Origin: Coprobacillaceae bacterium
Lineage (GTDB): Bacteria; Bacillota_I; Bacilli_A; Erysipelotrichales; Coprobacillaceae
Assembly (NCBI GenBank): GCA_963675515.1
Contig: OY776328.1
Coordinates: 1,680,001-1,712,000 of the forward strand
Length of the DNA stretch: 32,000 nucleotides
Reading direction: 5' to 3'
The position numbers were made by a program, and so were the translations under genes. Positions within the stretch are counted from its first letter, which is position 1. Each line of letters opens with the position of its first letter. The notes under the pieces are model-generated. The model ran no database searches and had not been told where the DNA came from. It saw only the letters and a list, made by a program, of their open reading frames with translations. Positions 1 to 32,000 of this stretch are shown here, one piece after another.

Positions 1-78
1 TAATAACAAGTAAACATTTCATGTTGAAATTGAACCGCTTACATTGTATAATTAAGTAAGAGTTTGGAGGAAATTCAT

Positions 79-1194
79 ATGGGAAAAGTTAAAAAAATTG
101 CATTGTTGTCAGGTGGGGGCGACTGTCCTGGGCTCAATGCGGTAATCCGAGCAGTGACCAAAGCCGCTATTGGCAAATACGGCTATGAAGTGATTGGCTA
201 TGTCTACGGTTATGATGGTCTTTACAAGAACAATTACATCGAGCTGACCGAACAGAAAGTCGAAGGGATCTACAAAGAAGGTGGTACCATACTTTATAGC
301 TCCAACAAGACCAACCTGTTCGACATGCCCTTTGAGGATGAAAACGGCAATATAGTCAAGAAAGACGTATCCGATGTCGGAGTGGAAAACCTCAAGCAAG
401 CCGGAGTCGATGTCCTGGTTGTGTTGGGTGGCGACGGGACGCTCACCTCAGCGCGCGATTTCGCCCGCAAGGGTGTCAATGTCATCGGGATTCCAAAAAC
501 GATGGACAACGATCTGGCGGCGACTGATCTTACTTATGGATTCATCTCGGCAATGAGTGTGGGAACGGAGTTTATCGACCGGCTCAATACAACTGCCAAG
601 TCGCATCATCGGGTCATCTGTTGCGAGCTGATGGGCCGTGATGCCGGATGGATTGCGCTGTATGCCGGACTGGCCGGAAACGCTTCATGCATCCTGATTC
701 CGGAAATCCCTTTTTCTATCGAAAGCATTGTCAGACATGTGGCCAAGCGCGATGAGCAGGGACTTCCTTATACCGTGATTGCCGTGGCCGAGGGGGCCAA
801 GTATGCCGATGGGACCAAGGTTATCGGCAAGATTGTCGAGGATTCTCCCGATCCGATCCGCTATTCGGGACTCGCCCACAAGGTTGCTGACGACCTGGAA
901 ATGGCGATTGAAAACCATGAAGTCCGTTCCGTCAACCCAGGCCATATCATCCGGGGGGGCGATATCGATGCCTACGACCGGATCATTTCGATTCGATTCG
1001 CCATCAAAGCGGTTGAACTTATCAGCCAGGGACTGTTTGGCAATGTCGTGACTCTCAAGGGCAACGACATGACTTACAGTTCACTTGAAGAAGTGATCGG
1101 CCAGGCCAAAGTAGGGAAACAAAAACATGTCGACCCTAATGGAGAACTTGTGATGGCGGCCAAAGCCATCGGCGTATGTTTCGGTGACGATTAA
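79..1194 (+). CDS. pfkA: 6-phosphofructokinase (ATP-dependent type)
   Basis: ORF track 64..1194. I place the start at ATG 79 (GGAGGA a few nt upstream; 64 is a TTG). PFK family motifs are GGGDCPGLNAVIR, LGGDGTLTSA, IPKTMDNDL and MGRDAGWIAL. GGDG rather than GGDD suggests an ATP donor. Confidence 0.9.
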   Translation: MGKVKKIALLSGGGDCPGLNAVIRAVTKAAIGKYGYEVIGYVYGYDGLYKNNYIELTEQKVEGIYKEGGTILYSSNKTNLFDMPFEDENGNIVKKDVSDVGVENLKQAGVDVLVVLGGDGTLTSARDFARKGVNVIGIPKTMDNDLAATDLTYGFISAMSVGTEFIDRLNTTAKSHHRVICCELMGRDAGWIALYAGLAGNASCILIPEIPFSIESIVRHVAKRDEQGLPYTVIAVAEGAKYADGTKVIGKIVEDSPDPIRYSGLAHKVADDLEMAIENHEVRSVNPGHIIRGGDIDAYDRIISIRFAIKAVELISQGLFGNVVTLKGNDMTYSSLEEVIGQAKVGKQKHVDPNGELVMAAKAIGVCFGDD

Positions 1195-1208
1195 AAACAA
1201 ATAGACTG

Positions 1209-1250
1209 ACCCCGGCAATTGCCCTTTGTGGCATGATGGCCGGGGTTTTT
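1209..1250 (+). terminator. Rho-independent terminator after pfkA
   Basis: Stem ACCCCGGC (1209-1216) / GCCGGGGT (1239-1246) followed by a T-run. Confidence 0.75.
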
Positions 1251-1362
1251 ATTTTGAGTTTTCCAGCTAACATCAACAGTTGGATTTTTTCAATTTTCTA
1301 AAGGTGCTATAGCTGTTCTTATGAAAATAATTCATTTCCAAAAAGAGCTGATTTGAAATTCG

Positions 1363-1395
1363 TGTGACTGCTATGTGACATCAAAGGGTTAGTAT
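1363..1395 (+). promoter_or_regulatory. Direct-repeat operator plus -10 (site 1): TGTGACT-gcta-TGTGACA-N9-TAGTAT
   Basis: Heptamers at 1363-1369 and 1374-1380 with 11-bp periodicity. A -10-like TAGTAT at 1390-1395 follows exactly 9 nt after the second repeat. The same architecture occurs at 16431-16463 and 22537-22569. Confidence 0.7.
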
Positions 1396-1455
1396 TTGAA
1401 TGAATAGAATAGTGATATTTGTATGAAAATGGCTTATAGAATAAAGGTGGTATAT

Positions 1456-2058
1456 ATGAAGAAAAAAAGATGGATTATTCTAATAATAGCTTTATTTGTT
1501 GCGGGAGTAGGGCTCACCCTGGCTTTTTTGAATGACTCCGACTATGCTACCAACAAATTTGATGCAGGATATGTGAATGTCGCGGTCGTTGAAAACGGCG
1601 ATGAAGGCACATTTTATGAAGACGGCACCGGAGCTCAGGGTGAAGGTCTGACACTGCCTTTGGTTGAGGGTACAGCGGCCAAAACCGTGCAGGTTGCCAA
1701 CAAGGACACATACGACGACGGATCACCGCTCAACACGGTCGACACTTATGTGAGAGTGAAACTAGTTCCGGTATTGAAAAACGACCTCGATGAGATTGTT
1801 CCAACCGATATCAATGGGGCCATCGTTTATGAAAACCTGGATCTTACCAACTGGCAAAAGATTGGTGACTATTATTATTACAAAACAGTACTCAACGCCG
1901 GCGAACTGACAACACCGTTGTTTACCGGAGTGACTTACACCAACAGCCTTGGAGCAAACGAACATCTGGAAATGAACGTCATGGTTGAAGGCATCGCCGC
2001 CAACCAGACAGATGGAACTCAAAGCTCGCCTCAGGCGGTTTGGGGGGTCAGCTTATAA
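1456..2058 (+). CDS. Secreted TasA/camelysin-like protein with SipW-cognate signal peptide (200 aa)
   Basis: ORF track 1423..2058. Start moved to ATG 1456 (AAGGTGG upstream). N-terminus MKKKRWIILIIALFVAGVGLTLAFLNDSDYATNKFDAG resembles the TasA signal/cleavage region (...GGGTWAAFNDIKSKDATFASG). The body is beta-rich, and the C-terminal part (...EMNVMVEGIAANQ...) fits the family pattern. Confidence 0.75.
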   Translation: MKKKRWIILIIALFVAGVGLTLAFLNDSDYATNKFDAGYVNVAVVENGDEGTFYEDGTGAQGEGLTLPLVEGTAAKTVQVANKDTYDDGSPLNTVDTYVRVKLVPVLKNDLDEIVPTDINGAIVYENLDLTNWQKIGDYYYYKTVLNAGELTTPLFTGVTYTNSLGANEHLEMNVMVEGIAANQTDGTQSSPQAVWGVSL

Positions 2059-2100
2059 TGATCAATCAACTTATATTGCAAAAGAGGTAAGGTGATAATA

Positions 2101-2802
2101 ATGAATAAAAGACACATGATATTTACAGGAATGGTTTTCTCGCTGATCTTGCTTACAGTCAGCTCGTCAACGGCTCTGCTTGCTGATTCTTCGGGACCGG
2201 CCCAAAACATATTCACCTCGACTAGAAAAGTGGACATCCTGTTGCGTGAACCGGGATGGGATGGATACAGCTTTGATGATGATGGTTGGGAACACGGCTT
2301 GGGAACCAAAGACGACTCAACAAGTCTGGATCTGGGTTTCAACAAGGCGACAACTTACATGCCGGGTGACACAATCGTCAAGGATCCAAAGATCCAACTC
2401 GATCAGAGCAGTGAAGACTGTTATGTGGCAATGAAAGTCTCATTCCTGCTTAAGGATGCGACCGGTACATACATAAATGTAGATAAATCGGAACTTACAA
2501 GCACCCTGATTGATGATCTGGTGATCAGCTCCAACTGGCATCAGATTCCCGACAGTGAAACCCCGCCTGAAAACAAGTATGAGATCTATATTTTTGATGG
2601 CGCTGATGACATTGCGGACCTTCTTTCCACCGATGGCACATCGGGTACGGACGCACTGTTTAGCGAAATCAAGGTAAAGTTCAATATATATGAAGAAAAT
2701 CTCAAAGATTTTGAAATCAATGTGAATGCATATGCGATTCAGGGGACAAACCTGGATATCGGCGATGTTGATTCCACAATGCTTGAATTCATCGAAGATT
2801 AG
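2101..2802 (+). CDS. Secreted TasA-like paralogue, REPxWDGY subfamily (233 aa)
   Basis: ORF track 2092..2802. ATG 2101 follows AAGAGGTAAGGTG. N-terminus MNKRHMIFTGMVFSLILLTVSSSTALLADSSGPAQNIFTS is a SipW-type signal. Clear paralogue of 16595..17278: NIFTSTRKVDILLREPGWDGYSF vs NVFTSSRGIDIELREPAWDGYDF, YMPGDTIVKDPKI vs YLPGDTVPKDPTI, DCYVAMKV vs NTYVAMKL. Confidence 0.75.
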   Translation: MNKRHMIFTGMVFSLILLTVSSSTALLADSSGPAQNIFTSTRKVDILLREPGWDGYSFDDDGWEHGLGTKDDSTSLDLGFNKATTYMPGDTIVKDPKIQLDQSSEDCYVAMKVSFLLKDATGTYINVDKSELTSTLIDDLVISSNWHQIPDSETPPENKYEIYIFDGADDIADLLSTDGTSGTDALFSEIKVKFNIYEENLKDFEINVNAYAIQGTNLDIGDVDSTMLEFIED

Positions 2803-2836
2803 GATTTCAAAATCATAGAAAGGAGAATAGCTACAT

Positions 2837-5416
2837 ATGAAAATTAAAAACATCATAAAAATGGGTCTCGTGTTGTTTCTTACATTGGGCATCATATCCC
2901 TGCCAAATAACGTTGATGCCCTTACACAAGAAGAGCTGGATACAATTCACATGGATAAGACAGCTACATACAATGGGGATGGCACTTATACCATTAACCT
3001 GGAAACCTATGTCACTGGTGATATAACGGTCACATCTGAAGATGTGCCGGTTGACTTTATTCTGGTGTTGGACCAATCAGGGTCTATGGATTCGTATTTT
3101 GCCTCAGGCAAAACCCGTATGGAAGCTTTGAAGGATGCGGCACATGATTTCGTCGATTCGATCGATGCTTTGGATCGAACGACAGGTGATACAGTTTCCA
3201 TTGTGGGATTCGCAACTGATCCGGACTCCGTGTATGCAACCCCCGGAGGTGGAAGTTACCAAGTTACAGAAGCCTTTGATGGAAATACAGGGCCCAGCCC
3301 ATCAACATATCAGGATACTCCTGGTTGGCCTTACAATACCGTTATGGGTTGGAGCTATACAAATTTGGTCAGTAGGGTAGTCAAAGGAGTCGAAACCAAT
3401 AATTCGGATATCCATGACGCCATTGATTCACTTAAACCAGAAGGAGCTACTTCAGCTGATACTGGTATGGAAATTGCTAGACAGATATATAATGCAACTG
3501 CTTCAAATGGACACTTGAAGGTGATTTTATTCTTCACCGATGGTGTACCAACTACTGCAAGTTCTTTTAGTCCTACTGTTGCTAATGCTGCAATTACAGT
3601 TGCAAAGGAACTGAAAGATAATGGTGTAAAAATATTTACAGTCAAAACATCTAATGTTAATGACAATGATACAATCAATTACATGAAGGCTATGTCTTCA
3701 AATTATCCTTATGCGACCAGCTATACATCATTGGGAACTCAGGAAAGCAATGATTTTTATTATAATGTTGCTGATACTCTTGATATGCAAAATGTTTTTG
3801 AAACTGTTCAAAATTACGGAATTGTACAAAACTCGATTCTTTCGACTGATACGGAACTTGTCGATTACTGTTCGGACGTATTGACTGTTCCGGCCTTGGC
3901 AGATGTCCATGTGTATACCTATGCATATACCGGCAGCGGCACTTTCTCTTCCACAGGAGTGGAACTGACCAAAGGCGTCGATGTAACTGCAACAATCGAT
4001 TCGGTTGCAAAAACGATAACGGTCACTGGATTCGATTATGCGGCAAACTCCTGCATAGATGGCGATGGTACTATCCCGACTCAGGGTAACAAACTAGTTG
4101 TTTCATTCACTACGACTGATATACCTGGTTTTATCGGCGGAAACAACGTTGAAACCAACACTCCCGATTCGGCCTTGTATTATGAGGATGAGGAAATCAA
4201 ACCATTCCCCGAACCGACTGTCAATGTTCCTTTGGACTATGAATTCACAGCGAATGATCAGGCGATCTACATCACAAACAATCTTGAAGACGTCACGGCC
4301 TTCTTCGATGATGTATCAACATCAGGTATCCAATATCAGATTGACGGGGTCACCTATGACCTAGGAGAACATCGCAACGATTATGCGGACGTCACTTATC
4401 AGATATATGATGGAACCACCTTGATTGGTGAATATACAATACCGGCCGGTGGCACAACTGGAAGTTTCACATGGTATCCCGACGCGCTTGACACGTCTGG
4501 TTTGACAGGAACCCATGAGTATACAATCAAAGCTGTTGTGGAAACGCAAACGGCACTTCCAACCAGCACAGGCACTCCTGTCACAGCGCCGCTTGTAATT
4601 GAGGACACCGCAAAAGTGTTTGTATTCGTACCTCAGGTGACTACAAACGATGAGGTCATCTTCAAAGGTGAATCATTCACAGTGGATAACATAAATGAAA
4701 CAGTAAATTGGGTTTGCAATGATCCGGCTTATGTGCCAGGAGTTGACCCGGTTGTCCAGGGCACTGCTCCTACGCTGAGCTACAGTCTCGATGGCGGCAC
4801 CTCAAGTGTCATAACCACTCCAACAACCAAAGATACAAACGTGATCACATATAACGTGAGTGTATATGCGAATGGTAATGATGTGACTGCCAATCTTGCA
4901 ACCGGTTCGGATGTCCAGTTCAACGTATACATCGTTGAAGGAGAATTCCAGATAACCCAGATTATCGATGTCGAATACTCACAGATTGACATCTCGGCAC
5001 TACAGGGATTCGGCTATGAAATCCAGAAACTTGACGGAGGAGGCAATGTGGTTGAAACTTACAATGTCGCCCTTTATCCTCGCGAAGGATCAAGCGACTC
5101 GGATATAATTTCAGGCTTATCAATTGGAACGTATAGGGTTGTCAGTGATGACGCCTGGCTGGTAAGATACACCAATGCGCTTCAAAATCCGGACTCGGAT
5201 CCGATTTCACCTGATTCGATTATCGTTACATTAAGCAGAGATGATCTAAATTTTGTTGACATCCGCCAGGATGATATTGTCAATCTGGCAGCTATTGGCA
5301 TTACAATTACCAACACTGACGATGATGTGACTTTTGTAGCTACGAAGGTTCCTTCATACTGGCTGTCTGATTCAGGATATTCAAGAAATATCATAAATAA
5401 TCCTGTGTCTGAATAA
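2837..5416 (+). CDS. Large secreted von Willebrand factor A (vWA) domain protein, 859 aa, adhesin-like
   Basis: RBS AAAGGAGA precedes the ATG. Signal peptide MKIKNIIKMGLVLFLTLGIISLPNNVDA. MIDAS-type motif VDFILVLDQSGSM (DxSxS), with later ...FFTDG... typical of vWA. About 500 aa of T/V/D/Y-rich, beta-type C-terminal sequence. No LPXTG and no C-terminal TM segment. Confidence 0.8.
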   Translation: MKIKNIIKMGLVLFLTLGIISLPNNVDALTQEELDTIHMDKTATYNGDGTYTINLETYVTGDITVTSEDVPVDFILVLDQSGSMDSYFASGKTRMEALKDAAHDFVDSIDALDRTTGDTVSIVGFATDPDSVYATPGGGSYQVTEAFDGNTGPSPSTYQDTPGWPYNTVMGWSYTNLVSRVVKGVETNNSDIHDAIDSLKPEGATSADTGMEIARQIYNATASNGHLKVILFFTDGVPTTASSFSPTVANAAITVAKELKDNGVKIFTVKTSNVNDNDTINYMKAMSSNYPYATSYTSLGTQESNDFYYNVADTLDMQNVFETVQNYGIVQNSILSTDTELVDYCSDVLTVPALADVHVYTYAYTGSGTFSSTGVELTKGVDVTATIDSVAKTITVTGFDYAANSCIDGDGTIPTQGNKLVVSFTTTDIPGFIGGNNVETNTPDSALYYEDEEIKPFPEPTVNVPLDYEFTANDQAIYITNNLEDVTAFFDDVSTSGIQYQIDGVTYDLGEHRNDYADVTYQIYDGTTLIGEYTIPAGGTTGSFTWYPDALDTSGLTGTHEYTIKAVVETQTALPTSTGTPVTAPLVIEDTAKVFVFVPQVTTNDEVIFKGESFTVDNINETVNWVCNDPAYVPGVDPVVQGTAPTLSYSLDGGTSSVITTPTTKDTNVITYNVSVYANGNDVTANLATGSDVQFNVYIVEGEFQITQIIDVEYSQIDISALQGFGYEIQKLDGGGNVVETYNVALYPREGSSDSDIISGLSIGTYRVVSDDAWLVRYTNALQNPDSDPISPDSIIVTLSRDDLNFVDIRQDDIVNLAAIGITITNTDDDVTFVATKVPSYWLSDSGYSRNIINNPVSE

Positions 5417-5433
5417 TGTAATTAACGAATATG

Positions 5434-5468
5434 ACTCGAAGAATTCTTAATGTGTTCTTCGAGTTTTT
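5434..5468 (+). terminator. Rho-independent terminator of the locus-1 operon
   Basis: Stem ACTCGAAGAA (5434-5443) / TTCTTCGAGT (5455-5464) followed by TTTTT. Confidence 0.8.
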
Positions 5469-5512
5469 GCCATTTCTACAGTTACCTAGTATGCGACTTT
5501 GGCAGTTTTCTC

Positions 5513-5541
5513 TTGACAGTGCTAAGTTACCGTTGTATCAT
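5513..5541 (+). promoter_or_regulatory. Sigma-A-type promoter of htpG
   Basis: TTGACA (5513-5518), 17-nt spacer, TATCAT (5536-5541). Confidence 0.6.
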
Positions 5542-5545
5542 ATCT

Positions 5546-5572
5546 TTAGCAAATCACCATTAAGAGTGCTAA
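5546..5572 (+). promoter_or_regulatory. CIRCE-like inverted repeat (HrcA operator type)
   Basis: TTAGCAAAT-CACCATTAA-GAGTGCTAA against consensus TTAGCACTC-N9-GAGTGCTAA. The right arm is perfect, the left arm 6/9, and the spacing is exactly 9 nt. It lies between the -10 and the RBS of htpG. An extra AGTGCTAAG copy sits at 5518-5526. Confidence 0.6.
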
Positions 5573-5584
5573 GGAGGAAATTAC

Positions 5585-7483
5585 ATGACTGAAAAAAAAC
5601 AGTTCAAAGCTGAATCACAACGCTTGCTCGATTTGATGATCAATTCGATCTACACCCATCGCGATATTTTCTTGCGCGAGCTTATCTCGAACGCATCGGA
5701 TGCCAACGACAAGCTGTACTACAAGGCGCTGACTGAAAATATTTCGTCAATCGCCAAAGATGATCTTTCGATCACCTTGAGCTTCGACAAGGAAAAAAGG
5801 ACGATCACCATCAAGGACAGCGGAATCGGGATGAACAAGGAAGATCTCGAAAACAACCTTGGAACGATCGCCAATTCGGATTCGTTCGCCTTCAAGGCGC
5901 AAAACGACAAGGAACATGACGATATCGATATCATCGGCCAGTTCGGAGTCGGTTTCTATGCCGCTTTCATGGTTGCAAACAAAGTTGAGGTGACTTCGAA
6001 GAAATTCGGTGAAGACCAGGGCTATACCTGGGTTTCTCAGGTGGTCGACGGTTACGAGATTTTCGAAACAGACGTTGCCAGCCACGGGACAACGATCACT
6101 TTGCACCTGAAGGACAACAGCGAAGACGAAAACTTCGACGAGTATCTCGACCAGTACAAACTCCAATCGCTGATCAAGAAATATTCGGACTATGTCCACT
6201 ATCCAATCAAGATGGCCATGAGCGTGTCAAAGCCAAAAGCGGACGCACAAGACGAATATGAGGATGTCGAAGAGATCCAGACACTCAATTCGATGATTCC
6301 ACTGTGGAAACGCAACAAGAGCGAGATCACCGATGAGGAATACAGCGAATTCTATCAGGACAAATTCAACGACTATCATGAACCGTTGAAGGTCATCCAC
6401 ACATCGGTTGAAGGAAACATCTCGTATACATCTTTGCTGTTCATCCCTTCAAAACCGCCGATGGATTACTTCTCGAACGACTATGAAAAAGGACTGCAGC
6501 TTTACAGCCGCGGGGTCTTCATCATGGACAAGGCCAGTGACCTGGTGCCAGAACACTTCAGATTCATCAAAGGTCTGGTAGATTCGCAAGACCTTTCATT
6601 GAACATCTCACGTGAGATCCTGCAACAGGACCGCCAGATGAAATCGATCGCCAACTCGCTTGAAAAGAAGATCCAAAGGGAACTGGAAAACCTGCTTAAA
6701 AACGAACGCGAAAAATATGAACAGTTCTTCGAGAACTTCGGAATCCAGCTTAAATTTGGCATCTACAACTCTTACGGGATGCTAAAAGACAAGTTGCAAG
6801 ACCTGCTGCTTTTCTATTCGGCTAAACATGAAAAGATGATCACATTGAAAGAATATGTCGAAGCGATGGGTGAAGACCAGAAGGAAATATTCTTCGCTTC
6901 TGGTTCGGACAAGGCGAAAATTGCCAGACTGCCGCAGGTGGAACTTGTCCAGGACAAAGGTTTCGATGTATTGTACCTGACTGACAATGTCGATGAGTTC
7001 ACATTGCAGATGATGATGAACTACGATGAAAAACCGTTCAAGAACGTCCAACAGGGTGACCTGAATCTGGAAACCGAAGAGGAAAAAGAAAAACTGGAGC
7101 AGACAGCCAAGGAAAACACCGACTTGCTTCAAGCGCTCAAGGAATCATTGAAGGACAAGGTTGAAGATGTCAAAATCTCATCACGCCTGAAATCACATCC
7201 AGTGTGCATAGTTTCAAGTGACGGATTGTCTTTGGAAATGGAAAAAGTGCTCTCGGCGATGCCAAACTCACAGGAAGCCAAGGCGAAAAGAATTCTGGAA
7301 ATCAATCCGAACCATGCCATCTTCAACGCTTTGCAGTCCATCTTCCAAAAAAATCCGGACAAGGTCAAGGATTACGGAGCGTTGCTGTATGATCAGGCAT
7401 TGCTTATTGAAGGGTTCACATTGGAAGATCCGGTGGAATTCTCAAATCGCATCTGCGAGTTGATGGTTGAAGCAAACAAATAA
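5585..7483 (+). CDS. htpG: Molecular chaperone HtpG (Hsp90 family)
   Basis: 632 aa. N-terminal GHKL ATPase signature FKAESQRLLDLMINSIYTHRDIFLRELISNASDANDKL, plus IGQFGVGFYAAFMVA. RBS AAGGAGG. Confidence 0.95.
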   Translation: MTEKKQFKAESQRLLDLMINSIYTHRDIFLRELISNASDANDKLYYKALTENISSIAKDDLSITLSFDKEKRTITIKDSGIGMNKEDLENNLGTIANSDSFAFKAQNDKEHDDIDIIGQFGVGFYAAFMVANKVEVTSKKFGEDQGYTWVSQVVDGYEIFETDVASHGTTITLHLKDNSEDENFDEYLDQYKLQSLIKKYSDYVHYPIKMAMSVSKPKADAQDEYEDVEEIQTLNSMIPLWKRNKSEITDEEYSEFYQDKFNDYHEPLKVIHTSVEGNISYTSLLFIPSKPPMDYFSNDYEKGLQLYSRGVFIMDKASDLVPEHFRFIKGLVDSQDLSLNISREILQQDRQMKSIANSLEKKIQRELENLLKNEREKYEQFFENFGIQLKFGIYNSYGMLKDKLQDLLLFYSAKHEKMITLKEYVEAMGEDQKEIFFASGSDKAKIARLPQVELVQDKGFDVLYLTDNVDEFTLQMMMNYDEKPFKNVQQGDLNLETEEEKEKLEQTAKENTDLLQALKESLKDKVEDVKISSRLKSHPVCIVSSDGLSLEMEKVLSAMPNSQEAKAKRILEINPNHAIFNALQSIFQKNPDKVKDYGALLYDQALLIEGFTLEDPVEFSNRICELMVEANK

Positions 7484-7493
7484 GGGGAAAACT

Positions 7494-8030
7494 ATGGAAT
7501 TCAATGAAGTCGTTAAGCTGCGCCGTTCAATAAGAGAATATGAAAACAGTCCGGTGAGCGACCAGATTCTTGAACAGATAATAGCCAGCGCGTCATTGGC
7601 GCCGTCTTGGAAAAATTCGCAGACGACCAGGTTTCATATCGTGAAGTCGCCAGAAATGCTGGAAAGATTCAAGAACGAATGCCTGCCGGAATTCAATGCG
7701 AAAAATGTGGCCGATGCGCCGGTAGTGATAGTGGTAAGCTTTATCAAGGATCGGGCGGGTTATGACCGTAACGGTTCACCATCCAACGAACTGCTCAACG
7801 GTTGGGGCATTTACGATGCCGGACTTGCCAGCGAGAACCTGATGTTAAAAGCCAGCGATCTTGGTCTTGGAACCCTGGTCATGGGCATCCGCGACGAAAA
7901 GAAAATCCGATTGCTTCTTGAAATCCCGGCCAATGAGACAGTCATCTCGGTGATTGGACTTGGCTATGGGCAGACAAGAATGGAACGGCCAGTTCGCAAG
8001 AGTTTCGAACAACTGACAAAAACATACTAA
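7494..8030 (+). CDS. Nitroreductase family protein
   Basis: ORF track 7467..8030. ATG 7494 follows AAGGGGA, and htpG ends at 7483. Motifs: LRRSIREY..., ...ASLAPSWKNSQTTRFHIV... Confidence 0.8.
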   Translation: MEFNEVVKLRRSIREYENSPVSDQILEQIIASASLAPSWKNSQTTRFHIVKSPEMLERFKNECLPEFNAKNVADAPVVIVVSFIKDRAGYDRNGSPSNELLNGWGIYDAGLASENLMLKASDLGLGTLVMGIRDEKKIRLLLEIPANETVISVIGLGYGQTRMERPVRKSFEQLTKTY

Positions 8031-8033
8031 AGA

Positions 8034-8082
8034 GGCTGTAACGAATAAAGGTTTTTAACCTTTGCTCGTTGCAGCTTTTTTT
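8034..8082 (+). terminator. Long hairpin plus T-run directly after the nitroreductase stop (may also be the left end of the IS)
   Basis: GGCTGTAACGA ... TCGTTGCAGC (one G-U pair) with inner stem AAAGGTT/AACCTTT, then TTTTTTT. Confidence 0.6.
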
Positions 8083-8200
8083 CTGTCAAAAATGATTTTT
8101 AATGAATTTAGGCAAATCAAAAAATGGAAGATTAGTTTCCACGGTTTAAGGGCATGTTTAAAAAATCATTTCAAATAATGGGTTTTGGTTTTAGATTTTC

Positions 8201-9787
8201 CTAAACAATCAGCCTTTGTTTTCTATTCTTTTTATTGTGAAATTTCATAAGGTTGAACCCTAGAGCTACCAAATACAGCTCGATTTTGACACTTTTAGCA
8301 CCTCGTCGTCTCAAACGGGTATATTTTATGTCTTCTTTGATGACTCCGAAGGCTCCCTCAACTTGGATGCTTCTCTGCCTTTTCAGTTCCTTGCCAAACT
8401 CAGTGGAAAGATTTTTATCGACTTCACTGTGGAATTCTTCAAGAACCGAATTTCGTCGCAATTTCCTTTCAACCACCGATTTGGTGCACAGTGACATATT
8501 GGAACAGTCACTGCAGCCTTGGCATCGGTAATTGGCTGTTATCTGGATATACTTCCCTTTGGTTTCATAACTGTCATCTACGTACTGATCAAAGACATTG
8601 CCTTCAGGGCAAATTTTGTAGCCTTCCTCATTTTCTGGCCAGTTGATTGAGTTGTAGATCCTCTTCTTGAATTTGGAATCATGTTTCTTTGCGTACATAT
8701 TGTACTTCATGCTCAAATTCATCCCACTTTCCAGGCAGTAGAAATAATTTTCATAGCTTCCATAACCGGCATCGCCAACTGGCCACTTAGGAAGAAATCC
8801 GTATTTCTCCTTGTAGGACTTCATAAAGGGAATAAAGGTCTTCACGTCACCAGGATTGGGATAAACGTCTAGATGGACGATATATTCATCACTGACTCCT
8901 AGCTGAAGATTGTAGCCTGGCTTGAATACTCCGGTTTGGTTATAGTAGTCGTATTTCATGTTCATCATTGTGGCATCATGATCGGTTTTGGAATAGCTGT
9001 TCCTCTCACCACAAATCTCCAACTTCTCTTCGTATTCAAACAATTTGATGAAATACTCCAAGATTTTATCATAAGCCGACTGCACCTTGGTTTTCCGTTT
9101 ACCCTTGCCATATACAATCTCGATATTCTCACTGACCATGTGCTCCATGAGGTCATCAGCGATTTCTCCTACATAATCCGATTGGTAATTTGGTGCAGCC
9201 TGATAGTCGGTAAAACCAAGACCAGCCAAGTCCGATATCGCTTCAGTTATTTTTAGATAAAGCTTGTCCCGGTTGGTTAATACTGCTTTCTTCCAGACGA
9301 AACTTGTCTTTCTGGCATTGGCTTCTATTTTAGTTCCGTCGATATAAATAATCGAGGTATCTACTTCCTCGAGCTTGACTATTTCTTTTGTGATATCATA
9401 AAAAATATCTTCTATTTTCAAAGCTAAACGGTTATTGATAAAACGCTGAAAAGCCATATGAGATGGTCTTTCCTCGTTCGATAACCACATATACCTAATA
9501 TCAAATTTGCACAAATCCTCAAGGTCACGAAGACTGGGATTACCGTTCATAAACGCAAACAATAAAACTTGCAACATCATATCAGGGTCGTAGCCCTTGT
9601 TACCTCTTTGACAGTTATCTGAAAAATACTTTCTAGTGTCAATTCCTCTCATAATCTCTACGAATGATGTCACTGGATCGTCAATTGGTAAAATAATATC
9701 AATATCCAGTGGAAGTTTGAATTGAAATGCGCTATAATTACCACTGTACTTGGGGTAATTGGACTCCAACATTTCGATGTTTAACAT
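8201..9787 (-). CDS. IS1182-family (IS5-like DDE) transposase, 528 aa, apparently intact
   Basis: N-terminal region with ...GNKGYDPDMMLQVLLFAFMNG... Cys-rich stretch YKICPEGN...YRCQGCSDCSNMSLC. C-terminal ...QVEGAFGVIKEDIKYTRLRRRGAKSVKIELYLVALGFNLMKF, typical of this family. Confidence 0.9.
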   Translation of the reverse strand: MLNIEMLESNYPKYSGNYSAFQFKLPLDIDIILPIDDPVTSFVEIMRGIDTRKYFSDNCQRGNKGYDPDMMLQVLLFAFMNGNPSLRDLEDLCKFDIRYMWLSNEERPSHMAFQRFINNRLALKIEDIFYDITKEIVKLEEVDTSIIYIDGTKIEANARKTSFVWKKAVLTNRDKLYLKITEAISDLAGLGFTDYQAAPNYQSDYVGEIADDLMEHMVSENIEIVYGKGKRKTKVQSAYDKILEYFIKLFEYEEKLEICGERNSYSKTDHDATMMNMKYDYYNQTGVFKPGYNLQLGVSDEYIVHLDVYPNPGDVKTFIPFMKSYKEKYGFLPKWPVGDAGYGSYENYFYCLESGMNLSMKYNMYAKKHDSKFKKRIYNSINWPENEEGYKICPEGNVFDQYVDDSYETKGKYIQITANYRCQGCSDCSNMSLCTKSVVERKLRRNSVLEEFHSEVDKNLSTEFGKELKRQRSIQVEGAFGVIKEDIKYTRLRRRGAKSVKIELYLVALGFNLMKFHNKKNRKQRLIV

Positions 9788-9801
9788 AGTCTAATTATAC
9801 C

Positions 9802-9843
9802 AAAAAATGCACCTAAACTCATTATGAGTCAGGTGCATTTTTT
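9802..9843. terminator. Palindromic hairpin with T-runs on both strands inside the IS right end
   Basis: AAAAAATGCACCT (9802-9814) pairs perfectly with AGGTGCATTTTTT (9831-9843). It lies just upstream (minus-strand sense) of a TGGTATAAT extended -10 and the transposase ATG. Confidence 0.5.
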
Positions 9844-9958
9844 ACATTTCAGGGAACTATTCAAATTAATGCGTTACAGCCCGTTTTTTGTGTAAAAAGG
9901 TTTAAATCCGGATAAAAAAATAGTATAATGTTTGTTGTACTAAGCGAGGTGAAGAAAA

Positions 9959-10210
9959 GTGGTCGCGGATATTATTAAGGTTTTGGCATTGATACTGGGT
10001 GTTTTGTTGCTTGTGTATTTTGGGGTTGCTTTGATTTTGCGATTCGATCGGGCCAGCATCGAAAACAAAAAGAAGATCAGGGATTTTTCCGACAGCGTCA
10101 ACCAGACCAATAAGGATCTTGATGAAACTTTGCGCGAAATGGAATCGCTCAATTCACCAATGGAAAAAGTTAGTAAAATATTTAAACGCATTAATGACTA
10201 TCTGAAGTAG
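9959..10210 (+). CDS. Small membrane-anchored coiled-coil protein (DUF948-like)
   Basis: GTG start with GAGGTG 7 nt upstream. A TATAAT at 9924-9929 could be its promoter. One N-terminal TM segment (IIKVLALILGVLLLVYFGVALIL) followed by a charged helical tail. Confidence 0.55.
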   Translation: MVADIIKVLALILGVLLLVYFGVALILRFDRASIENKKKIRDFSDSVNQTNKDLDETLREMESLNSPMEKVSKIFKRINDYLK

Positions 10211-10226
10211 TCATGGAAGGAATTAT

Positions 10227-10508
10227 ATGGTAGATAACAATGTCTTCTCAAAGAAGGATCTGATTTTTTTATTGAAACTCAAAGCAAGGGAGCTTTCAAC
10301 TGATGAAATCCAGATAACTGCAAAACAGCTGCAGGAGTATTTTCTCGAAGTGAAATGGAGAAATATTGATAATTTACCTTTGTATACTTTGATTGATCAT
10401 ATTGAAAGTTTGGATTTTTCAACGATTTACGATTATTTGAGTGTCAAAGTTATTAAAGAGGCAAGAAATTTAACGATATCAGACTTTGATGAATTGATTT
10501 CCAGATAG
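10227..10508 (+). CDS. Small cytoplasmic protein, possibly ComN/YrzD-type post-transcriptional regulator
   Basis: 93 aa, RBS GGAAGGA. The size, the position upstream of recJ and the pattern ...ITAKQLQEYFLEVKWRN... recall the ComN family. Recognition is weak. Confidence 0.4.
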   Translation: MVDNNVFSKKDLIFLLKLKARELSTDEIQITAKQLQEYFLEVKWRNIDNLPLYTLIDHIESLDFSTIYDYLSVKVIKEARNLTISDFDELISR

Positions 10509-10545
10509 TTGGACGCCAACTATCTTTTTAATTGAAAGGAGCCGT

Positions 10546-12168
10546 ATGGAATTTAAAATTTATGACAGCGATATATATCAGAATTATATCCAGGAATTCA
10601 AGGTAAGCCCGCTGGTTGCCAAGATTCTCGCATTTCACCAGGTCGACCAGGAAAGATACCAGGACCTGATGTCGACCCGGCTCAAGTATCACAGTTTCGA
10701 ACTGTTTGACGAAGGGGAAATGGCTCTTGAGCGGATCTTCGAAGCGATTGCCAACAAGGAGAAGATATGCATCTATGGCGACTATGACAGCGATGGAATC
10801 CTGGGGACCTCGATTCTGGTCAACGCCTTCAAACAGCTTGGCGTCGAGGTCGGGTTCCATATCCCCAACCGTTTTTTTGACGGCTACGGATTGACTTGCA
10901 GTCGGGTTGAACAGATCCACTCCAAGGGATACAGTCTTATCATCACCGTTGACAACGGAATCCAGGCGTTTTCAGCCATCGAAAAGGCCAACGAGCTGGA
11001 AATTGATGTGATCATCACCGACCATCATGAAGTGGGGGCGACCCAGCCCGAAGCAATGAGCATCATCCATCCCAAGACATCTTATAACTATCCTTTCAAG
11101 GAAATAAGTGGCGGGTTCACAGCCTACAAGCTGGCCAGCGCCCTTTTGAAAAAACATGACCCTTACCTGTTTTCCCTGGCCGGGATCACGATCCTTTCGG
11201 ATGTCATGCCAATTATCGATGAAAACCGGGCCCTGGTGAAAAAAGCGATCGAGTTCATGAATACGAACAATTACCAGACAATCACCCTGTTAAAAGACAA
11301 CAACAACCCAATCAATCCGACATTGCTCAATTTCCAGGTTATCCCGAAAATAAACGCTCTGGGCCGCTTGCCGGAGATGATCTCCCCAAACAAGCTAGTC
11401 CGCTATTTCGCCCTGCTTGAAAGCCAAAGCTACAACATCGCCCTGGCGGGACAAATCAAGGATGTCAACGCCAGGCGCAAAGAGATGACCCAGCGTTACT
11501 ATGAGCAGATAATGGAAAAAAACAATGAGGGAGAATTTTTGTTTTTTGCAAGCAAAAAACTGCATCAGGGCATCAGCGGTCTGATCGCATCCAGGTACAC
11601 GAACACATACAACCAGCCAAGCTTCGTGATGACTTACGATGAACACTCGCAAATGTTCAAAGGTTCGGCGCGTTCGGTTGAGGGCATCAATATCACCGCG
11701 GCCTTTAATTACTGCGACGATCTCCTTGACCACTATGGCGGGCATGATATGGCTGGGGGATTCTCGCTCAAACAGGAGAACCTCAAGGAATTCAAACTAA
11801 GACTTGAACAATATCTAAAACAGGAGAAGTTCACCGCGCCAATCAAGGATGTCATCAAGGTGTCGTCAAATGAGCTGACTATGGAAAACATCACCGACCT
11901 GGAAACGCTCGAGCCTTTTGGGCCCGGCTTCGAGAATGTCGATTTCTATTTTGAAAATGTGACAATCACCAACCTGATCACCCTTTCCAACGGGCAGCAC
12001 CTCAAGTTCAAGGCGGGTTCGATCGACTGCCTGTTTTTCAATCACGGTCATCTTGCTGCACAGCTTGGCAGCCTGAATTCAATCAGTTTCGCTGGAAAGC
12101 TGACCATCAATGAATTTCGAAACAAAAAAAGCATCAACGTCCACCTTAGTGGCATAAAAGGTATTTAA
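10546..12168 (+). CDS. recJ: Single-stranded-DNA-specific exonuclease RecJ (short, 540 aa)
   Basis: DHH-family motifs ICIYGDYDSDGI, ITVDNGI, VIITDHHE, and DHHA1-type GGHDMAGGF. Confidence 0.9.
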   Translation: MEFKIYDSDIYQNYIQEFKVSPLVAKILAFHQVDQERYQDLMSTRLKYHSFELFDEGEMALERIFEAIANKEKICIYGDYDSDGILGTSILVNAFKQLGVEVGFHIPNRFFDGYGLTCSRVEQIHSKGYSLIITVDNGIQAFSAIEKANELEIDVIITDHHEVGATQPEAMSIIHPKTSYNYPFKEISGGFTAYKLASALLKKHDPYLFSLAGITILSDVMPIIDENRALVKKAIEFMNTNNYQTITLLKDNNNPINPTLLNFQVIPKINALGRLPEMISPNKLVRYFALLESQSYNIALAGQIKDVNARRKEMTQRYYEQIMEKNNEGEFLFFASKKLHQGISGLIASRYTNTYNQPSFVMTYDEHSQMFKGSARSVEGINITAAFNYCDDLLDHYGGHDMAGGFSLKQENLKEFKLRLEQYLKQEKFTAPIKDVIKVSSNELTMENITDLETLEPFGPGFENVDFYFENVTITNLITLSNGQHLKFKAGSIDCLFFNHGHLAAQLGSLNSISFAGKLTINEFRNKKSINVHLSGIKGI

Positions 12169-12212
12169 ATAATCAAAAATCAATGTTAGAATGTACATAT
12201 GGAGGAACATAA

Positions 12213-12731
12213 ATGAACTTAGAGAAATATATAGCGGCGATCCAGGATTTCCCCGAGGAGGGGATCCTGTTCCGGGATATCACCCCGTTGCTGCAGGATG
12301 GGGCGGCATTCCAATATGCCATCACCCGTTTTGTCGACTGGACCAACACGCTCGACGTCAAGGTTGATGTCGTAGTCGGCCCGGAATCAAGGGGCTTCAT
12401 TTTCGGCTGCCCGGTGGCCTATGAAATCGGAGCGGGATTCGTACCGGTCCGAAAACCAGGCAAACTTCCTCGCGACACAATTTCATACAAATATGATCTG
12501 GAATATGGAAGCAATGAAGTTCATATGCACTACGATGCCATCAAGCCGGGGCAAAACGTGATCATCGTCGACGATCTGCTGGCAACCGGAGGAACAATCG
12601 AAGCATCCATCAAGCTTGTTGAAGAGCTGGGTGGCAATGTTGCAGGTGTCGCTTTTGTGATCGAGCTTGAAGAACTTGAAGGCATTAAGCATCTTGAAGG
12701 GTACAATGTCATTTCATTGTTGAAATACTGA
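12213..12731 (+). CDS. apt: Adenine phosphoribosyltransferase
   Basis: 172 aa. [19 protein letters not shown]-binding loop [13 protein letters not shown]. Confidence 0.95.
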
Positions 12732-12769
12732 TAAAACAAAAAGTCAAATTTGAAAAAGGAGGTCGGACT

Positions 12770-14998
12770 ATGTTTAAAAGCGGTAAAGGGGCCCATGAAG
12801 TCGTGGTGTTCCAGGACATAATGGATGTCGTAAAAACCTATGTTACAAACCCCGAAGATCTTGATCTGATCAACCGGGCCTATGAATTTATCATGATTAA
12901 ACACGCCGACCAGAAAAGGCGCTCCGGGGAACCATACACCAACCATTTGCTGTGGGTTGCCTATATCCTGGCTACATTGCAGACCGGACCTAAAACCATA
13001 GCCGCCGGCTTGCTCCATGATGTTATGGAAGACTGCGATGTGCCCCGGCCAGAGATGGTCGAGCGATTCGGTGATGAAGTTACGACCCTGGTCGAAGGGG
13101 TCACCAAGATCAACAAGATAAACTTCAAAGATGAAGACGAGGTTTACGCGGAAAACCACCGCAAGATCTACATCGCCATGGCCAGCGATATCAGGGTCAT
13201 CCTGATCAAATTCGCCGACCGGCTCCACAACATGAGGACCCTTCAGTACATGAAGCCTCAAAGCCAGAAGCGTATCGCCCGCGAAACGCTTGAAGTATAT
13301 ACCCCGATTGCCCATCGGCTGGGGCTTTCGGACATCAAGACCGAACTTGAAAATTTGTCGCTTTCATACCTGGATCCGATCGCCTACAACGACATCGTTT
13401 TGTTGCTCAAGGAAAAAGAGGAACAGCGCCGGATTTACATCGATAAGATGATCAATGATGTTTCCAAGCTTCTTGATGAAAACAAGTTCTCCTACCGGAT
13501 TGTGGGAAGACCGAAGTCGATCTACAGCATTTACAAGAAGATGTTCGTCAAGAACAAGCGTTTCGATGAGATTTACGACCTGTATGCTTTGCGCATCATC
13601 ACCGACACCAAGCAGTCATGTTACTCGATCTTGGGTCTGATGCATGAAAAATACCGTCCGATTCCCGGAAGGTTCAAGGACTACATCGCAATGCCAAAGC
13701 CCAACATGTATCAGTCGTTGCATACTTCGATAATCGGTGATGACGGGCACACCTATGAACTCCAGATCAGGACCGAGCTAATGGACGAACTGGCGGAACT
13801 CGGGGTGGCGGCCCACTGGCGCTACAAGGAAAACAGGGGCTATTCGTCACAGAAGGAACAGCAGGAAATCGGCGAGAAGCTCCAGTGGCTTCGGGATTTC
13901 ATCACTCTTTCGGATGATATCAAGGACCGTGATGCCAAGGAATTCTATGACAGTCTAAAACGGGATATCTTCGAGGCCAATGTCTATGTGCTCACACCTC
14001 AGGGGAAAATCATCGAACTTCCCAATGGGGCCACACCGGTCGATTTTGCTTACCGGATCCACTCGGAAGTGGGCAACAAGTGTGTCGGTGCTTTGGTCAA
14101 CAATGTCATGGTGCCAATCAACACGAAACTCAACACCGGCGATGTCGTGGAAATCAAGACAAGCAAGAACGCCACTCCCAACCGGGACTGGCTCAAGTTC
14201 GTCAGGACAACCGGAGCCCGCAACAAGATCCGCCAGTACATCACCAAGATAGAGGCCCAAAGCCGCAAGGAAATGGTCGAAGCTGGTCGGAAGATCTTCA
14301 GGGACGAGATCCGCAAGCGCAATCTCGATGAAGCCAAATACCTTAACGAGGAGACCTACAAGACATACCTTGGGGCATTCGGGGCCAAGAGCTTCGAGGA
14401 CATCCTGTTTTTCATCGGTAAGAAGAATCTGTTGCCAATGTCGGTCATCGACAAGGTAATCCCCAAACGGGGCGGGCTGATCGACAACATCTCCAAGATG
14501 CTCCAGCGCAACACCAATTTCCAGGCCAGCCAGGCCAAGGCCAATGTTTCCAAGACTGGAGTTGTCGTTGAGGGCATCGACGGTATAAAAATTACCTTAT
14601 CGAAGTGCTGCAATCCAATTCCCGGCGATGATATTGTCGGATTCGTTTCCAAAGGACAGGGGATAAAGGTCCATCGCTCAACCTGCCCCAATGTCCAGAA
14701 CGAAGAGATCAAACGAAGGCTTATCCCGGTATACTGGGACAATGCCCAGACGCTCAATCACAAGTTTGATGTCGACATCGAGATCCGCGGACTTGACCGG
14801 GGCAACCTGCTCAATGAAATCATCAACGTGCTGGGGCAAAGCAAGATTTCCATTTTGAAAATCAATGCGGAAAGCCAGGATGCCGAAGCATTCATCCAGC
14901 TAAAGCTCGCAGTCGAAGACAACGATTCCTTGTCGACAGCCTTCGTCAATCTCGAAAAAATAATAGGCATCTATGATGTCAAACGGATAATCCACTGA
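12770..14998 (+). CDS. relA: Bifunctional (p)ppGpp synthetase/hydrolase (RelA/SpoT homologue)
   Basis: 742 aa. HD hydrolase motif (HLLWVA...LLHDVMED), synthetase region (RPKSIYSIYKKM...YQSLHT), and TGS and ACT-like C-terminal domains. RBS AAAGGAGG. Confidence 0.95.
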   Translation: MFKSGKGAHEVVVFQDIMDVVKTYVTNPEDLDLINRAYEFIMIKHADQKRRSGEPYTNHLLWVAYILATLQTGPKTIAAGLLHDVMEDCDVPRPEMVERFGDEVTTLVEGVTKINKINFKDEDEVYAENHRKIYIAMASDIRVILIKFADRLHNMRTLQYMKPQSQKRIARETLEVYTPIAHRLGLSDIKTELENLSLSYLDPIAYNDIVLLLKEKEEQRRIYIDKMINDVSKLLDENKFSYRIVGRPKSIYSIYKKMFVKNKRFDEIYDLYALRIITDTKQSCYSILGLMHEKYRPIPGRFKDYIAMPKPNMYQSLHTSIIGDDGHTYELQIRTELMDELAELGVAAHWRYKENRGYSSQKEQQEIGEKLQWLRDFITLSDDIKDRDAKEFYDSLKRDIFEANVYVLTPQGKIIELPNGATPVDFAYRIHSEVGNKCVGALVNNVMVPINTKLNTGDVVEIKTSKNATPNRDWLKFVRTTGARNKIRQYITKIEAQSRKEMVEAGRKIFRDEIRKRNLDEAKYLNEETYKTYLGAFGAKSFEDILFFIGKKNLLPMSVIDKVIPKRGGLIDNISKMLQRNTNFQASQAKANVSKTGVVVEGIDGIKITLSKCCNPIPGDDIVGFVSKGQGIKVHRSTCPNVQNEEIKRRLIPVYWDNAQTLNHKFDVDIEIRGLDRGNLLNEIINVLGQSKISILKINAESQDAEAFIQLKLAVEDNDSLSTAFVNLEKIIGIYDVKRIIH

Positions 14999-15027
14999 TT
15001 GCCTTTGGGGCTTTTGGTGGATTTTTT
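14989..15027 (+). terminator. Rho-independent terminator of relA
   Basis: AATCCAC (14989-14995) / GTGGATT (15017-15023) followed by TTTTTT. Confidence 0.65.
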
Positions 15028-15202
15028 CATTGTATATAAGTGGTACTTATTTTATTATGTTGAATCTAGTGGGTTGATTTTTACCACCTTTAGTAGTAAC
15101 ATAATAGTATATATAGGACAATGATGTTGCTAATAGTCACTAATGATTAAAGACTATTAAAGTACATATTTTACACACTTATTATATTTGGGGAGTGATT
15201 TT

Positions 15203-16402
15203 ATGGAATATTCTTGTGTTTTACATGTCCAAGCCTTTGGTGAATTTCAAATCAGTAATGAGACAGGTCAGCTGAATCTGAGCATGCTTAAATCCAAACG
15301 ACTATCAAAACTGCTGTTGTATTTTGTGACCCATCACAGCACCATCATCCCTTCTTCGGATCTGTGCGATTACCTATGGGAAGAGAACGAGAGCTCCAAC
15401 CCGATCGGGGCGCTTAAAAACCTCGTCTACCGGTTGCGGACGGTAATGAAGCGGGTATGGCCCGATCATGATCTTATAATGACGGGATCGGGGACTTATT
15501 TCTGGAACTCGAATGTAAAACTAATTGTCGATTTCGAAGAATTCTACGAATTGGTCAGTTCGGTAAGTGATGAAATGGACGAAGAGTCGAAGATAAGTCG
15601 TTACAAAAGAGCTACGGAAATATATCAGGACCGGCTGTTTGCCCATTTTGATTATGATTCCTTGATAATGCAGAATTCGATGTATTATCACAATGTTTTT
15701 TTGAAAATGACCAAAGATTTCCTGAAGGTGCTTTACAACCAGAAACTTTATGATGAGCTTTATTTTTATTCCAACAATGCATTGACTCTTGACAATACAG
15801 AAGAGGATTTTTACCGTTATGAAATAATGGCACTGGGCCAAAATAATGAGTTTGAACTGGCCCGGGTCAAATATGAGACAGCCAAATATGTTCTTAATCA
15901 TGAGCTTGGGGTTTTGCCAAGCGATAAGCTGATCAAGACTTATGAACAGATTTTAAGCCAGTTTCTTCAGGCCAATGAATCAATCGACAAGGTCCAACAG
16001 GACATTGTTCCGCTGCAATCAAATAACGTTCTTGTATGTGATTACGGAGCATTTAAAAACCTATGCAATCTTGAGCTTCGGCTGGCGCAAAGACACTCGT
16101 TCGATTCGACTTTGCTTCTGGTCTCGGTTAATGTGATGAAACCGTTTGACGGCCATTCCAAGATCTTCCGGGATACCTTGAATAGGGGAATGGACCGTGT
16201 TGAAGATGTTTTGATTGATGCACTGCGCAACAGCGATTCGGTTTCCAAGGTCTCGCCCAATCAGTACAGCTGTCTTCTTAGCATGTGCAATATTGACGAT
16301 GCAACCTTGGTTATCGAGAGAATCGAGAAATATTTTTACCGCGGTCTGAAAAAAAACGACATCTACATAACTTGCAACAGTCAAAAACTTGGGTCTAACT
16401 GA
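15203..16402 (+). CDS. SARP-like transcriptional activator (OmpR-type wHTH + BTAD) fused to a degenerate GGDEF-like domain
   Basis: ORF track 15188..16402 starts at a TTG. ATG 15203 follows GGGGAG. The N-terminus LHVQAFGEFQI...SKLLLYFVTHH...SSDLCDYLWEE...NPIGALKNLVYRLRTVM fits the SARP/wHTH pattern. The middle helical BTAD-like region includes ...ALGQNNEFELARVKYETAKYVLNHELGVLPSDKLIKTYEQIL. The C-terminal ~105 aa follow the GGDEF-domain pattern (STLLLVSVNVMKPFDGHSK...ALRNSDSVSKVSPNQYSCLL...ATLVIERIEKYF), with GGDEF replaced by SPNQY and RxxD (RNSD) retained 5 residues upstream. Confidence 0.75.
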   Translation: MEYSCVLHVQAFGEFQISNETGQLNLSMLKSKRLSKLLLYFVTHHSTIIPSSDLCDYLWEENESSNPIGALKNLVYRLRTVMKRVWPDHDLIMTGSGTYFWNSNVKLIVDFEEFYELVSSVSDEMDEESKISRYKRATEIYQDRLFAHFDYDSLIMQNSMYYHNVFLKMTKDFLKVLYNQKLYDELYFYSNNALTLDNTEEDFYRYEIMALGQNNEFELARVKYETAKYVLNHELGVLPSDKLIKTYEQILSQFLQANESIDKVQQDIVPLQSNNVLVCDYGAFKNLCNLELRLAQRHSFDSTLLLVSVNVMKPFDGHSKIFRDTLNRGMDRVEDVLIDALRNSDSVSKVSPNQYSCLLSMCNIDDATLVIERIEKYFYRGLKKNDIYITCNSQKLGSN

Positions 16403-16416
16403 GCCAAGTTTTTTTG
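16383..16416 (+). terminator. Rho-independent terminator of the regulator gene
   Basis: AAAAACTTGG (16383-16392) / CCAAGTTTTT (16404-16413) plus further T residues. The stop codon lies in the loop. Confidence 0.75.
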
Positions 16417-16430
16417 TGGTTTTTCAATCT

Positions 16431-16463
16431 TGTGACTTCAGTGTGACAGGTAAATAATATTAT
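16431..16463 (+). promoter_or_regulatory. Direct-repeat operator plus -10 (site 2): TGTGACT-tcag-TGTGACA-N9-TATTAT
   Basis: Heptamers at 16431-16437 and 16442-16448, with TATTAT at 16458-16463. Spacings are identical to sites 1 and 3. Confidence 0.7.
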
Positions 16464-16594
16464 GTTATTGAAATTAGAGGTAAAGACAATAACTCAAGGC
16501 GAACACGAAAACCCGAAAATGTCTTACCATAATATCCGTATTATTTGTTACATAATCATGTTAGTTTACTATTAAGGAAAGGAAGAATGACAAC

Positions 16595-17278
16595 ATGAAG
16601 AAATTCACAAAGTATTTAATGATTTTTGCATTGGTTTTTGGTCTTACCCTGTCATTGACTATGGCTCTTTTGACTGATACCACATCATCGGCAACAAACG
16701 TTTTTACATCATCACGGGGAATCGACATTGAGTTAAGAGAACCGGCATGGGATGGATACGATTTTTCAGAAGCTTGGCCGGGCGGTACATCACCTAAATC
16801 AGCTGATGTAACCCTTGGTTACAACATAGCCAATGAGTACTTGCCAGGAGATACTGTGCCTAAAGATCCGACCATCAAAGCCATGACCGGAAGCGACAAC
16901 ACCTACGTGGCAATGAAATTGACCTACAAGGTTAACGATGTTGTAGTTCCTTATGCAACATTTGCGACATATCTTCGAGATGGCAGCATCGCATTTGACA
17001 CTGGAGCGGCAGTAGACGAATGGTCTAATGAATCGACAGTGCCTGCAGACAATGATTTCTTTGTTTTCAATTCTTATCTTGTAGCCGATTCAGCTCAAGC
17101 AACGACATCACCATTGTTCACCCAAGTGTTGATTTCCTTCGGATTGGTTCCTGATGGTTCAGGTAACTTACCAAAATTGGAAATAGATGCAACTGCTTAT
17201 GGTGTTCAAATATCATTGCCAGCTGGAACTGACAAGGCAACAGCTTTGAAAACCCTTGCCGGATACCCAGCGCCTTGA
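16595..17278 (+). CDS. Secreted TasA-like paralogue, REPxWDGY subfamily (227 aa)
   Basis: RBS GGAAAGGAAG. SipW-type signal MKKFTKYLMIFALVFGLTLSLTMALLTDTTSSATNVFTS. Paralogue of 2101..2802 (see that entry). Confidence 0.8.
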   Translation: MKKFTKYLMIFALVFGLTLSLTMALLTDTTSSATNVFTSSRGIDIELREPAWDGYDFSEAWPGGTSPKSADVTLGYNIANEYLPGDTVPKDPTIKAMTGSDNTYVAMKLTYKVNDVVVPYATFATYLRDGSIAFDTGAAVDEWSNESTVPADNDFFVFNSYLVADSAQATTSPLFTQVLISFGLVPDGSGNLPKLEIDATAYGVQISLPAGTDKATALKTLAGYPAP

Positions 17279-17333
17279 TATTAATTGATTAATTCAACGA
17301 TCACTAAACATAATTAAAAAAGGAGAAAATATT

Positions 17334-17984
17334 ATGAAATTGAACAAGAAAATTGCTGCAATTGTCACTACAGCAGCGATTGCACTCAGTGCCACTGTCG
17401 GATTCACGCTGGCATACTTCACTGACTACACCAAAACTGAAACCAACACAATCACAATGGGACATGTTGACATCGATTTAAGAGAAACTTCAGTTGCAGG
17501 ACCTGGCGTTAAGGCTGGTACGGCTACTGATGACGGTTACGATTACAATGATGTAATGCCTGGCGATGTCTATTCCAAACAGCCTGTAATTACAGTAATG
17601 GCTGGATCTGAAGATTGTTATGTCCGCGCACTGGTTACTCTTAAGACAATAGATACAGGCGGCGATGGGGTCATCTCTGAAGCTACTCTGTTGAGCTATT
17701 TGAATATTGAGACAACCGATTGGTTTATCGGTAGTTTGACAAGTAATCCTGATGGTTCAGAAAGTGCATATGTGTATTATAAGAACTCTTTGGCAGCTGG
17801 CGCAAACGTAACTGTATTCTCTACAGTATCATTCCCAAGCAGCTTGACCAACAGCAGCACAAACGATGATTACATAATAACTGTAAAGGCTGAAGCGATT
17901 CAAGCAGCTAATGTGACACCTACAACCAACCCAGGTGGCATGATCACTGGTTGGCCTGCAGCGGCAATCGAACAATATTCTTAA
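17334..17984 (+). CDS. Secreted TasA/camelysin-like protein with SipW-cognate signal peptide (216 aa)
   Basis: RBS AAAGGAGA. N-terminus ...ALSATVGFTLAYFTDYTKTETNTITMGHVDIDL is a close match to the SipW-cognate signal and mature N-terminus pattern. Also MPGDVYSKQPVITV...SEDCYVRALVTL and ...ITVKAEAIQAANV. Confidence 0.85.
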   Translation: MKLNKKIAAIVTTAAIALSATVGFTLAYFTDYTKTETNTITMGHVDIDLRETSVAGPGVKAGTATDDGYDYNDVMPGDVYSKQPVITVMAGSEDCYVRALVTLKTIDTGGDGVISEATLLSYLNIETTDWFIGSLTSNPDGSESAYVYYKNSLAAGANVTVFSTVSFPSSLTNSSTNDDYIITVKAEAIQAANVTPTTNPGGMITGWPAAAIEQYS

Positions 17985-17996
17985 TATGACAGCATG

Positions 17997-18042
17997 AAGG
18001 CATGTTCGTTAACGGATAGTGTTAACACAACATGCCTTTTTT
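17997..18042. terminator. Terminator hairpin between the convergent operons
   Basis: Perfect 10-bp stem AAGGCATGTT (17997-18006) / AACATGCCTT (18029-18038), with a T-run to 18042 on the + strand. The pilT stop codon abuts it at 18043. Confidence 0.75.
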
Positions 18043-19095
18043 CTATCCCAATTTCTGGGTGATATATTGGTTGTTCTTGCAGTACTTGATCACTGTTTCC
18101 CTGGATATGATACGGTCCTGGTAAAGTTGCAGCAGACTGTTGTCAAGGGTCACCATGTTTTGCCGGTCGCTTTCAATGATCGAGTCGATCTGGTGGATCT
18201 TTTTTTCTCTTATAAGGTTGCGGATGGCCGGATTGACAATCATGATTTCAAACACCGGAATGAGCTTGCCGGAAATATCGGGAACGAGATGCTGCGACAC
18301 GACCGCATTGAGGGTCAGTGAGAGCATCATCGCTATCTGCGGCTGCTCATTGGCTGGAAAGGCATCGATGATCCGGTTGATTGTATTGCTTGCGCCGATT
18401 GTATGGAGTGTGGAAAACACCAGGTGGCCGGTCTCGCTTGCGGTTATCGCAGTCTCGATAGTTTCATGGTCGCGCATCTCCCCAAGCAGGATGACATCGG
18501 GACACTGGCGCAGGCTGGCCCTCAGGGCGGTCAGATAACAGTTGGTGTCATTGCCGATCTCCCGCTGGGTGATTATCGATTTGTTGTGGACATGAAGATA
18601 CTCGATAGGGTCTTCAAGAGTGATGACATGACGGGCATGATTGTGGTTGATGTAGTCGATGATGCATGCCAGGGTTGTCGATTTGCCGCTTCCTGAAGGT
18701 CCGGTGAAAAGGATCAGCCCGTTGGTCTGGTCGCCTAGAGCAATCAGCTGTTCGGGAATGTTCAATTCCTGGAAATCCGGAAGCTTGAAGGCGATGATTC
18801 GGATCACGCAAGCCAGTGAACCCCGCTGTTTGAACATGCTCACCCGGAAGCGGGAAAGGTGGGCTATCGAGAAGGCGAAATCGTCATCGCCGTCATTGAA
18901 GAGGATATCGACATCGCGCTTGGCGATTTCGTAAATCTGGCTGATAAGCTGTTTGGTGTCTTCGGTGGTGAGTACATCATTGTTCAAGGGGCACAGTTGA
19001 TTGTCTTTCTTGAACTTGACTGGGATGTTGGCTTCGATAAAGATATCCGAAGCCTGCATGGTTATTGCCCGGTGCAGAATTGAAGTAATTTCCAT
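18043..19095 (-). CDS. pilT: PilT-family type IV filament ATPase (retraction-ATPase type), 350 aa
   Basis: ORF track 18043..19128. Start moved to ATG 19095 (AGGAGA 5 nt upstream). Walker A GPSGSGKSTT, ITLEDPIEY, LRQCPDVILLGEMRD, ETGHLVFSTLHT, and the PilT/PilU-specific motif AIRNLIRE (PAIRNLIREKKIHQI). There is no N-terminal extension of PilB/GspE type. Confidence 0.85.
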   Translation of the reverse strand: MEITSILHRAITMQASDIFIEANIPVKFKKDNQLCPLNNDVLTTEDTKQLISQIYEIAKRDVDILFNDGDDDFAFSIAHLSRFRVSMFKQRGSLACVIRIIAFKLPDFQELNIPEQLIALGDQTNGLILFTGPSGSGKSTTLACIIDYINHNHARHVITLEDPIEYLHVHNKSIITQREIGNDTNCYLTALRASLRQCPDVILLGEMRDHETIETAITASETGHLVFSTLHTIGASNTINRIIDAFPANEQPQIAMMLSLTLNAVVSQHLVPDISGKLIPVFEIMIVNPAIRNLIREKKIHQIDSIIESDRQNMVTLDNSLLQLYQDRIISRETVIKYCKNNQYITQKLG

Positions 19096-19096
19096 A

Positions 19097-19483
19097 TCAT
19101 TCTCCTGTGTAGACTGGAGCCAAGTCATCTAGCTGGTAATCCGAATTGTTTTGGACCTGCAAGGAGATGATTTGCTTGGCATTATAATCGTAAACCAATG
19201 TGACTGTCTGGCCATAGTCAATGACCTCCTGGAAAGTTATCACATTTGCTTCCATTTGAAAATCGTATTGTTCCTGAAGGGTTGCCAACGGAATTTCCCG
19301 GCTGTCGTTGATGAAACGGTTGATTATCGACCTGGCCTCAAGGTAGGTGAGGTTGTGGGCGAGGTTCTGGTCAATCAGGGTTTGGCTGGCCTTGGTCTGG
19401 ATGTATGAGTTGAATGTCAATGTGATCAATACCAGGATGATGATGATATTGAAAAGGCTTGTCAGCCCGATTCTAATCTTCAT
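19097..19483 (-). CDS. Pseudopilin-like small protein (128 aa, ComGG-sized)
   Basis: RBS GAGGTGG. N-terminus MKIRIG/LTSLFNIIIILVLITL is a short basic leader plus a hydrophobic helix. Gly at the -1-like position is retained, but no Glu occurs at +5. Confidence 0.6.
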   Translation of the reverse strand: MKIRIGLTSLFNIIIILVLITLTFNSYIQTKASQTLIDQNLAHNLTYLEARSIINRFINDSREIPLATLQEQYDFQMEANVITFQEVIDYGQTVTLVYDYNAKQIISLQVQNNSDYQLDDLAPVYTGE

Positions 19484-19841
19484 AAGCCACCTCGTAGTCA
19501 GTCGCGATGATCAGGTTGTCATATTTGTCGTAAACATCAAGATGGAATATCGGGAAATTGTTTTCAACTTTTACGCAATAATAATAATCGTCCGTGGTGT
19601 TTATATTGTTGCTGTCAAAAAGGATTAGCGAATCACTGGTTTGGTAGTAACCTTCAAGATCGCCTTGATGTTCTTGAAGGATTGCGACGATACTGTTGAG
19701 CTGGATGATTGCTTTGGCCTTGATCGTGTTGTGGTAATTGATGAGAGTTGTTTTCATCATGATCTGGATGACCAGCGCCAGGGCGATTGCGAAAACCAGA
19801 AGGTTGACACATAGCTCGAGCATGCTTATCTTATCTTTCAC
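19473..19841 (-). CDS. Pseudopilin-like small protein (122 aa, ComGE/GF-sized)
   Basis: GTG start overlapping the upstream stop (GTGA), with GGAGGG 6 nt upstream. N-terminus (M)KDK/ISMLELCVNLLVFAIALALV has a Glu at the +5-like position, but Lys replaces Gly at -1. Confidence 0.6.
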   Translation of the reverse strand: MKDKISMLELCVNLLVFAIALALVIQIMMKTTLINYHNTIKAKAIIQLNSIVAILQEHQGDLEGYYQTSDSLILFDSNNINTTDDYYYCVKVENNFPIFHLDVYDKYDNLIIATDYEVAYED

Positions 19842-20254
19842 GGCTTGCCCTCCAGGCTCAAGTAGTAGTTTTCGTTGATTACAAGCAGGCCATCAATGAG
19901 ATCCAGGTCCAGTTTTTCCATGGAACATATCTGGTCCCCATATTCCATATCGAATTCCCGGCCGGCCGGCAGATAAAGCTCGCATAGGTAACCATCGTTG
20001 TTGTACAGGTAGGTCACATATGAAGAACCATCTTCGAGTACAAGAATGTCCGGGGTATCATCTTTTTTTATTTCAACCGATTTGGCCCGCTTGATCTTTT
20101 CGTTTATGAAGCTGATCACAAACTGCTCATCTACAAGGGCATCTTGGGCTATGGCTGTCTTGTTTGTGATGTTTAGCACCAGGATGCAGATGGCGCCAAG
20201 GGTGAATATAAAGATGCCGGTAATGAGGTATGAAAACAAGTCGCTTTTATTCAT
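19838..20254 (-). CDS. Pseudopilin-like small protein (138 aa, ComGD-sized)
   Basis: Overlaps the upstream gene by 8 nt. N-terminus MNKSDLFSYLITGIFIFTLGAICILVL is a single N-terminal hydrophobic helix with no G/FTLxE motif. Confidence 0.55.
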   Translation of the reverse strand: MNKSDLFSYLITGIFIFTLGAICILVLNITNKTAIAQDALVDEQFVISFINEKIKRAKSVEIKKDDTPDILVLEDGSSYVTYLYNNDGYLCELYLPAGREFDMEYGDQICSMEKLDLDLIDGLLVINENYYLSLEGKP

Positions 20255-20531
20255 AGGCGAATACCGTCAAGTCAGGTATGATGTTTTCTCCAATCGGGAT
20301 CAAAAAAACCTGATATCTTGTCTTATCGAAGCTTAGGCCGTAATTTTCCTCAAGATATCCCAGTGATTCGGGATAACGCCCCTCATTGATGTAACAAAGC
20401 AGTATCTTGTCATTGATCGACTGCTCGAGTGCATGCAATGCGTTTTTTTGGCTGGTCTTATTGAACTGGTTGACAAATATGATTGCCAGGGCCAATGCAA
20501 TAATGACCAGCGACAATTTTACCATCTTCAT
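20247..20531 (-). CDS. ComGC/GspG-like major pseudopilin candidate with degenerate prepilin motif (94 aa)
   Basis: ATGA overlap with the upstream stop. MKMVK/LSLVIIALALAIIFVNQF aligns to ComGC MNEKG/FTLVEMLIVLFIISILL, but G-1 is K and E+5 is I. The globular part ...HALEQSINDKILLCYINEGRYPESLGYLEENYGL matches the ComGC/GspG pattern (...G.YP..L..L...GY). Confidence 0.65.
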   Translation of the reverse strand: MKMVKLSLVIIALALAIIFVNQFNKTSQKNALHALEQSINDKILLCYINEGRYPESLGYLEENYGLSFDKTRYQVFLIPIGENIIPDLTVFAYE

Positions 20532-21460
20532 AAGTCTGAAAGAATCGCGAACAGCGGCAATATCAATGAGAGCAGGATGATTGCCACAATGACGACAAAA
20601 CCGGTGCCAAAGTATAGTTCGAACTTGGCCAATGATTCATCCATCCTTGTATTGGCCTTCTGGCGATACTCGTCGAAAAGCATTTCGAGAACCTTTTCAT
20701 GGGTTCCGTTCTGGATGCTCATTTCCAACAAGGACAGCTCAAGAGGCTCGAGCCGGGAAGAAAACGCCTCGATCACGCCCGATTTGGACATGTTGGCTAT
20801 TCCAGCTGCCTGATCGAAAGAAACTCCGGCCTTTACCAGGGTGGAAACGGCAAAAAGCTCATTGGATGCCCGATTGAGAGCCTTTGCCTTTTTGAATATC
20901 CCAACCTTGTCTTGCCGGATCATTCCCAGCAACAAAAGCATACCAGATAGCACAATGATGATGAAGTAAGTGAGGTAATCATTGATGAAGTATCCCAGCT
21001 GAAGGCTTATCCTGGCAACACCGGTCAGCTGTGCTCCCATGCTTGCATAAAGGTCGTTGAACACCGGGAGAATCCTGGTAACCAGGATGGTCATTATGGC
21101 TATCATGACCAGGCTAATGCCAATGGGGAAATTCAACATCCTTTTCAATTTCCTGTTGCTTTGATCAAGTTGCTTGTAATAGTTTGTCAGGTGAAGAAAT
21201 ACTTCGTCAAGATTTCCCGAATGCAGGCCGGCTTTGACCAGGTCAAGATAAAGCTGGTCAAACAATCCGGTGCTTTCCAGGGCGGAAATGATGTCATTTT
21301 GTTCGAGCTGGGCGATTACCTGGTTCAACAGATACTTCATCCGCATTTGTGTGGTGTTTGTTTCAAGCAATCTAAGTCCCGCCAAGAAACTTTGGCCGCT
21401 GGTGGAAATCAGATACATTTGCTTTGAAAAATTTATGATTAGATCGTAATCGTTTCTCAT
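20528..21460 (-). CDS. PilC/ComGB/GspF-family platform membrane protein (short, about 310 aa)
   Basis: ORF track 20528..21472. I prefer ATG 21460 (GGAGG 5 nt upstream); ATG 21472 overlaps the upstream stop as TAATG and remains possible. Two GspF-like repeats (...LVKAGLHSGNLDEVF... and ...LVKAGVSFDQAAGI...) and three hydrophobic segments. Confidence 0.75.
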   Translation of the reverse strand: MRNDYDLIINFSKQMYLISTSGQSFLAGLRLLETNTTQMRMKYLLNQVIAQLEQNDIISALESTGLFDQLYLDLVKAGLHSGNLDEVFLHLTNYYKQLDQSNRKLKRMLNFPIGISLVMIAIMTILVTRILPVFNDLYASMGAQLTGVARISLQLGYFINDYLTYFIIIVLSGMLLLLGMIRQDKVGIFKKAKALNRASNELFAVSTLVKAGVSFDQAAGIANMSKSGVIEAFSSRLEPLELSLLEMSIQNGTHEKVLEMLFDEYRQKANTRMDESLAKFELYFGTGFVVIVAIILLSLILPLFAILSDL

Positions 21461-21471
21461 TGCCGCCTCCA

Positions 21472-22392
21472 TTAAAAGATGTATTTCAGCTCATAATTTT
21501 CGCTGTCGGTTGTGAATTCCTGGATTTTCTTGTTGCCTGGGTCTTGCGAGATGAAGGTGGGATCCATGATTTGCCATTTCTCGTTTTCAAAATAGATGAA
21601 ATTGTCGATCCAACCGGTCTGATCCGTATAGACACTGACCCAGGCATGATATGTGTCTTTGACATATCCGAATTCCAGCCGGGTCGGGATAGCCTGGGTG
21701 CGCAGCATCGCGACAAGCAATGACGCGTAATCGAAGCATATCCCTTTTTTGGATTGGTAGATAGAGTTTAGATCCGGAATATAATCGTAGGCGACACTTT
21801 TAGCCTTTTCATAGTCATAATCGTAGTTGGTTATAATGTAATCGAAGATTAGCTGGATCTTTTCCAGGGTTGACGACGCATTTGTGACCAGCTCGCTGGC
21901 AACATATACAACCTGGGTGTCCTTGTCGAAATTGACATACTGGTTGTTGTACAAGAAGGCATTGAATCCGTTTTCCTGCTCAACTTTGAAGCTGGTCTTG
22001 AATATCTTGCCATAGCGGTTGCCTTCGATATTTTCATAAACCGTGATCCCATAAGTTCCTGATGTCTCGACCAGATTGAAAAAGTCGATTTTTCCGGTCA
22101 GGTTGTATGTGTAGATGGCCCCTGAAGGCAGTGTCAGCTGGAGTTTGGGCCTGTCGTTGGTTCCGGTGTATTTCACTCCAAAATACCCTTTGACGACATT
22201 GGTCAGGTCTATTTCCACCGCATCGTTGCCTTGGGTTTTTCCTTCATTGAAGCTGGCAAGATAGAAAACCGGTTCGCTTTTCAAGGTGGCTTGATTGGAG
22301 GAAGAAGCGAGATTCAAAGGGGATGGTGTCTGGGCGTTGGTACCACATCCGCTCAAAAGCATGGCTGCGATGATCAGGAATTTGAATTTCAT
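21472..22392 (-). CDS. Lipoprotein with C-terminal transglutaminase-like (papain-fold Cys-His-Asp) domain
   Basis: ORF track 21472..22458. Start moved to ATG 22392 (AGAGGTG upstream). Lipobox MKFKFLIIAAMLLSGC. Transglutaminase core KKGICFDYASLLVAMLRTQAIPTRLEFGY...YHAWVSVY...GW...IMDPTF (Cys, His, Asp). Confidence 0.8.
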   Translation of the reverse strand: MKFKFLIIAAMLLSGCGTNAQTPSPLNLASSSNQATLKSEPVFYLASFNEGKTQGNDAVEIDLTNVVKGYFGVKYTGTNDRPKLQLTLPSGAIYTYNLTGKIDFFNLVETSGTYGITVYENIEGNRYGKIFKTSFKVEQENGFNAFLYNNQYVNFDKDTQVVYVASELVTNASSTLEKIQLIFDYIITNYDYDYEKAKSVAYDYIPDLNSIYQSKKGICFDYASLLVAMLRTQAIPTRLEFGYVKDTYHAWVSVYTDQTGWIDNFIYFENEKWQIMDPTFISQDPGNKKIQEFTTDSENYELKYIF

Positions 22393-22536
22393 CTGGATAT
22401 CACCTCTTATCGTTGAGCAAAGATCCATAAACCGGATTTTCAATTGCGGTTTGCTCACATATGGTAATTATACAAGATTTCCCCGTTTTTATAAAGGGTA
22501 ACAATTCATTTCCTTTAAAACAACAATTGATAGAGA

Positions 22537-22569
22537 TGTGACTGACATGTGACTGGTTAACGTTAAAAT
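22537..22569 (+). promoter_or_regulatory. Direct-repeat operator plus -10 (site 3): TGTGACT-gaca-TGTGACT-N9-TAAAAT
   Basis: Heptamers at 22537-22543 and 22548-22554, with TAAAAT at 22564-22569. It lies in the divergent intergenic region shared with the minus-strand operon. Confidence 0.7.
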
Positions 22570-22593
22570 ACAAGTGATATAGAGGTGAAAAAT

Positions 22594-23238
22594 ATGAACA
22601 AGAAGATAATAATAGGAATGATATTCATACTAGGAGTAGTTGGTTTTAGCGTTCGTGGCACCTACAGTGTCATTCAAAGCAGTTTTGAAACCCAGAAAGC
22701 TATCTACACCCCATATCTTGGCATAGATTTTGTCAATGGTGACGGTAGCACGATGTCTGACAATTTTTTGGAGAGTGAGGTGTATGGAATGCCGGGTGAT
22801 GTCATCGATGGCGGACTGGCGATCAAAAACACCGAAAATACGACAGCCTACGTCCGGGTGACGATTTACCGCTACTGGGCCGATGAAGACGGGACCAAAA
22901 ACACAACCGACCGGGATGATCCAAATTACCTCGATCCCGCCCAAATCCAGTTCACGATAGCGAACGGCTGGCTTGTTTTTGACGGTGATGAGTATTCCGA
23001 AGTCACATATGCGTATTACACCAGACCGCTGGATCCAGGAGAGTATGCTACGGTCATCGATTCGTACACTTATCTGGATGTAACCCAAAACAACAATCTT
23101 TACGCTGACAAGATCGTCCATCTCGAGTTCTTCGGTTATGGCGTTCAGACCTTTGATGCCAAGAACTCTTTCAAGGCTGAATGGGGCGTTGATGTTGAAT
23201 TTGACGCTGATGAGAACATTGTTTCAATCGGATTGTAG
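22594..23238 (+). CDS. Secreted TasA/camelysin-like protein (214 aa)
   Basis: ORF track 22585..23238 (GTG). ATG 22594 follows AGAGGTG. N-terminus MNKKIIIGMIFILGVVGFSVRGTYSVIQSSFETQKAIY is a divergent SipW-type signal. MPGDVIDGGLAIKNTENTTAYVRVTIY and ...HLEFFGYGVQTFDAKNSFKAEWGV parallel the other paralogues. Confidence 0.7.
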   Translation: MNKKIIIGMIFILGVVGFSVRGTYSVIQSSFETQKAIYTPYLGIDFVNGDGSTMSDNFLESEVYGMPGDVIDGGLAIKNTENTTAYVRVTIYRYWADEDGTKNTTDRDDPNYLDPAQIQFTIANGWLVFDGDEYSEVTYAYYTRPLDPGEYATVIDSYTYLDVTQNNNLYADKIVHLEFFGYGVQTFDAKNSFKAEWGVDVEFDADENIVSIGL

Positions 23239-23253
23239 AAAAGAGGGATGAAA

Positions 23254-23880
23254 ATGAAAAAACTGATAATTGGTTTGGCCATCACTCTTGTAGCTTTTCT
23301 GTCAATGAACAATGTGGCTGCAGCGGATGTGATCACCTATCAAGGTGATGCCAACAGATTCATAATGCTTGACGGTAATGCCCCGGATTTCGAAAACATG
23401 CTTCCAGGTGAATCAAGAACAGTCACTTTCAATCTGGTAAATGGCAGTGGCGGACAGATGCGTTTCTATATGTCAAGCGAGATTCTCGACAATATCGCAA
23501 ACAAAGGTGACGGGGATGCGGTGTACACATTCACCATCGCCGATGGGACAACACCGTTTTTTGAAACCGAAGTCGGAAATGATGAAGTGACCATCGGGTT
23601 GCAGTTTCTGACCAATGACAACAACATCCTGTTGGGGACTTTGAATGCCGGCGCATCAAAGACAATCAATGTCACCCTTTCACTGGACGGGGATTCGGCC
23701 AACAACGAATATCAAGGGCAAACCGGGGTAGTCAATTTCATATTCTCAGTCGAGCAGCCTTTGCCAAAGATTGTCAAAACCGGCGACGAATCGGTTTCAC
23801 CGCTTGTCTATGGTGGCTTGATCGTGGCAGCGGGATTAGTGCTGATACTGTACAAAAGGGGTGGTAAACATGAAAAGTAG
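23254..23880 (+). CDS. Secreted beta-sandwich-type protein with C-terminal sortase-like sorting signal (IVKTG + TM + basic tail)
   Basis: ORF track 23248..23880. ATG 23254 has better RBS spacing (AGAGGG). Classical signal ...SMNNVAAADV. C-terminus PLPKIVKTGDESVSPLVYGGLIVAAGLVLILYKRGGKHEK. Confidence 0.7.
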   Translation: MKKLIIGLAITLVAFLSMNNVAAADVITYQGDANRFIMLDGNAPDFENMLPGESRTVTFNLVNGSGGQMRFYMSSEILDNIANKGDGDAVYTFTIADGTTPFFETEVGNDEVTIGLQFLTNDNNILLGTLNAGASKTINVTLSLDGDSANNEYQGQTGVVNFIFSVEQPLPKIVKTGDESVSPLVYGGLIVAAGLVLILYKRGGKHEK

Positions 23881-24703
23881 ATCATTGAAAGTGATGATTG
23901 GCATCGTCGTGATGATGTTCTTTACCCTGTTGCCAGCCAATGCATTGCGTAGTTACGATATAACGTTCAAGACCGGTAGTCAGGGAAGCATCGCTTCCCA
24001 GGACCGGGTTGTTCTCAATCTGGAATATGGGGCAACTTTGGATCCGGATCTGATCCAGGCGGCCATCGATGTGAACGAAGGTTATTTCTTTACCGGGTTT
24101 TACCTTGATGTGCCTGAAACAGTGACCAGGGAAGACACCTTTGTCGCACAGTACCGCAAGATTATCGATTCGGTAACATACCAGATAAACTATCTCGATG
24201 AAAATGACAAACCTCTGGCAACGTCGGTTGTCAAGACAACCAATCTTAATGCTCCAGCAAGTGTCCTGGCCATGGAAATCCCGGATTACGCGGTCGATGC
24301 GGCAGTCAAAACCGAAACAATCACCCAGGATGGTATTCAAATCAGCTTCCATTACACATCGACCCTTGCCAGCTCGCCAGGTGGTGGAAGTTCAAGTTCC
24401 GGTAGTATTTCAACTTCAGTCGTTGTTGTGCCAGGTACCGGAAATCAAATAACTGTTGTTACCCCCGATGACGGAACAACAACCGATGACGACGGCACTA
24501 CAACCGATGATGGAACAACAACCGATGACGATGATGGAACTACAACCGATGACGATGGAACAATAATCGATGACGATGATGTGCCATTGACACCGGGCTT
24601 CTGGAATACAACCAGCGTCACAGCCGCTGCGGTAATAGCACTGTTGGCATCTGGAATCGTTCTCTGGCTGCTTGTTTTCAAGAAAAAACGTGGTAGCCGT
24701 TGA
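23870..24703 (+). CDS. Membrane-anchored adhesin-like protein (Listeria-Bacteroides-repeat-like + MucBP-like modules, acidic D/G/T repeat, C-terminal TM anchor)
   Basis: ORF track 23861..24703 (GTG). ATG 23870 follows AAGGGGTGG. YDITFKTGSQGSI...EGYFFTGFY resembles the Flg_new/List-Bact repeat. VTYQINYLDENDKPL...IQISFHYT resembles MucBP. The C-terminus is ...TSVTAAAVIALLASGIVLWLLVFKKKRGSR. Confidence 0.65.
   Translation: MKSRSLKVMIGIVVMMFFTLLPANALRSYDITFKTGSQGSIASQDRVVLNLEYGATLDPDLIQAAIDVNEGYFFTGFYLDVPETVTREDTFVAQYRKIIDSVTYQINYLDENDKPLATSVVKTTNLNAPASVLAMEIPDYAVDAAVKTETITQDGIQISFHYTSTLASSPGGGSSSSGSISTSVVVVPGTGNQITVVTPDDGTTTDDDGTTTDDGTTTDDDDGTTTDDDGTIIDDDDVPLTPGFWNTTSVTAAAVIALLASGIVLWLLVFKKKRGSR
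24467..24580 (+). repeat. In-frame imperfect tandem repeat, unit 18-24 nt (GAT GAC (GAY)n GGN ACW ACA ACC), encoding (D)nGTTT
   Basis: Five to six consecutive units read directly: gatgacggaacaacaacc / gatgacgacggcactacaacc / gatgatggaacaacaacc / gatgacgatgatggaactacaacc / gatgacgatggaacaataatc / gatgacgatgat. Confidence 0.85.
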
Positions 24704-25200
24704 TGGTGAAGCTCATCCATTTTTTAACCAATACAGTTATCGTCATTGTAGTCGCCTTTATGGCATTGTTGTATGTTCCAAGAATCATGGGAATCAGCCC
24801 TTATGTGGTGTTGTCGGGTTCGATGGAGCCTACTTACCATGTGGGCAGTCTGATTTTCGTAAACAAGAATTTTGATTCGATTGAAGTTGGTGATCCAATC
24901 ACCTTCCAAATATCCAGTTCAACTCTGGTAACCCACCGGGTTATTGAAGTGGACCAGGAGGCGATGCTCTACACGACCAAAGGCGATGCCAACAATACTG
25001 CCGATGGTTCCAAGGTGGCATATGACAATATTGTCGGGGTGCCAATGTTCACAATCCCATACCTGGGATATGTGGCGGTGTTCGCAATCAGTTTCAATGG
25101 CAAGATCATCCTGGGATCCGTGGTGGCTTTGATGATACTGCTTAGCTACCTGGCAGATATGTACAGGAAAGACCAAGAAAAAATGCCTACTCAACCCTGA
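24703..25200 (+). CDS. sipW: Signal peptidase I, ER/archaeal type (SipW-like, Ser-His)
   Basis: ORF track 24700..25200 (TTG). ATG 24703 overlaps the upstream TGA (TGATG). SPase boxes VLSGSMEPTY, LVTHRVIEV (His in place of the bacterial Lys box) and TKGDANNTADG. Contains an N-terminal and a C-terminal TM segment. Confidence 0.85.
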   Translation: MVKLIHFLTNTVIVIVVAFMALLYVPRIMGISPYVVLSGSMEPTYHVGSLIFVNKNFDSIEVGDPITFQISSSTLVTHRVIEVDQEAMLYTTKGDANNTADGSKVAYDNIVGVPMFTIPYLGYVAVFAISFNGKIILGSVVALMILLSYLADMYRKDQEKMPTQP

Positions 25201-25224
25201 ATGACAGTCGGGGTTGAGTTTTAC
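25189..25224 (+). terminator. Rho-independent terminator of the sipW operon
   Basis: ACTCAACCC (25189-25197) / GGGTTGAGT (25211-25219) followed by TTTTA. The stem begins inside the last sipW codons. Confidence 0.75.
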
Positions 25225-25245
25225 TATCGCGGATAGTTATTTCTC

Positions 25246-25274
25246 TTGATTTTTGACGCTTCATTTTATATAAT
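25246..25274 (+). promoter_or_regulatory. Sigma-A-type promoter of the hisS-aspS leader
   Basis: TTGATT (25246-25251), 17-nt spacer, TATAAT (25269-25274). Confidence 0.65.
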
Positions 25275-25280
25275 GTGGTT

Positions 25281-25488
25281 AATCTAGGGAACGGGATTAA
25301 GCAGGAAGAAGATTGCAGAGACAATATGGCTGGTGAAAATATTGATTTGACGTCTGCGGGACACCCGGGAAGAGTTACTTTGAATCGAGTAGAAGTAAAC
25401 GTTGGTCGCGTTAAGACAGAGTGCGTGTGAATCACACGAATTAAGGTGGTACCGCGTTTTTGACGTCCTTATTTTAAGGGCGTTTTTT
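25281..25488 (+). ncRNA. T-box riboswitch leader of hisS-aspS
   Basis: AGAGA bulge motif (25316-25320) and distal-loop-like GGCTGGTGAAA. Conserved T-box sequence AATTAAGGTGGTACCGCG (25439-25456). Terminator ACGTCCTT-loop-AAGGGCGT plus TTTTTT (25463-25488). Confidence 0.85.
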
Positions 25489-25508
25489 AGTTAAGATAAG
25501 GAGATACT

Positions 25509-26789
25509 ATGATAAAAGCACCAAGAGGTACGGTAGACATCCTGCCGGAACAATCAAAAAAATGGCAAGAGCTTGAACAGCTGATTAGATCGATCTGTTC
25601 ATATTACAATGTCCAGGAAATCAGGACACCGATCTTCGAGCACACGGAACTTTTTGTCCGTTCGGTAGGGGAGACGACAGATGTGGTCAACAAGGAAATG
25701 TACACATTTGCCGACAAAAAAGGCCGCTCTATGACCCTGCGTCCCGAAGGTACGGCCGGAGTTGCCCGCAGCTACATAGAAAACAAGATGTACGCCCTGC
25801 CAGAAAAAATCCAGAAACTGTTCTACATGGGACCGATGTTCCGCTATGAACGGCCCCAAAGCGGGCGGCAGCGGCAGTTCCACCAGTTCGGGGTGGAAAT
25901 GCTGGGAATCGAATCGCCTTATCTCGATGTCGAGTGCATGGTGATGGCGATCACCCTGGTCGACACTTTGGGAATCCAGAATGTCAAGCTCCATGTAAAC
26001 TCATTGGGAGATGAACAGAGCCGTCAGAATTACAAGGATGTATTGATGGCCCACTTCGAGCCAGTCTTGGGAGAACTTTGCTCCGACTGCCAGAGTCGCT
26101 ATGCGACCAATCCTTTGCGGATTCTCGATTGCAAGGTCGACAAGGGGCATCCATCGATGACGAATGCGCCAAAAACGATCGATTACCTGACTGACGAGGC
26201 CAGAGCCCACTTCGACAAGGTCTGCTCATTGCTTGACGACCTGGAAATCGAGTACATAGTCGATCCGTCACTGGTACGCGGCCTGGATTACTACAACCAT
26301 ACCGTTTTCGAGATCATCTCTGATGATCCCCGTCTAGGCAACGGAGCGACCCTTGGGGGAGGAGGCCGTTACAACGGTCTGATCGGTGAACTGGGCGGAC
26401 AAGACAGTGCCGGAGTCGGTTTCGCATTCGGGCTTGAGCGGATGATGCTGGCCATTGGTGACGAACTAGGCGTTGATGACGGGCTGGATGTATACCTCAT
26501 GCCTCTAGGCGAAAGAGCCCTTGATCTGGCGGTTCAAATCGCAGCAATGCTGCGGGCCAACGGTTTCAAGAGTGATCTTGATTACCAGCAGCGATCGATG
26601 AAAGGACAGTTCAAGTCGGTTGACCGGTTCAAGGCTAAATTCGCCCTGATCCTGGGTGAAAGCGAGCTGGACAAGGAAGTCGTGATCGTGAAAAACAATG
26701 CGACCAAGCAACAGGCTGAAGTCGATCTTGGTGACATTGTCAAATATTTGGAAAAAGAAATCGCAACAGGGGAGCATCATCATGAATAG
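25509..26789 (+). CDS. hisS: Histidine--tRNA ligase
   Basis: 426 aa. Class II aaRS motifs (...YMGPMFRYERPQSGRQRQFHQFGVE..., ...GGGRYNGL...). RBS AAGGAGA. Confidence 0.95.
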   Translation: MIKAPRGTVDILPEQSKKWQELEQLIRSICSYYNVQEIRTPIFEHTELFVRSVGETTDVVNKEMYTFADKKGRSMTLRPEGTAGVARSYIENKMYALPEKIQKLFYMGPMFRYERPQSGRQRQFHQFGVEMLGIESPYLDVECMVMAITLVDTLGIQNVKLHVNSLGDEQSRQNYKDVLMAHFEPVLGELCSDCQSRYATNPLRILDCKVDKGHPSMTNAPKTIDYLTDEARAHFDKVCSLLDDLEIEYIVDPSLVRGLDYYNHTVFEIISDDPRLGNGATLGGGGRYNGLIGELGGQDSAGVGFAFGLERMMLAIGDELGVDDGLDVYLMPLGERALDLAVQIAAMLRANGFKSDLDYQQRSMKGQFKSVDRFKAKFALILGESELDKEVVIVKNNATKQQAEVDLGDIVKYLEKEIATGEHHHE

Positions 26790-28530
26790 AACACATAACA
26801 ACGGCGAGCTGACTATCGCCAATATAAACGAAGAAGTCGAACTGATCGGCTGGGTTTCTAAGAAAAGAAATCTGGGTTCGCTGGCCTTTTTGGACCTGCG
26901 CGACCGCCACGGGGTGACCCAGATCGTATTCGGGGAAGATTTCGAGAGCGTCTTGCGCGATGTCAAAAACGAATACATAATCTCTGTATTGGGGAAAGTA
27001 ATCGAACGGGAGTCGAAAAATCCCAACATGGCTACCGGGGAGATCGAAATCGAGGCCAAGGAGCTCAAGGTAATCAACGAAGCCAACCTGACGCCGATGA
27101 TAATCGCCGACAACACTGATGCGCTTGAAGAGCTGCGCCTGCAGTACCGCTATCTTGATCTGCGCCGGCCGGTGATGCAACAAAAGCTCATCACCCGCCA
27201 CAAGATCACAAGATCGATCCGTGATTATCTAGACAATATGGATTTCATCGACATTGAAACACCATATCTCAACCTTTCGACACCTGAAGGGGCCCGGGAT
27301 TTCCTTGTGCCTTCAAGGGTCCACAACGGTTCTTTCTATGCCTTGCCTCAGTCTCCTCAGCTTTTCAAGCAGCTTTTGATGGTTTCAGGATTCGAGCGCT
27401 ATTACCAGATTGCCAGATGTTTCCGTGACGAGGACCTGCGGGCGGACCGCCAGCTGGAGTTCACCCAGGTCGACGTCGAGATGTCATTCATGTCGACTGA
27501 CCAGATCATGGCAGTTGGTGAAGGCCTGATTGCCAAGGTGATGAAGGATGTAAAAGGCATCGATATCTCTTTGCCCATCGGCCGGATGACTTACCACGAA
27601 GCGATGGAAAACTACGGAGTCGACAAGCCGGATATCCGCTTTGAAATGAAACTTGTCGATCTAAGCGAGATGGTCAAGGATGTCGAATTCAAGGTGTTCG
27701 AAACGGCGTTGCAAAACGGCGGATGTGTCAAGGCCATGAATGTCAAGAACGTGGCCAAGGACTATTCACGCAAGAAAATCGACGGGTTGACCGACTTTGT
27801 CAAGACATACAAGGCCAAAGGTCTGGCTTATCTCAAAGTCGAAAACAACCAGCTGACCGGACCGGTTGCCAAATTCTTTACCGAAGAAAAGCTGGCATCA
27901 ATAAAAGATGCAATGGATGGTGAGGAAAACGATCTGATCCTGTTTGCGGCCGACAGCTATGAAATCGTCTGCGACTCTTTGGGTAACCTGCGCAACAAGC
28001 TGGCCAAAGAGCTGGAACTTTATGATCCAAATGAATTCGCCTTCACCTGGGTGGTTGATTTTCCGATGTTCGAATACGACGAGGAAACCGACCGATACTA
28101 TGCCAAACATCATCCATTCACCAGGCCACTTGCCGGTCATGAAGACAAGTTGCTTCTTGATAAGGACAACTGTCTTTCCGACGCCTACGATATCGTCTTG
28201 AACGGATATGAACTTGGAGGCGGGTCGCAGCGGATTTATGAACAACAGCTCCAGGAAAAAGCGTTCGAAGCGCTGGGATTCACACCCGAACAGATCCAAA
28301 GCCAGTTTGGCTGGTTTGTCGACGCATTGAAATTCGGAACGCCGCCTCACGGGGGATTCGCTTTGGGTCTTGACCGCCTGGCGATGCTTATGACCAATTC
28401 GCAGTCAATCCGCGATGTCATCGCCTTCCCTAAAAACGCGGCAAGCAAGTGTCCGATGACCCAGGCGCCTCAAAGAGTAAGTGAAAGCCAATTGGCAGAA
28501 CTTGGAATAAAGGTCGAAGAAGATGAATAG
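26782..28530 (+). CDS. aspS: Aspartate--tRNA ligase
   Basis: ORF track 26698..28530. ATG 26782 overlaps the hisS stop by 8 nt and has GGGGAG upstream. Motifs: ...GWVSKKRNLGSLAFLDLRDRHG... (OB fold), ...FYALPQSPQLFKQLLM..., ...CFRDEDLRADRQLEFTQVD..., ...GGGSQRI... Confidence 0.95.
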   Translation: MNRTHNNGELTIANINEEVELIGWVSKKRNLGSLAFLDLRDRHGVTQIVFGEDFESVLRDVKNEYIISVLGKVIERESKNPNMATGEIEIEAKELKVINEANLTPMIIADNTDALEELRLQYRYLDLRRPVMQQKLITRHKITRSIRDYLDNMDFIDIETPYLNLSTPEGARDFLVPSRVHNGSFYALPQSPQLFKQLLMVSGFERYYQIARCFRDEDLRADRQLEFTQVDVEMSFMSTDQIMAVGEGLIAKVMKDVKGIDISLPIGRMTYHEAMENYGVDKPDIRFEMKLVDLSEMVKDVEFKVFETALQNGGCVKAMNVKNVAKDYSRKKIDGLTDFVKTYKAKGLAYLKVENNQLTGPVAKFFTEEKLASIKDAMDGEENDLILFAADSYEIVCDSLGNLRNKLAKELELYDPNEFAFTWVVDFPMFEYDEETDRYYAKHHPFTRPLAGHEDKLLLDKDNCLSDAYDIVLNGYELGGGSQRIYEQQLQEKAFEALGFTPEQIQSQFGWFVDALKFGTPPHGGFALGLDRLAMLMTNSQSIRDVIAFPKNAASKCPMTQAPQRVSESQLAELGIKVEEDE

Positions 28531-29605
28531 CCGGGTTGAATCGGTCGTAAAGCGGATCATCAAACGCCAGCTTGATGCGATTTTGATTACGGACTACCAT
28601 ACAATCGACTATCTGGTGGGCTATCAAAACCGCCCCGGAGAGAGATTCTTTGGACTGATTGTCACCAAGACCGGGGAGCTGACATTGGTGTTGAACAACC
28701 TGTTTTTCCTCGATTCGAAGCTTGACTGTTCTTTGATCTGGTATAGCGACACCGATTCCATCGCCCAGGCCATCTCCCCCGCATTGAAGGGGATCGACCG
28801 GCTGGGCGTGGACAAGAAGCTTGAAGCAAGGTTCCTCCTTGAATTCCAGGCTGTTTTCGACAATATCCATTTCACGCTTGGATCAATGTGCGTCGATGAA
28901 GTCAGGATGGTCAAGGATGAAAAGGAGATATCCCTTATGAAAAAAGCATCCCTGATCAACGACCGGGCCATGGAACTGATTAAAGATAAGATTGCCACAG
29001 GGATGTTTTGTGAAGTGGAGCTCAAAGATGAGTTGAAACGCATCTACCATGAACTTGGAGCTGATGATTTCAGTTTCGAACCGATTATCGCCTTTGGCAA
29101 GAACGGAGCCAATCCCCACCATGAACTGGACAGTACCAGACTTGCCCAGGGTGACAGCATAATTGTCGATATCGGATGTATCAAAGATGGTTATTGTTCC
29201 GACATGACCCGGACTTTCTTTTACAGGGAAGTGTCCACGAAACACCGTGATCTTTACGAGATAGTCAAAACGGCCAACGAGAAGGCGATCGCCATGATCC
29301 AACCGGGCGTGACCCTCAAAGAGATCGATGCAACGGCCCGCGATTATATCGACTCGCTGGGTTATGGGACATATTTCAACCACCGCCTGGGCCATTTCAT
29401 CGGGCGTGAAGTCCATGAATACGGCGATGTTTCAAGCAACTTCGATATGGAAGTCAAGCCAGGGATGATCTTTTCGATCGAGCCGGGTTTATATTTAAAA
29501 GACGAAATCGGGATCCGGATTGAGGACCTGGTGCTTGTCACACAAGACGGTGCGATATCTTTGAATGGTTTTGACAAGAATCTGATTATCTTAAAGGAGA
29601 AATAA
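28523..29605 (+). CDS. M24-family Xaa-Pro dipeptidase / aminopeptidase P-like
   Basis: 360 aa. Overlaps the aspS stop. Metal-binding pattern ...DIGCIKDGYCSDMTRTF..., ...HRLGHFIGREVHE..., ...SIEPGLY..., ...IRIEDLV... Confidence 0.85.
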   Translation: MNSRVESVVKRIIKRQLDAILITDYHTIDYLVGYQNRPGERFFGLIVTKTGELTLVLNNLFFLDSKLDCSLIWYSDTDSIAQAISPALKGIDRLGVDKKLEARFLLEFQAVFDNIHFTLGSMCVDEVRMVKDEKEISLMKKASLINDRAMELIKDKIATGMFCEVELKDELKRIYHELGADDFSFEPIIAFGKNGANPHHELDSTRLAQGDSIIVDIGCIKDGYCSDMTRTFFYREVSTKHRDLYEIVKTANEKAIAMIQPGVTLKEIDATARDYIDSLGYGTYFNHRLGHFIGREVHEYGDVSSNFDMEVKPGMIFSIEPGLYLKDEIGIRIEDLVLVTQDGAISLNGFDKNLIILKEK

Positions 29606-29606
29606 G

Positions 29607-30911
29607 ATGGATTATTTTATTGGAATCAAAGGTTCGGGAATGGGGCCGTTGGCTTGCATCATGCATGATCTGGGTCATGAGGTTGCCGGAAGCGACATCG
29701 ACAAATATATCTTCACTCAGGATCAGTTGGCCCTGCGCAATATTCCGGTCTATTCATTTGACAAAAATAACATCAAGGATGGCTACCATGTCATCATCGG
29801 GAACGCCTTTGACGAGTCGAACGTTGAAGTCAAGGCTGTCATGGAAAACCCTAATGTCACCTATGACCGCTATTTCACCTTCCTGGGAAAGTTCATGGAG
29901 AACTACCAGACAATCTCGATTGCCGGAACCCATGGCAAGACGACGACAACCGGAATGGCATACCATGTGTTCAAGGATTTCGACAAGACTTCGGTGCTTA
30001 TCGGTGACGGCGTAGGGCACGGCCTGAAAGACAGCAAGTACTTCATCGTCGAATCATGCGAATATCAGGACCATTTCCTTTCATATTTCCCGAAGTACGC
30101 TATCATCAACAATATCGAGCTTGACCATGTCGACTATTTTGGAAATCTGGAAAACTACATCAAGTCATTCGAGAAATTCGCCAACCAGGTAAAGGATACG
30201 GTCATTGTCTGGGGCGATGACAAGAATATCAAGAAACTCGACATCACCAGCCATGTGCTGCGCTTTGGCCTTGAGGCCAACAACGATGTGGTGGCCAAGA
30301 ATGTGATCCAGTCAAGCGACGGGCTCCACTTCGATGTTGTCATCCATAATGAGCTGTTCGGTCATTTCAACCTGCCTTTTTATGGCAACCATATGCTTTA
30401 CAATTCCCTGGCGATCATCGCCCTGGGTTATCTTGAAAACATGGACGGAGCCTATCTCCAGGAGAAACTGGCGACCTTCAAAGGGACCCAGCGCCGTTAC
30501 AGTGTCCAGGAAATCGGGGACAATGTGTATGTCGATGACTATGCCCATCACCCCACCGCGATCAATTTCGTTATTGATGCGACCAGGGCCCGTTATCCTG
30601 GCAAAAAGATTGTCGGAATATTCCAACCGGACCGGTTTTCCCGCGGCGCCGAGTTCAAAAATGAATTCGCAGCGGCCATGGAAAAGTGCGATTATCCGTA
30701 TTTCGTGCCGTTTCCCGACAATGCCAAGAAAGAAGAAGGGATCGACATCGACATCTTTGATATCGCCAATCTGGCCAAAAATGCCAAGGTGATCGAGGCA
30801 AATCAAAGCGGAGCTAGCGAGCTGGCCAAATACGAAAATGTCGTATTCCTGTTCATGTCCTCAAAAGATATCTACAAATTGAAAGATAAAGTGATTGAAT
30901 TAAAAAAATAA
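29607..30911 (+). CDS. murC: UDP-N-acetylmuramate--L-alanine ligase
   Basis: 434 aa. N-terminus YFIGIKGSGMGPLACIM, P-loop IAGTHGKTTTTGM, Mur ligase middle and C-terminal domains (...DDYAHHPTAI...). Confidence 0.9.
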   Translation: MDYFIGIKGSGMGPLACIMHDLGHEVAGSDIDKYIFTQDQLALRNIPVYSFDKNNIKDGYHVIIGNAFDESNVEVKAVMENPNVTYDRYFTFLGKFMENYQTISIAGTHGKTTTTGMAYHVFKDFDKTSVLIGDGVGHGLKDSKYFIVESCEYQDHFLSYFPKYAIINNIELDHVDYFGNLENYIKSFEKFANQVKDTVIVWGDDKNIKKLDITSHVLRFGLEANNDVVAKNVIQSSDGLHFDVVIHNELFGHFNLPFYGNHMLYNSLAIIALGYLENMDGAYLQEKLATFKGTQRRYSVQEIGDNVYVDDYAHHPTAINFVIDATRARYPGKKIVGIFQPDRFSRGAEFKNEFAAAMEKCDYPYFVPFPDNAKKEEGIDIDIFDIANLAKNAKVIEANQSGASELAKYENVVFLFMSSKDIYKLKDKVIELKK

Positions 30912-30962
30912 CTACAATATTGCCCATAAATGTGATAAAATGTTTGTAAGTGAGGTGATATA

Positions 30963-31271
30963 ATGAGTGTGATGGACGTATGCTTCAGTGTGCTGATCCT
31001 TTCCGGTGCTTTTGCGATCATGGCCTTGGGTCTGGTTTTTCTTAGAAGCTCGGCATTGATCCATTCATTGAACGTAATTGTGGCAACTTTGCCCGAAACC
31101 ACTGACCGGGTTAACAAGATTCTCGAAGATATCAACTACAAGCTGGATCTGCTTAACGCGCCATTGGAAACTATTAATCGCTTATTTAACCGGGCCCCTG
31201 TCAAACACGGCGACTTCGTGGCCAAGACAGCGGCAAGCATCATCAAATCAAGAAAAGACAAGAAAAAATAA
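30963..31271 (+). CDS. DUF948-type small membrane protein (YtxG-like)
   Basis: 102 aa. RBS GAGGTGA. One N-terminal TM segment followed by a helical region (TLPETTDRVNKILEDINYKLDLLNAPLETINRLF). Its position after murC matches Bacillus ytxG. Confidence 0.65.
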   Translation: MSVMDVCFSVLILSGAFAIMALGLVFLRSSALIHSLNVIVATLPETTDRVNKILEDINYKLDLLNAPLETINRLFNRAPVKHGDFVAKTAASIIKSRKDKKK

Positions 31272-31284
31272 AGGAGATCACATT

Positions 31285-32000
<716 letters not shown>

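Follow-up and report, generated by a model that had tools for sequence, protein, structure and literature searches.

A seven-gene type IV filament-like cassette nested between SipW/TasA-type fibre operons in one Erysipelotrichaceae lineage

Can a type IV filament-like motor and a SipW/TasA-type fibre system that share one block of DNA be regarded as a single machine? This question is raised by a locus from an uncultured gut Erysipelotrichaceae bacterium, in which a minus-strand cassette lies between SipW-processed TasA/Bsa-type fibre operons; the whole stretch analysed, referred to as the window, comprises 32 kb. All 14 genes of the block reported in a preliminary description were confirmed together with their translational coupling, a degenerate GGDEF domain and a common operator, and profile scores, coordinates and operator matches bear out that its four components are real. 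The nested order is regulator, two TasA-like genes, the opposite-strand genes from pilT to the transglutaminase-like gene (Tgl), a further TasA-like gene, two genes for anchored proteins and sipW.

The fibre genes and their regulator

The genes of the plus strand are the following.

1423..2058, plus strand: TasA/BsaA-like protein, 211 aa, SipW-cognate signal peptide (TIGR04088 19.3 bits vs 19; iterated HMM E=7e-11)
2092..2802, plus strand: TasA/BsaA-like protein, 236 aa, paralogue of the 227-aa protein (blastp 8e-34; HMM 321 bits)
2837..5416, plus strand: secreted von Willebrand A (vWA) protein, 859 aa (VWA_2 57.5 bits, VWA 47.5 bits)
15188..16402, plus strand: SARP-type regulator with wHTH, BTAD and degenerate GGDEF with RxxD I-site (profile matches)
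16595..17278, plus strand: TasA/BsaA-like protein, 227 aa, paralogue of the 216-aa protein (blastp 7e-13)
17334..17984, plus strand: TasA-family protein, 216 aa, SipW-cognate signal peptide (TIGR04088 cognate_SipW 26.1 vs 19; PF12389 29.1 vs 22.5)
22585..23238, plus strand: divergent TasA-like protein, 217 aa (iterated HMM E=1.6e-5, with 5 orthologues)
23248..23880, plus strand: wall-anchored protein, 210 aa, IVKTG sorting signal (LPXTG anchor TIGR01167 17.6 vs 15.9)
23861..24703, plus strand: surface protein, 280 aa, acidic T/D-rich stalk and C-terminal hydrophobic anchor (sub-threshold MucBP, LPXTG_double)
24700..25200, plus strand: SipW-type (archaeal-type) signal peptidase I (TIGR02228 105.7 vs 51.85; NF046067 108.9 vs 190)

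Thus the SipW-cognate proteins, the anchored proteins and SipW described before are all present, the anchor of the 280-aa protein being sub-threshold and the 217-aa protein, which likely starts at the ATG at 22594, joining the TasA-like family solely via the iterated HMM, along with all its orthologues. NCBI names the orthologue of the 216-aa protein 'TasA family protein' and the 210-aa protein 'LPXTG cell wall anchor'. A third TasA-like/vWA operon (1423-5416), which lies outside the range covered before, also bears the operator, and its 859-aa vWA protein is the counterpart of BsaC from Clostridium perfringens (comparison with PMC11580942).

The regulator, which probably begins at M6 (15203), scores 41.6 bits for BTAD (cutoff 22.1) and 23.7 bits for Trans_reg_C, slightly below the cutoff of 26.2. 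A profile of its last 130 residues matches solved diguanylate cyclases (3ign, E=1.7e-6; 6zxm, 5.7e-6), SPNQY replaces the GGEEF pentad and the RxxD I-site (R347, D350) is invariant, in agreement with the wHTH and BTAD regulator with a dead GGDEF domain proposed earlier. To our knowledge, no fusion of a SARP with a degenerate GGDEF in one protein has been described.

The minus-strand cassette and the control elements

Seven ORFs, overlapping by 1 to 32 nt, make up the cassette.

18043..19128, minus strand: PilT-family ATPase with Walker A and B, His box and AIRNLIRE motif (TIGR01420 409.7 bits vs 319.1)
19097..19483, minus strand: p128, putatively pilin-like, invariant Gly ahead of a hydrophobic helix and no Glu (GspK/PilX-like pattern)
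19473..19841, minus strand: p122, pilin-like, invariant Glu aligned to pilin Glu5 (N-terminal pattern across loci)
19838..20254, minus strand: DUF4860 protein, long N-terminal helix and beta-sheet predicted (pilin 'lollipop' shape; PF16152 51.4 bits)
20247..20531, minus strand: p94, putatively pilin-like, smaller and better conserved than the other three, invariant CYxxEGxYPxSLxYL
20528..21472, minus strand: PilC/GspF-like platform, 314 aa (T2SSF 73.6 bits, 2 stretches)
21472..22392, minus strand: extracytoplasmic transglutaminase-core lipoprotein, Cys-His-Asp triad (Transglut_core PF01841 77.7 bits)

Overlaps and family scores agree with the coupled operon of Tgl-like, PilC-like, four pilin-like and PilT genes that had been read from this strand. 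The PilT-family protein is the sole ATPase of the cassette (312.6 bits to Aquifex PilT 2ewv vs ~87 bits to PilB/GspE). Compared with canonical PilC, the platform lacks about 60 residues at its N-terminus, and it scores 83 vs 424 for GspF and 53 vs 240 for ComGB. In the Tgl-like family His and Asp are invariant and Cys is found in 35 of the 36 scorable members; its coordinates take the start at M23, following the orthologues, and with that start the lipobox is LLSGC.

Among the small proteins, p122 finds its best solved-structure matches in the Thermus thermophilus pilins PilA5 and PilA4 (E=0.011-0.09), and the AF2 model of the DUF4860 protein (pLDDT 83.7) gave nothing significant in Foldseek, with pilin TTHA1219 as the one sensible match. 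No Pfam match was found for p128 and no match in Pfam or PDB for p94, so that both appear pilin-like solely from context and N-terminal patterns; p94 is a candidate for the major subunit. Because pilin profiles do not detect the pilin-like proteins, a generic model of ATPase, platform and pilin would miss the cassette. PilB, ComGA and a prepilin peptidase are absent from the whole 32-kb window, and the earlier statement to this effect holds for the locus and the window but not beyond: as class-III-like N-termini, with Gly/Ser-Asn and Glu, are retained in two of these four proteins (p122 and p128), a prepilin peptidase is likely encoded elsewhere.

Five control elements were located around these genes.

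1363..1379, plus strand: operator, third copy (TGTGACTGCTATGTGAC), exact match, 44 bp 5' of the first gene of the third TasA-like operon
16431..16447, plus strand: operator, copy 1 (TGTGACTTCAGTGTGAC); a -35-like hexamer overlaps with it
17996..18042, plus strand: terminator hairpin with U-run separating pilT from the convergent TasA-like operon (-21 kcal/mol, z = -4.8)
22467..22495, minus strand: cassette promoter-like site (TTTATA-17-TATAAT), -10 hexamer conserved in 6 genomes
22537..22553, plus strand: divergent-region operator, copy 2 (TGTGACTGACATGTGAC), which overlaps the plus-strand promoter at its -35

The operator TGTGAC-N5-TGTGAC has three matches vs 0.23 expected, with three being reached in none of 100 shuffles, and precedes each of the three fibre operons. 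A common motif had been noticed before, the site at 1363 lying outside the range then covered, and the two sites within that range, at 16431 and 22537, are conserved in five related loci (L001-L004 and L009). The divergent control region, previously given as 200 bp, measures 192 bp if the Tgl-like protein starts at M23. The cassette promoter itself carries no copy of the operator; the distance from operator to cassette -10 is 70-72 bp in 6 genomes, and it holds in L009 despite a different intervening sequence. For the Clostridial cassettes no comparable repeat was found in the upstream sequence.

Distribution of the cassette and readings of the composite locus

The same nested order at the same relA-hisS insertion site is found in the five related loci, showing that the modules are adjacent beyond this genome. 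Nesting is kept in 6/6 loci of one Erysipelotrichaceae lineage with a fixed operator-promoter spacing, at identities as low as 41% (PilC-like) and 34% (DUF4860), and also where a group II intron is inserted (L002), the regulator is split (L003) or one additional gene is present (L009). Outside this lineage, to which the SipW/TasA nesting is limited, the cassette is widespread: the DUF4860 family counts 165 representatives at 50% identity, p94 has 536 relatives in JGI metagenomes, and gene order is retained in essentially all of the 80 loci fetched from these. The same seven-gene order occurs in L005/6, L007, L011/12 and L013; overall, it is kept across gut, termite and bioreactor Clostridia. 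No SipW or TasA-like gene was found near the cassette in any of the 29 outside loci whose flanks cover 4 kb or more, which represent about 15 distinct neighbourhoods, and thus its primary function cannot be TasA-specific. The only recurrent families among 126 non-redundant cassette neighbours were BTAD (7), Trans_reg_C (6) and GGDEF (5); outside the lineage, the SARP-GGDEF regulator family and GGDEF proteins are the sole recurrent neighbours, and full-length homologues of the regulator adjoin the cassette in L005 and L007. The partner of the regulator is the cassette, not TasA, and the cassette is a self-contained, autonomous and hitherto undescribed unit that is widespread in Clostridia. The four components of the preliminary description stand, their nesting proves to be lineage-wide and the operator is kept at both sites, whereas an obligate SipW/TasA hybrid machine is not borne out; independent distribution of the modules, which it had named as refuting its proposal, is what the neighbourhood census found at depth.

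The explanation we favour, if with slightly less than even confidence, is that the locus is composite, a type IV filament variant not described before having been joined to Bsa/TasA fibres in a relA-hisS island, with coupling of the two plausible but unproven. One part is a Bsa/TasA-type matrix-fibre system of three operons with five SipW-cognate TasA-like proteins, the vWA protein, two anchored proteins and SipW, the other the autonomous seven-gene cassette accompanied by its SARP-GGDEF regulator, and both apparently stand under this one c-di-GMP-type regulator. In response to c-di-GMP the regulator would bind the 11-bp-spaced TGTGAC repeats, a typical SARP geometry, and turn on the fibre operons, with the cassette promoter, at its fixed 70-72 bp, as a possible further target. 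The cassette could then assemble a short pseudopilus within the envelope that, by analogy, might aid the SipW-processed fibres, in folded form, and the vWA protein of 93 kDa in crossing or attaching to the thick wall, while the Tgl-like enzyme would work outside the membrane on the wall, the pilin-like proteins or the fibre proteins. PilT-family ATPases are known as retraction and not as assembly motors, which counts against this explanation. A functional link has a precedent, as type IV pilus genes are required to secrete the vWA protein BsaC of the C. perfringens sipW-bsaA-bsaB-bsaC operon (Kivimaki et al., 2024-25 preprint, PMC11580942). The machine used there comprises canonical PilB2, PilC1, PilD and PilMNO, none of them in the cassette, and pilT is dispensable (PMC11580942), an observation that speaks against coupling. 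The earlier remark that no system of this composition has been described calls for qualification in view of this type IV pilus-dependent secretion of BsaC. A recent idea holds that matrix-fibre export in Gram-positive bacteria is aided by pilus-like machines, and the locus offers a natural setting in which to test it.

It is also quite possible, although we rate it lower, that the neighbours do not cooperate, the TasA/Bsa operons having settled by the regulator of the cassette or been co-acquired in the island and having captured its operator, while the cassette keeps a TasA-independent Clostridial job. The autonomy of the cassette everywhere else, its own near-consensus promoter and the position of the operator before three fibre operons and not at the cassette start agree with this, and since all nested loci are orthologous at one relA-hisS site, their adjacency may reflect inheritance alone. 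Against it, nesting has outlasted divergence to 34-41% identity in cassette proteins while other features changed, the spacing from operator to cassette promoter is fixed, and type IV pilus aid in Bsa secretion has its experimental precedent. We consider it unlikely that PilT, a second platform and minor pilins form an accessory set plugging into a canonical type IV pilus encoded elsewhere that supplies PilB and PilD: none of about 90 cassette loci holds an assembly ATPase or peptidase within the cassette, p122 and p128 retain their class-III-like N-termini, and prepilin peptidases frequently serve several systems (Denise et al. 2019, PMC6668835), but an own platform and a full four pilin-like proteins in fixed order resemble complete systems, and the Tgl enzyme, which belongs to no type IV pilus, is always included. 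An ordinary comG-type competence pseudopilus operon is highly improbable, for despite the monoderm host, the short ComGB-size platform and four small pilin-like genes it is already contradicted by the family scores (ATPase 149.7 vs the cutoff of 300 for ComGA, but 409.7 vs 319.1 for PilT; platform 53 vs 240 for ComGB), no cassette protein has the GFTLxE ComGC-type signal, the gene order is unlike with the ATPase last, and the Tgl enzyme and SARP regulator are foreign to comG.

Comparison with known systems

With SARP regulators the locus shares an OmpR-type wHTH plus BTAD and direct heptamer-type repeats with 11-bp spacing beside the -35. Degenerate-GGDEF c-di-GMP receptors are exemplified by PelD and PopA, and like them the regulator combines a GGDEF fold and dead active site with an intact RxxD; it differs from both groups in uniting these in one protein, its c-di-GMP and DNA binding being putative. 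As in tapA-sipW-tasA of Bacillus subtilis, a SipW-type peptidase occurs with TasA-family substrates carrying the cognate signal peptide, but that system has no ATPase or platform and is regulated by SinR/SlrR, whereas here a TapA homologue is absent and five paralogues, LPXTG-type anchors, a vWA protein and the SARP-GGDEF regulator are found.

A PilT-family hexameric ATPase, a GspF/PilC-family platform and, as elsewhere in the type IV filament superfamily, a set of four to five small pilin-like proteins with an N-terminal anchor relate the cassette to type IVa pili, type II secretion and Com systems (Denise et al. 2019, PMC6668835). One of its pilin-like proteins keeps the Glu5 equivalent and another shows Gly-minus-1 without Glu, as GspK/PilX do. 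Unlike the superfamily, the cassette has PilT as sole ATPase, no PilB/GspE/ComGA, PilD or PilMNO/GspLM, pilin signals without the canonical G|FTLxE, and an obligatory extracytoplasmic transglutaminase-core enzyme. Parallels are also offered by the Bsa system of C. perfringens (Obana et al.; Kivimaki et al., PMC11580942), with SipW, several TasA-like proteins, a vWA protein, in some strains a BsaB-like protein that bears an LPXTG signal, and a type IV filament machine implicated in protein exit. Its pilus genes form a canonical set (PilA3, PilB2, PilC1, PilD, PilMNO) not linked to the fibre genes, while the cassette placed here inside the fibre locus has PilT alone, non-canonical pilins and a Tgl enzyme, and the fibre genes are arranged in three operons under a SARP operator.

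Block, regulator and fibre operons

All 14 genes that the preliminary description had placed in the block were found as described, and its observation of a pilus-type cassette lying between SipW/TasA-type fibre operons is confirmed and extended by a third fibre operon with the same operator. The features are as follows.

1423–5416, + strand: third fibre operon, two TasA-like proteins (one passing TIGR04088) and an 859-aa von Willebrand A (vWA) protein
15203–25200: block of 14 genes, flanked by relA (12770–14998) and by hisS/aspS from 25509 on
15188/15203–16402, + strand: SARP regulator with degenerate GGDEF domain
16595–17278 and 17334–17984, + strand: 227-aa and 216-aa fibre proteins
18043–19128, minus strand: PilT
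19097–19483, minus strand: p128
19473–19841, minus strand: p122
19838–20254, minus strand: DUF4860 protein
20247–20531, minus strand: p94
20528–21472, minus strand: PilC-like platform protein
21472–22392, minus strand: transglutaminase-like (Tgl) lipoprotein
22585–23238, 23248–23880 and 23861–24703, + strand: 217-aa, 210-aa and 280-aa proteins
24700–25200, + strand: SipW
25278–25473, + strand: T-box leader upstream of hisS (119 bits, gathering score 93), an ordinary feature

The G+C content falls to 0.38–0.42 at 15–17 kb, the flanks being at about 0.50. Rfam detected no riboswitch in the block and matched the hisS T-box alone.

The regulator carries a BTAD domain (41.6 bits, cutoff 22.1) and an OmpR-type winged helix-turn-helix (23.7 bits, slightly below the cutoff of 26.2), and with this pair and the 11-bp-spaced direct repeats at the -35 position it corresponds to a SARP, the helix-turn-helix being near-threshold. 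A profile made from its final 130 residues matches solved diguanylate cyclases (3ign, E=1.7e-6). The GG(D/E)EF active site is not present, as the GGEEF pentad is replaced by SPNQY; the variants recorded in its place are SPNQY, SAAQF and SPTIV. The RxxD I-site, five residues upstream of the pentad, is invariant in all six aligned homologues. With the fold recognised, the pentad lost and RxxD kept, the earlier designation as a dead GGDEF domain is therefore correct. By analogy to other degenerate GGDEF domains that serve as receptors, it looks like a receptor for c-di-GMP and not like an enzyme, and such a fusion to a SARP would give Bacillota a new type of transcription factor that responds to c-di-GMP. 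Two related loci differ in this region: in L003 (8038–9258) the regulator is in two pieces of 278 and 106 aa, due to a frameshift or a decaying GGDEF-like end, with fibre genes and cassette intact, and in L002 an inserted group II intron reverse transcriptase (RVT_1 and GIIM; 15174–16568) separates the regulator from the first TasA-like gene, the remaining block being unchanged.

The motif TGTGAC-N5-TGTGAC occurs at three sites in the window versus 0.23 expected. The third site, at 1363, is located just upstream of the third fibre operon, so that all three fibre operons are preceded by the operator, which overlaps -35-like hexamers. This geometry agrees with that of SARP sites, in which direct repeats are bound on the same face of the helix. 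Both block sites are kept in the related loci L001–L004 and also in L009, a more distant complete genome, there with one mismatch at one site. The cassette has a separate near-consensus promoter, and the distance from the operator start to its -10 hexamer is 70–72 bp in all six genomes, even in L009 with its unrelated intervening sequence. This constant spacing is a hint, not a proof, that one bound regulator might serve both divergent promoters, the binding itself being a prediction. A strong hairpin with a U-run closes the convergent fibre operon facing pilT. Upstream of the Clostridial cassettes and regulators no convincing TGTGAC-type or other 11-bp-spaced repeat was found. The one candidate is in L011, where the cassette has no adjacent regulator: the direct repeat CGGAAAWTGTG (6131–6153), with a TTGACA/TATAAA promoter following it at about 20 bp before the cassette, may be an equivalent operator.

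Among the fibre proteins, the 216-aa protein scores above the cutoffs of both the SipW-cognate signal model TIGR04088 (26.1, cutoff 19) and the camelysin/TasA Pfam model, and the 211-aa protein of the third operon passes TIGR04088 with 19.3. The other three TasA-like proteins are assigned via paralogy or an iterated family HMM: the 227-aa protein is a clear paralogue of the 216-aa protein, and the 217-aa protein is recognised, along with all its orthologues, by the iterated HMM only. SipW matches the archaeal-type signal peptidase I model TIGR02228 (105.7 versus 51.85) and stays below the cutoff of the Bacillus SipW equivalog (108.9 versus 190). With the LPXTG anchor model the 210-aa protein reaches the cutoff, whereas the 280-aa protein gave sub-threshold anchor matches only. 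A PDB profile search with the TasA-like paralogues gave no match, and an AF2 model from six of them was too poor (pLDDT 58) to settle whether they have the TasA jelly-roll fold; with this poor model as query the TasA fibre 8aur appeared at rank 11 (E=0.013) amid generic beta-sandwiches. The third operon, which lies between pfkA and htpG at a distance of 10 kb upstream of the block and outside the range described before, adds two TasA-like proteins and the vWA protein, and the fibre system therefore consists of five TasA-like paralogues, the vWA protein, two anchored proteins and SipW. Between this operon and recJ/apt/relA lies a 528-aa transposase-like ORF (8201–9787, minus strand), which may be linked to how the fibre operons became separated.

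The minus-strand cassette

The cassette comprises seven ORFs, neighbouring ones overlapping by 1–32 nt. Its ATPase scores 409.7 with the PilT/PilU model TIGR01420 (cutoff 319.1) and 312.6 bits against Aquifex PilT (2ewv), compared to about 87 bits against PilB/GspE, and contains the AIRNLIRE motif; judged by its sequence it is a true PilT, i.e. a PilT/PilU-type retraction ATPase. The platform protein shows the two T2SSF domains of the GspF/PilC platform (PF00482, 73.6 bits in two stretches) but falls below every equivalog cutoff (GspF 83 versus 424, PilC 72 versus 700) and is missing the first ~60 residues of GspF. The product of the first cassette gene is a lipoprotein that has a transglutaminase core (PF01841, 77.7 versus 23) and a Cys-His-Asp triad, in which His249 and Asp277 are invariant and the Cys is found in 35 of the 36 scorable family members. 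The sole exception is a homologue in the Clostridial locus L013 (4053–4856), whose catalytic Cys is replaced by Tyr (GVYLD). Tgl as a stand-in for the prepilin peptidase was ruled out by the presumed topology, with Tgl being extracytoplasmic versus cytoplasmic pilin leaders. Neither in the 32-kb window nor in the ~90 cassette loci was PilB, PilD or PilMNO found, which sets the cassette apart from type IVa pili.

Type IV pilins are recognised by a short basic leader, Gly at -1, a hydrophobic helix with Glu5 and an alpha-beta 'lollipop' fold. Among the four small proteins, p122 carries an invariant Glu aligned to Glu5 of solved type IV pilins (marginal matches, E about 0.01) and over many loci an N-terminus of the form (K/R)x(G/S)(N/S)xLL(V/I)E, and p128 has an invariant Gly ahead of the helix and no Glu, as in GspK/PilX-type minor pilins. 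The model of the DUF4860 protein, of good confidence (pLDDT 83.7), shows a helix of 54 residues and after it a beta-sheet; Foldseek returned no significant match for it, the sole sensible one being a Thermus pilin-like protein. The best conserved of the four, p94 with the motif CYxxEGxYPxSLxYL, found no match in the PDB profile search. Pfam matched no member of the p94 and p128 families, and the canonical G|FTLxE signal is absent from all four proteins. Thus, the term 'pilin-like' is reasonable but not proven for all four. Among the metagenomic loci L014–L093 one protein in the DUF4860 slot begins with MKRQGYTLIEMVLV, a canonical prepilin signal, which suggests that some cassettes may keep a PilD-type substrate. 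At NCBI p94, p122 and p128 are 'hypothetical', and the small proteins of the cassette have no annotation beyond 'hypothetical', DUF4860 or generic T2SS/PilT.

Distribution of the cassette

Searches with single components differed widely in yield. The PilC-like protein has just six close relatives among 5.8 billion clusters, and a GTDB scan with its alignment found one species only, an Erysipelotrichaceae MAG. A 65%-identical PilC-like protein (P0003) is labelled 'Alphaproteobacteria bacterium' MAG at NCBI, probably a binning error because of the distribution of the family. The DUF4860 family counts 165 representatives at 50% identity; a word-indexed search with the single sequence returned its own cluster only and a profile search only 20 proteins. 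A metagenome scan using the p94 alignment revealed 536 relatives, 80 loci of which were fetched and annotated with home-made HMMs. All seven genes are present in 36 of these loci and a flank of at least 4 kb in 30. Among Clostridia from gut, termite and bioreactor the cassette is common. The gene order is kept across the 80 loci with one permuted variant, L051 (992–5594), in which the ATPase comes first and Tgl last (PilT, PilC-like, p94, DUF4860, p128, Tgl).

Four independent Clostridial contexts show the identical seven-gene order, and no homologues of SipW, the TasA-like proteins or the anchor proteins were found in them. Similarly, the fetched loci beyond the Erysipelotrichaceae lineage gave no SipW HMM match, no signal-peptidase motif and no TasA-like match. 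Among 126 non-redundant neighbours within 3 kb the only recurrent families in a Pfam scan were BTAD (7), Trans_reg_C (6) and GGDEF (5), and the regulators adjoining the cassette in the Clostridial loci L005 and L007 are full-length homologues of that in the window. Therefore, the conserved unit is the cassette plus the SARP regulator with degenerate GGDEF domain, and the link to SipW/TasA is an addition in one small lineage. In L007 a response-regulator-HD-GGDEF protein, an Hpt protein and a second GGDEF protein are encoded directly upstream of the cassette (4243–7580); together with GGDEF being the third most frequent neighbour family this points to c-di-GMP control. Directly upstream of Tgl in an Oscillospiraceae cassette (L005, 6763–7500; L006, 3126–3704) there are short ORFs that weakly match sortase (TSCHP...R motif) and may stand for a degenerate or atypical sortase associated with the cassette.

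The nested arrangement at the relA–hisS site is not unique to this genome, as it recurs in L001–L004, the contigs of the close PilC-like relatives, and in L009, in which the DUF4860 and PilC-like proteins are only 34% and 41% identical to those of the window; in the loci covered outside this lineage no SipW/TasA genes are found near the cassette.

Possible function and comparison with known systems

The locus is of composite nature. The motor half is an independent and widespread variant within the type IV filament superfamily, apparently one that has not been described, and in one Erysipelotrichaceae lineage the nested cassette is probably co-regulated with Bsa/TasA-type fibre operons. The 'hybrid machine' proposed in the preliminary description is supported in part: the nesting and the probable co-regulation hold, but the motor occurs independently outside the lineage. 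We tentatively favour a functional coupling in which the pseudopilus would help to export or anchor the fibres and the vWA protein. Somewhat less probable is simple co-inheritance with sharing of the regulator, cassette and fibre operons being merely together; the many cassettes with no SipW/TasA genes nearby would fit this, and the nesting conserved down to L009 speaks against it. That the cassette depends on a canonical pilus system encoded elsewhere seems unlikely. An ordinary comG-type competence operon was rejected as highly improbable by the family scores (149.7 versus 300 for ComGA with the ATPase, 53 versus 240 for ComGB with the platform protein) and by small proteins showing no ComGC-like signal.

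The cassette could, rather speculatively, represent a new type IV filament family: a Gram-positive endopilus with a PilT-type motor alone, pilins bypassing the canonical prepilin signal, an extracellular Tgl-fold enzyme as core part and control by a c-di-GMP-sensing SARP, with SipW-processed TasA/Bsa fibres and the vWA adhesin as partner or cargo in this lineage. If it is such a PilT-only machine with a built-in transglutaminase-fold enzyme, it would extend what is known of the diversity of type IV filament systems. The generic model used by Denise et al. (PMC6668835) in their survey of type IV filaments demands a recognisable pilin and would likely miss the cassette. A literature search on DUF4860, transglutaminase with PilT and Erysipelotrichaceae with PilT found nothing relevant and no paper on this gene combination.

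For large folded proteins and covalently stabilised fibres the route across the thick wall of Gram-positive bacteria is an unsettled question, and here a pilus-like motor sits physically within a fibre locus, seemingly under one regulator. A single preprint (Kivimaki et al., PMC11580942) proposes that in Gram-positive bacteria type IV pilus machines take the part of a type II secretion system towards matrix proteins of Bsa/TasA type: in C. perfringens secretion of the vWA protein BsaC needs pilA3, pilB2, pilC1, pilD and pilMNO with pilT being dispensable, and several pilus genes also affect the release of BsaA polymer. These results are a precedent, at the level of function, for a type IV filament machine that works for a SipW/TasA-type system, and the locus offers specific genes for testing this idea. 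The earlier statement that no such system had been described is weakened by this pilus-dependent secretion. The fibre system in the window matches C. perfringens sipW-bsaA-bsaB-bsaC in composition (SipW, TasA-like proteins, vWA), whereas the cassette, in contrast to the C. perfringens type IV pilus machine, has PilT only, without PilB, PilD and PilMNO, and possesses non-canonical pilins and a Tgl enzyme.

Follow-up and report, generated by a model that had tools for sequence, protein, structure and literature searches.

The 32,000-nt stretch of a Coprobacillaceae genome analyzed here (hereafter, the window) carries a regulator gene at positions 15203..16402 in which a SARP module is joined to a degenerate GGDEF domain, raising the question of which genes such a protein controls and which signal its cyclase-like end could still receive. 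In the literature searched, we found no description of the SARP/BTAD plus degenerate GGDEF architecture or of degenerate-GGDEF transcription factors, and the NCBI label of the family is just "BTAD domain-containing". The original prediction had called the fusion unusual. This holds insofar as the architecture is undescribed and unannotated, yet the word is overstated for a large and uniform family of gut and anaerobic Bacillota, present in 118 species-level Bacillota genomes and comprising about 1,600 clusters at 50% identity. Coordinates below refer to the forward strand of the window unless stated otherwise.

A SARP-type N-terminus

The coding sequence (399 aa plus stop) begins with an ATG preceded by GGGGAG, and homologues begin at the same MEY. 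It encodes an OmpR-type winged helix-turn-helix (wHTH; residues 31-95, 15293..15487), a bacterial transcriptional activator domain (BTAD; residues 109-251, 15527..15955), a flexible linker (residues 252-275, 15956..16027; pLDDT <50 at residues 256-260 and 269-273) and a truncated, catalytically dead GGDEF-fold domain (residues 276-399, 16028..16399) with the element order alpha1-beta1-alpha2-beta2-beta3-alpha3-beta4. The full-length structural model has a pLDDT of 87; in Foldseek, its N-terminus matches AfsR/EmbR and its C-terminus matches GGDEF domains. The same pairing is recovered by the regulator family profile, which matches both AfsR and many solved GGDEF domains.

The wHTH of the window protein falls under the Pfam cut-off for Trans_reg_C (E=5e-5, 23.7 bits versus 26.2), a model matched by 25/25 family members, and its recognition region NPIGALKNLVYRLR lies among invariant columns, being nearly unchanged across homologues. 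The BTAD follows the wHTH and matches PF03704 over the full profile at 41.6 bits (cut-off 22.1). Foldseek pairs the N-terminus with AfsR (8k60) at 1e-10 and with EmbR at 3e-9, both matches extending to the BTAD. Pfam, the family profile and structural matching thus all bear out the SARP-like wHTH and BTAD that had been proposed for this protein. We predict, with middling confidence, that the regulator is a SARP-type transcription activator.

A GGDEF fold visible through family profiles

Homology of the regulator C-terminus to GGDEF domains is visible only with family profiles. Taken alone, the window protein does not match PF00990 in Pfam at E≤10, has no GGDEF match in NCBIfam, and reaches the solved cyclase 3ign at only E=0.1, as might be expected if the resemblance were a chance match or a decaying remnant under no selection. 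Against this, PF00990 is matched at E≤1 by 21/25 homologues, and its curated cut-off (23.8 bits) is passed by three of the six homologues examined one by one (P0012, P0025 and P0008, at 27.7, 25.5 and 23.9 bits, with coverage of profile positions 55-120 of 161 only). With a profile of the C-terminal domain alone, 24 solved GGDEF-domain sequences are matched; DgcR (6zxm) ranks first at E=4.7e-10, and in its alignment LRkgDvvsrysesQy of the regulator family lies over fRksDiisrfggeeF. Foldseek, which the original prediction had proposed as a check on this region, returned GGDEF domains and no unrelated fold: for an AlphaFold model of residues 270-399 (pLDDT 91.2), all of the 50 best matches in the PDB are GGDEF domains, with a TMq of about 0.7 (0.66-0.75 for most) and an rmsd of about 3 Å. 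A remnant would also be hard to reconcile with a constant domain length and with specific residues that are invariant across about 1,600 clusters at 50% identity. The profile, the fold matches and the residue conservation together rule out a chance match or unselected remnant, which we regard as extremely improbable. The domain most likely descends from a diguanylate cyclase.

Loss of the active site

Conservation was counted in two homologue sets of 80 and 144 sequences (25-30% identity), given in that order below. The GG[DE]EF signature is replaced by SPNQY (S351-Y355; 16253..16267, the position originally assigned to it), with a family consensus of S-x-[STN]-Q-[YF]; S351 is found in 69/80 sequences and Q354 in 79/80 and 142/144, and none of the 80 + 144 homologue sequences has a canonical GG[DE]EF. 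The metal-binding Asp is replaced by S308 (16124..16126) in the alignments of both sets, where the column holds Thr or Ser in 74/80 and 141/144 sequences and Asp in 0 and 1. We take S308 to occupy the position of PleD D327, the metal-binding Asp on beta1. The DxD equivalent had been read as VNV, which is wrong by one register, as the 3ign and DgcR alignments place S308-V309-N310 there. On alpha2, the columns of the guanine-binding Asn and Asp (N335, D344) are variable or gapped in homologues; the roles of D327, N335 and D344 are those described in bioRxiv 10.1101/2025.08.22.671821.

The fold itself stops after beta4 (strand 387-395 of the 399-aa protein), so that roughly 40 positions at the end of the Pfam model are missing, including the alpha4-beta5 region. 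This truncation had been missed in the original reading. Because the signature is SPNQY, the metal Asp is Ser/Thr and the fold ends after beta4, the C-terminal domain cannot be a cyclase, and the predicted loss of catalysis is upheld on all three grounds.

Conservation of the I-site

The residues of the inhibitory site present a different picture. RNSD (R342 and D345; 16226..16237) is the RxxD motif of the primary I-site, with R342 in 80/80 and 140/144 sequences and D345 in 79/80 and 142/144, and it aligns to the RxxD of DgcR, a T. maritima DGC, 3ign and PleD. Between D345 and S351 lie five residues, as is canonical for RxxD and GGDEF, so both the position and the spacing originally described for this essentially invariant motif are correct. 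The third primary I-site residue is R373 (16319..16321), 18 residues past the signature, found in 74/80 sequences (with Lys in 4 more) and 138/144, which we take to be the counterpart of PleD R390. R297 (16091..16093) aligns with the secondary I-site Arg, presumably PleD R313, in the register given by the 3ign and DgcR alignments, and is present in 78/80 and 139/144 sequences; one helical turn ahead of it, R293 is present in 76/80 and 133/144. Neither R373 nor R297 was remarked on in the original prediction, and both are equally conserved.

A second conserved cluster, formed by C279, Y281, F284, T/S308, S351 and Q354, lies on the former active-site side, and an I-site model leaves it without explanation. 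A redox switch by a conserved Cys pair (C279/C362) was considered and rejected, C362 being present in only 68/144 representatives.

Degenerate GGDEF domains with an RxxD motif, such as that of PopA, are c-di-GMP receptors (review PMC12564702). In the dead domain of the regulator, the only pocket kept is the one for c-di-GMP, which suggests that the protein is probably a c-di-GMP-responsive activator. Judged from residue conservation, c-di-GMP binding by the regulator has, in our view, roughly equal chances of proving right or wrong, and a different anion or a partner protein may instead be what the arginine patch binds.

Tandem heptads upstream of fibre operons

The window contains three exact copies of the box TGTGACW-N4-TGTGACW, each with a 9-nt spacer to a -10 element. 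The first predicted SARP box (TGTGACT-N4-TGTGACA, -10 TATTAT; 16431..16463) lies 5′ of a predicted target operon for two TasA/camelysin-like proteins with SipW-type signal peptides (16595..17984). The second (TGTGACT-N4-TGTGACT, -10 TAAAAT; 22537..22569), conserved in the related loci L009 and L010, precedes a predicted target operon (22585..25200) for TasA-like proteins of 217 and 210 aa, a 280-aa protein that weakly matches MucBP, and a SipW-type signal peptidase. The third (TGTGACT-N4-TGTGACA, -10 TAGTAT; 1363..1395), about 14 kb 5′ of the regulator, precedes a predicted target operon for two TasA-like secreted proteins and an 859-aa VWA-domain protein (1423..5416).

The same box recurs among relatives. 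Across 84 related loci, all 21 exact boxes are on the regulator strand; when up to one mismatch is allowed, the counts are 56 for that strand and 5 for the opposite one, as compared with 0.65 and 0.45 in shuffled sequences. At 49/64 sites, TATAAT is matched at 5 or more of its 6 positions exactly 9 nt 3′ of the box. The genes that follow encode TasA-like, large surface or small conserved proteins, and in some cases the gene behind the box is that of the regulator; the box is conserved across dozens of genera. In silico, these sites show the layout of a SARP operator, with direct heptads at an 11-bp period that overlap the -35 region and keep a constant, short distance from the -10. The TGTGACW promoters named in the original prediction are therefore strongly supported, by the three boxes in the window and by 56 sites where 0.65 are expected. 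Because these promoters combine a good -10 with heptads where a -35 would lie, activation would be expected to proceed by recruitment of RNA polymerase.

Gene neighborhood and candidate signals

The TasA-like and SipW-type genes around the regulator are in line with the fibre-locus context that had been suggested. Also in the window is a pilus-like secretion operon on the reverse strand (18043..22458), encoding a T2SSE ATPase, small proteins, DUF4860, T2SSF and a transglutaminase-like protein, for which no TGTGACW box was found. Many genomes show this operon linked to the regulator family: the T2SSE/T2SSF/transglutaminase cluster adjoins the regulator in 26-29/88 loci, and the SipW/TasA-like cluster does so in about 20/88.

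Bona fide genes for intact GGDEF cyclases, GGDEF-EAL or HD-GYP proteins are found no more than 10 kb from the regulator in 18/84 non-redundant loci, a count that stands without a genome-wide baseline. Thomasclavelia spiroformis (locus L039) has three genes of these c-di-GMP-enzyme types near the regulator, and further such neighbors occur in Massilimicrobiota, Longibaculum and Erysipelotrichaceae MAGs. No diguanylate cyclase gene was found within the 32-kb window. An Rfam search of the window and 13 related loci for c-di-GMP riboswitches gave none, returning T-box leaders and one tRNA only.

Sensing of a different nucleotide (c-di-AMP, cGAMP, pGpG, GTP or (p)ppGpp) appears to us quite unlikely. 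Bacillota rely heavily on c-di-AMP, which speaks for this reading, but the Arg/Asp I-site is a guanine-specific pocket and the recurrent neighbors are c-di-GMP enzymes, not c-di-AMP enzymes. A link to (p)ppGpp might be read from relA, which lies directly 5′ of the regulator in the window; however, this adjacency is seen in 3/88 loci, in the window's clade only, and it reflects a fibre island inserted between relA and hisS. GGDEF domains can bind (p)ppGpp, and the active-site contacts for (p)ppGpp and GTP are D327, E370, N335, D344, K332 and Mg2+ (bioRxiv 10.1101/2025.08.22.671821). All of these A-site contacts are missing in the regulator. Sensing of (p)ppGpp, suggested by relA and by the PleD-ppGpp structure, is therefore improbable given also the clade-specific relA linkage, as is sensing of GTP at the A-site.

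A further set of neighbors bears on whether the domain binds a ligand at all. Small 'WQG' proteins of roughly 60 and 145 aa, which share a conserved ~55-aa domain and gave no match in Pfam, accompany the regulator in 50/88 loci; their genes often overlap the regulator stop codon or follow a TGTGACW box of their own. Such proteins could be the real input of the regulator. The dead GGDEF domain would then bind no ligand and serve as a dimerization or partner-docking module, with the Arg/Asp patch as a protein-protein interface and with an input protein or expression level as the signal; this interface could be made with a second protomer, with the BTAD domain (by autoinhibition) or with the adjoining small proteins. 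The second conserved surface outside the I-site is in keeping with this reading, and SARPs need to act as tandem dimers in any case. Yet the small proteins are absent from the window and its clade, where all I-site residues are kept. The conserved set, moreover, corresponds to the three primary c-di-GMP contacts and the secondary Arg of cyclases, a combination that chance recruitment is unlikely to produce, and loss of RxxD is usual in degenerate GGDEF domains without c-di-GMP binding. On balance, we consider a ligand-free docking module unlikely, though less so than a different nucleotide ligand.

Proposed mode of action

In the c-di-GMP-responsive reading that we prefer, we infer that two regulator copies would occupy the tandem heptads TGTGACW-N4-TGTGACW, which take the place of the -35 and lie 9 nt 5′ of a good -10, and that the bound protein would recruit RNA polymerase to at least three operons for TasA-like, SipW-processed fibre proteins and adhesins. 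The GGDEF-derived domain would have lost catalysis and kept the allosteric product-binding (I) site, made up of R342-x-x-D345, R373 and R293/R297 on alpha1, at which c-di-GMP is predicted to bind. By analogy with inhibited PleD and WspR dimers, an intercalated c-di-GMP dimer may connect two protomers, contacting the primary site of the first and the alpha1 arginines of the second. With the domain tethered by a flexible linker, this cross-link would make it easier for the two heptads to be occupied cooperatively, so that the fibre genes would be on at high c-di-GMP. The regulator thus probably switches on surface-fibre genes of gut bacteria when c-di-GMP rises. Somewhat more tentatively, the family may represent a new class of c-di-GMP-responsive transcription factors, in which a SARP is turned on when a c-di-GMP dimer cross-links I-site-only remnants.

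If c-di-GMP binding is true, a new transcription-factor class would be added to the c-di-GMP effectors, one in which a DNA-binding protein senses its signal through the former feedback site of an enzyme, and a SARP would be at work outside actinomycete secondary metabolism. It would also provide a direct, protein-based route from c-di-GMP to TasA-like fibres and adhesins through the TGTGACW box in gut Clostridia and Erysipelotrichia, with a ready regulon in the form of a conserved 18-bp box before genes for TasA-like fibres, large surface proteins and small uncharacterized proteins. The hosts are abundant and poorly studied gut anaerobes (Lachnospiraceae, Erysipelotrichaceae, Oscillospiraceae), for which there is, to our knowledge, essentially no information on the control of adhesion or matrix. 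The annotation of well over a thousand 'BTAD domain-containing' proteins would be corrected as well.

Comparison with known systems

The regulator N-terminus has the same OmpR-type wHTH and BTAD fold as AfsR (8k60, 8hvr) and EmbR (2fez), and its predicted operator shares with those of SARPs the tandem direct repeat, the 11-bp periodicity, the position over the -35 and the short, constant distance to the -10. A C-terminal sensor on the SARP core is likewise familiar, being FHA in EmbR and NB-ARC/TPR in AfsR; a degenerate GGDEF domain in that place was not found described for any SARP in the literature searched. SARPs of the AfsR, EmbR and ActII-ORF4 type are actinomycete proteins, whereas the hosts here are Bacillota (Erysipelotrichales, Lachnospirales, Oscillospirales); the heptad TGTGACW differs from those of known SARPs, and the predicted regulon consists of TasA-like fibres and adhesins instead of antibiotic clusters.

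PopA and PelD, like the regulator, have lost GG[DE]EF and the metal ligands and have kept both the RxxD five residues ahead and the Arg downstream. Two further degenerate-GGDEF I-site receptors of c-di-GMP are YdaK (B. subtilis) and PssE (Listeria). Receptors of this kind control matrix, fibre or adhesion production, as predicted for the regulator, but they act post-transcriptionally (through localization, proteolysis or a synthase), whereas here the domain is fused to a DNA-binding activator module. The regulator's domain is also truncated after beta4, unlike PopA/PelD-type receptors, and its c-di-GMP binding is a prediction. BldD of Streptomyces offers the same logic as that proposed here, as oligomeric c-di-GMP reportedly bridges two BldD protomers through Arg/Asp motifs and so enables DNA binding. 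BldD is a repressor with an unrelated C-terminal domain and an RxD-X8-RxxD motif; the regulator, in contrast, is a predicted activator whose ligand site would be an inherited cyclase I-site.

The predicted targets resemble those of the sipW-tasA operon of B. subtilis, with TasA/camelysin-like proteins, SipW-type signal peptides and a dedicated SipW-like peptidase. The sipW-bsaA operon of C. perfringens is a matrix-fibre operon of the same kind. While sipW-tasA and sipW-bsaA are controlled by SinR/SinI or a two-component system, the fibre genes of the window are predicted to be controlled through a SARP box and are linked to a T2SSE/T2SSF pilus-like cluster.

Domain architecture of the regulator

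The regulator is encoded at 15203-16402 on the plus strand (399 aa), with GGGGAG preceding its ATG and homologues beginning at the same residues. Taken alone, the protein scores 41.6 bits against Pfam BTAD and 23.7 bits against Trans_reg_C and gives no match to Pfam GGDEF, its best single-sequence match to a solved cyclase having E=0.1; at the sequence level, the GGDEF homology is clear only when relatives are added. Among 25 aligned homologues (27–78% identity), 21 match PF00990, and three of the six checked individually pass its curated cut-off. A profile of the C-terminal domain retrieved 24 solved GGDEF-domain sequences, led by DgcR (6zxm, E=4.7e-10), with the family's LRkgDvvsrysesQy aligned over fRksDiisrfggeeF of DgcR. 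The full-protein AlphaFold model (pLDDT 87.3) resembles AfsR and EmbR over its N-terminal 250 residues and GGDEF domains in its tail, and a PDB fold search with the model of residues 270-399 (pLDDT 91.2, pTM 0.84) returned GGDEF domains for all 50 best matches, with no unrelated fold among them.

Profile and fold thus bear out the degenerate C-terminal GGDEF domain of the original prediction. RNSD (R342-D345, nt 16226-16237, plus strand) and SPNQY in lieu of the GGDEF signature (nt 16253-16267, plus strand) are positioned as predicted, with five residues between them. The picture of the domain itself needed correction: its topology is alpha-beta-alpha-beta-beta-alpha-beta, stopping after beta4 and leaving out roughly the last 40 Pfam positions, and the equivalent of the metal-binding DxD, first read as VNV, is S308-V-N310.

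Retention of the I-site and loss of the A-site

Conservation was followed in 80 non-redundant regulators from fetched genome and metagenome loci, and in 143 representatives of 50%-identity clusters plus the window protein (144 sequences). By alignment, the primary inhibitory, product-binding site of cyclases (I-site) is represented by R342 (80/80 and 140/144) and D345 (79/80 and 142/144) of the RxxD motif and by R373 (74/80, with Lys in four more, and 138/144), and the secondary I-site by R297 (78/80 and 139/144). We take R373 and R297 to be the equivalents of PleD R390 and R313. R293, one helical turn ahead of R297, is kept in 76/80 and 133/144.

At the active site (A-site), S308 stands in place of the metal-binding Asp (Thr/Ser in 74/80 and 141/144), S-x-[STN]-Q-[YF] replaces the GGDEF signature, the alignment columns where the guanine-binding Asn and Asp would fall vary or contain gaps, and the C-terminal phosphate-binding region of cyclases is missing; the canonical catalytic positions are absent throughout both sets (residue roles as in bioRxiv 10.1101/2025.08.22.671821). 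An I-site retained while the A-site is gone provides the strongest in-silico argument for continued binding of the cyclase product. That the GGDEF likeness is chance or a decaying remnant, a reading we consider scarcely credible, is refuted by the profile E-value of 4.7e-10, the 50/50 fold matches and the conservation across 144 sequences.

A second conserved cluster (C279, Y281, F284, T/S308, S351, Q354) is unaccounted for by the I-site model. Y281, F284, S351 and Q354 (142/144), together with C279 (nt 16037-16039, plus strand; 140/144), are nearly invariant on what was once the active-site face of the inactive domain.

Predicted operator sequences and regulon

The exact box TGTGACW-N4-TGTGACW, the predicted SARP operator, occurs three times in the window (1363, 16431 and 22537), each time intergenic, on the plus strand and upstream of one of the three fibre operons, with a -10-like hexamer 9 nt past the second heptad. 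Across 84 non-redundant related loci (1.36 Mb), we counted 21 exact boxes on the regulator strand and none on the opposite strand (shuffle mean about 0), and 56 against 5 when up to one mismatch was allowed (shuffle means 0.65 and 0.45); a TATAAT match of at least 5/6 lies exactly 9 nt downstream at 49 of 64 sites. In SARP promoters, tandem heptads repeating every 11 bp take the place of the -35 element and keep a constant spacing to the -10. The recognition region, NPIGALKNLVYRLR, is near-invariant in the homologue alignment, which fits the near-invariant box. Since promoter layout and invariance on both sides agree, and 56 boxes stand against 0.65 expected, the prediction that the regulator activates TGTGACW promoters is well supported.

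Genes behind boxes in relatives encode TasA-like proteins, surface proteins of 1000–1400 aa and small conserved proteins; in three loci the regulator itself follows a box. The box at 1363 lies about 14 kb from the regulator, ahead of a separate plus-strand operon (1423-5416) for two further TasA-like proteins and an 859-aa VWA-domain protein, so that the predicted regulon reaches beyond the island. A possible terminator, the inverted repeat ACTTGG...CCAAGT with a T-run behind it (16384-16418), overlaps the regulator stop codon; the terminator scan passed over it on account of its 11-nt loop.

The fibre island and its conserved linkage

The regulator is the first gene of a lower-GC island of about 10 kb between apt-relA and T-box-hisS-aspS (T-box leader at 25278-25473, plus strand, Rfam RF00230, 119 bits), an arrangement that suggests insertion into a conserved string of housekeeping genes. 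GC is 0.38–0.44 over most of about 15000-25300, the T2SSE gene (18–19 kb, about 0.50) excepted, versus about 0.50 in adjoining relA. The island holds two TasA/camelysin-like genes, a minus-strand pilus-like operon (18043-22458: T2SSE ATPase, two small proteins, DUF4860, T2SSF, transglutaminase-like) and a plus-strand operon for three more secreted proteins and a SipW-type peptidase. No prepilin peptidase was seen in the island, nor, in the window including intergenic 22459-22584, any box in the orientation of the pilus-like operon.

Linkage of the regulator to these clusters is old: relatives at only about 30% identity sit beside the same T2SSE/T2SSF/transglutaminase or SipW/TasA-like cluster, found by tblastn in 26–29 and about 20 of 88 loci respectively, both underestimates because of divergence. 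Many genomes show close linkage of the pilus-like operon to both the TasA/SipW genes and the regulator. Elsewhere in the window, a DDE transposase (DDE_Tnp_1_6/DUF772; 8201-9787, minus strand) lies between nitroreductase and recJ genes; a 70%-identical relative carries two small genes in that place.

Possible ligands of the degenerate domain

Sensing of c-di-GMP is a plausible mechanism for the regulator, and we put the chance that c-di-GMP is the ligand at about even; I-site conservation and the recurrence of c-di-GMP enzymes near the regulator count in its favour. In a jackhmmer scan over all ORFs of the related loci, 18 of 84 non-redundant loci had bona fide GGDEF, GGDEF-EAL or HD-GYP-GGDEF genes no more than 10 kb from the regulator, a proportion with no genome-wide baseline. 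Such enzymes near the regulator in relatives indicate that the order to which the window's genome belongs uses c-di-GMP. In Thomasclavelia spiroformis (locus L039, 2465-11029), the 10 kb that follow the regulator homologue downstream encode three such proteins, one GGDEF-EAL, one a membrane GGDEF cyclase and one REC-HD-GYP-GGDEF; other c-di-GMP genes near the regulator occur in Massilimicrobiota, Longibaculum and Erysipelotrichaceae MAGs. The 32-kb window contains no diguanylate cyclase, and an Rfam scan of the window and 13 related loci found no c-di-GMP riboswitch.

Sensing of another nucleotide appears distinctly improbable, as (p)ppGpp and GTP require A-site residues missing here (roles from bioRxiv 10.1101/2025.08.22.671821) and adjacency to relA is confined to the window's clade. 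Somewhat less improbable, but still unlikely, is a ligand-free dimerisation or partner-docking domain: in 50 of 88 loci the regulator comes with small proteins that share a ~55-aa 'WQG' domain, whereas the window's clade is without them and keeps the I-site nonetheless. These proteins, which have no Pfam match and are absent from the window, may act as partners of the regulator or feed back on it; the window's clade has either lost them or encodes them elsewhere. Their consensus is F.V.Ik.tQn.tWQG.i.W...k..FRS.LElI.LiDsA, in single-domain (~60 aa) or two-domain (about 145–165 aa) form, and their genes overlap the regulator stop codon or directly follow a box (L004 11210-11641 and 11706-11900; L006 11200-11637; L055 11303-11791; L082 from about 11699).

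Spread of the family and comparison with known systems

The fusion had been called unusual, but the family proves common, with relatives in 118 species-level genomes (Erysipelotrichaceae/Coprobacillaceae, Lachnospiraceae, Oscillospiraceae, Clostridiaceae and others) and 1,602 clusters at 50% identity (E<=1e-30), the best 150 of which are mostly about 400 aa and matched over nearly full length. Two paralogues lie on different contigs in several Lachnospiraceae and Eubacterium MAGs (L044/L058, L054/L061, L065/L071), pointing to expansion within genomes. A 91%-identical orthologue is named at NCBI only 'BTAD domain-containing putative transcriptional regulator', and our literature search found no description of a BTAD/SARP-GGDEF fusion and no transcription factor sensing through a GGDEF I-site. 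We regard the architecture and the regulon as solid, and as new with respect to the literature searched.

Domain content, fold and operator design place the regulator among the SARPs; fold and profile make its C-terminal domain a GGDEF homologue, yet not a diguanylate cyclase. By sequence criteria the regulator fits the definition of an I-site receptor, and degenerate GGDEF receptors such as PopA provide the precedent for c-di-GMP binding (PMC12564702).

Follow-up and report, generated by a model that had tools for sequence, protein, structure and literature searches.

SARP regulators bind directly repeated sequences with a periodicity of 11 or 22 bp, and 8 bp separate the 3′ repeat from the −10 element; the afs box is centred at −29.5, and it is its downstream repeat that matters most (PMC10936776). 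In Streptomyces, the SARP repeats are of the TCGAGxx type. Degenerate GGDEF domains are known from the receptors PelD and PopA, which bind c-di-GMP at a retained RxxD I-site. The Bacillus TasA operon is repressed by SinR and AbrB and is not known to be under a SARP-type activator. In the literature searched, we found no prior description of the box–regulator system reported here, no described fusion of SARP and GGDEF domains, and nothing on how gut commensals regulate TasA-like fibres and pilus adhesins.

Tandem boxes and promoters in the window

The pattern TGTGACWNNNNTGTGACW, that is TGTGACW-N4-TGTGACW, has exactly three matches in the window (the whole stretch of DNA analysed, 32,000 nucleotides), all on the + strand. 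In 100 dinucleotide-preserving shuffles of the window, the pattern never occurred (mean 0.00, maximum 0). Each box is followed, 9 nt on, by a TAnnnT hexamer and precedes a + strand operon for secreted proteins. The boxes and the features around them are as follows.

1363–1380, + strand: site 1, TGTGACTGCTATGTGACA; exact match, TGTGACT 1363–1369 and TGTGACA 1374–1380, 11-bp period
1390–1395, + strand: −10-like hexamer TAGTAT, 9 nt past site 1; predicted start near G1402
1456–5416, + strand: target operon 1; SipW-type secreted protein (1456–2058), its paralog (2092–2802) and VWA-domain protein (2837–5416)
15203–16402, + strand: regulator; OmpR-type winged helix and BTAD (together the SARP domain), then a degenerate GGDEF domain
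16383–16425, + strand: intrinsic terminator of the regulator gene; hairpin over the stop codon, then a T-run, dividing the regulator from operon 2
16431–16448, + strand: site 2, TGTGACTTCAGTGTGACA; exact match, TGTGACT 16431–16437 and TGTGACA 16442–16448
16458–16463, + strand: −10-like hexamer TATTAT, 9 nt past site 2; predicted start near G16470 (leader of 125 nt)
16595–17984, + strand: target operon 2; two paralogous proteins, inferred to be SipW-type and TasA/camelysin-related (16595–17278 and 17334–17984)
18043–22458, − strand: divergent operon; PilT-family ATPase, small pilin-like proteins (one with DUF4860), PilC-like protein and transglutaminase, from domain matches
22495–22467, − strand: promoter-like site of the divergent operon, TTTATA-17-TATAAT, from the promoter scan
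22537–22554, + strand: site 3, TGTGACTGACATGTGACT; exact match in the divergent intergenic region, TGTGACT 22537–22543 and TGTGACT 22548–22554
22564–22569, + strand: −10 hexamer TAAAAT, 9 nt past site 3; predicted start near G22576
From predicted start G22576, + strand: leader of operon 3, 18 nt, containing the Shine–Dalgarno sequence GAGGTG
22594–25200, + strand: target operon 3; T3a (22594–23238), T3b (23248–23880), T3c (23861–24703) and SipW-type signal peptidase (24700–25200)
25189–25219, + strand: terminator of operon 3

A search tolerating 3 mismatches across the full 33-nt pattern gave no further credible site in the window, and even at this tolerance no box was found before the regulator gene or the minus-strand operon. 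Single heptamers are mildly over-represented (14 vs. 9.2 expected in the window); eight of them are isolated, every one inside coding sequence. The specificity of the tandem box for the three promoters is shown for the window only. An initial annotation, made from sequence alone, had reported three identical tandem boxes with the 9-nt gap, the hexamers listed above and gene starts at 1456, 16595 and 22594, all of which held when read directly, as did its statements that the window contains no other tandem pair and that isolated heptamers occur only in coding regions. Its list of the latter, near 4882, 5326, 11958 and 17912, held only in part, having missed those at 4579 (−), 19199 (+), 23001 (−) and 29536 (−).

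The same annotation had assigned a SipW-type signal peptide to the first gene of each operon. For operon 1, the support is direct (TIGR04088 match in 1456–2058, 19.4 bits vs. a cutoff of 19). The first genes at 16595 and 22594 have no direct TIGR04088 support, and there the label is inferred from paralogy: the two operon 2 proteins are related to each other (BLASTP 1e-12), and the TasA-like protein at 17334 shows a relation to T3a at the profile level (hhalign 94%). The second gene of operon 2 (17334–17984) itself matches TIGR04088 with 26.1 bits. Operon 1 is also related to the T3a profile (hhalign 85%) and carries VWA and VWA_2 domains. The signal peptidase gene at 24700–25200 matches both the SipW model (E 2e-31) and the archaeal-type signal peptidase I model (E 2e-30); it passes the cutoff of the archaeal model, and its SipW equivalog score of 108.9 is below the 190 required. 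The TasA homology of the targets is very weak, being limited to a Peptidase_M73 match over the N-terminal 50 residues (operon 2, E 1e-6), and no structural match was found for the T3a model. The targets are taken to be SipW-type proteins distantly related to TasA, and VWA/Cna_B/SpaA adhesins.

An Rfam search at the gathering threshold gave no riboswitch in the operon 2 leader (125 nt), its only match being the hisS T-box. Site 3 may, as had been suggested, also influence the divergent minus-strand operon; that operon has its own conserved sigma-A-like promoter, the −10 block of which is kept in the alignment of relatives. The same divergent arrangement is present in two distant loci (L013 and L050).

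Phylogenetic footprinting in three to four relatives with conserved synteny (protein identity 69–82%; regulator 69–78% identical) showed the box to be kept at all three promoters. The operon 1 box persists in the closest relative, where the first-gene protein is 82% identical and to which the homologs of this protein are confined. Site 1 is identical there (L004, 9900–9917) and in L062, with a diverged upstream flank, and its −10 TAGTAT has become TAAGAT in L004, with T1, A2 and T6 kept. No site 1 orthologs were compared in the ∼70% relatives, the fetched loci of which begin within the VWA gene. The promoters orthologous to those of operons 2 and 3 retain both heptamers, with divergence in the N4 spacer and flanks. 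Site 2 is exact in L001 and reads TGTTACC-N4-TGTGACA in L002 and L003, leaving the downstream repeat invariant, and its −10 TATTAT is TACAAT in the orthologs at an unchanged distance of 9 nt. The heptamers of site 3 are invariant in L001–L003 and L118, with a varying spacer (GACA, ATTA, ACTA), and its −10 TAAAAT is invariant in four genomes. The box is under selection: the heptamers persist at a constant 9 nt from the −10, and the sequence between and around them changes.

The regulator and its C-terminal domain

The terminator separating the regulator gene from operon 2 has a predicted fold of −16.8 kcal/mol (z = −3.3), equalled in stability by 0 of 200 shuffles, and its T-run is kept in the alignment of relatives. 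In the protein, BTAD (PF03704) follows directly after the winged helix with 41.6 bits against a cutoff of 22.1 (residues 114–256 in the ORF from 15188, equal to 109–251 from the ATG at 15203), and Trans_reg_C reaches 23.7 bits, just under the Pfam gathering cutoff of 26.2. Both domains were found in 25 of 25 family members (best E for Trans_reg_C 8e-8) and GGDEF (PF00990) in 21; a Response_reg receiver domain was absent from all 25, the winged helix being N-terminal. The AF2 model of the regulator (pLDDT 87) superposes on the AfsR SARP chains 8k60_I/J (Foldseek, TM 0.69–0.70, E 1e-10), the identity with AfsR being 18%. Matches of the SARP part to 8k60_I/J, 8hvr_I and 2fez ranged from E 1e-10 to 1e-8, and EmbR was matched as well. 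The recognition-helix segment NPIGALKNLVYRLRT is nearly invariant among homologs otherwise ∼30% identical. By its domains, modelled fold and target geometry, the regulator is a SARP-type protein.

The C-terminal part matches GGDEF structures (Foldseek, DosC, TM 0.61, rmsd 3.2 Å), and the family profile matches DgcR 6zxm (E 1e-8) and DosC 4zve (E 4e-7). The GGDEF motif itself is lost, being SPNQY in the window regulator and S-x-N-Q-[F/Y] in the family. In the profile alignment, SxNQ[F/Y] falls in register on GGEEF in DgcR and on GGDEF in DosC, and the longer family segment LRxxDxxxRxSxNQF lines up likewise with DosC and with FRKSDIISRFGGEEF of DgcR. The RxxD I-site is present in the window regulator as RNSD (342–345), followed after 5 residues by SPNQY, and R342, D345 and Q354 are invariant in 25 homologs. 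By sequence and model, the domain is a catalytically dead GGDEF fold that keeps the I-site motif. Its most plausible role is that of a sensor for c-di-GMP or a related nucleotide; this reading depends on a single motif, and ligand binding is inferred.

The box and the regulator across genomes

Our comparison drew on about 200 related loci. A set of 80 metagenome loci was picked solely by regulator homology (27–34% identity; 952 kb in total) and is blind to the motif. The set contained 34 exact matches of TGTGAC-N5-TGTGAC in 26 loci, compared with 0.10 expected (>300-fold). Six composition-matched rearranged control hexamers had 0 matches in these loci, two frame-shifted overlapping control hexamers matched solely as pieces of the same sites, and other gaps (0–4 and 6–16) gave 0 or 1 match each. 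All but one of the boxes (33/34) were on the strand of the regulator. At the 23 unique sites, TAnnnT was found at an offset of exactly 9 in 20 cases and CATAAT in the other 3.

After dereplication, 13 of the 46 regulator clusters had an exact box, and 7 further clusters had a one-mismatch box (six with the mismatch in the upstream repeat; controls 0–1); about 26 had no recognisable box in the DNA examined. For clusters lacking TGTGAC repeats, we searched for 11-bp-period hexamer repeats before a −10, exact or with 1 mismatch, and found nothing recurrent. The subfamily with an altered helix (ALKTLLYR[IV]R) had a box in 2 of 13 clusters, compared with 18 of 33 (Fisher p = 0.02).

In the reverse direction, the strict pattern was searched in species-representative genomes, giving 120 blocks of 8 kb. 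A regulator homolog was present in 22 of these, which came from Lachnospiraceae, Eubacterium callanderi, E. aggregans, Acetatifactor, Acetivibrio, Thomasclavelia and Erysipelotrichaceae. Four boxes are present at the E. callanderi locus (L035 and L147). In both search directions, the box tracks the regulator family across Clostridia and Erysipelotrichales, a genomic association. Homologs of T3a, T3b and T3c come after the box in many distant loci, where the second target class is most often that of the VWA adhesins. Bacteria of other orders also have the box in front of genes for large VWA, Cna_B or DUF7601 proteins and in front of the regulator gene. Many distant loci have the regulator gene behind boxed T3a-like genes (T3a/T3b, and T3c where detected), 2.6–3 kb downstream on the same strand, a layout suggestive of a positive feedback loop.

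The repeats might not be an operator at all but promoter sequence inherited in operon duplication, or a chance likeness. The three operons begin with distantly paralogous genes, the upstream regions of which could indeed share ancestry. Against this, none of the 100 shuffles produced a match, only the heptamers and the −10 are common to the three sites and their orthologs, with diverged surroundings, and the same box stands before nonhomologous targets in other bacterial orders. We regard this explanation as highly improbable.

Alternatively, the box could be bound by another winged-helix protein, such as a classical OmpR/PhoB response regulator encoded elsewhere, its linkage to the SARP-like gene being mere neighbourhood. 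In support of this, TGTGACA-N4-TGTGACA-N9-TAnnnT is also found directly upstream of ordinary response-regulator genes in Oscillospiraceae (L033 and L037), and some conserved promoters in Sphingomonas, Campylobacterota and Streptomyces have this arrangement too; by itself, the motif does not single out this regulator family. Furthermore, WalR-like sites have the form TGTWAH-N5-TGTWAH, which the TGTTAC half-site in L002 and L003 fits. On the other hand, the >300-fold enrichment was seen in loci picked for the SARP-like gene alone and is strand-coupled to that gene, the gene reappears within 8 kb in the 22 pattern-selected blocks, the window contains no response-regulator gene, and the recognition-helix variant co-varies with the presence of the box. 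We consider binding by another protein unlikely and retain the SARP-like regulator as the preferred candidate.

Promoter geometry, proposed mechanism and known systems

The family boxes have a strict 11-bp period, with the −10 lying 9 nt past the heptamer in 23 of 23 motif-blind sites, the three with CATAAT included, and their downstream repeat is rarely altered. The initial annotation had proposed a SARP geometry of 11-bp repeats about 8 bp from the −10, and this held: the box fits the SARP rule to within about 1 bp, the difference depending on how the repeat edges are defined. A position table of 57 family sites showed no conserved −35-like hexamer at 16–18 nt from the −10, with a weak cTG at most, and a purine 7 nt past the −10 in 49 of the sites. 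TGTGAC as the −35 of sigma-A or of an alternative sigma was considered separately and rejected on the inference that spacings of 10 and 21 nt fit no known sigma factors.

By analogy with AfsR–RNA polymerase structures, we propose that the boxes are the operator of the regulator encoded at 15203–16402, which would act as a SARP-type activator. Each heptamer would be occupied by one of two adjacent protomers on the same face of the DNA. With the −10 at −12 to −7, the box would extend from about −39 to −18 (centre about −28.5) and replace the missing −35. From this position, the dimer would bring the sigma-A holoenzyme to a good −10, which begins exactly 9 nt past the box. Its regulon would comprise the operons that encode VWA-type adhesins and TasA-related secreted proteins processed by SipW, and the dead GGDEF domain may couple activation to c-di-GMP or a related nucleotide. 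We consider such an operator role likely: the sites and their conservation, the constant spacing to the −10, the link with the regulator family across genomes and the folds of the domains are shown, and the binding, activation, transcription starts and ligand are inferred. Of the earlier claims, binding of the sites by the SARP-like regulator has computational support, with physical binding remaining an inference, and a regulon joining locus 1 to locus 2 is supported, in line with the place of VWA adhesins among the distant targets. The earlier reading had missed the third domain of the regulator, the degenerate GGDEF with its invariant I-site, the family-wide spread of the box, which is not limited to the source genome, and the same type of box beside response-regulator genes in other phyla.

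It is also conceivable that the regulator binds the box but represses, by covering a sigma-A promoter in which the −35 and the repeats overlap. The box does overlap the −35/spacer region, and the promoter scan gave sigma-70-like readings at site 3 (CTGACA-16-TAAAAT, 10/12) and site 2 (TTGTGA-17-AATAAT, 9/12). Repression is disfavoured by the lack of a conserved −35-like hexamer across the 57 family sites, by the BTAD activator domain and an AfsR-like fold of the kind that contacts RNA polymerase, by a box position equal to that of the activating afs box, and by the location of the regulator behind boxed T3a-like genes, which suggests positive feedback. We judge it improbable and prefer activation.

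More broadly, the system could be the founding example of a widespread c-di-GMP-responsive class of SARPs in Firmicutes that drives TasA-like fibres and VWA/pilin adhesins, and often itself, in many gut Clostridia and Erysipelotrichales; we offer this only tentatively, as less likely than not. A SARP module with the same geometry, fused to a putative second-messenger sensor, would then run a surface-fibre/adhesin regulon in gut Firmicutes. If true, SARPs would reach beyond actinomycete antibiotic control, and gut anaerobes would have a protein through which c-di-GMP acts on the genes for surface fibres and adhesins. The box TGTGAC[T/C/A]-N4-TGTGAC[T/A]-N9-TATAAT can be used for regulon prediction in hundreds of genomes, and the predicted starts at about 1402, 16470 and 22576 and the putative ligand residues R342 and D345 are testable, with Eubacterium callanderi and E. 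aggregans as cultured hosts.

The closest known systems are the SARP activators (AfsR, ActII-ORF4, DnrI and RedD of Streptomyces and EmbR of Mycobacterium), with which the regulator shares the N-terminal winged-helix and BTAD fold. Like the afs box of the afsS promoter, the boxes are 11-bp direct repeats on the coding strand that abut the −10 and would take the place of a −35; the proximal repeat is the better conserved in both, and the centre is at about −28.5 here, compared with −29.5 in the afs box. The repeat differs, being TGTGACW, and the −10 elements are near consensus, unlike those of Streptomyces SARP promoters. Whereas SARPs in the historical sense are pathway-specific regulators of secondary metabolism in actinomycetes and target antibiotic clusters, this regulator is found in a Firmicute (Erysipelotrichaceae and Clostridia, with relatives in Lachnospiraceae, Eubacteriaceae and similar groups) next to surface-fibre and adhesin genes, and its C-terminal part is a degenerate GGDEF domain in contrast to the NOD/TPR of large SARPs and the FHA of EmbR. 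With the OmpR/PhoB response regulators, the system shares two 6- to 7-bp direct repeats one turn apart just before the −10, but the regulator has no receiver domain or phosphorylation site and does have BTAD, and its control is presumed to be by a nucleotide and not by a kinase. The I-site receptors share the GGDEF fold, the lost active site and an RxxD exactly 5 residues upstream, the difference here being the fusion to a SARP DNA-binding and activation module, with nucleotide binding inferred. Finally, tapA-sipW-tasA of Bacillus and BsaA/SipW of C. perfringens share with this locus the small SipW-type secreted proteins beside an archaeal-type signal peptidase I.

Tandem boxes and gene layout in the window

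A pattern scan of the 32-kb window found exactly three matches to the tandem heptamer box TGTGACW-N4-TGTGACW, all on the + strand, and none in 100 dinucleotide-preserving shuffles of the window. Direct reading of the sequence confirmed the initial annotation in its three tandem sites, their intergenic position ahead of + strand genes, the exact 9-nt gap to a TAnnnT hexamer, and the gene starts.

Tandem boxes in the window
1363–1380, + strand: site 1, exact match; 9 nt, then TAGTAT at 1390–1395; gene start at 1456
16431–16448, + strand: site 2, exact match; 9 nt, then TATTAT at 16458–16463; gene start at 16595
22537–22554, + strand: site 3, exact match; 9 nt, then TAAAAT at 22564–22569; gene start at 22594

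Even with three mismatches allowed across the full 33-nt pattern, no additional credible site appeared in the window. Single TGTGACW heptamers are slightly overrepresented there (14 vs. 9.2 expected). The initial annotation had reported four isolated heptamers, all within coding sequence; the count failed, as eight exist, but the location held for all eight.

The window derives from an uncultured member of the Erysipelotrichaceae. An inserted block between relA and hisS carries the putative regulator, operon 2, a minus-strand operon, and operon 3.

Gene groups associated with the boxes
1456–5416, + strand: locus 1, 14 kb upstream of the regulator; a VWA protein of 859 aa and a pair of related small secreted proteins
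15203–16402, + strand: regulator gene, part of the relA–hisS inserted block
16595–17278 and 17334–17984, + strand: operon 2, two paralogous small secreted proteins
18043–22458, − strand: one operon with PilT-family ATPase, small pilin-like proteins, PilC-like protein, and transglutaminase
22594–25200, + strand: operon 3, three secreted proteins and a SipW/archaeal-type signal peptidase I

Because the regulator gene has a hairpin terminator of its own (16383–16425, z = −3.3), operon 2 needs a separate promoter. The label "TasA-like" given earlier to the target operons held only in part: one protein matches Peptidase_M73, solely within its N-terminal 50 residues, two reach the SipW-cognate signal model TIGR04088, and the remaining ones are connected via paralogy (BLASTP 1e-12; hhalign 94% and 85%). 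A structure model of the first operon-3 protein (pLDDT 69) had no significant match in PDB.

Three further observations concern the annotation of the window. For the transglutaminase gene, the mechanically called ORF begins at GTG 22458 (328 aa), leaving only ~9 nt to the conserved −10 at 22472–22467 (− strand), and its orthologs are called at 306–307 aa; the actual start probably lies ~20 codons further in. Rfam matches in the window are limited to a T-box leader at 25278–25473 (+ strand; 119 bits, above gathering) upstream of hisS–aspS. A DDE transposase gene (DDE_Tnp_1_6/DUF772; 8201–9787, − strand) lies between the nitroreductase and Post_transc_reg genes and, as the syntenic loci L001–L004 lack it there, is an IS that this lineage acquired recently.

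Conservation and promoter layout

We performed the phylogenetic footprinting proposed in the initial annotation on four fully syntenic loci from three related genomes (regulators 69–78% identical): the boxes and their 9-nt distance to the −10 are kept, and spacers and flanks drift. At site 3, neither heptamer varies in any of the syntenic loci, whereas the 4-nt spacer reads GACA, ATTA, or ACTA and the sequence upstream of the box is unalignable. Site 2 has an exact box in the closest relative and TGTTACC-N4-TGTGACA in two more distant ones, its −10 changing from TATTAT to TACAAT at an unchanged 9 nt. The site 1 box is letter-identical in the closest relative, where TAGTAT has become TAAGAT, retaining T1, A2, and T6. 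Across ~63 kb of the relatives' DNA, hits with 0–1 mismatches were confined to these promoters, bar one extra tandem site in the closest relative, L001 (13279–13296; TGTTACT-N4-TGTGACT, then TATTTT 9 nt on), located in the operon-2 leader ~43 nt before the start codon; of its window counterpart (16535–16552), only the downstream half, TGTTACA at 16546–16552, remains. In L001, site 2 is also separated from the regulator gene by a group II intron ORF (RVT_1 + GIIM; 11678–13072), with the box and the operon behind it intact.

The consensus of 57 nonredundant regulator-linked sites is TGTGAC[T>C>A][G]nn[G/A]TGTGAC[T>A]-N9-TATAAT, with an A-rich tract 9–14 nt upstream of the box. A purine stands 7 nt past the −10 in 49 of the 57, which fits a transcription start there; in the window, the putative start position, inferred from sequence alone, is G at all three sites (1402, 16470, and 22576). 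These 57 sites share no conserved TTGACA-like hexamer 16–18 nt from the −10. With the −10 set at −12 to −7, the box spans approximately −39 to −18 and is centered near −28.5.

Association of the box with SARP-like regulators

The association was searched in both directions. For a motif-blind sample, we selected 80 metagenome loci (952 kb) solely by homology to the regulator family (27–34% identity). TGTGAC-N5-TGTGAC occurred 34 times in 26 of these loci, compared with 0.10 predicted from base composition. Six composition-matched rearranged control hexamers gave no matches, the frame-shifted overlapping hexamers GTGACT and TTGTGA matched solely as parts of the same sites, and other spacings from 0 to 16 gave none each, save one match at 12. 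All but one of the 34 sites share the regulator's strand, and they lie 100–650 bp past its stop codon ahead of a 900–2000-aa secreted protein, 1.7–3 kb upstream of the regulator ahead of a TasA-like gene, or, in L202, immediately before the regulator gene itself. Among 23 unique sites, TAnnnT stands at an offset of exactly 9 in 20 and CATAAT in the other three; no other offset exceeds 6. Nine of the 23 have a second TATAAT-like hexamer 11 nt, or one helical turn, past the first −10 (e.g., L125 9323 and L147 15543), which the three window sites lack.

Dereplication at 85% identity gave 46 regulator clusters. An exact box was found in 13 and a one-mismatch box in 7 more, six of them altered in the upstream repeat (TATGAC, TGTAAC; controls 0–1). 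More than half of the clusters have no box in the available DNA, and a scan of these for an alternative motif found none.

In the reverse direction, we scanned one genome per species (GTDB representatives) for TGTGACW-N4-TGTGACW-N9-TANNNT, obtaining at least 120 8-kb blocks. Of 120 blocks, 22 encode a regulator homolog of 23–35% identity (tblastn), against ~0.3 expected by our own estimate if every genome had one copy. The genomes with both belong to Lachnospiraceae, Acetatifactor, Eubacterium callanderi, E. aggregans, Eubacteriaceae, Acetivibrio, Thomasclavelia, and Erysipelotrichaceae; in most, the box lies 35–95 nt upstream of an operon-3-protein homolog with a signal peptide of the ...GGTLAAF type. 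A near-identical ~40-nt promoter-like sequence, CTTGTGACATTTCTGTGACAATTGGCTGTTATGATAGCGG, was also seen in L021, L027, L066, L070, L077, L079, and L093, preceding varying genes in different Lachnospiraceae and Clostridia genomes; it may be part of a mobile element.

The large genes behind the box in distant loci encode VWA, Cna_B, SpaA-fold, PA14, and DUF7601 proteins, which are typical of Gram-positive adhesins and pilus tip proteins, and a locus of Eubacterium callanderi type (L147) has four boxes within ~10 kb. The VWA-type targets parallel locus 1, with its small secreted and VWA proteins, and support its earlier inclusion in the regulon. In many loci the regulator gene follows box-controlled genes similar to that of the operon-3 secreted protein T3a (T3a/T3b, and T3c where detected); this layout suggests positive feedback on the regulator, a possibility inferred from gene order. 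The suggestion that site 3 also influences the minus-strand operon is neither supported nor excluded; that operon has its own conserved promoter, TTTATA-17-TATAAT. In distant Clostridia (L013, L050), too, a transglutaminase/PilC-like/PilT-like operon lies divergent to a T3a-type operon, and the intergenic region between them (22459–22593 in the window) contains the box, which in L013 begins 43 nt from the transglutaminase gene. This recurrence hints that the pilus-like machinery and the secreted proteins could be functionally coupled.

The TGTGACA-N4-TGTGACA-N9-TAnnnT architecture also occurs directly before OmpR-type response-regulator genes in Oscillospiraceae (L033, L037), and the same box architecture is found in Sphingomonas (L015, L045, L059, L114; including one conserved promoter) and, at conserved promoters, in Streptomyces (L105, L115, L122) and several Campylobacterota loci. 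The box type therefore appears to be a recurrent solution for winged-helix activators and is not specific to this regulator family. These occurrences before ordinary response-regulator genes and in other phyla favor an alternative in which a response regulator encoded elsewhere recognizes the box; this is not strictly excluded, but the two-way genomic coupling of box and SARP-like regulator makes it improbable.

The regulator and known SARP activators

Trans_reg_C and BTAD match all 25 aligned homologs of the SARP-like regulator, and GGDEF matches 21, weakly. Structural matches of its AlphaFold model (pLDDT 87) include the SARP domain of AfsR in the transcription initiation complex (8k60_I/J, 8hvr_I; E 1e-10 to 7e-9, TM 0.69–0.70) and also EmbR. 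Its C-terminal ~130 residues resemble GGDEF domains (DosC, TM 0.61, rmsd 3.2 Å), revealing a third, degenerate GGDEF domain (residues ~270–399; window coordinates given as 16270–16402) that the initial annotation did not mention. In the C-terminal-domain profile, LRxxDxxxRxSxNQF is in register with FRKSDIISRFGGEEF of DgcR and with DosC, from which we conclude that the catalytic GG(D/E)EF is lost (SPNQY in the window protein). The inhibitory-site motif RxxD (RNSD; R342, D345) is invariant across the 25 homologs. The degenerate domain most likely has a sensor role, its most probable signal being c-di-GMP bound at the I-site, with another nucleotide conceivable; this assignment is tentative, since one motif and the comparison with known I-site receptors are its only support, and ligand binding is inferred.

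Proteins otherwise ~30% identical share an almost invariant recognition-helix segment, NPIGALKNLVYRLRT, in keeping with the conserved DNA box. A subfamily with the helix variant ALKTLLYR[IV]R (L176, L183, L191, L192, L197, L201, and others) mostly lacks the box, which is present in 2 of 13 variant-helix clusters vs. 18 of 33 others (Fisher P = 0.02), a comparison confounded by phylogeny; no alternative repeat was found near the subfamily's genes.

In SARP targets, direct repeats recur with a period of 11 or 22 bp, 8 bp separate the 3′ repeat from the −10, and the downstream repeat is the most important; the afs box, 22 bp long and centered at −29.5, overlaps the −35, and two SARP protomers side by side on the DNA form a docking surface for sigma region 4 (PMC10936776). 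The window box has the same period and orientation with its center near −28.5, and in regulator-linked boxes the downstream repeat is the one rarely altered. Because period, orientation, box position, and the rarely altered downstream repeat agree with the work on AfsR, we consider it likely that the regulator activates the three window promoters in the SARP manner, an inference by analogy without experimental evidence of binding or activation. Repression through promoter occlusion is possible but disfavored by the lack of a conserved −35, the BTAD/AfsR-like fold, and the position of the box. Literature searches returned nothing relevant on BTAD joined to GGDEF, SARP with SipW, or BTAD with c-di-GMP. 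The inferred mechanism, activation from a SARP box, is already known in kind; apparently new are the fusion of a SARP module to a degenerate GGDEF domain, the host range in gut Firmicutes, the putative regulon of surface fibers and adhesins, and a defined box sequence for the regulator family.

Follow-up and report, generated by a model that had tools for sequence, protein, structure and literature searches.

Gene organisation of the locus

Seven close-set genes were located at 22392..18043 on the minus strand of the window (the whole stretch of 32,000 nucleotides that was analysed). The first of them codes for a lipoprotein with a transglutaminase-like/papain-like C-terminal core (gene 1, 21472..22392; assigned by Pfam) and is separated by an 11-nt gap from the gene of a short PilC/GspF-type platform of 310 aa (gene 2, 20528..21460; Pfam, NCBIfam). 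The genes of four small proteins follow: s1 (gene 3, 20247..20531, 94 aa, bitopic; AlphaFold2), s2 (gene 4, 19838..20254, 138 aa, a DUF4860 protein; Pfam, AlphaFold2), s3 (gene 5, 19473..19841, 122 aa, pilin-like, GTG start; family alignment) and s4 (gene 6, 19097..19483, 128 aa, Gly before the hydrophobic helix; family alignment); the successive overlaps from the platform through s4 are 4, 8, 4 and 11 nt. After a 1-nt gap the operon ends with the gene of a PilT/PilU-family hexameric ATPase of 350 aa (gene 7, 18043..19095; TIGR01420, PDB). The four small proteins, all of them bitopic, have the sizes given in the first-pass annotation; the tight packing described there was also found, except that the platform start was placed at 21460, from the start sites of orthologues, and not at TAATG, and that one overlap amounts to 11 nt. 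An ATPase start at 19128 (361-aa ORF) was rejected as over-extended, and the protein was taken as 350 aa from 19095.

A promoter-like site, TTTATA-17-TATAAT, lies on the minus strand at 22467..22495 (consensus match only), about 75 nt upstream of gene 1 and within a divergent intergenic region of 192 nt. At the other end, a 10-bp inverted repeat (AAGGCATGTT...AACATGCCTT, 17997..18038, read directly from the sequence) separates the convergent ATPase and TasA-like genes and is followed by a T-run on the plus strand; it was not called in the terminator scan owing to its loop of 22 nt.

Properties of the encoded proteins

The ATPase belongs to the T2SSE-family hexameric ATPases (PF00437 at 1.1e-47). 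On the PilT/PilU model TIGR01420 it scored 409.7 bits (cutoff 319.1) in a match that runs from position 2 to position 341 of the 343 in the model; the scores on the ComGA model (149.7 vs cutoff 300), on PilB (120.8) and on the TadA-type TIGR03819 (34.9 vs 373) were much lower. Among solved structures, PDB chains of PilT were matched at 5e-91 to 3e-78 and PilB at 1e-23. The motifs GPSGSGKST (Walker A), GEMRD, the His box and AIRNLIRE were all present; Walker A, Walker B, the His boxes and the other ATPase motifs do not vary among 41 operon-linked homologues, and the ATPases of three distant operon homologues are likewise PilT, not PilB/ComGA. By score, full-length match and AIRNLIRE the protein is thus a member of the PilT/PilU family and not of PilB/ComGA, as had been proposed earlier from the AIRNLIRE motif.

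The platform contains two T2SSF repeats (PF00482 at 1.8e-20), which place it in the T2SSF family, and lacks about 65 N-terminal residues of GspF. Its top NCBIfam match was GspF (83 bits, far under the cutoff of 424); the ComGB model gave 53 bits vs a cutoff of 240. Only seven close homologues were retrieved from 5.8 billion proteins.

The product of gene 1 begins with MKFKFLIIAAMLLSGC, which includes a lipobox (LLSGC), and was assigned to the transglutaminase-like superfamily (Pfam Transglut_core, PF01841, 9.8e-22). Its catalytic triad is Cys217-His249-Asp277, conserved among family members in 73/73, 73/73 and 72/73 cases, respectively; the nearest solved structure is 3isr, a putative cysteine protease (E 1e-3). 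No other part of the system is as distinctive as this lipoprotein with its Cys-His-Asp triad; the first-pass annotation had passed over gene 1.

The complete class III signal (short leader, Gly-1, hydrophobic helix, Glu+5) was found in none of s1-s4, and the N-terminal motifs listed earlier were confirmed on re-reading. In s1 and s2 neither Gly-1 nor Glu+5 is present. The ectodomain of s1 carries an invariant motif, CYxxEGxYPxSLxYLEExY; its AlphaFold2 model (pLDDT 96.6, 135-sequence alignment) consists of helix 2-50, helix 57-64 and a beta-hairpin, and the top geometric match was the Thermus pilin PilA4 (6xxd; TM 0.56, rmsd 2.7 A; E-value non-significant). On this model s1 is a predicted miniature pilin. 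Protein s2 is a member of DUF4860 (Pfam PF16152; 51.4 bits vs a gathering cutoff of 25, 1.1e-13), a family with no described function, and a literature search found no paper that mentions it; NCBI names the homologues 'DUF4860 domain-containing protein'. The model of s2 (AlphaFold2, pLDDT 86.3) opens with a helix of 54 residues and continues in an eight-strand sheet, i.e., the pilin architecture; the Foldseek match of highest probability and TM-score was the Thermus type IV-like pilin TTHA1219 (5g24; probability 0.66, TM 0.40, E 1.2, non-significant). Thus both proteins modelled, s1 and s2, have pilin-shaped predicted folds, each with a beta-sheet after a helix some 50 residues long, and with structural matches to pilins that are not statistically significant (E about 1-2).

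The N-terminus of s3 reads MKDK|ISMLE, with Lys at -1 and a four-residue leader; Glu+5 is the sole invariant column of its family alignment. The -1 residues of the family (n = 65) are S25, G19, N6, K4, R3 and others, a small residue (S/G/A/T) being found in 47 of the 65. The N_methyl model matched one of 62 s3 homologues; in the search of the s3 profile against the PDB, type IV pilins made up five of the six top matches; their alignments began at mature residue 2, and none was significant. In s4 (MKIRIG|LTSLF) there is no Glu+5; Gly6, before the hydrophobic helix, is the sole invariant column of the family alignment, and a motif at the extreme C-terminus, D-x-(S/L)-(L/A)-P-V-(F/Y)-x-G, is conserved. 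The two modelled folds, Glu+5 of s3 and the Gly of s4 speak for the pilin-like character claimed for the small proteins. The description of their prepilin motifs as 'eroded' did not stand: the unusual N-termini of s1-s4 are conserved traits of a large family and not a local loss, and nothing but the very short leaders and K/E at -1 of s3 is peculiar to this Erysipelotrichales clade. That s4 has an invariant Gly, and s3 of the wider family mostly a small residue at -1, suggests that some peptidase acts on both.

Distribution and surroundings of the operon

The operon family was matched in 162 species among gut Clostridia and relatives, including Lachnospiraceae, Oscillospiraceae, Anaerostipes hadrus, Butyrivibrio and Erysipelotrichaceae, and 86 loci were inspected; the s1 family comprises at least 785 clusters at 50% identity. 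The order transglutaminase-platform-s1-s2-s3-s4(-PilT) was repeated in 84 of the 86 fetched loci (Clostridia, Erysipelotrichales and a few others), so the arrangement is far beyond chance. The PilT gene was present in about half of the loci; about 40% of the complete loci contain no gene for any ATPase, so that the machine can rely on a motor encoded elsewhere and in those genomes would have to. All seven genes are under purifying selection (dN/dS 0.03-0.29 in 15 of the 17 comparisons that were free of saturated dS), in agreement with the earlier statement that they are intact and not decaying. The operon is an intact copy of a large, conserved and unnamed operon family; a literature search on the family found no paper.

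When the remaining large ORFs of the window were scanned with Pfam, no peptidase A24, PilB or PilMNO was found, and the absence of PilD/ComC, PilB/ComGA and PilM/N/O from the window, as first reported, was thereby confirmed. Within 10 kb of the operon in the 86 loci, no second ATPase, canonical class III pilin, PilB, PilMNO or major pilin was found, and a motif scan gave no peptidase A24 within 10 kb on either side. The claim of a sole ATPase and no peptidase therefore applies to the window and, in 86 loci, to the 10 kb on either side, but not to whole genomes; the genome that holds this operon may also encode PilB/ComGA and a prepilin peptidase.

The flanking genes are all on the plus strand. 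To the left, a BTAD/SARP-type regulator (15188-16402; Pfam BTAD at 2e-10) precedes two proteins that resemble TasA/camelysin and bear SipW-type signal peptides (16595-17278 and 17334-17984, the latter with 26.1 on TIGR04088 vs a cutoff of 19; Pfam Peptidase_M73/PF12389 at about 1.1e-6). To the right and divergent from the operon, a TasA-like protein (22585-23238) is followed by two proteins with C-terminal anchor-like tails (23248-23880 and 23861-24703) and by a SipW-type signal peptidase (24700-25200; TIGR02228, 105.7 vs a cutoff of 51.85). An archaeal-type signal peptidase I together with SipW-dependent signal peptides makes the flanks a SipW/TasA-type cluster, which the first-pass annotation had passed over. 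The operon is embedded in such a fibre cluster in two distant lineages, this one included.

Relation to known systems and the proposed machine

The operon resembles a type IVa pilus in its PilT/PilU ATPase above the cutoff, its PilC/GspF-type platform, proteins with a long N-terminal helix plus beta-sheet, one Glu+5 subunit (s3), and the Gly-containing, Glu-less s4, which is like PilK/PilX-type tip pilins. It differs in that its locus has no PilB, PilD, PilMNO, recognisable major pilin or complete class III signal, that the platform is about 90 residues shorter, and that a transglutaminase-like lipoprotein is added; as PilB, PilMNO and a major pilin were found neither in the window nor in the 86 loci, the assignment was rejected at the level of the locus. 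The type II secretion pseudopilus shares the platform, which matches GspF best, and the proposed short, non-exposed filament of several pilin-like proteins with a Glu-less cap; however, GspE, GspL/M/C, secretin and GspG are lacking, the host is monoderm and the model scores are far below cutoffs. A Tad pilus was rejected from the TIGR03819 score, which shows that the ATPase is not TadA/CpaF, and from the single platform gene vs TadB plus TadC.

We consider it somewhat more probable than otherwise (about 0.55) that the operon is functional and belongs to a widespread, as yet unnamed branch of the type IV filament superfamily, the core of this branch being the transglutaminase-like lipoprotein, the platform and four pilin-like proteins, with PilT in about half of the loci. 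The earlier designation is supported in that the operon is type-IV-filament-like and its PilT-family ATPase is the only one of the locus. In the proposed machine the PilT hexamer would dock on the platform and carry the pilin-like proteins from the membrane into a short filament or pseudopilus and back. Pilins use Glu+5 for helix-to-helix packing, and the repeating unit would best be sought in s3, the only subunit with this Glu; s4, s2 and s1 would make a priming or anchoring complex, s4 having Gly without Glu+5 as do GspK/PilK-type cap pilins. s1 and s2 could not be substrates of a prepilin peptidase, and s3 of this clade, with Lys at -1 and its four-residue leader, is probably uncleaved. As the operon comes without a PilB-type gene, its PilT-type motor would have to serve assembly as well as disassembly, or assembly would be motor-free. 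In current models the PilT and PilB motors rotate in opposite directions, which counts against assembly by PilT only. A role of PilT in extension besides retraction has a precedent (PMC9815625), as has one motor for both directions, in the single bifunctional CpaF of Tad/Flp and in MSHA PilT (PMC9815625; PMC6668835), although MSHA, unlike the present locus, keeps its own extension ATPase. The lipoprotein would act outside the membrane as a cysteine protease or an isopeptide-forming enzyme, its target being the cell wall or the filament.

It is possible, if rather doubtful, that the operon is instead a dependent module, i.e., an alternative platform, a retraction ATPase and a set of pilin-like proteins with minor or priming roles, plugged into a conventional type IV or competence pilus encoded elsewhere. 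That pilus system would provide PilB/ComGA for extension, a prepilin peptidase and perhaps a major pilin. This would fit the complete loci without any ATPase, the lack of a peptidase or canonical major pilin within 10 kb in any of the 86, the usually small -1 residue of s3, and an invariant Gly where cleavage of s4 is expected. Scattered loci are also normal in the type IV filament superfamily, pilD being a 'loner' and MSH loci being without a peptidase (PMC6668835). However, each locus has its own platform gene (84/84), redundant for a mere supplier of pilins; s1 and s2 carry no cleavage motif, and the -1 residue of s3 is K/E in the clade of the window. We know of no counterpart of the transglutaminase-like protein in known pili.

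An engine for fibre export, in which the PilT/platform/pilin-like set of this lineage works with SipW, the TasA/camelysin-like and the anchored proteins, e.g., by pushing or organising TasA-like fibres through the wall, seems improbable. The operon does lie inside the cluster, with the regulator and two TasA-like genes on one side and a TasA-like gene, two anchored proteins and SipW on the other; the whole island is kept down to 41% platform identity, the right-flank set also adjoins the operon in a distant Oscillospiraceae genome (locus L018; 21-41% identity, HMM searches), and the BTAD regulator family is found next to the operon in 17 loci. Nevertheless, in about 78 of the 86 loci the 10 kb around the operon contain neither a TasA-like nor a SipW gene, and all Erysipelotrichales loci occupy one chromosomal site (relA-hisS), so that the linkage may be inherited and not functional. 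TasA-type proteins such as B. subtilis TasA are self-assembling Sec/SipW substrates, and to our knowledge no motor is required for their fibres.

A reduced ComG-type competence operon with decayed prepilin signals, the original framing, is very improbable: both are compact single operons of monoderms that encode one ATPase, one platform and several small proteins of similar sizes (ComGC-GG) but no PilMNO, and the s1 motif EGRYPESL..L presumably resembles the ComGC/GspG loop loosely, but ComGA and ComGB are below their cutoffs, the ComGC-GG models gave no match to s1-s4, the platform is best on GspF/PilC, the ATPase is PilT-type and last whereas ComGA is first, the mostly Gly/Glu-less N-termini are conserved family traits, the genes are under purifying selection, and ComG operons contain no transglutaminase-like gene.

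The preferred reading, a functional branch of type IV filaments, may be carried further, though only tentatively, to a filament lineage so far unrecognised, unlike the known ones in that a PilT-family ATPase alone would act on pilin-fold proteins that no prepilin peptidase ever processes, together with an extracytoplasmic transglutaminase/cysteine-protease-like lipoprotein of its own and, in some members, coupling to SipW/TasA. If this is true, such a filament lineage would be common in gut Clostridia and Erysipelotrichia.

Gene set and boundaries

The operon consisted of seven genes on the minus strand, encoding a lipoprotein (306 aa, 22392..21472; signal sequence MKFKFLIIAAMLLSGC ending in a lipobox), a platform protein (310 aa, 21460..20528), the four small bitopic pilin-like proteins s1 (94 aa, 20531..20247), s2 (138 aa, 20254..19838), s3 (122 aa, 19841..19473; GTG start) and s4 (128 aa, 19483..19097), and the ATPase (350 aa, 19095..18043). 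The junctions were, in this order, an 11-nt gap, overlaps of 4, 8, 4 and 11 nt, and a 1-nt gap; the tight packing described in the first-pass annotation was found, with one overlap longer than the maximum of 8 nt stated there. The start proposed there for the platform gene was corrected, orthologues placing it at the second ATG behind GGAGG (21460). A 361-aa ATPase ORF from 19128 was discarded as over-extended. A promoter-like site was located upstream of the operon (22495..22467), and a 10-bp inverted repeat was present between the ATPase gene and its convergent downstream neighbour. Rfam gave no riboswitch or leader for the operon; its sole match in the window was a T-box leader upstream of hisS (25278-25473, plus strand; 119 bits, cutoff 93).

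Identity of the components

The ATPase scored 409.7 bits with the PilT/PilU model (cutoff 319.1), 149.7 bits with the ComGA model (cutoff 300) and 120.8 with PilB; among solved structures, PilT chains were matched at 5e-91 to 3e-78 and PilU at 3e-73, PilB and GspE only at about 1e-23. Profile scores and structure matches thus favour PilT over PilB, ComGA and GspE and identify the enzyme as PilT-type, as had been called from the sequence; no grouping with ComGA/PilB was found. The PilT/PilU cutoff was also passed by three distant operon ATPases, operon PilTs were, across classes, 52-57% identical to the ATPase of the window, and the Walker A lysine, the GEMRD motif and the His box were invariant in 41 homologues. 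Exact sequence look-up with both candidate starts gave no match; the NCBI name is 'twitching motility protein PilT'.

The platform protein was assigned to T2SSF (1.8e-20; two repeats) and is devoid of about 65 N-terminal residues of GspF. Its best named relatives were GspF and PilC, followed by ComGB, every score lying far under its cutoff; close homologues numbered only seven among 5.8 billion proteins. The lipoprotein carries a transglutaminase-like core (PF01841, 9.8e-22), the Cys-His-Asp triad of which was invariant in 72-73 of 73 homologues.

Family-model scans assigned s2 to DUF4860 (1.1e-13) and gave no family match for s1, s3 and s4; the NCBI names are 'DUF4860 domain-containing protein' and 'hypothetical protein', respectively. 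AlphaFold2 models were obtained for s1 (135 homologues, pLDDT 96.6; helix 2-50, short helix 57-64, beta-hairpin) and s2 (28 homologues, pLDDT 86.3; helix 3-56, then eight strands), and these predicted folds show a pilin architecture. Foldseek comparison of both models with the PDB gave no significant E-value; by TM-score and probability, the models fitted best to two type IV pilins of Thermus, PilA4 for s1 (TM 0.56, rmsd 2.7 Å over 71 columns, probability 0.60; E-value non-significant) and TTHA1219 for s2 (TM 0.40, probability 0.66; E-value non-significant). Of the six best hits of the s3 profile against PDB sequences, five were type IV pilins aligned from mature residue 2, each singly non-significant; the corresponding searches with s1, s2 and s4 gave no match. 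Pairwise hhalign among the four small-protein families revealed no convincing paralogy, Pfam scans of 62 s3 homologues returned noise only, a single-sequence homology search with s2 gave one close relative only, and a search with the concatenated s1-s4 alignment gave no match.

N-termini were compared across the family. In s3, a polar leader (median about 9 residues) is followed by L-F-L-M-E and a hydrophobic helix, the Glu being the sole invariant column of the alignment; the would-be -1 residue, five before this Glu, was S in 25, G in 19, N in 6, K in 4 and R in 3 of 65 sequences, the rest being other residues. In the window clade (Erysipelotrichales relatives of the window's operon) the s3 leader has four residues with K or E at -1. 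The s4 proteins show an invariant Gly, then small residues and a hydrophobic helix, and have no Glu+5, an absence shared with Glu-less cap pilins; D-x-S-L-P-V-F-x-G is frequent at their extreme C-terminus. Usually s2 bears K-H-I-I-D-x-L-F; most members of the window clade have lost the Asp. In s1 the membrane helix is usually preceded by about 20 cytoplasmic residues that start with MNRF (or MHRF), an extension lost in the window clade; conservation of this motif suggests a peptide on which a cytoplasmic partner docks. Since non-canonical N-termini recur family-wide, the prepilin motifs described as eroded in the first-pass annotation are mostly ancestral features, and the window clade is, to judge from the sequences, a shortened variant of the operon family. 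For the most part, the pilin-shaped proteins of the operon are probably not substrates of a prepilin peptidase.

Distribution and surroundings

On the contigs of the seven close platform homologues the entire island was kept, down to 41% platform identity and always between relA and hisS; a more distant platform (24% identity) stood in the same gene order with no ATPase gene. Scanning for the invariant s1 motif, with one genome sampled per species, gave 162 species and 80 further loci, mostly from Lachnospiraceae and Oscillospiraceae (including Butyrivibrio, Anaerostipes, Acutalibacter and Lacrimispora), together with one Erysipelotrichaceae genome (s1 90% identical to that of the window) and one Coprobacillaceae genome; a full HMMER scan for s1 gave at least 785 clusters at 50% identity. 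Gene maps and neighbour clustering defined the family core as lipoprotein, platform, s1, s2, s3 and s4, often followed by PilT. In 84 loci, some of them interrupted by contig ends, platform and s1 were present in all 84, s2 in 82, the lipoprotein in 76, s4 in 74, s3 in 66 and PilT in 43; the PilT gene was present in a little over half of complete loci. The operon hosts include abundant, cultivable human gut commensals (Anaerostipes hadrus, Lacrimispora, Butyrivibrio), the A. hadrus copy representing more than 1,000 contigs.

A sortase gene lies immediately after s4 on the opposite strand in 21 PilT-less loci (L003, L013, L019 and about 18 others); the C-terminal LPVFxG of s4 bears a faint likeness to LPXTG but has no membrane tail, and the adjacency may be lineage synteny. 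Nucleotide identity to the closest relative, locus L007 (8140-12486), was 94-96% for the lipoprotein, platform and s1 genes and 97-99% from s2 through PilT, which may point to recombination or to different constraint.

The operon of the window is embedded in a SipW/TasA-type cluster. One flank encodes a BTAD regulator along with two TasA/camelysin-like proteins; the other, divergently transcribed, encodes the third TasA-like protein of the cluster, a pair of proteins whose C-termini are anchor-like, and a SipW-type signal peptidase. In every Erysipelotrichales locus the operon is accompanied by this set, which also adjoins it in one Oscillospiraceae genome in another arrangement (21-41% identity); for the remaining loci, roughly 78, no such set was found within 10 kb. 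A functional tie between the operon and the TasA-like genes is possible in the lineage of the window and is not a family trait. In 17 loci a member of the BTAD regulator family adjoins the operon; further common neighbours are likewise regulators, namely an ECF sigma factor, an Hpt-domain response regulator and a GGDEF protein. In the orthologous island L006, an inserted group II intron reverse transcriptase (RVT_1 and GIIM; 15174-16568) separates the TasA-like genes from the BTAD regulator.

A MucBP-like 280-aa protein of the window (23861-24703) contains several copies of a Thr/Asp-rich repeat, GTTTDDD (24380-24570, plus strand), followed by a hydrophobic C-terminal tail and KKKRGSR; the neighbouring 210-aa protein ends in VKTGD, a hydrophobic stretch and a basic tail. 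Both tails resemble sortase sorting signals, and the window has no sortase gene. A second TasA/camelysin-like pair (1423-2058 and 2092-2802; the latter E 1e-65 with a TasA-like HMM) precedes a protein of 859 aa containing von Willebrand factor A domains, and this region (1423-5416, plus strand) may represent a further cluster for SipW-dependent fibres or adhesins. Between the nitroreductase gene and recJ, where GC content is low (0.37-0.39), there is an IS-type DDE transposase (DDE_Tnp_1_6, DUF772; 8201-9787, minus strand).

Placement and proposed mechanism

The best-supported reading of the operon, for which component identities, conservation, selection and predicted folds were established, is a type-IV-filament-type machine. 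Two of the four defining features of type IV filaments were found, namely ATPase and platform, and by the models of ComG, Tad, T2SS and standard type IVa systems the operon falls outside each. Every described type IV filament family has a PilB-type assembly ATPase, pilins processed by prepilin peptidase, and a platform, PilT being regarded as a retraction paralogue (PMC6668835); in the present conserved operon the platform is paired with PilT only, and a transglutaminase-like lipoprotein is added whose catalytic residues are intact. The literature searched contained no paper on either DUF4860 or this combination of genes.

The main rival is a dependent module, which would rely on genes at other sites for PilB/ComGA and for a prepilin peptidase. 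Among the window's other large ORFs (pfk, VWA protein, htpG, nitroreductase, IS transposase, recJ, apt, relA, hisS, aspS and others) there was no peptidase A24, PilB or PilMNO, in agreement with the first reading of the sequence. At locus level, within 10 kb either side in 86 loci, neither a second T2SSE ATPase nor a match to the A24 active-site motif was found, and none of the ORFs carried a canonical class III pilin signature. Loci of the type IV filament superfamily are often scattered, and MSH loci without peptidase occur (PMC6668835), so that absence at the locus argues only weakly for absence from the cell. Many family operons have no ATPase gene, which shows that a motor encoded outside the operon can serve the machine.

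Origin from ComG was rejected on model scores below the cutoffs. Gene decay was excluded, as the intact ORFs had already argued: dN/dS of the window against three orthologous loci was 0.03-0.29 in 15 of 17 comparisons with unsaturated dS (the two exceptions being s2 and s4 against near-identical L007, where few substitutions exist), and the catalytic residues of ATPase and lipoprotein are invariant. Recent horizontal acquisition was dismissed on unremarkable base composition and relA-hisS synteny in relatives.

For the type-IV-filament-type machine we infer a mechanism in which a PilT hexamer on the PilC-like platform would shuttle pilin-like subunits back and forth from the membrane to a short filament, with s3 as the likely repeating unit, s4, s2 and s1 as likely priming, cap or anchor subunits, and the lipoprotein as a likely extracytoplasmic enzyme working on wall or filament. 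In the MSHA pilus, PilT promotes extension as well as retraction (PMC9815625). A recent model of tip-complex licensing through C-terminal beta-strand addition (PMC13533445) gives the conserved C-terminus of s4 a possible role that can be tested.

If autonomous, the operon would be a natural test of whether a PilT-type motor can assemble a filament and whether leader cleavage and N-methylation are dispensable; its presence in cultivable gut commensals makes these questions experimentally reachable. Four 'hypothetical protein' families would gain context, and the operon is of real interest for pilus biologists, its cultivable gut hosts making it tractable.
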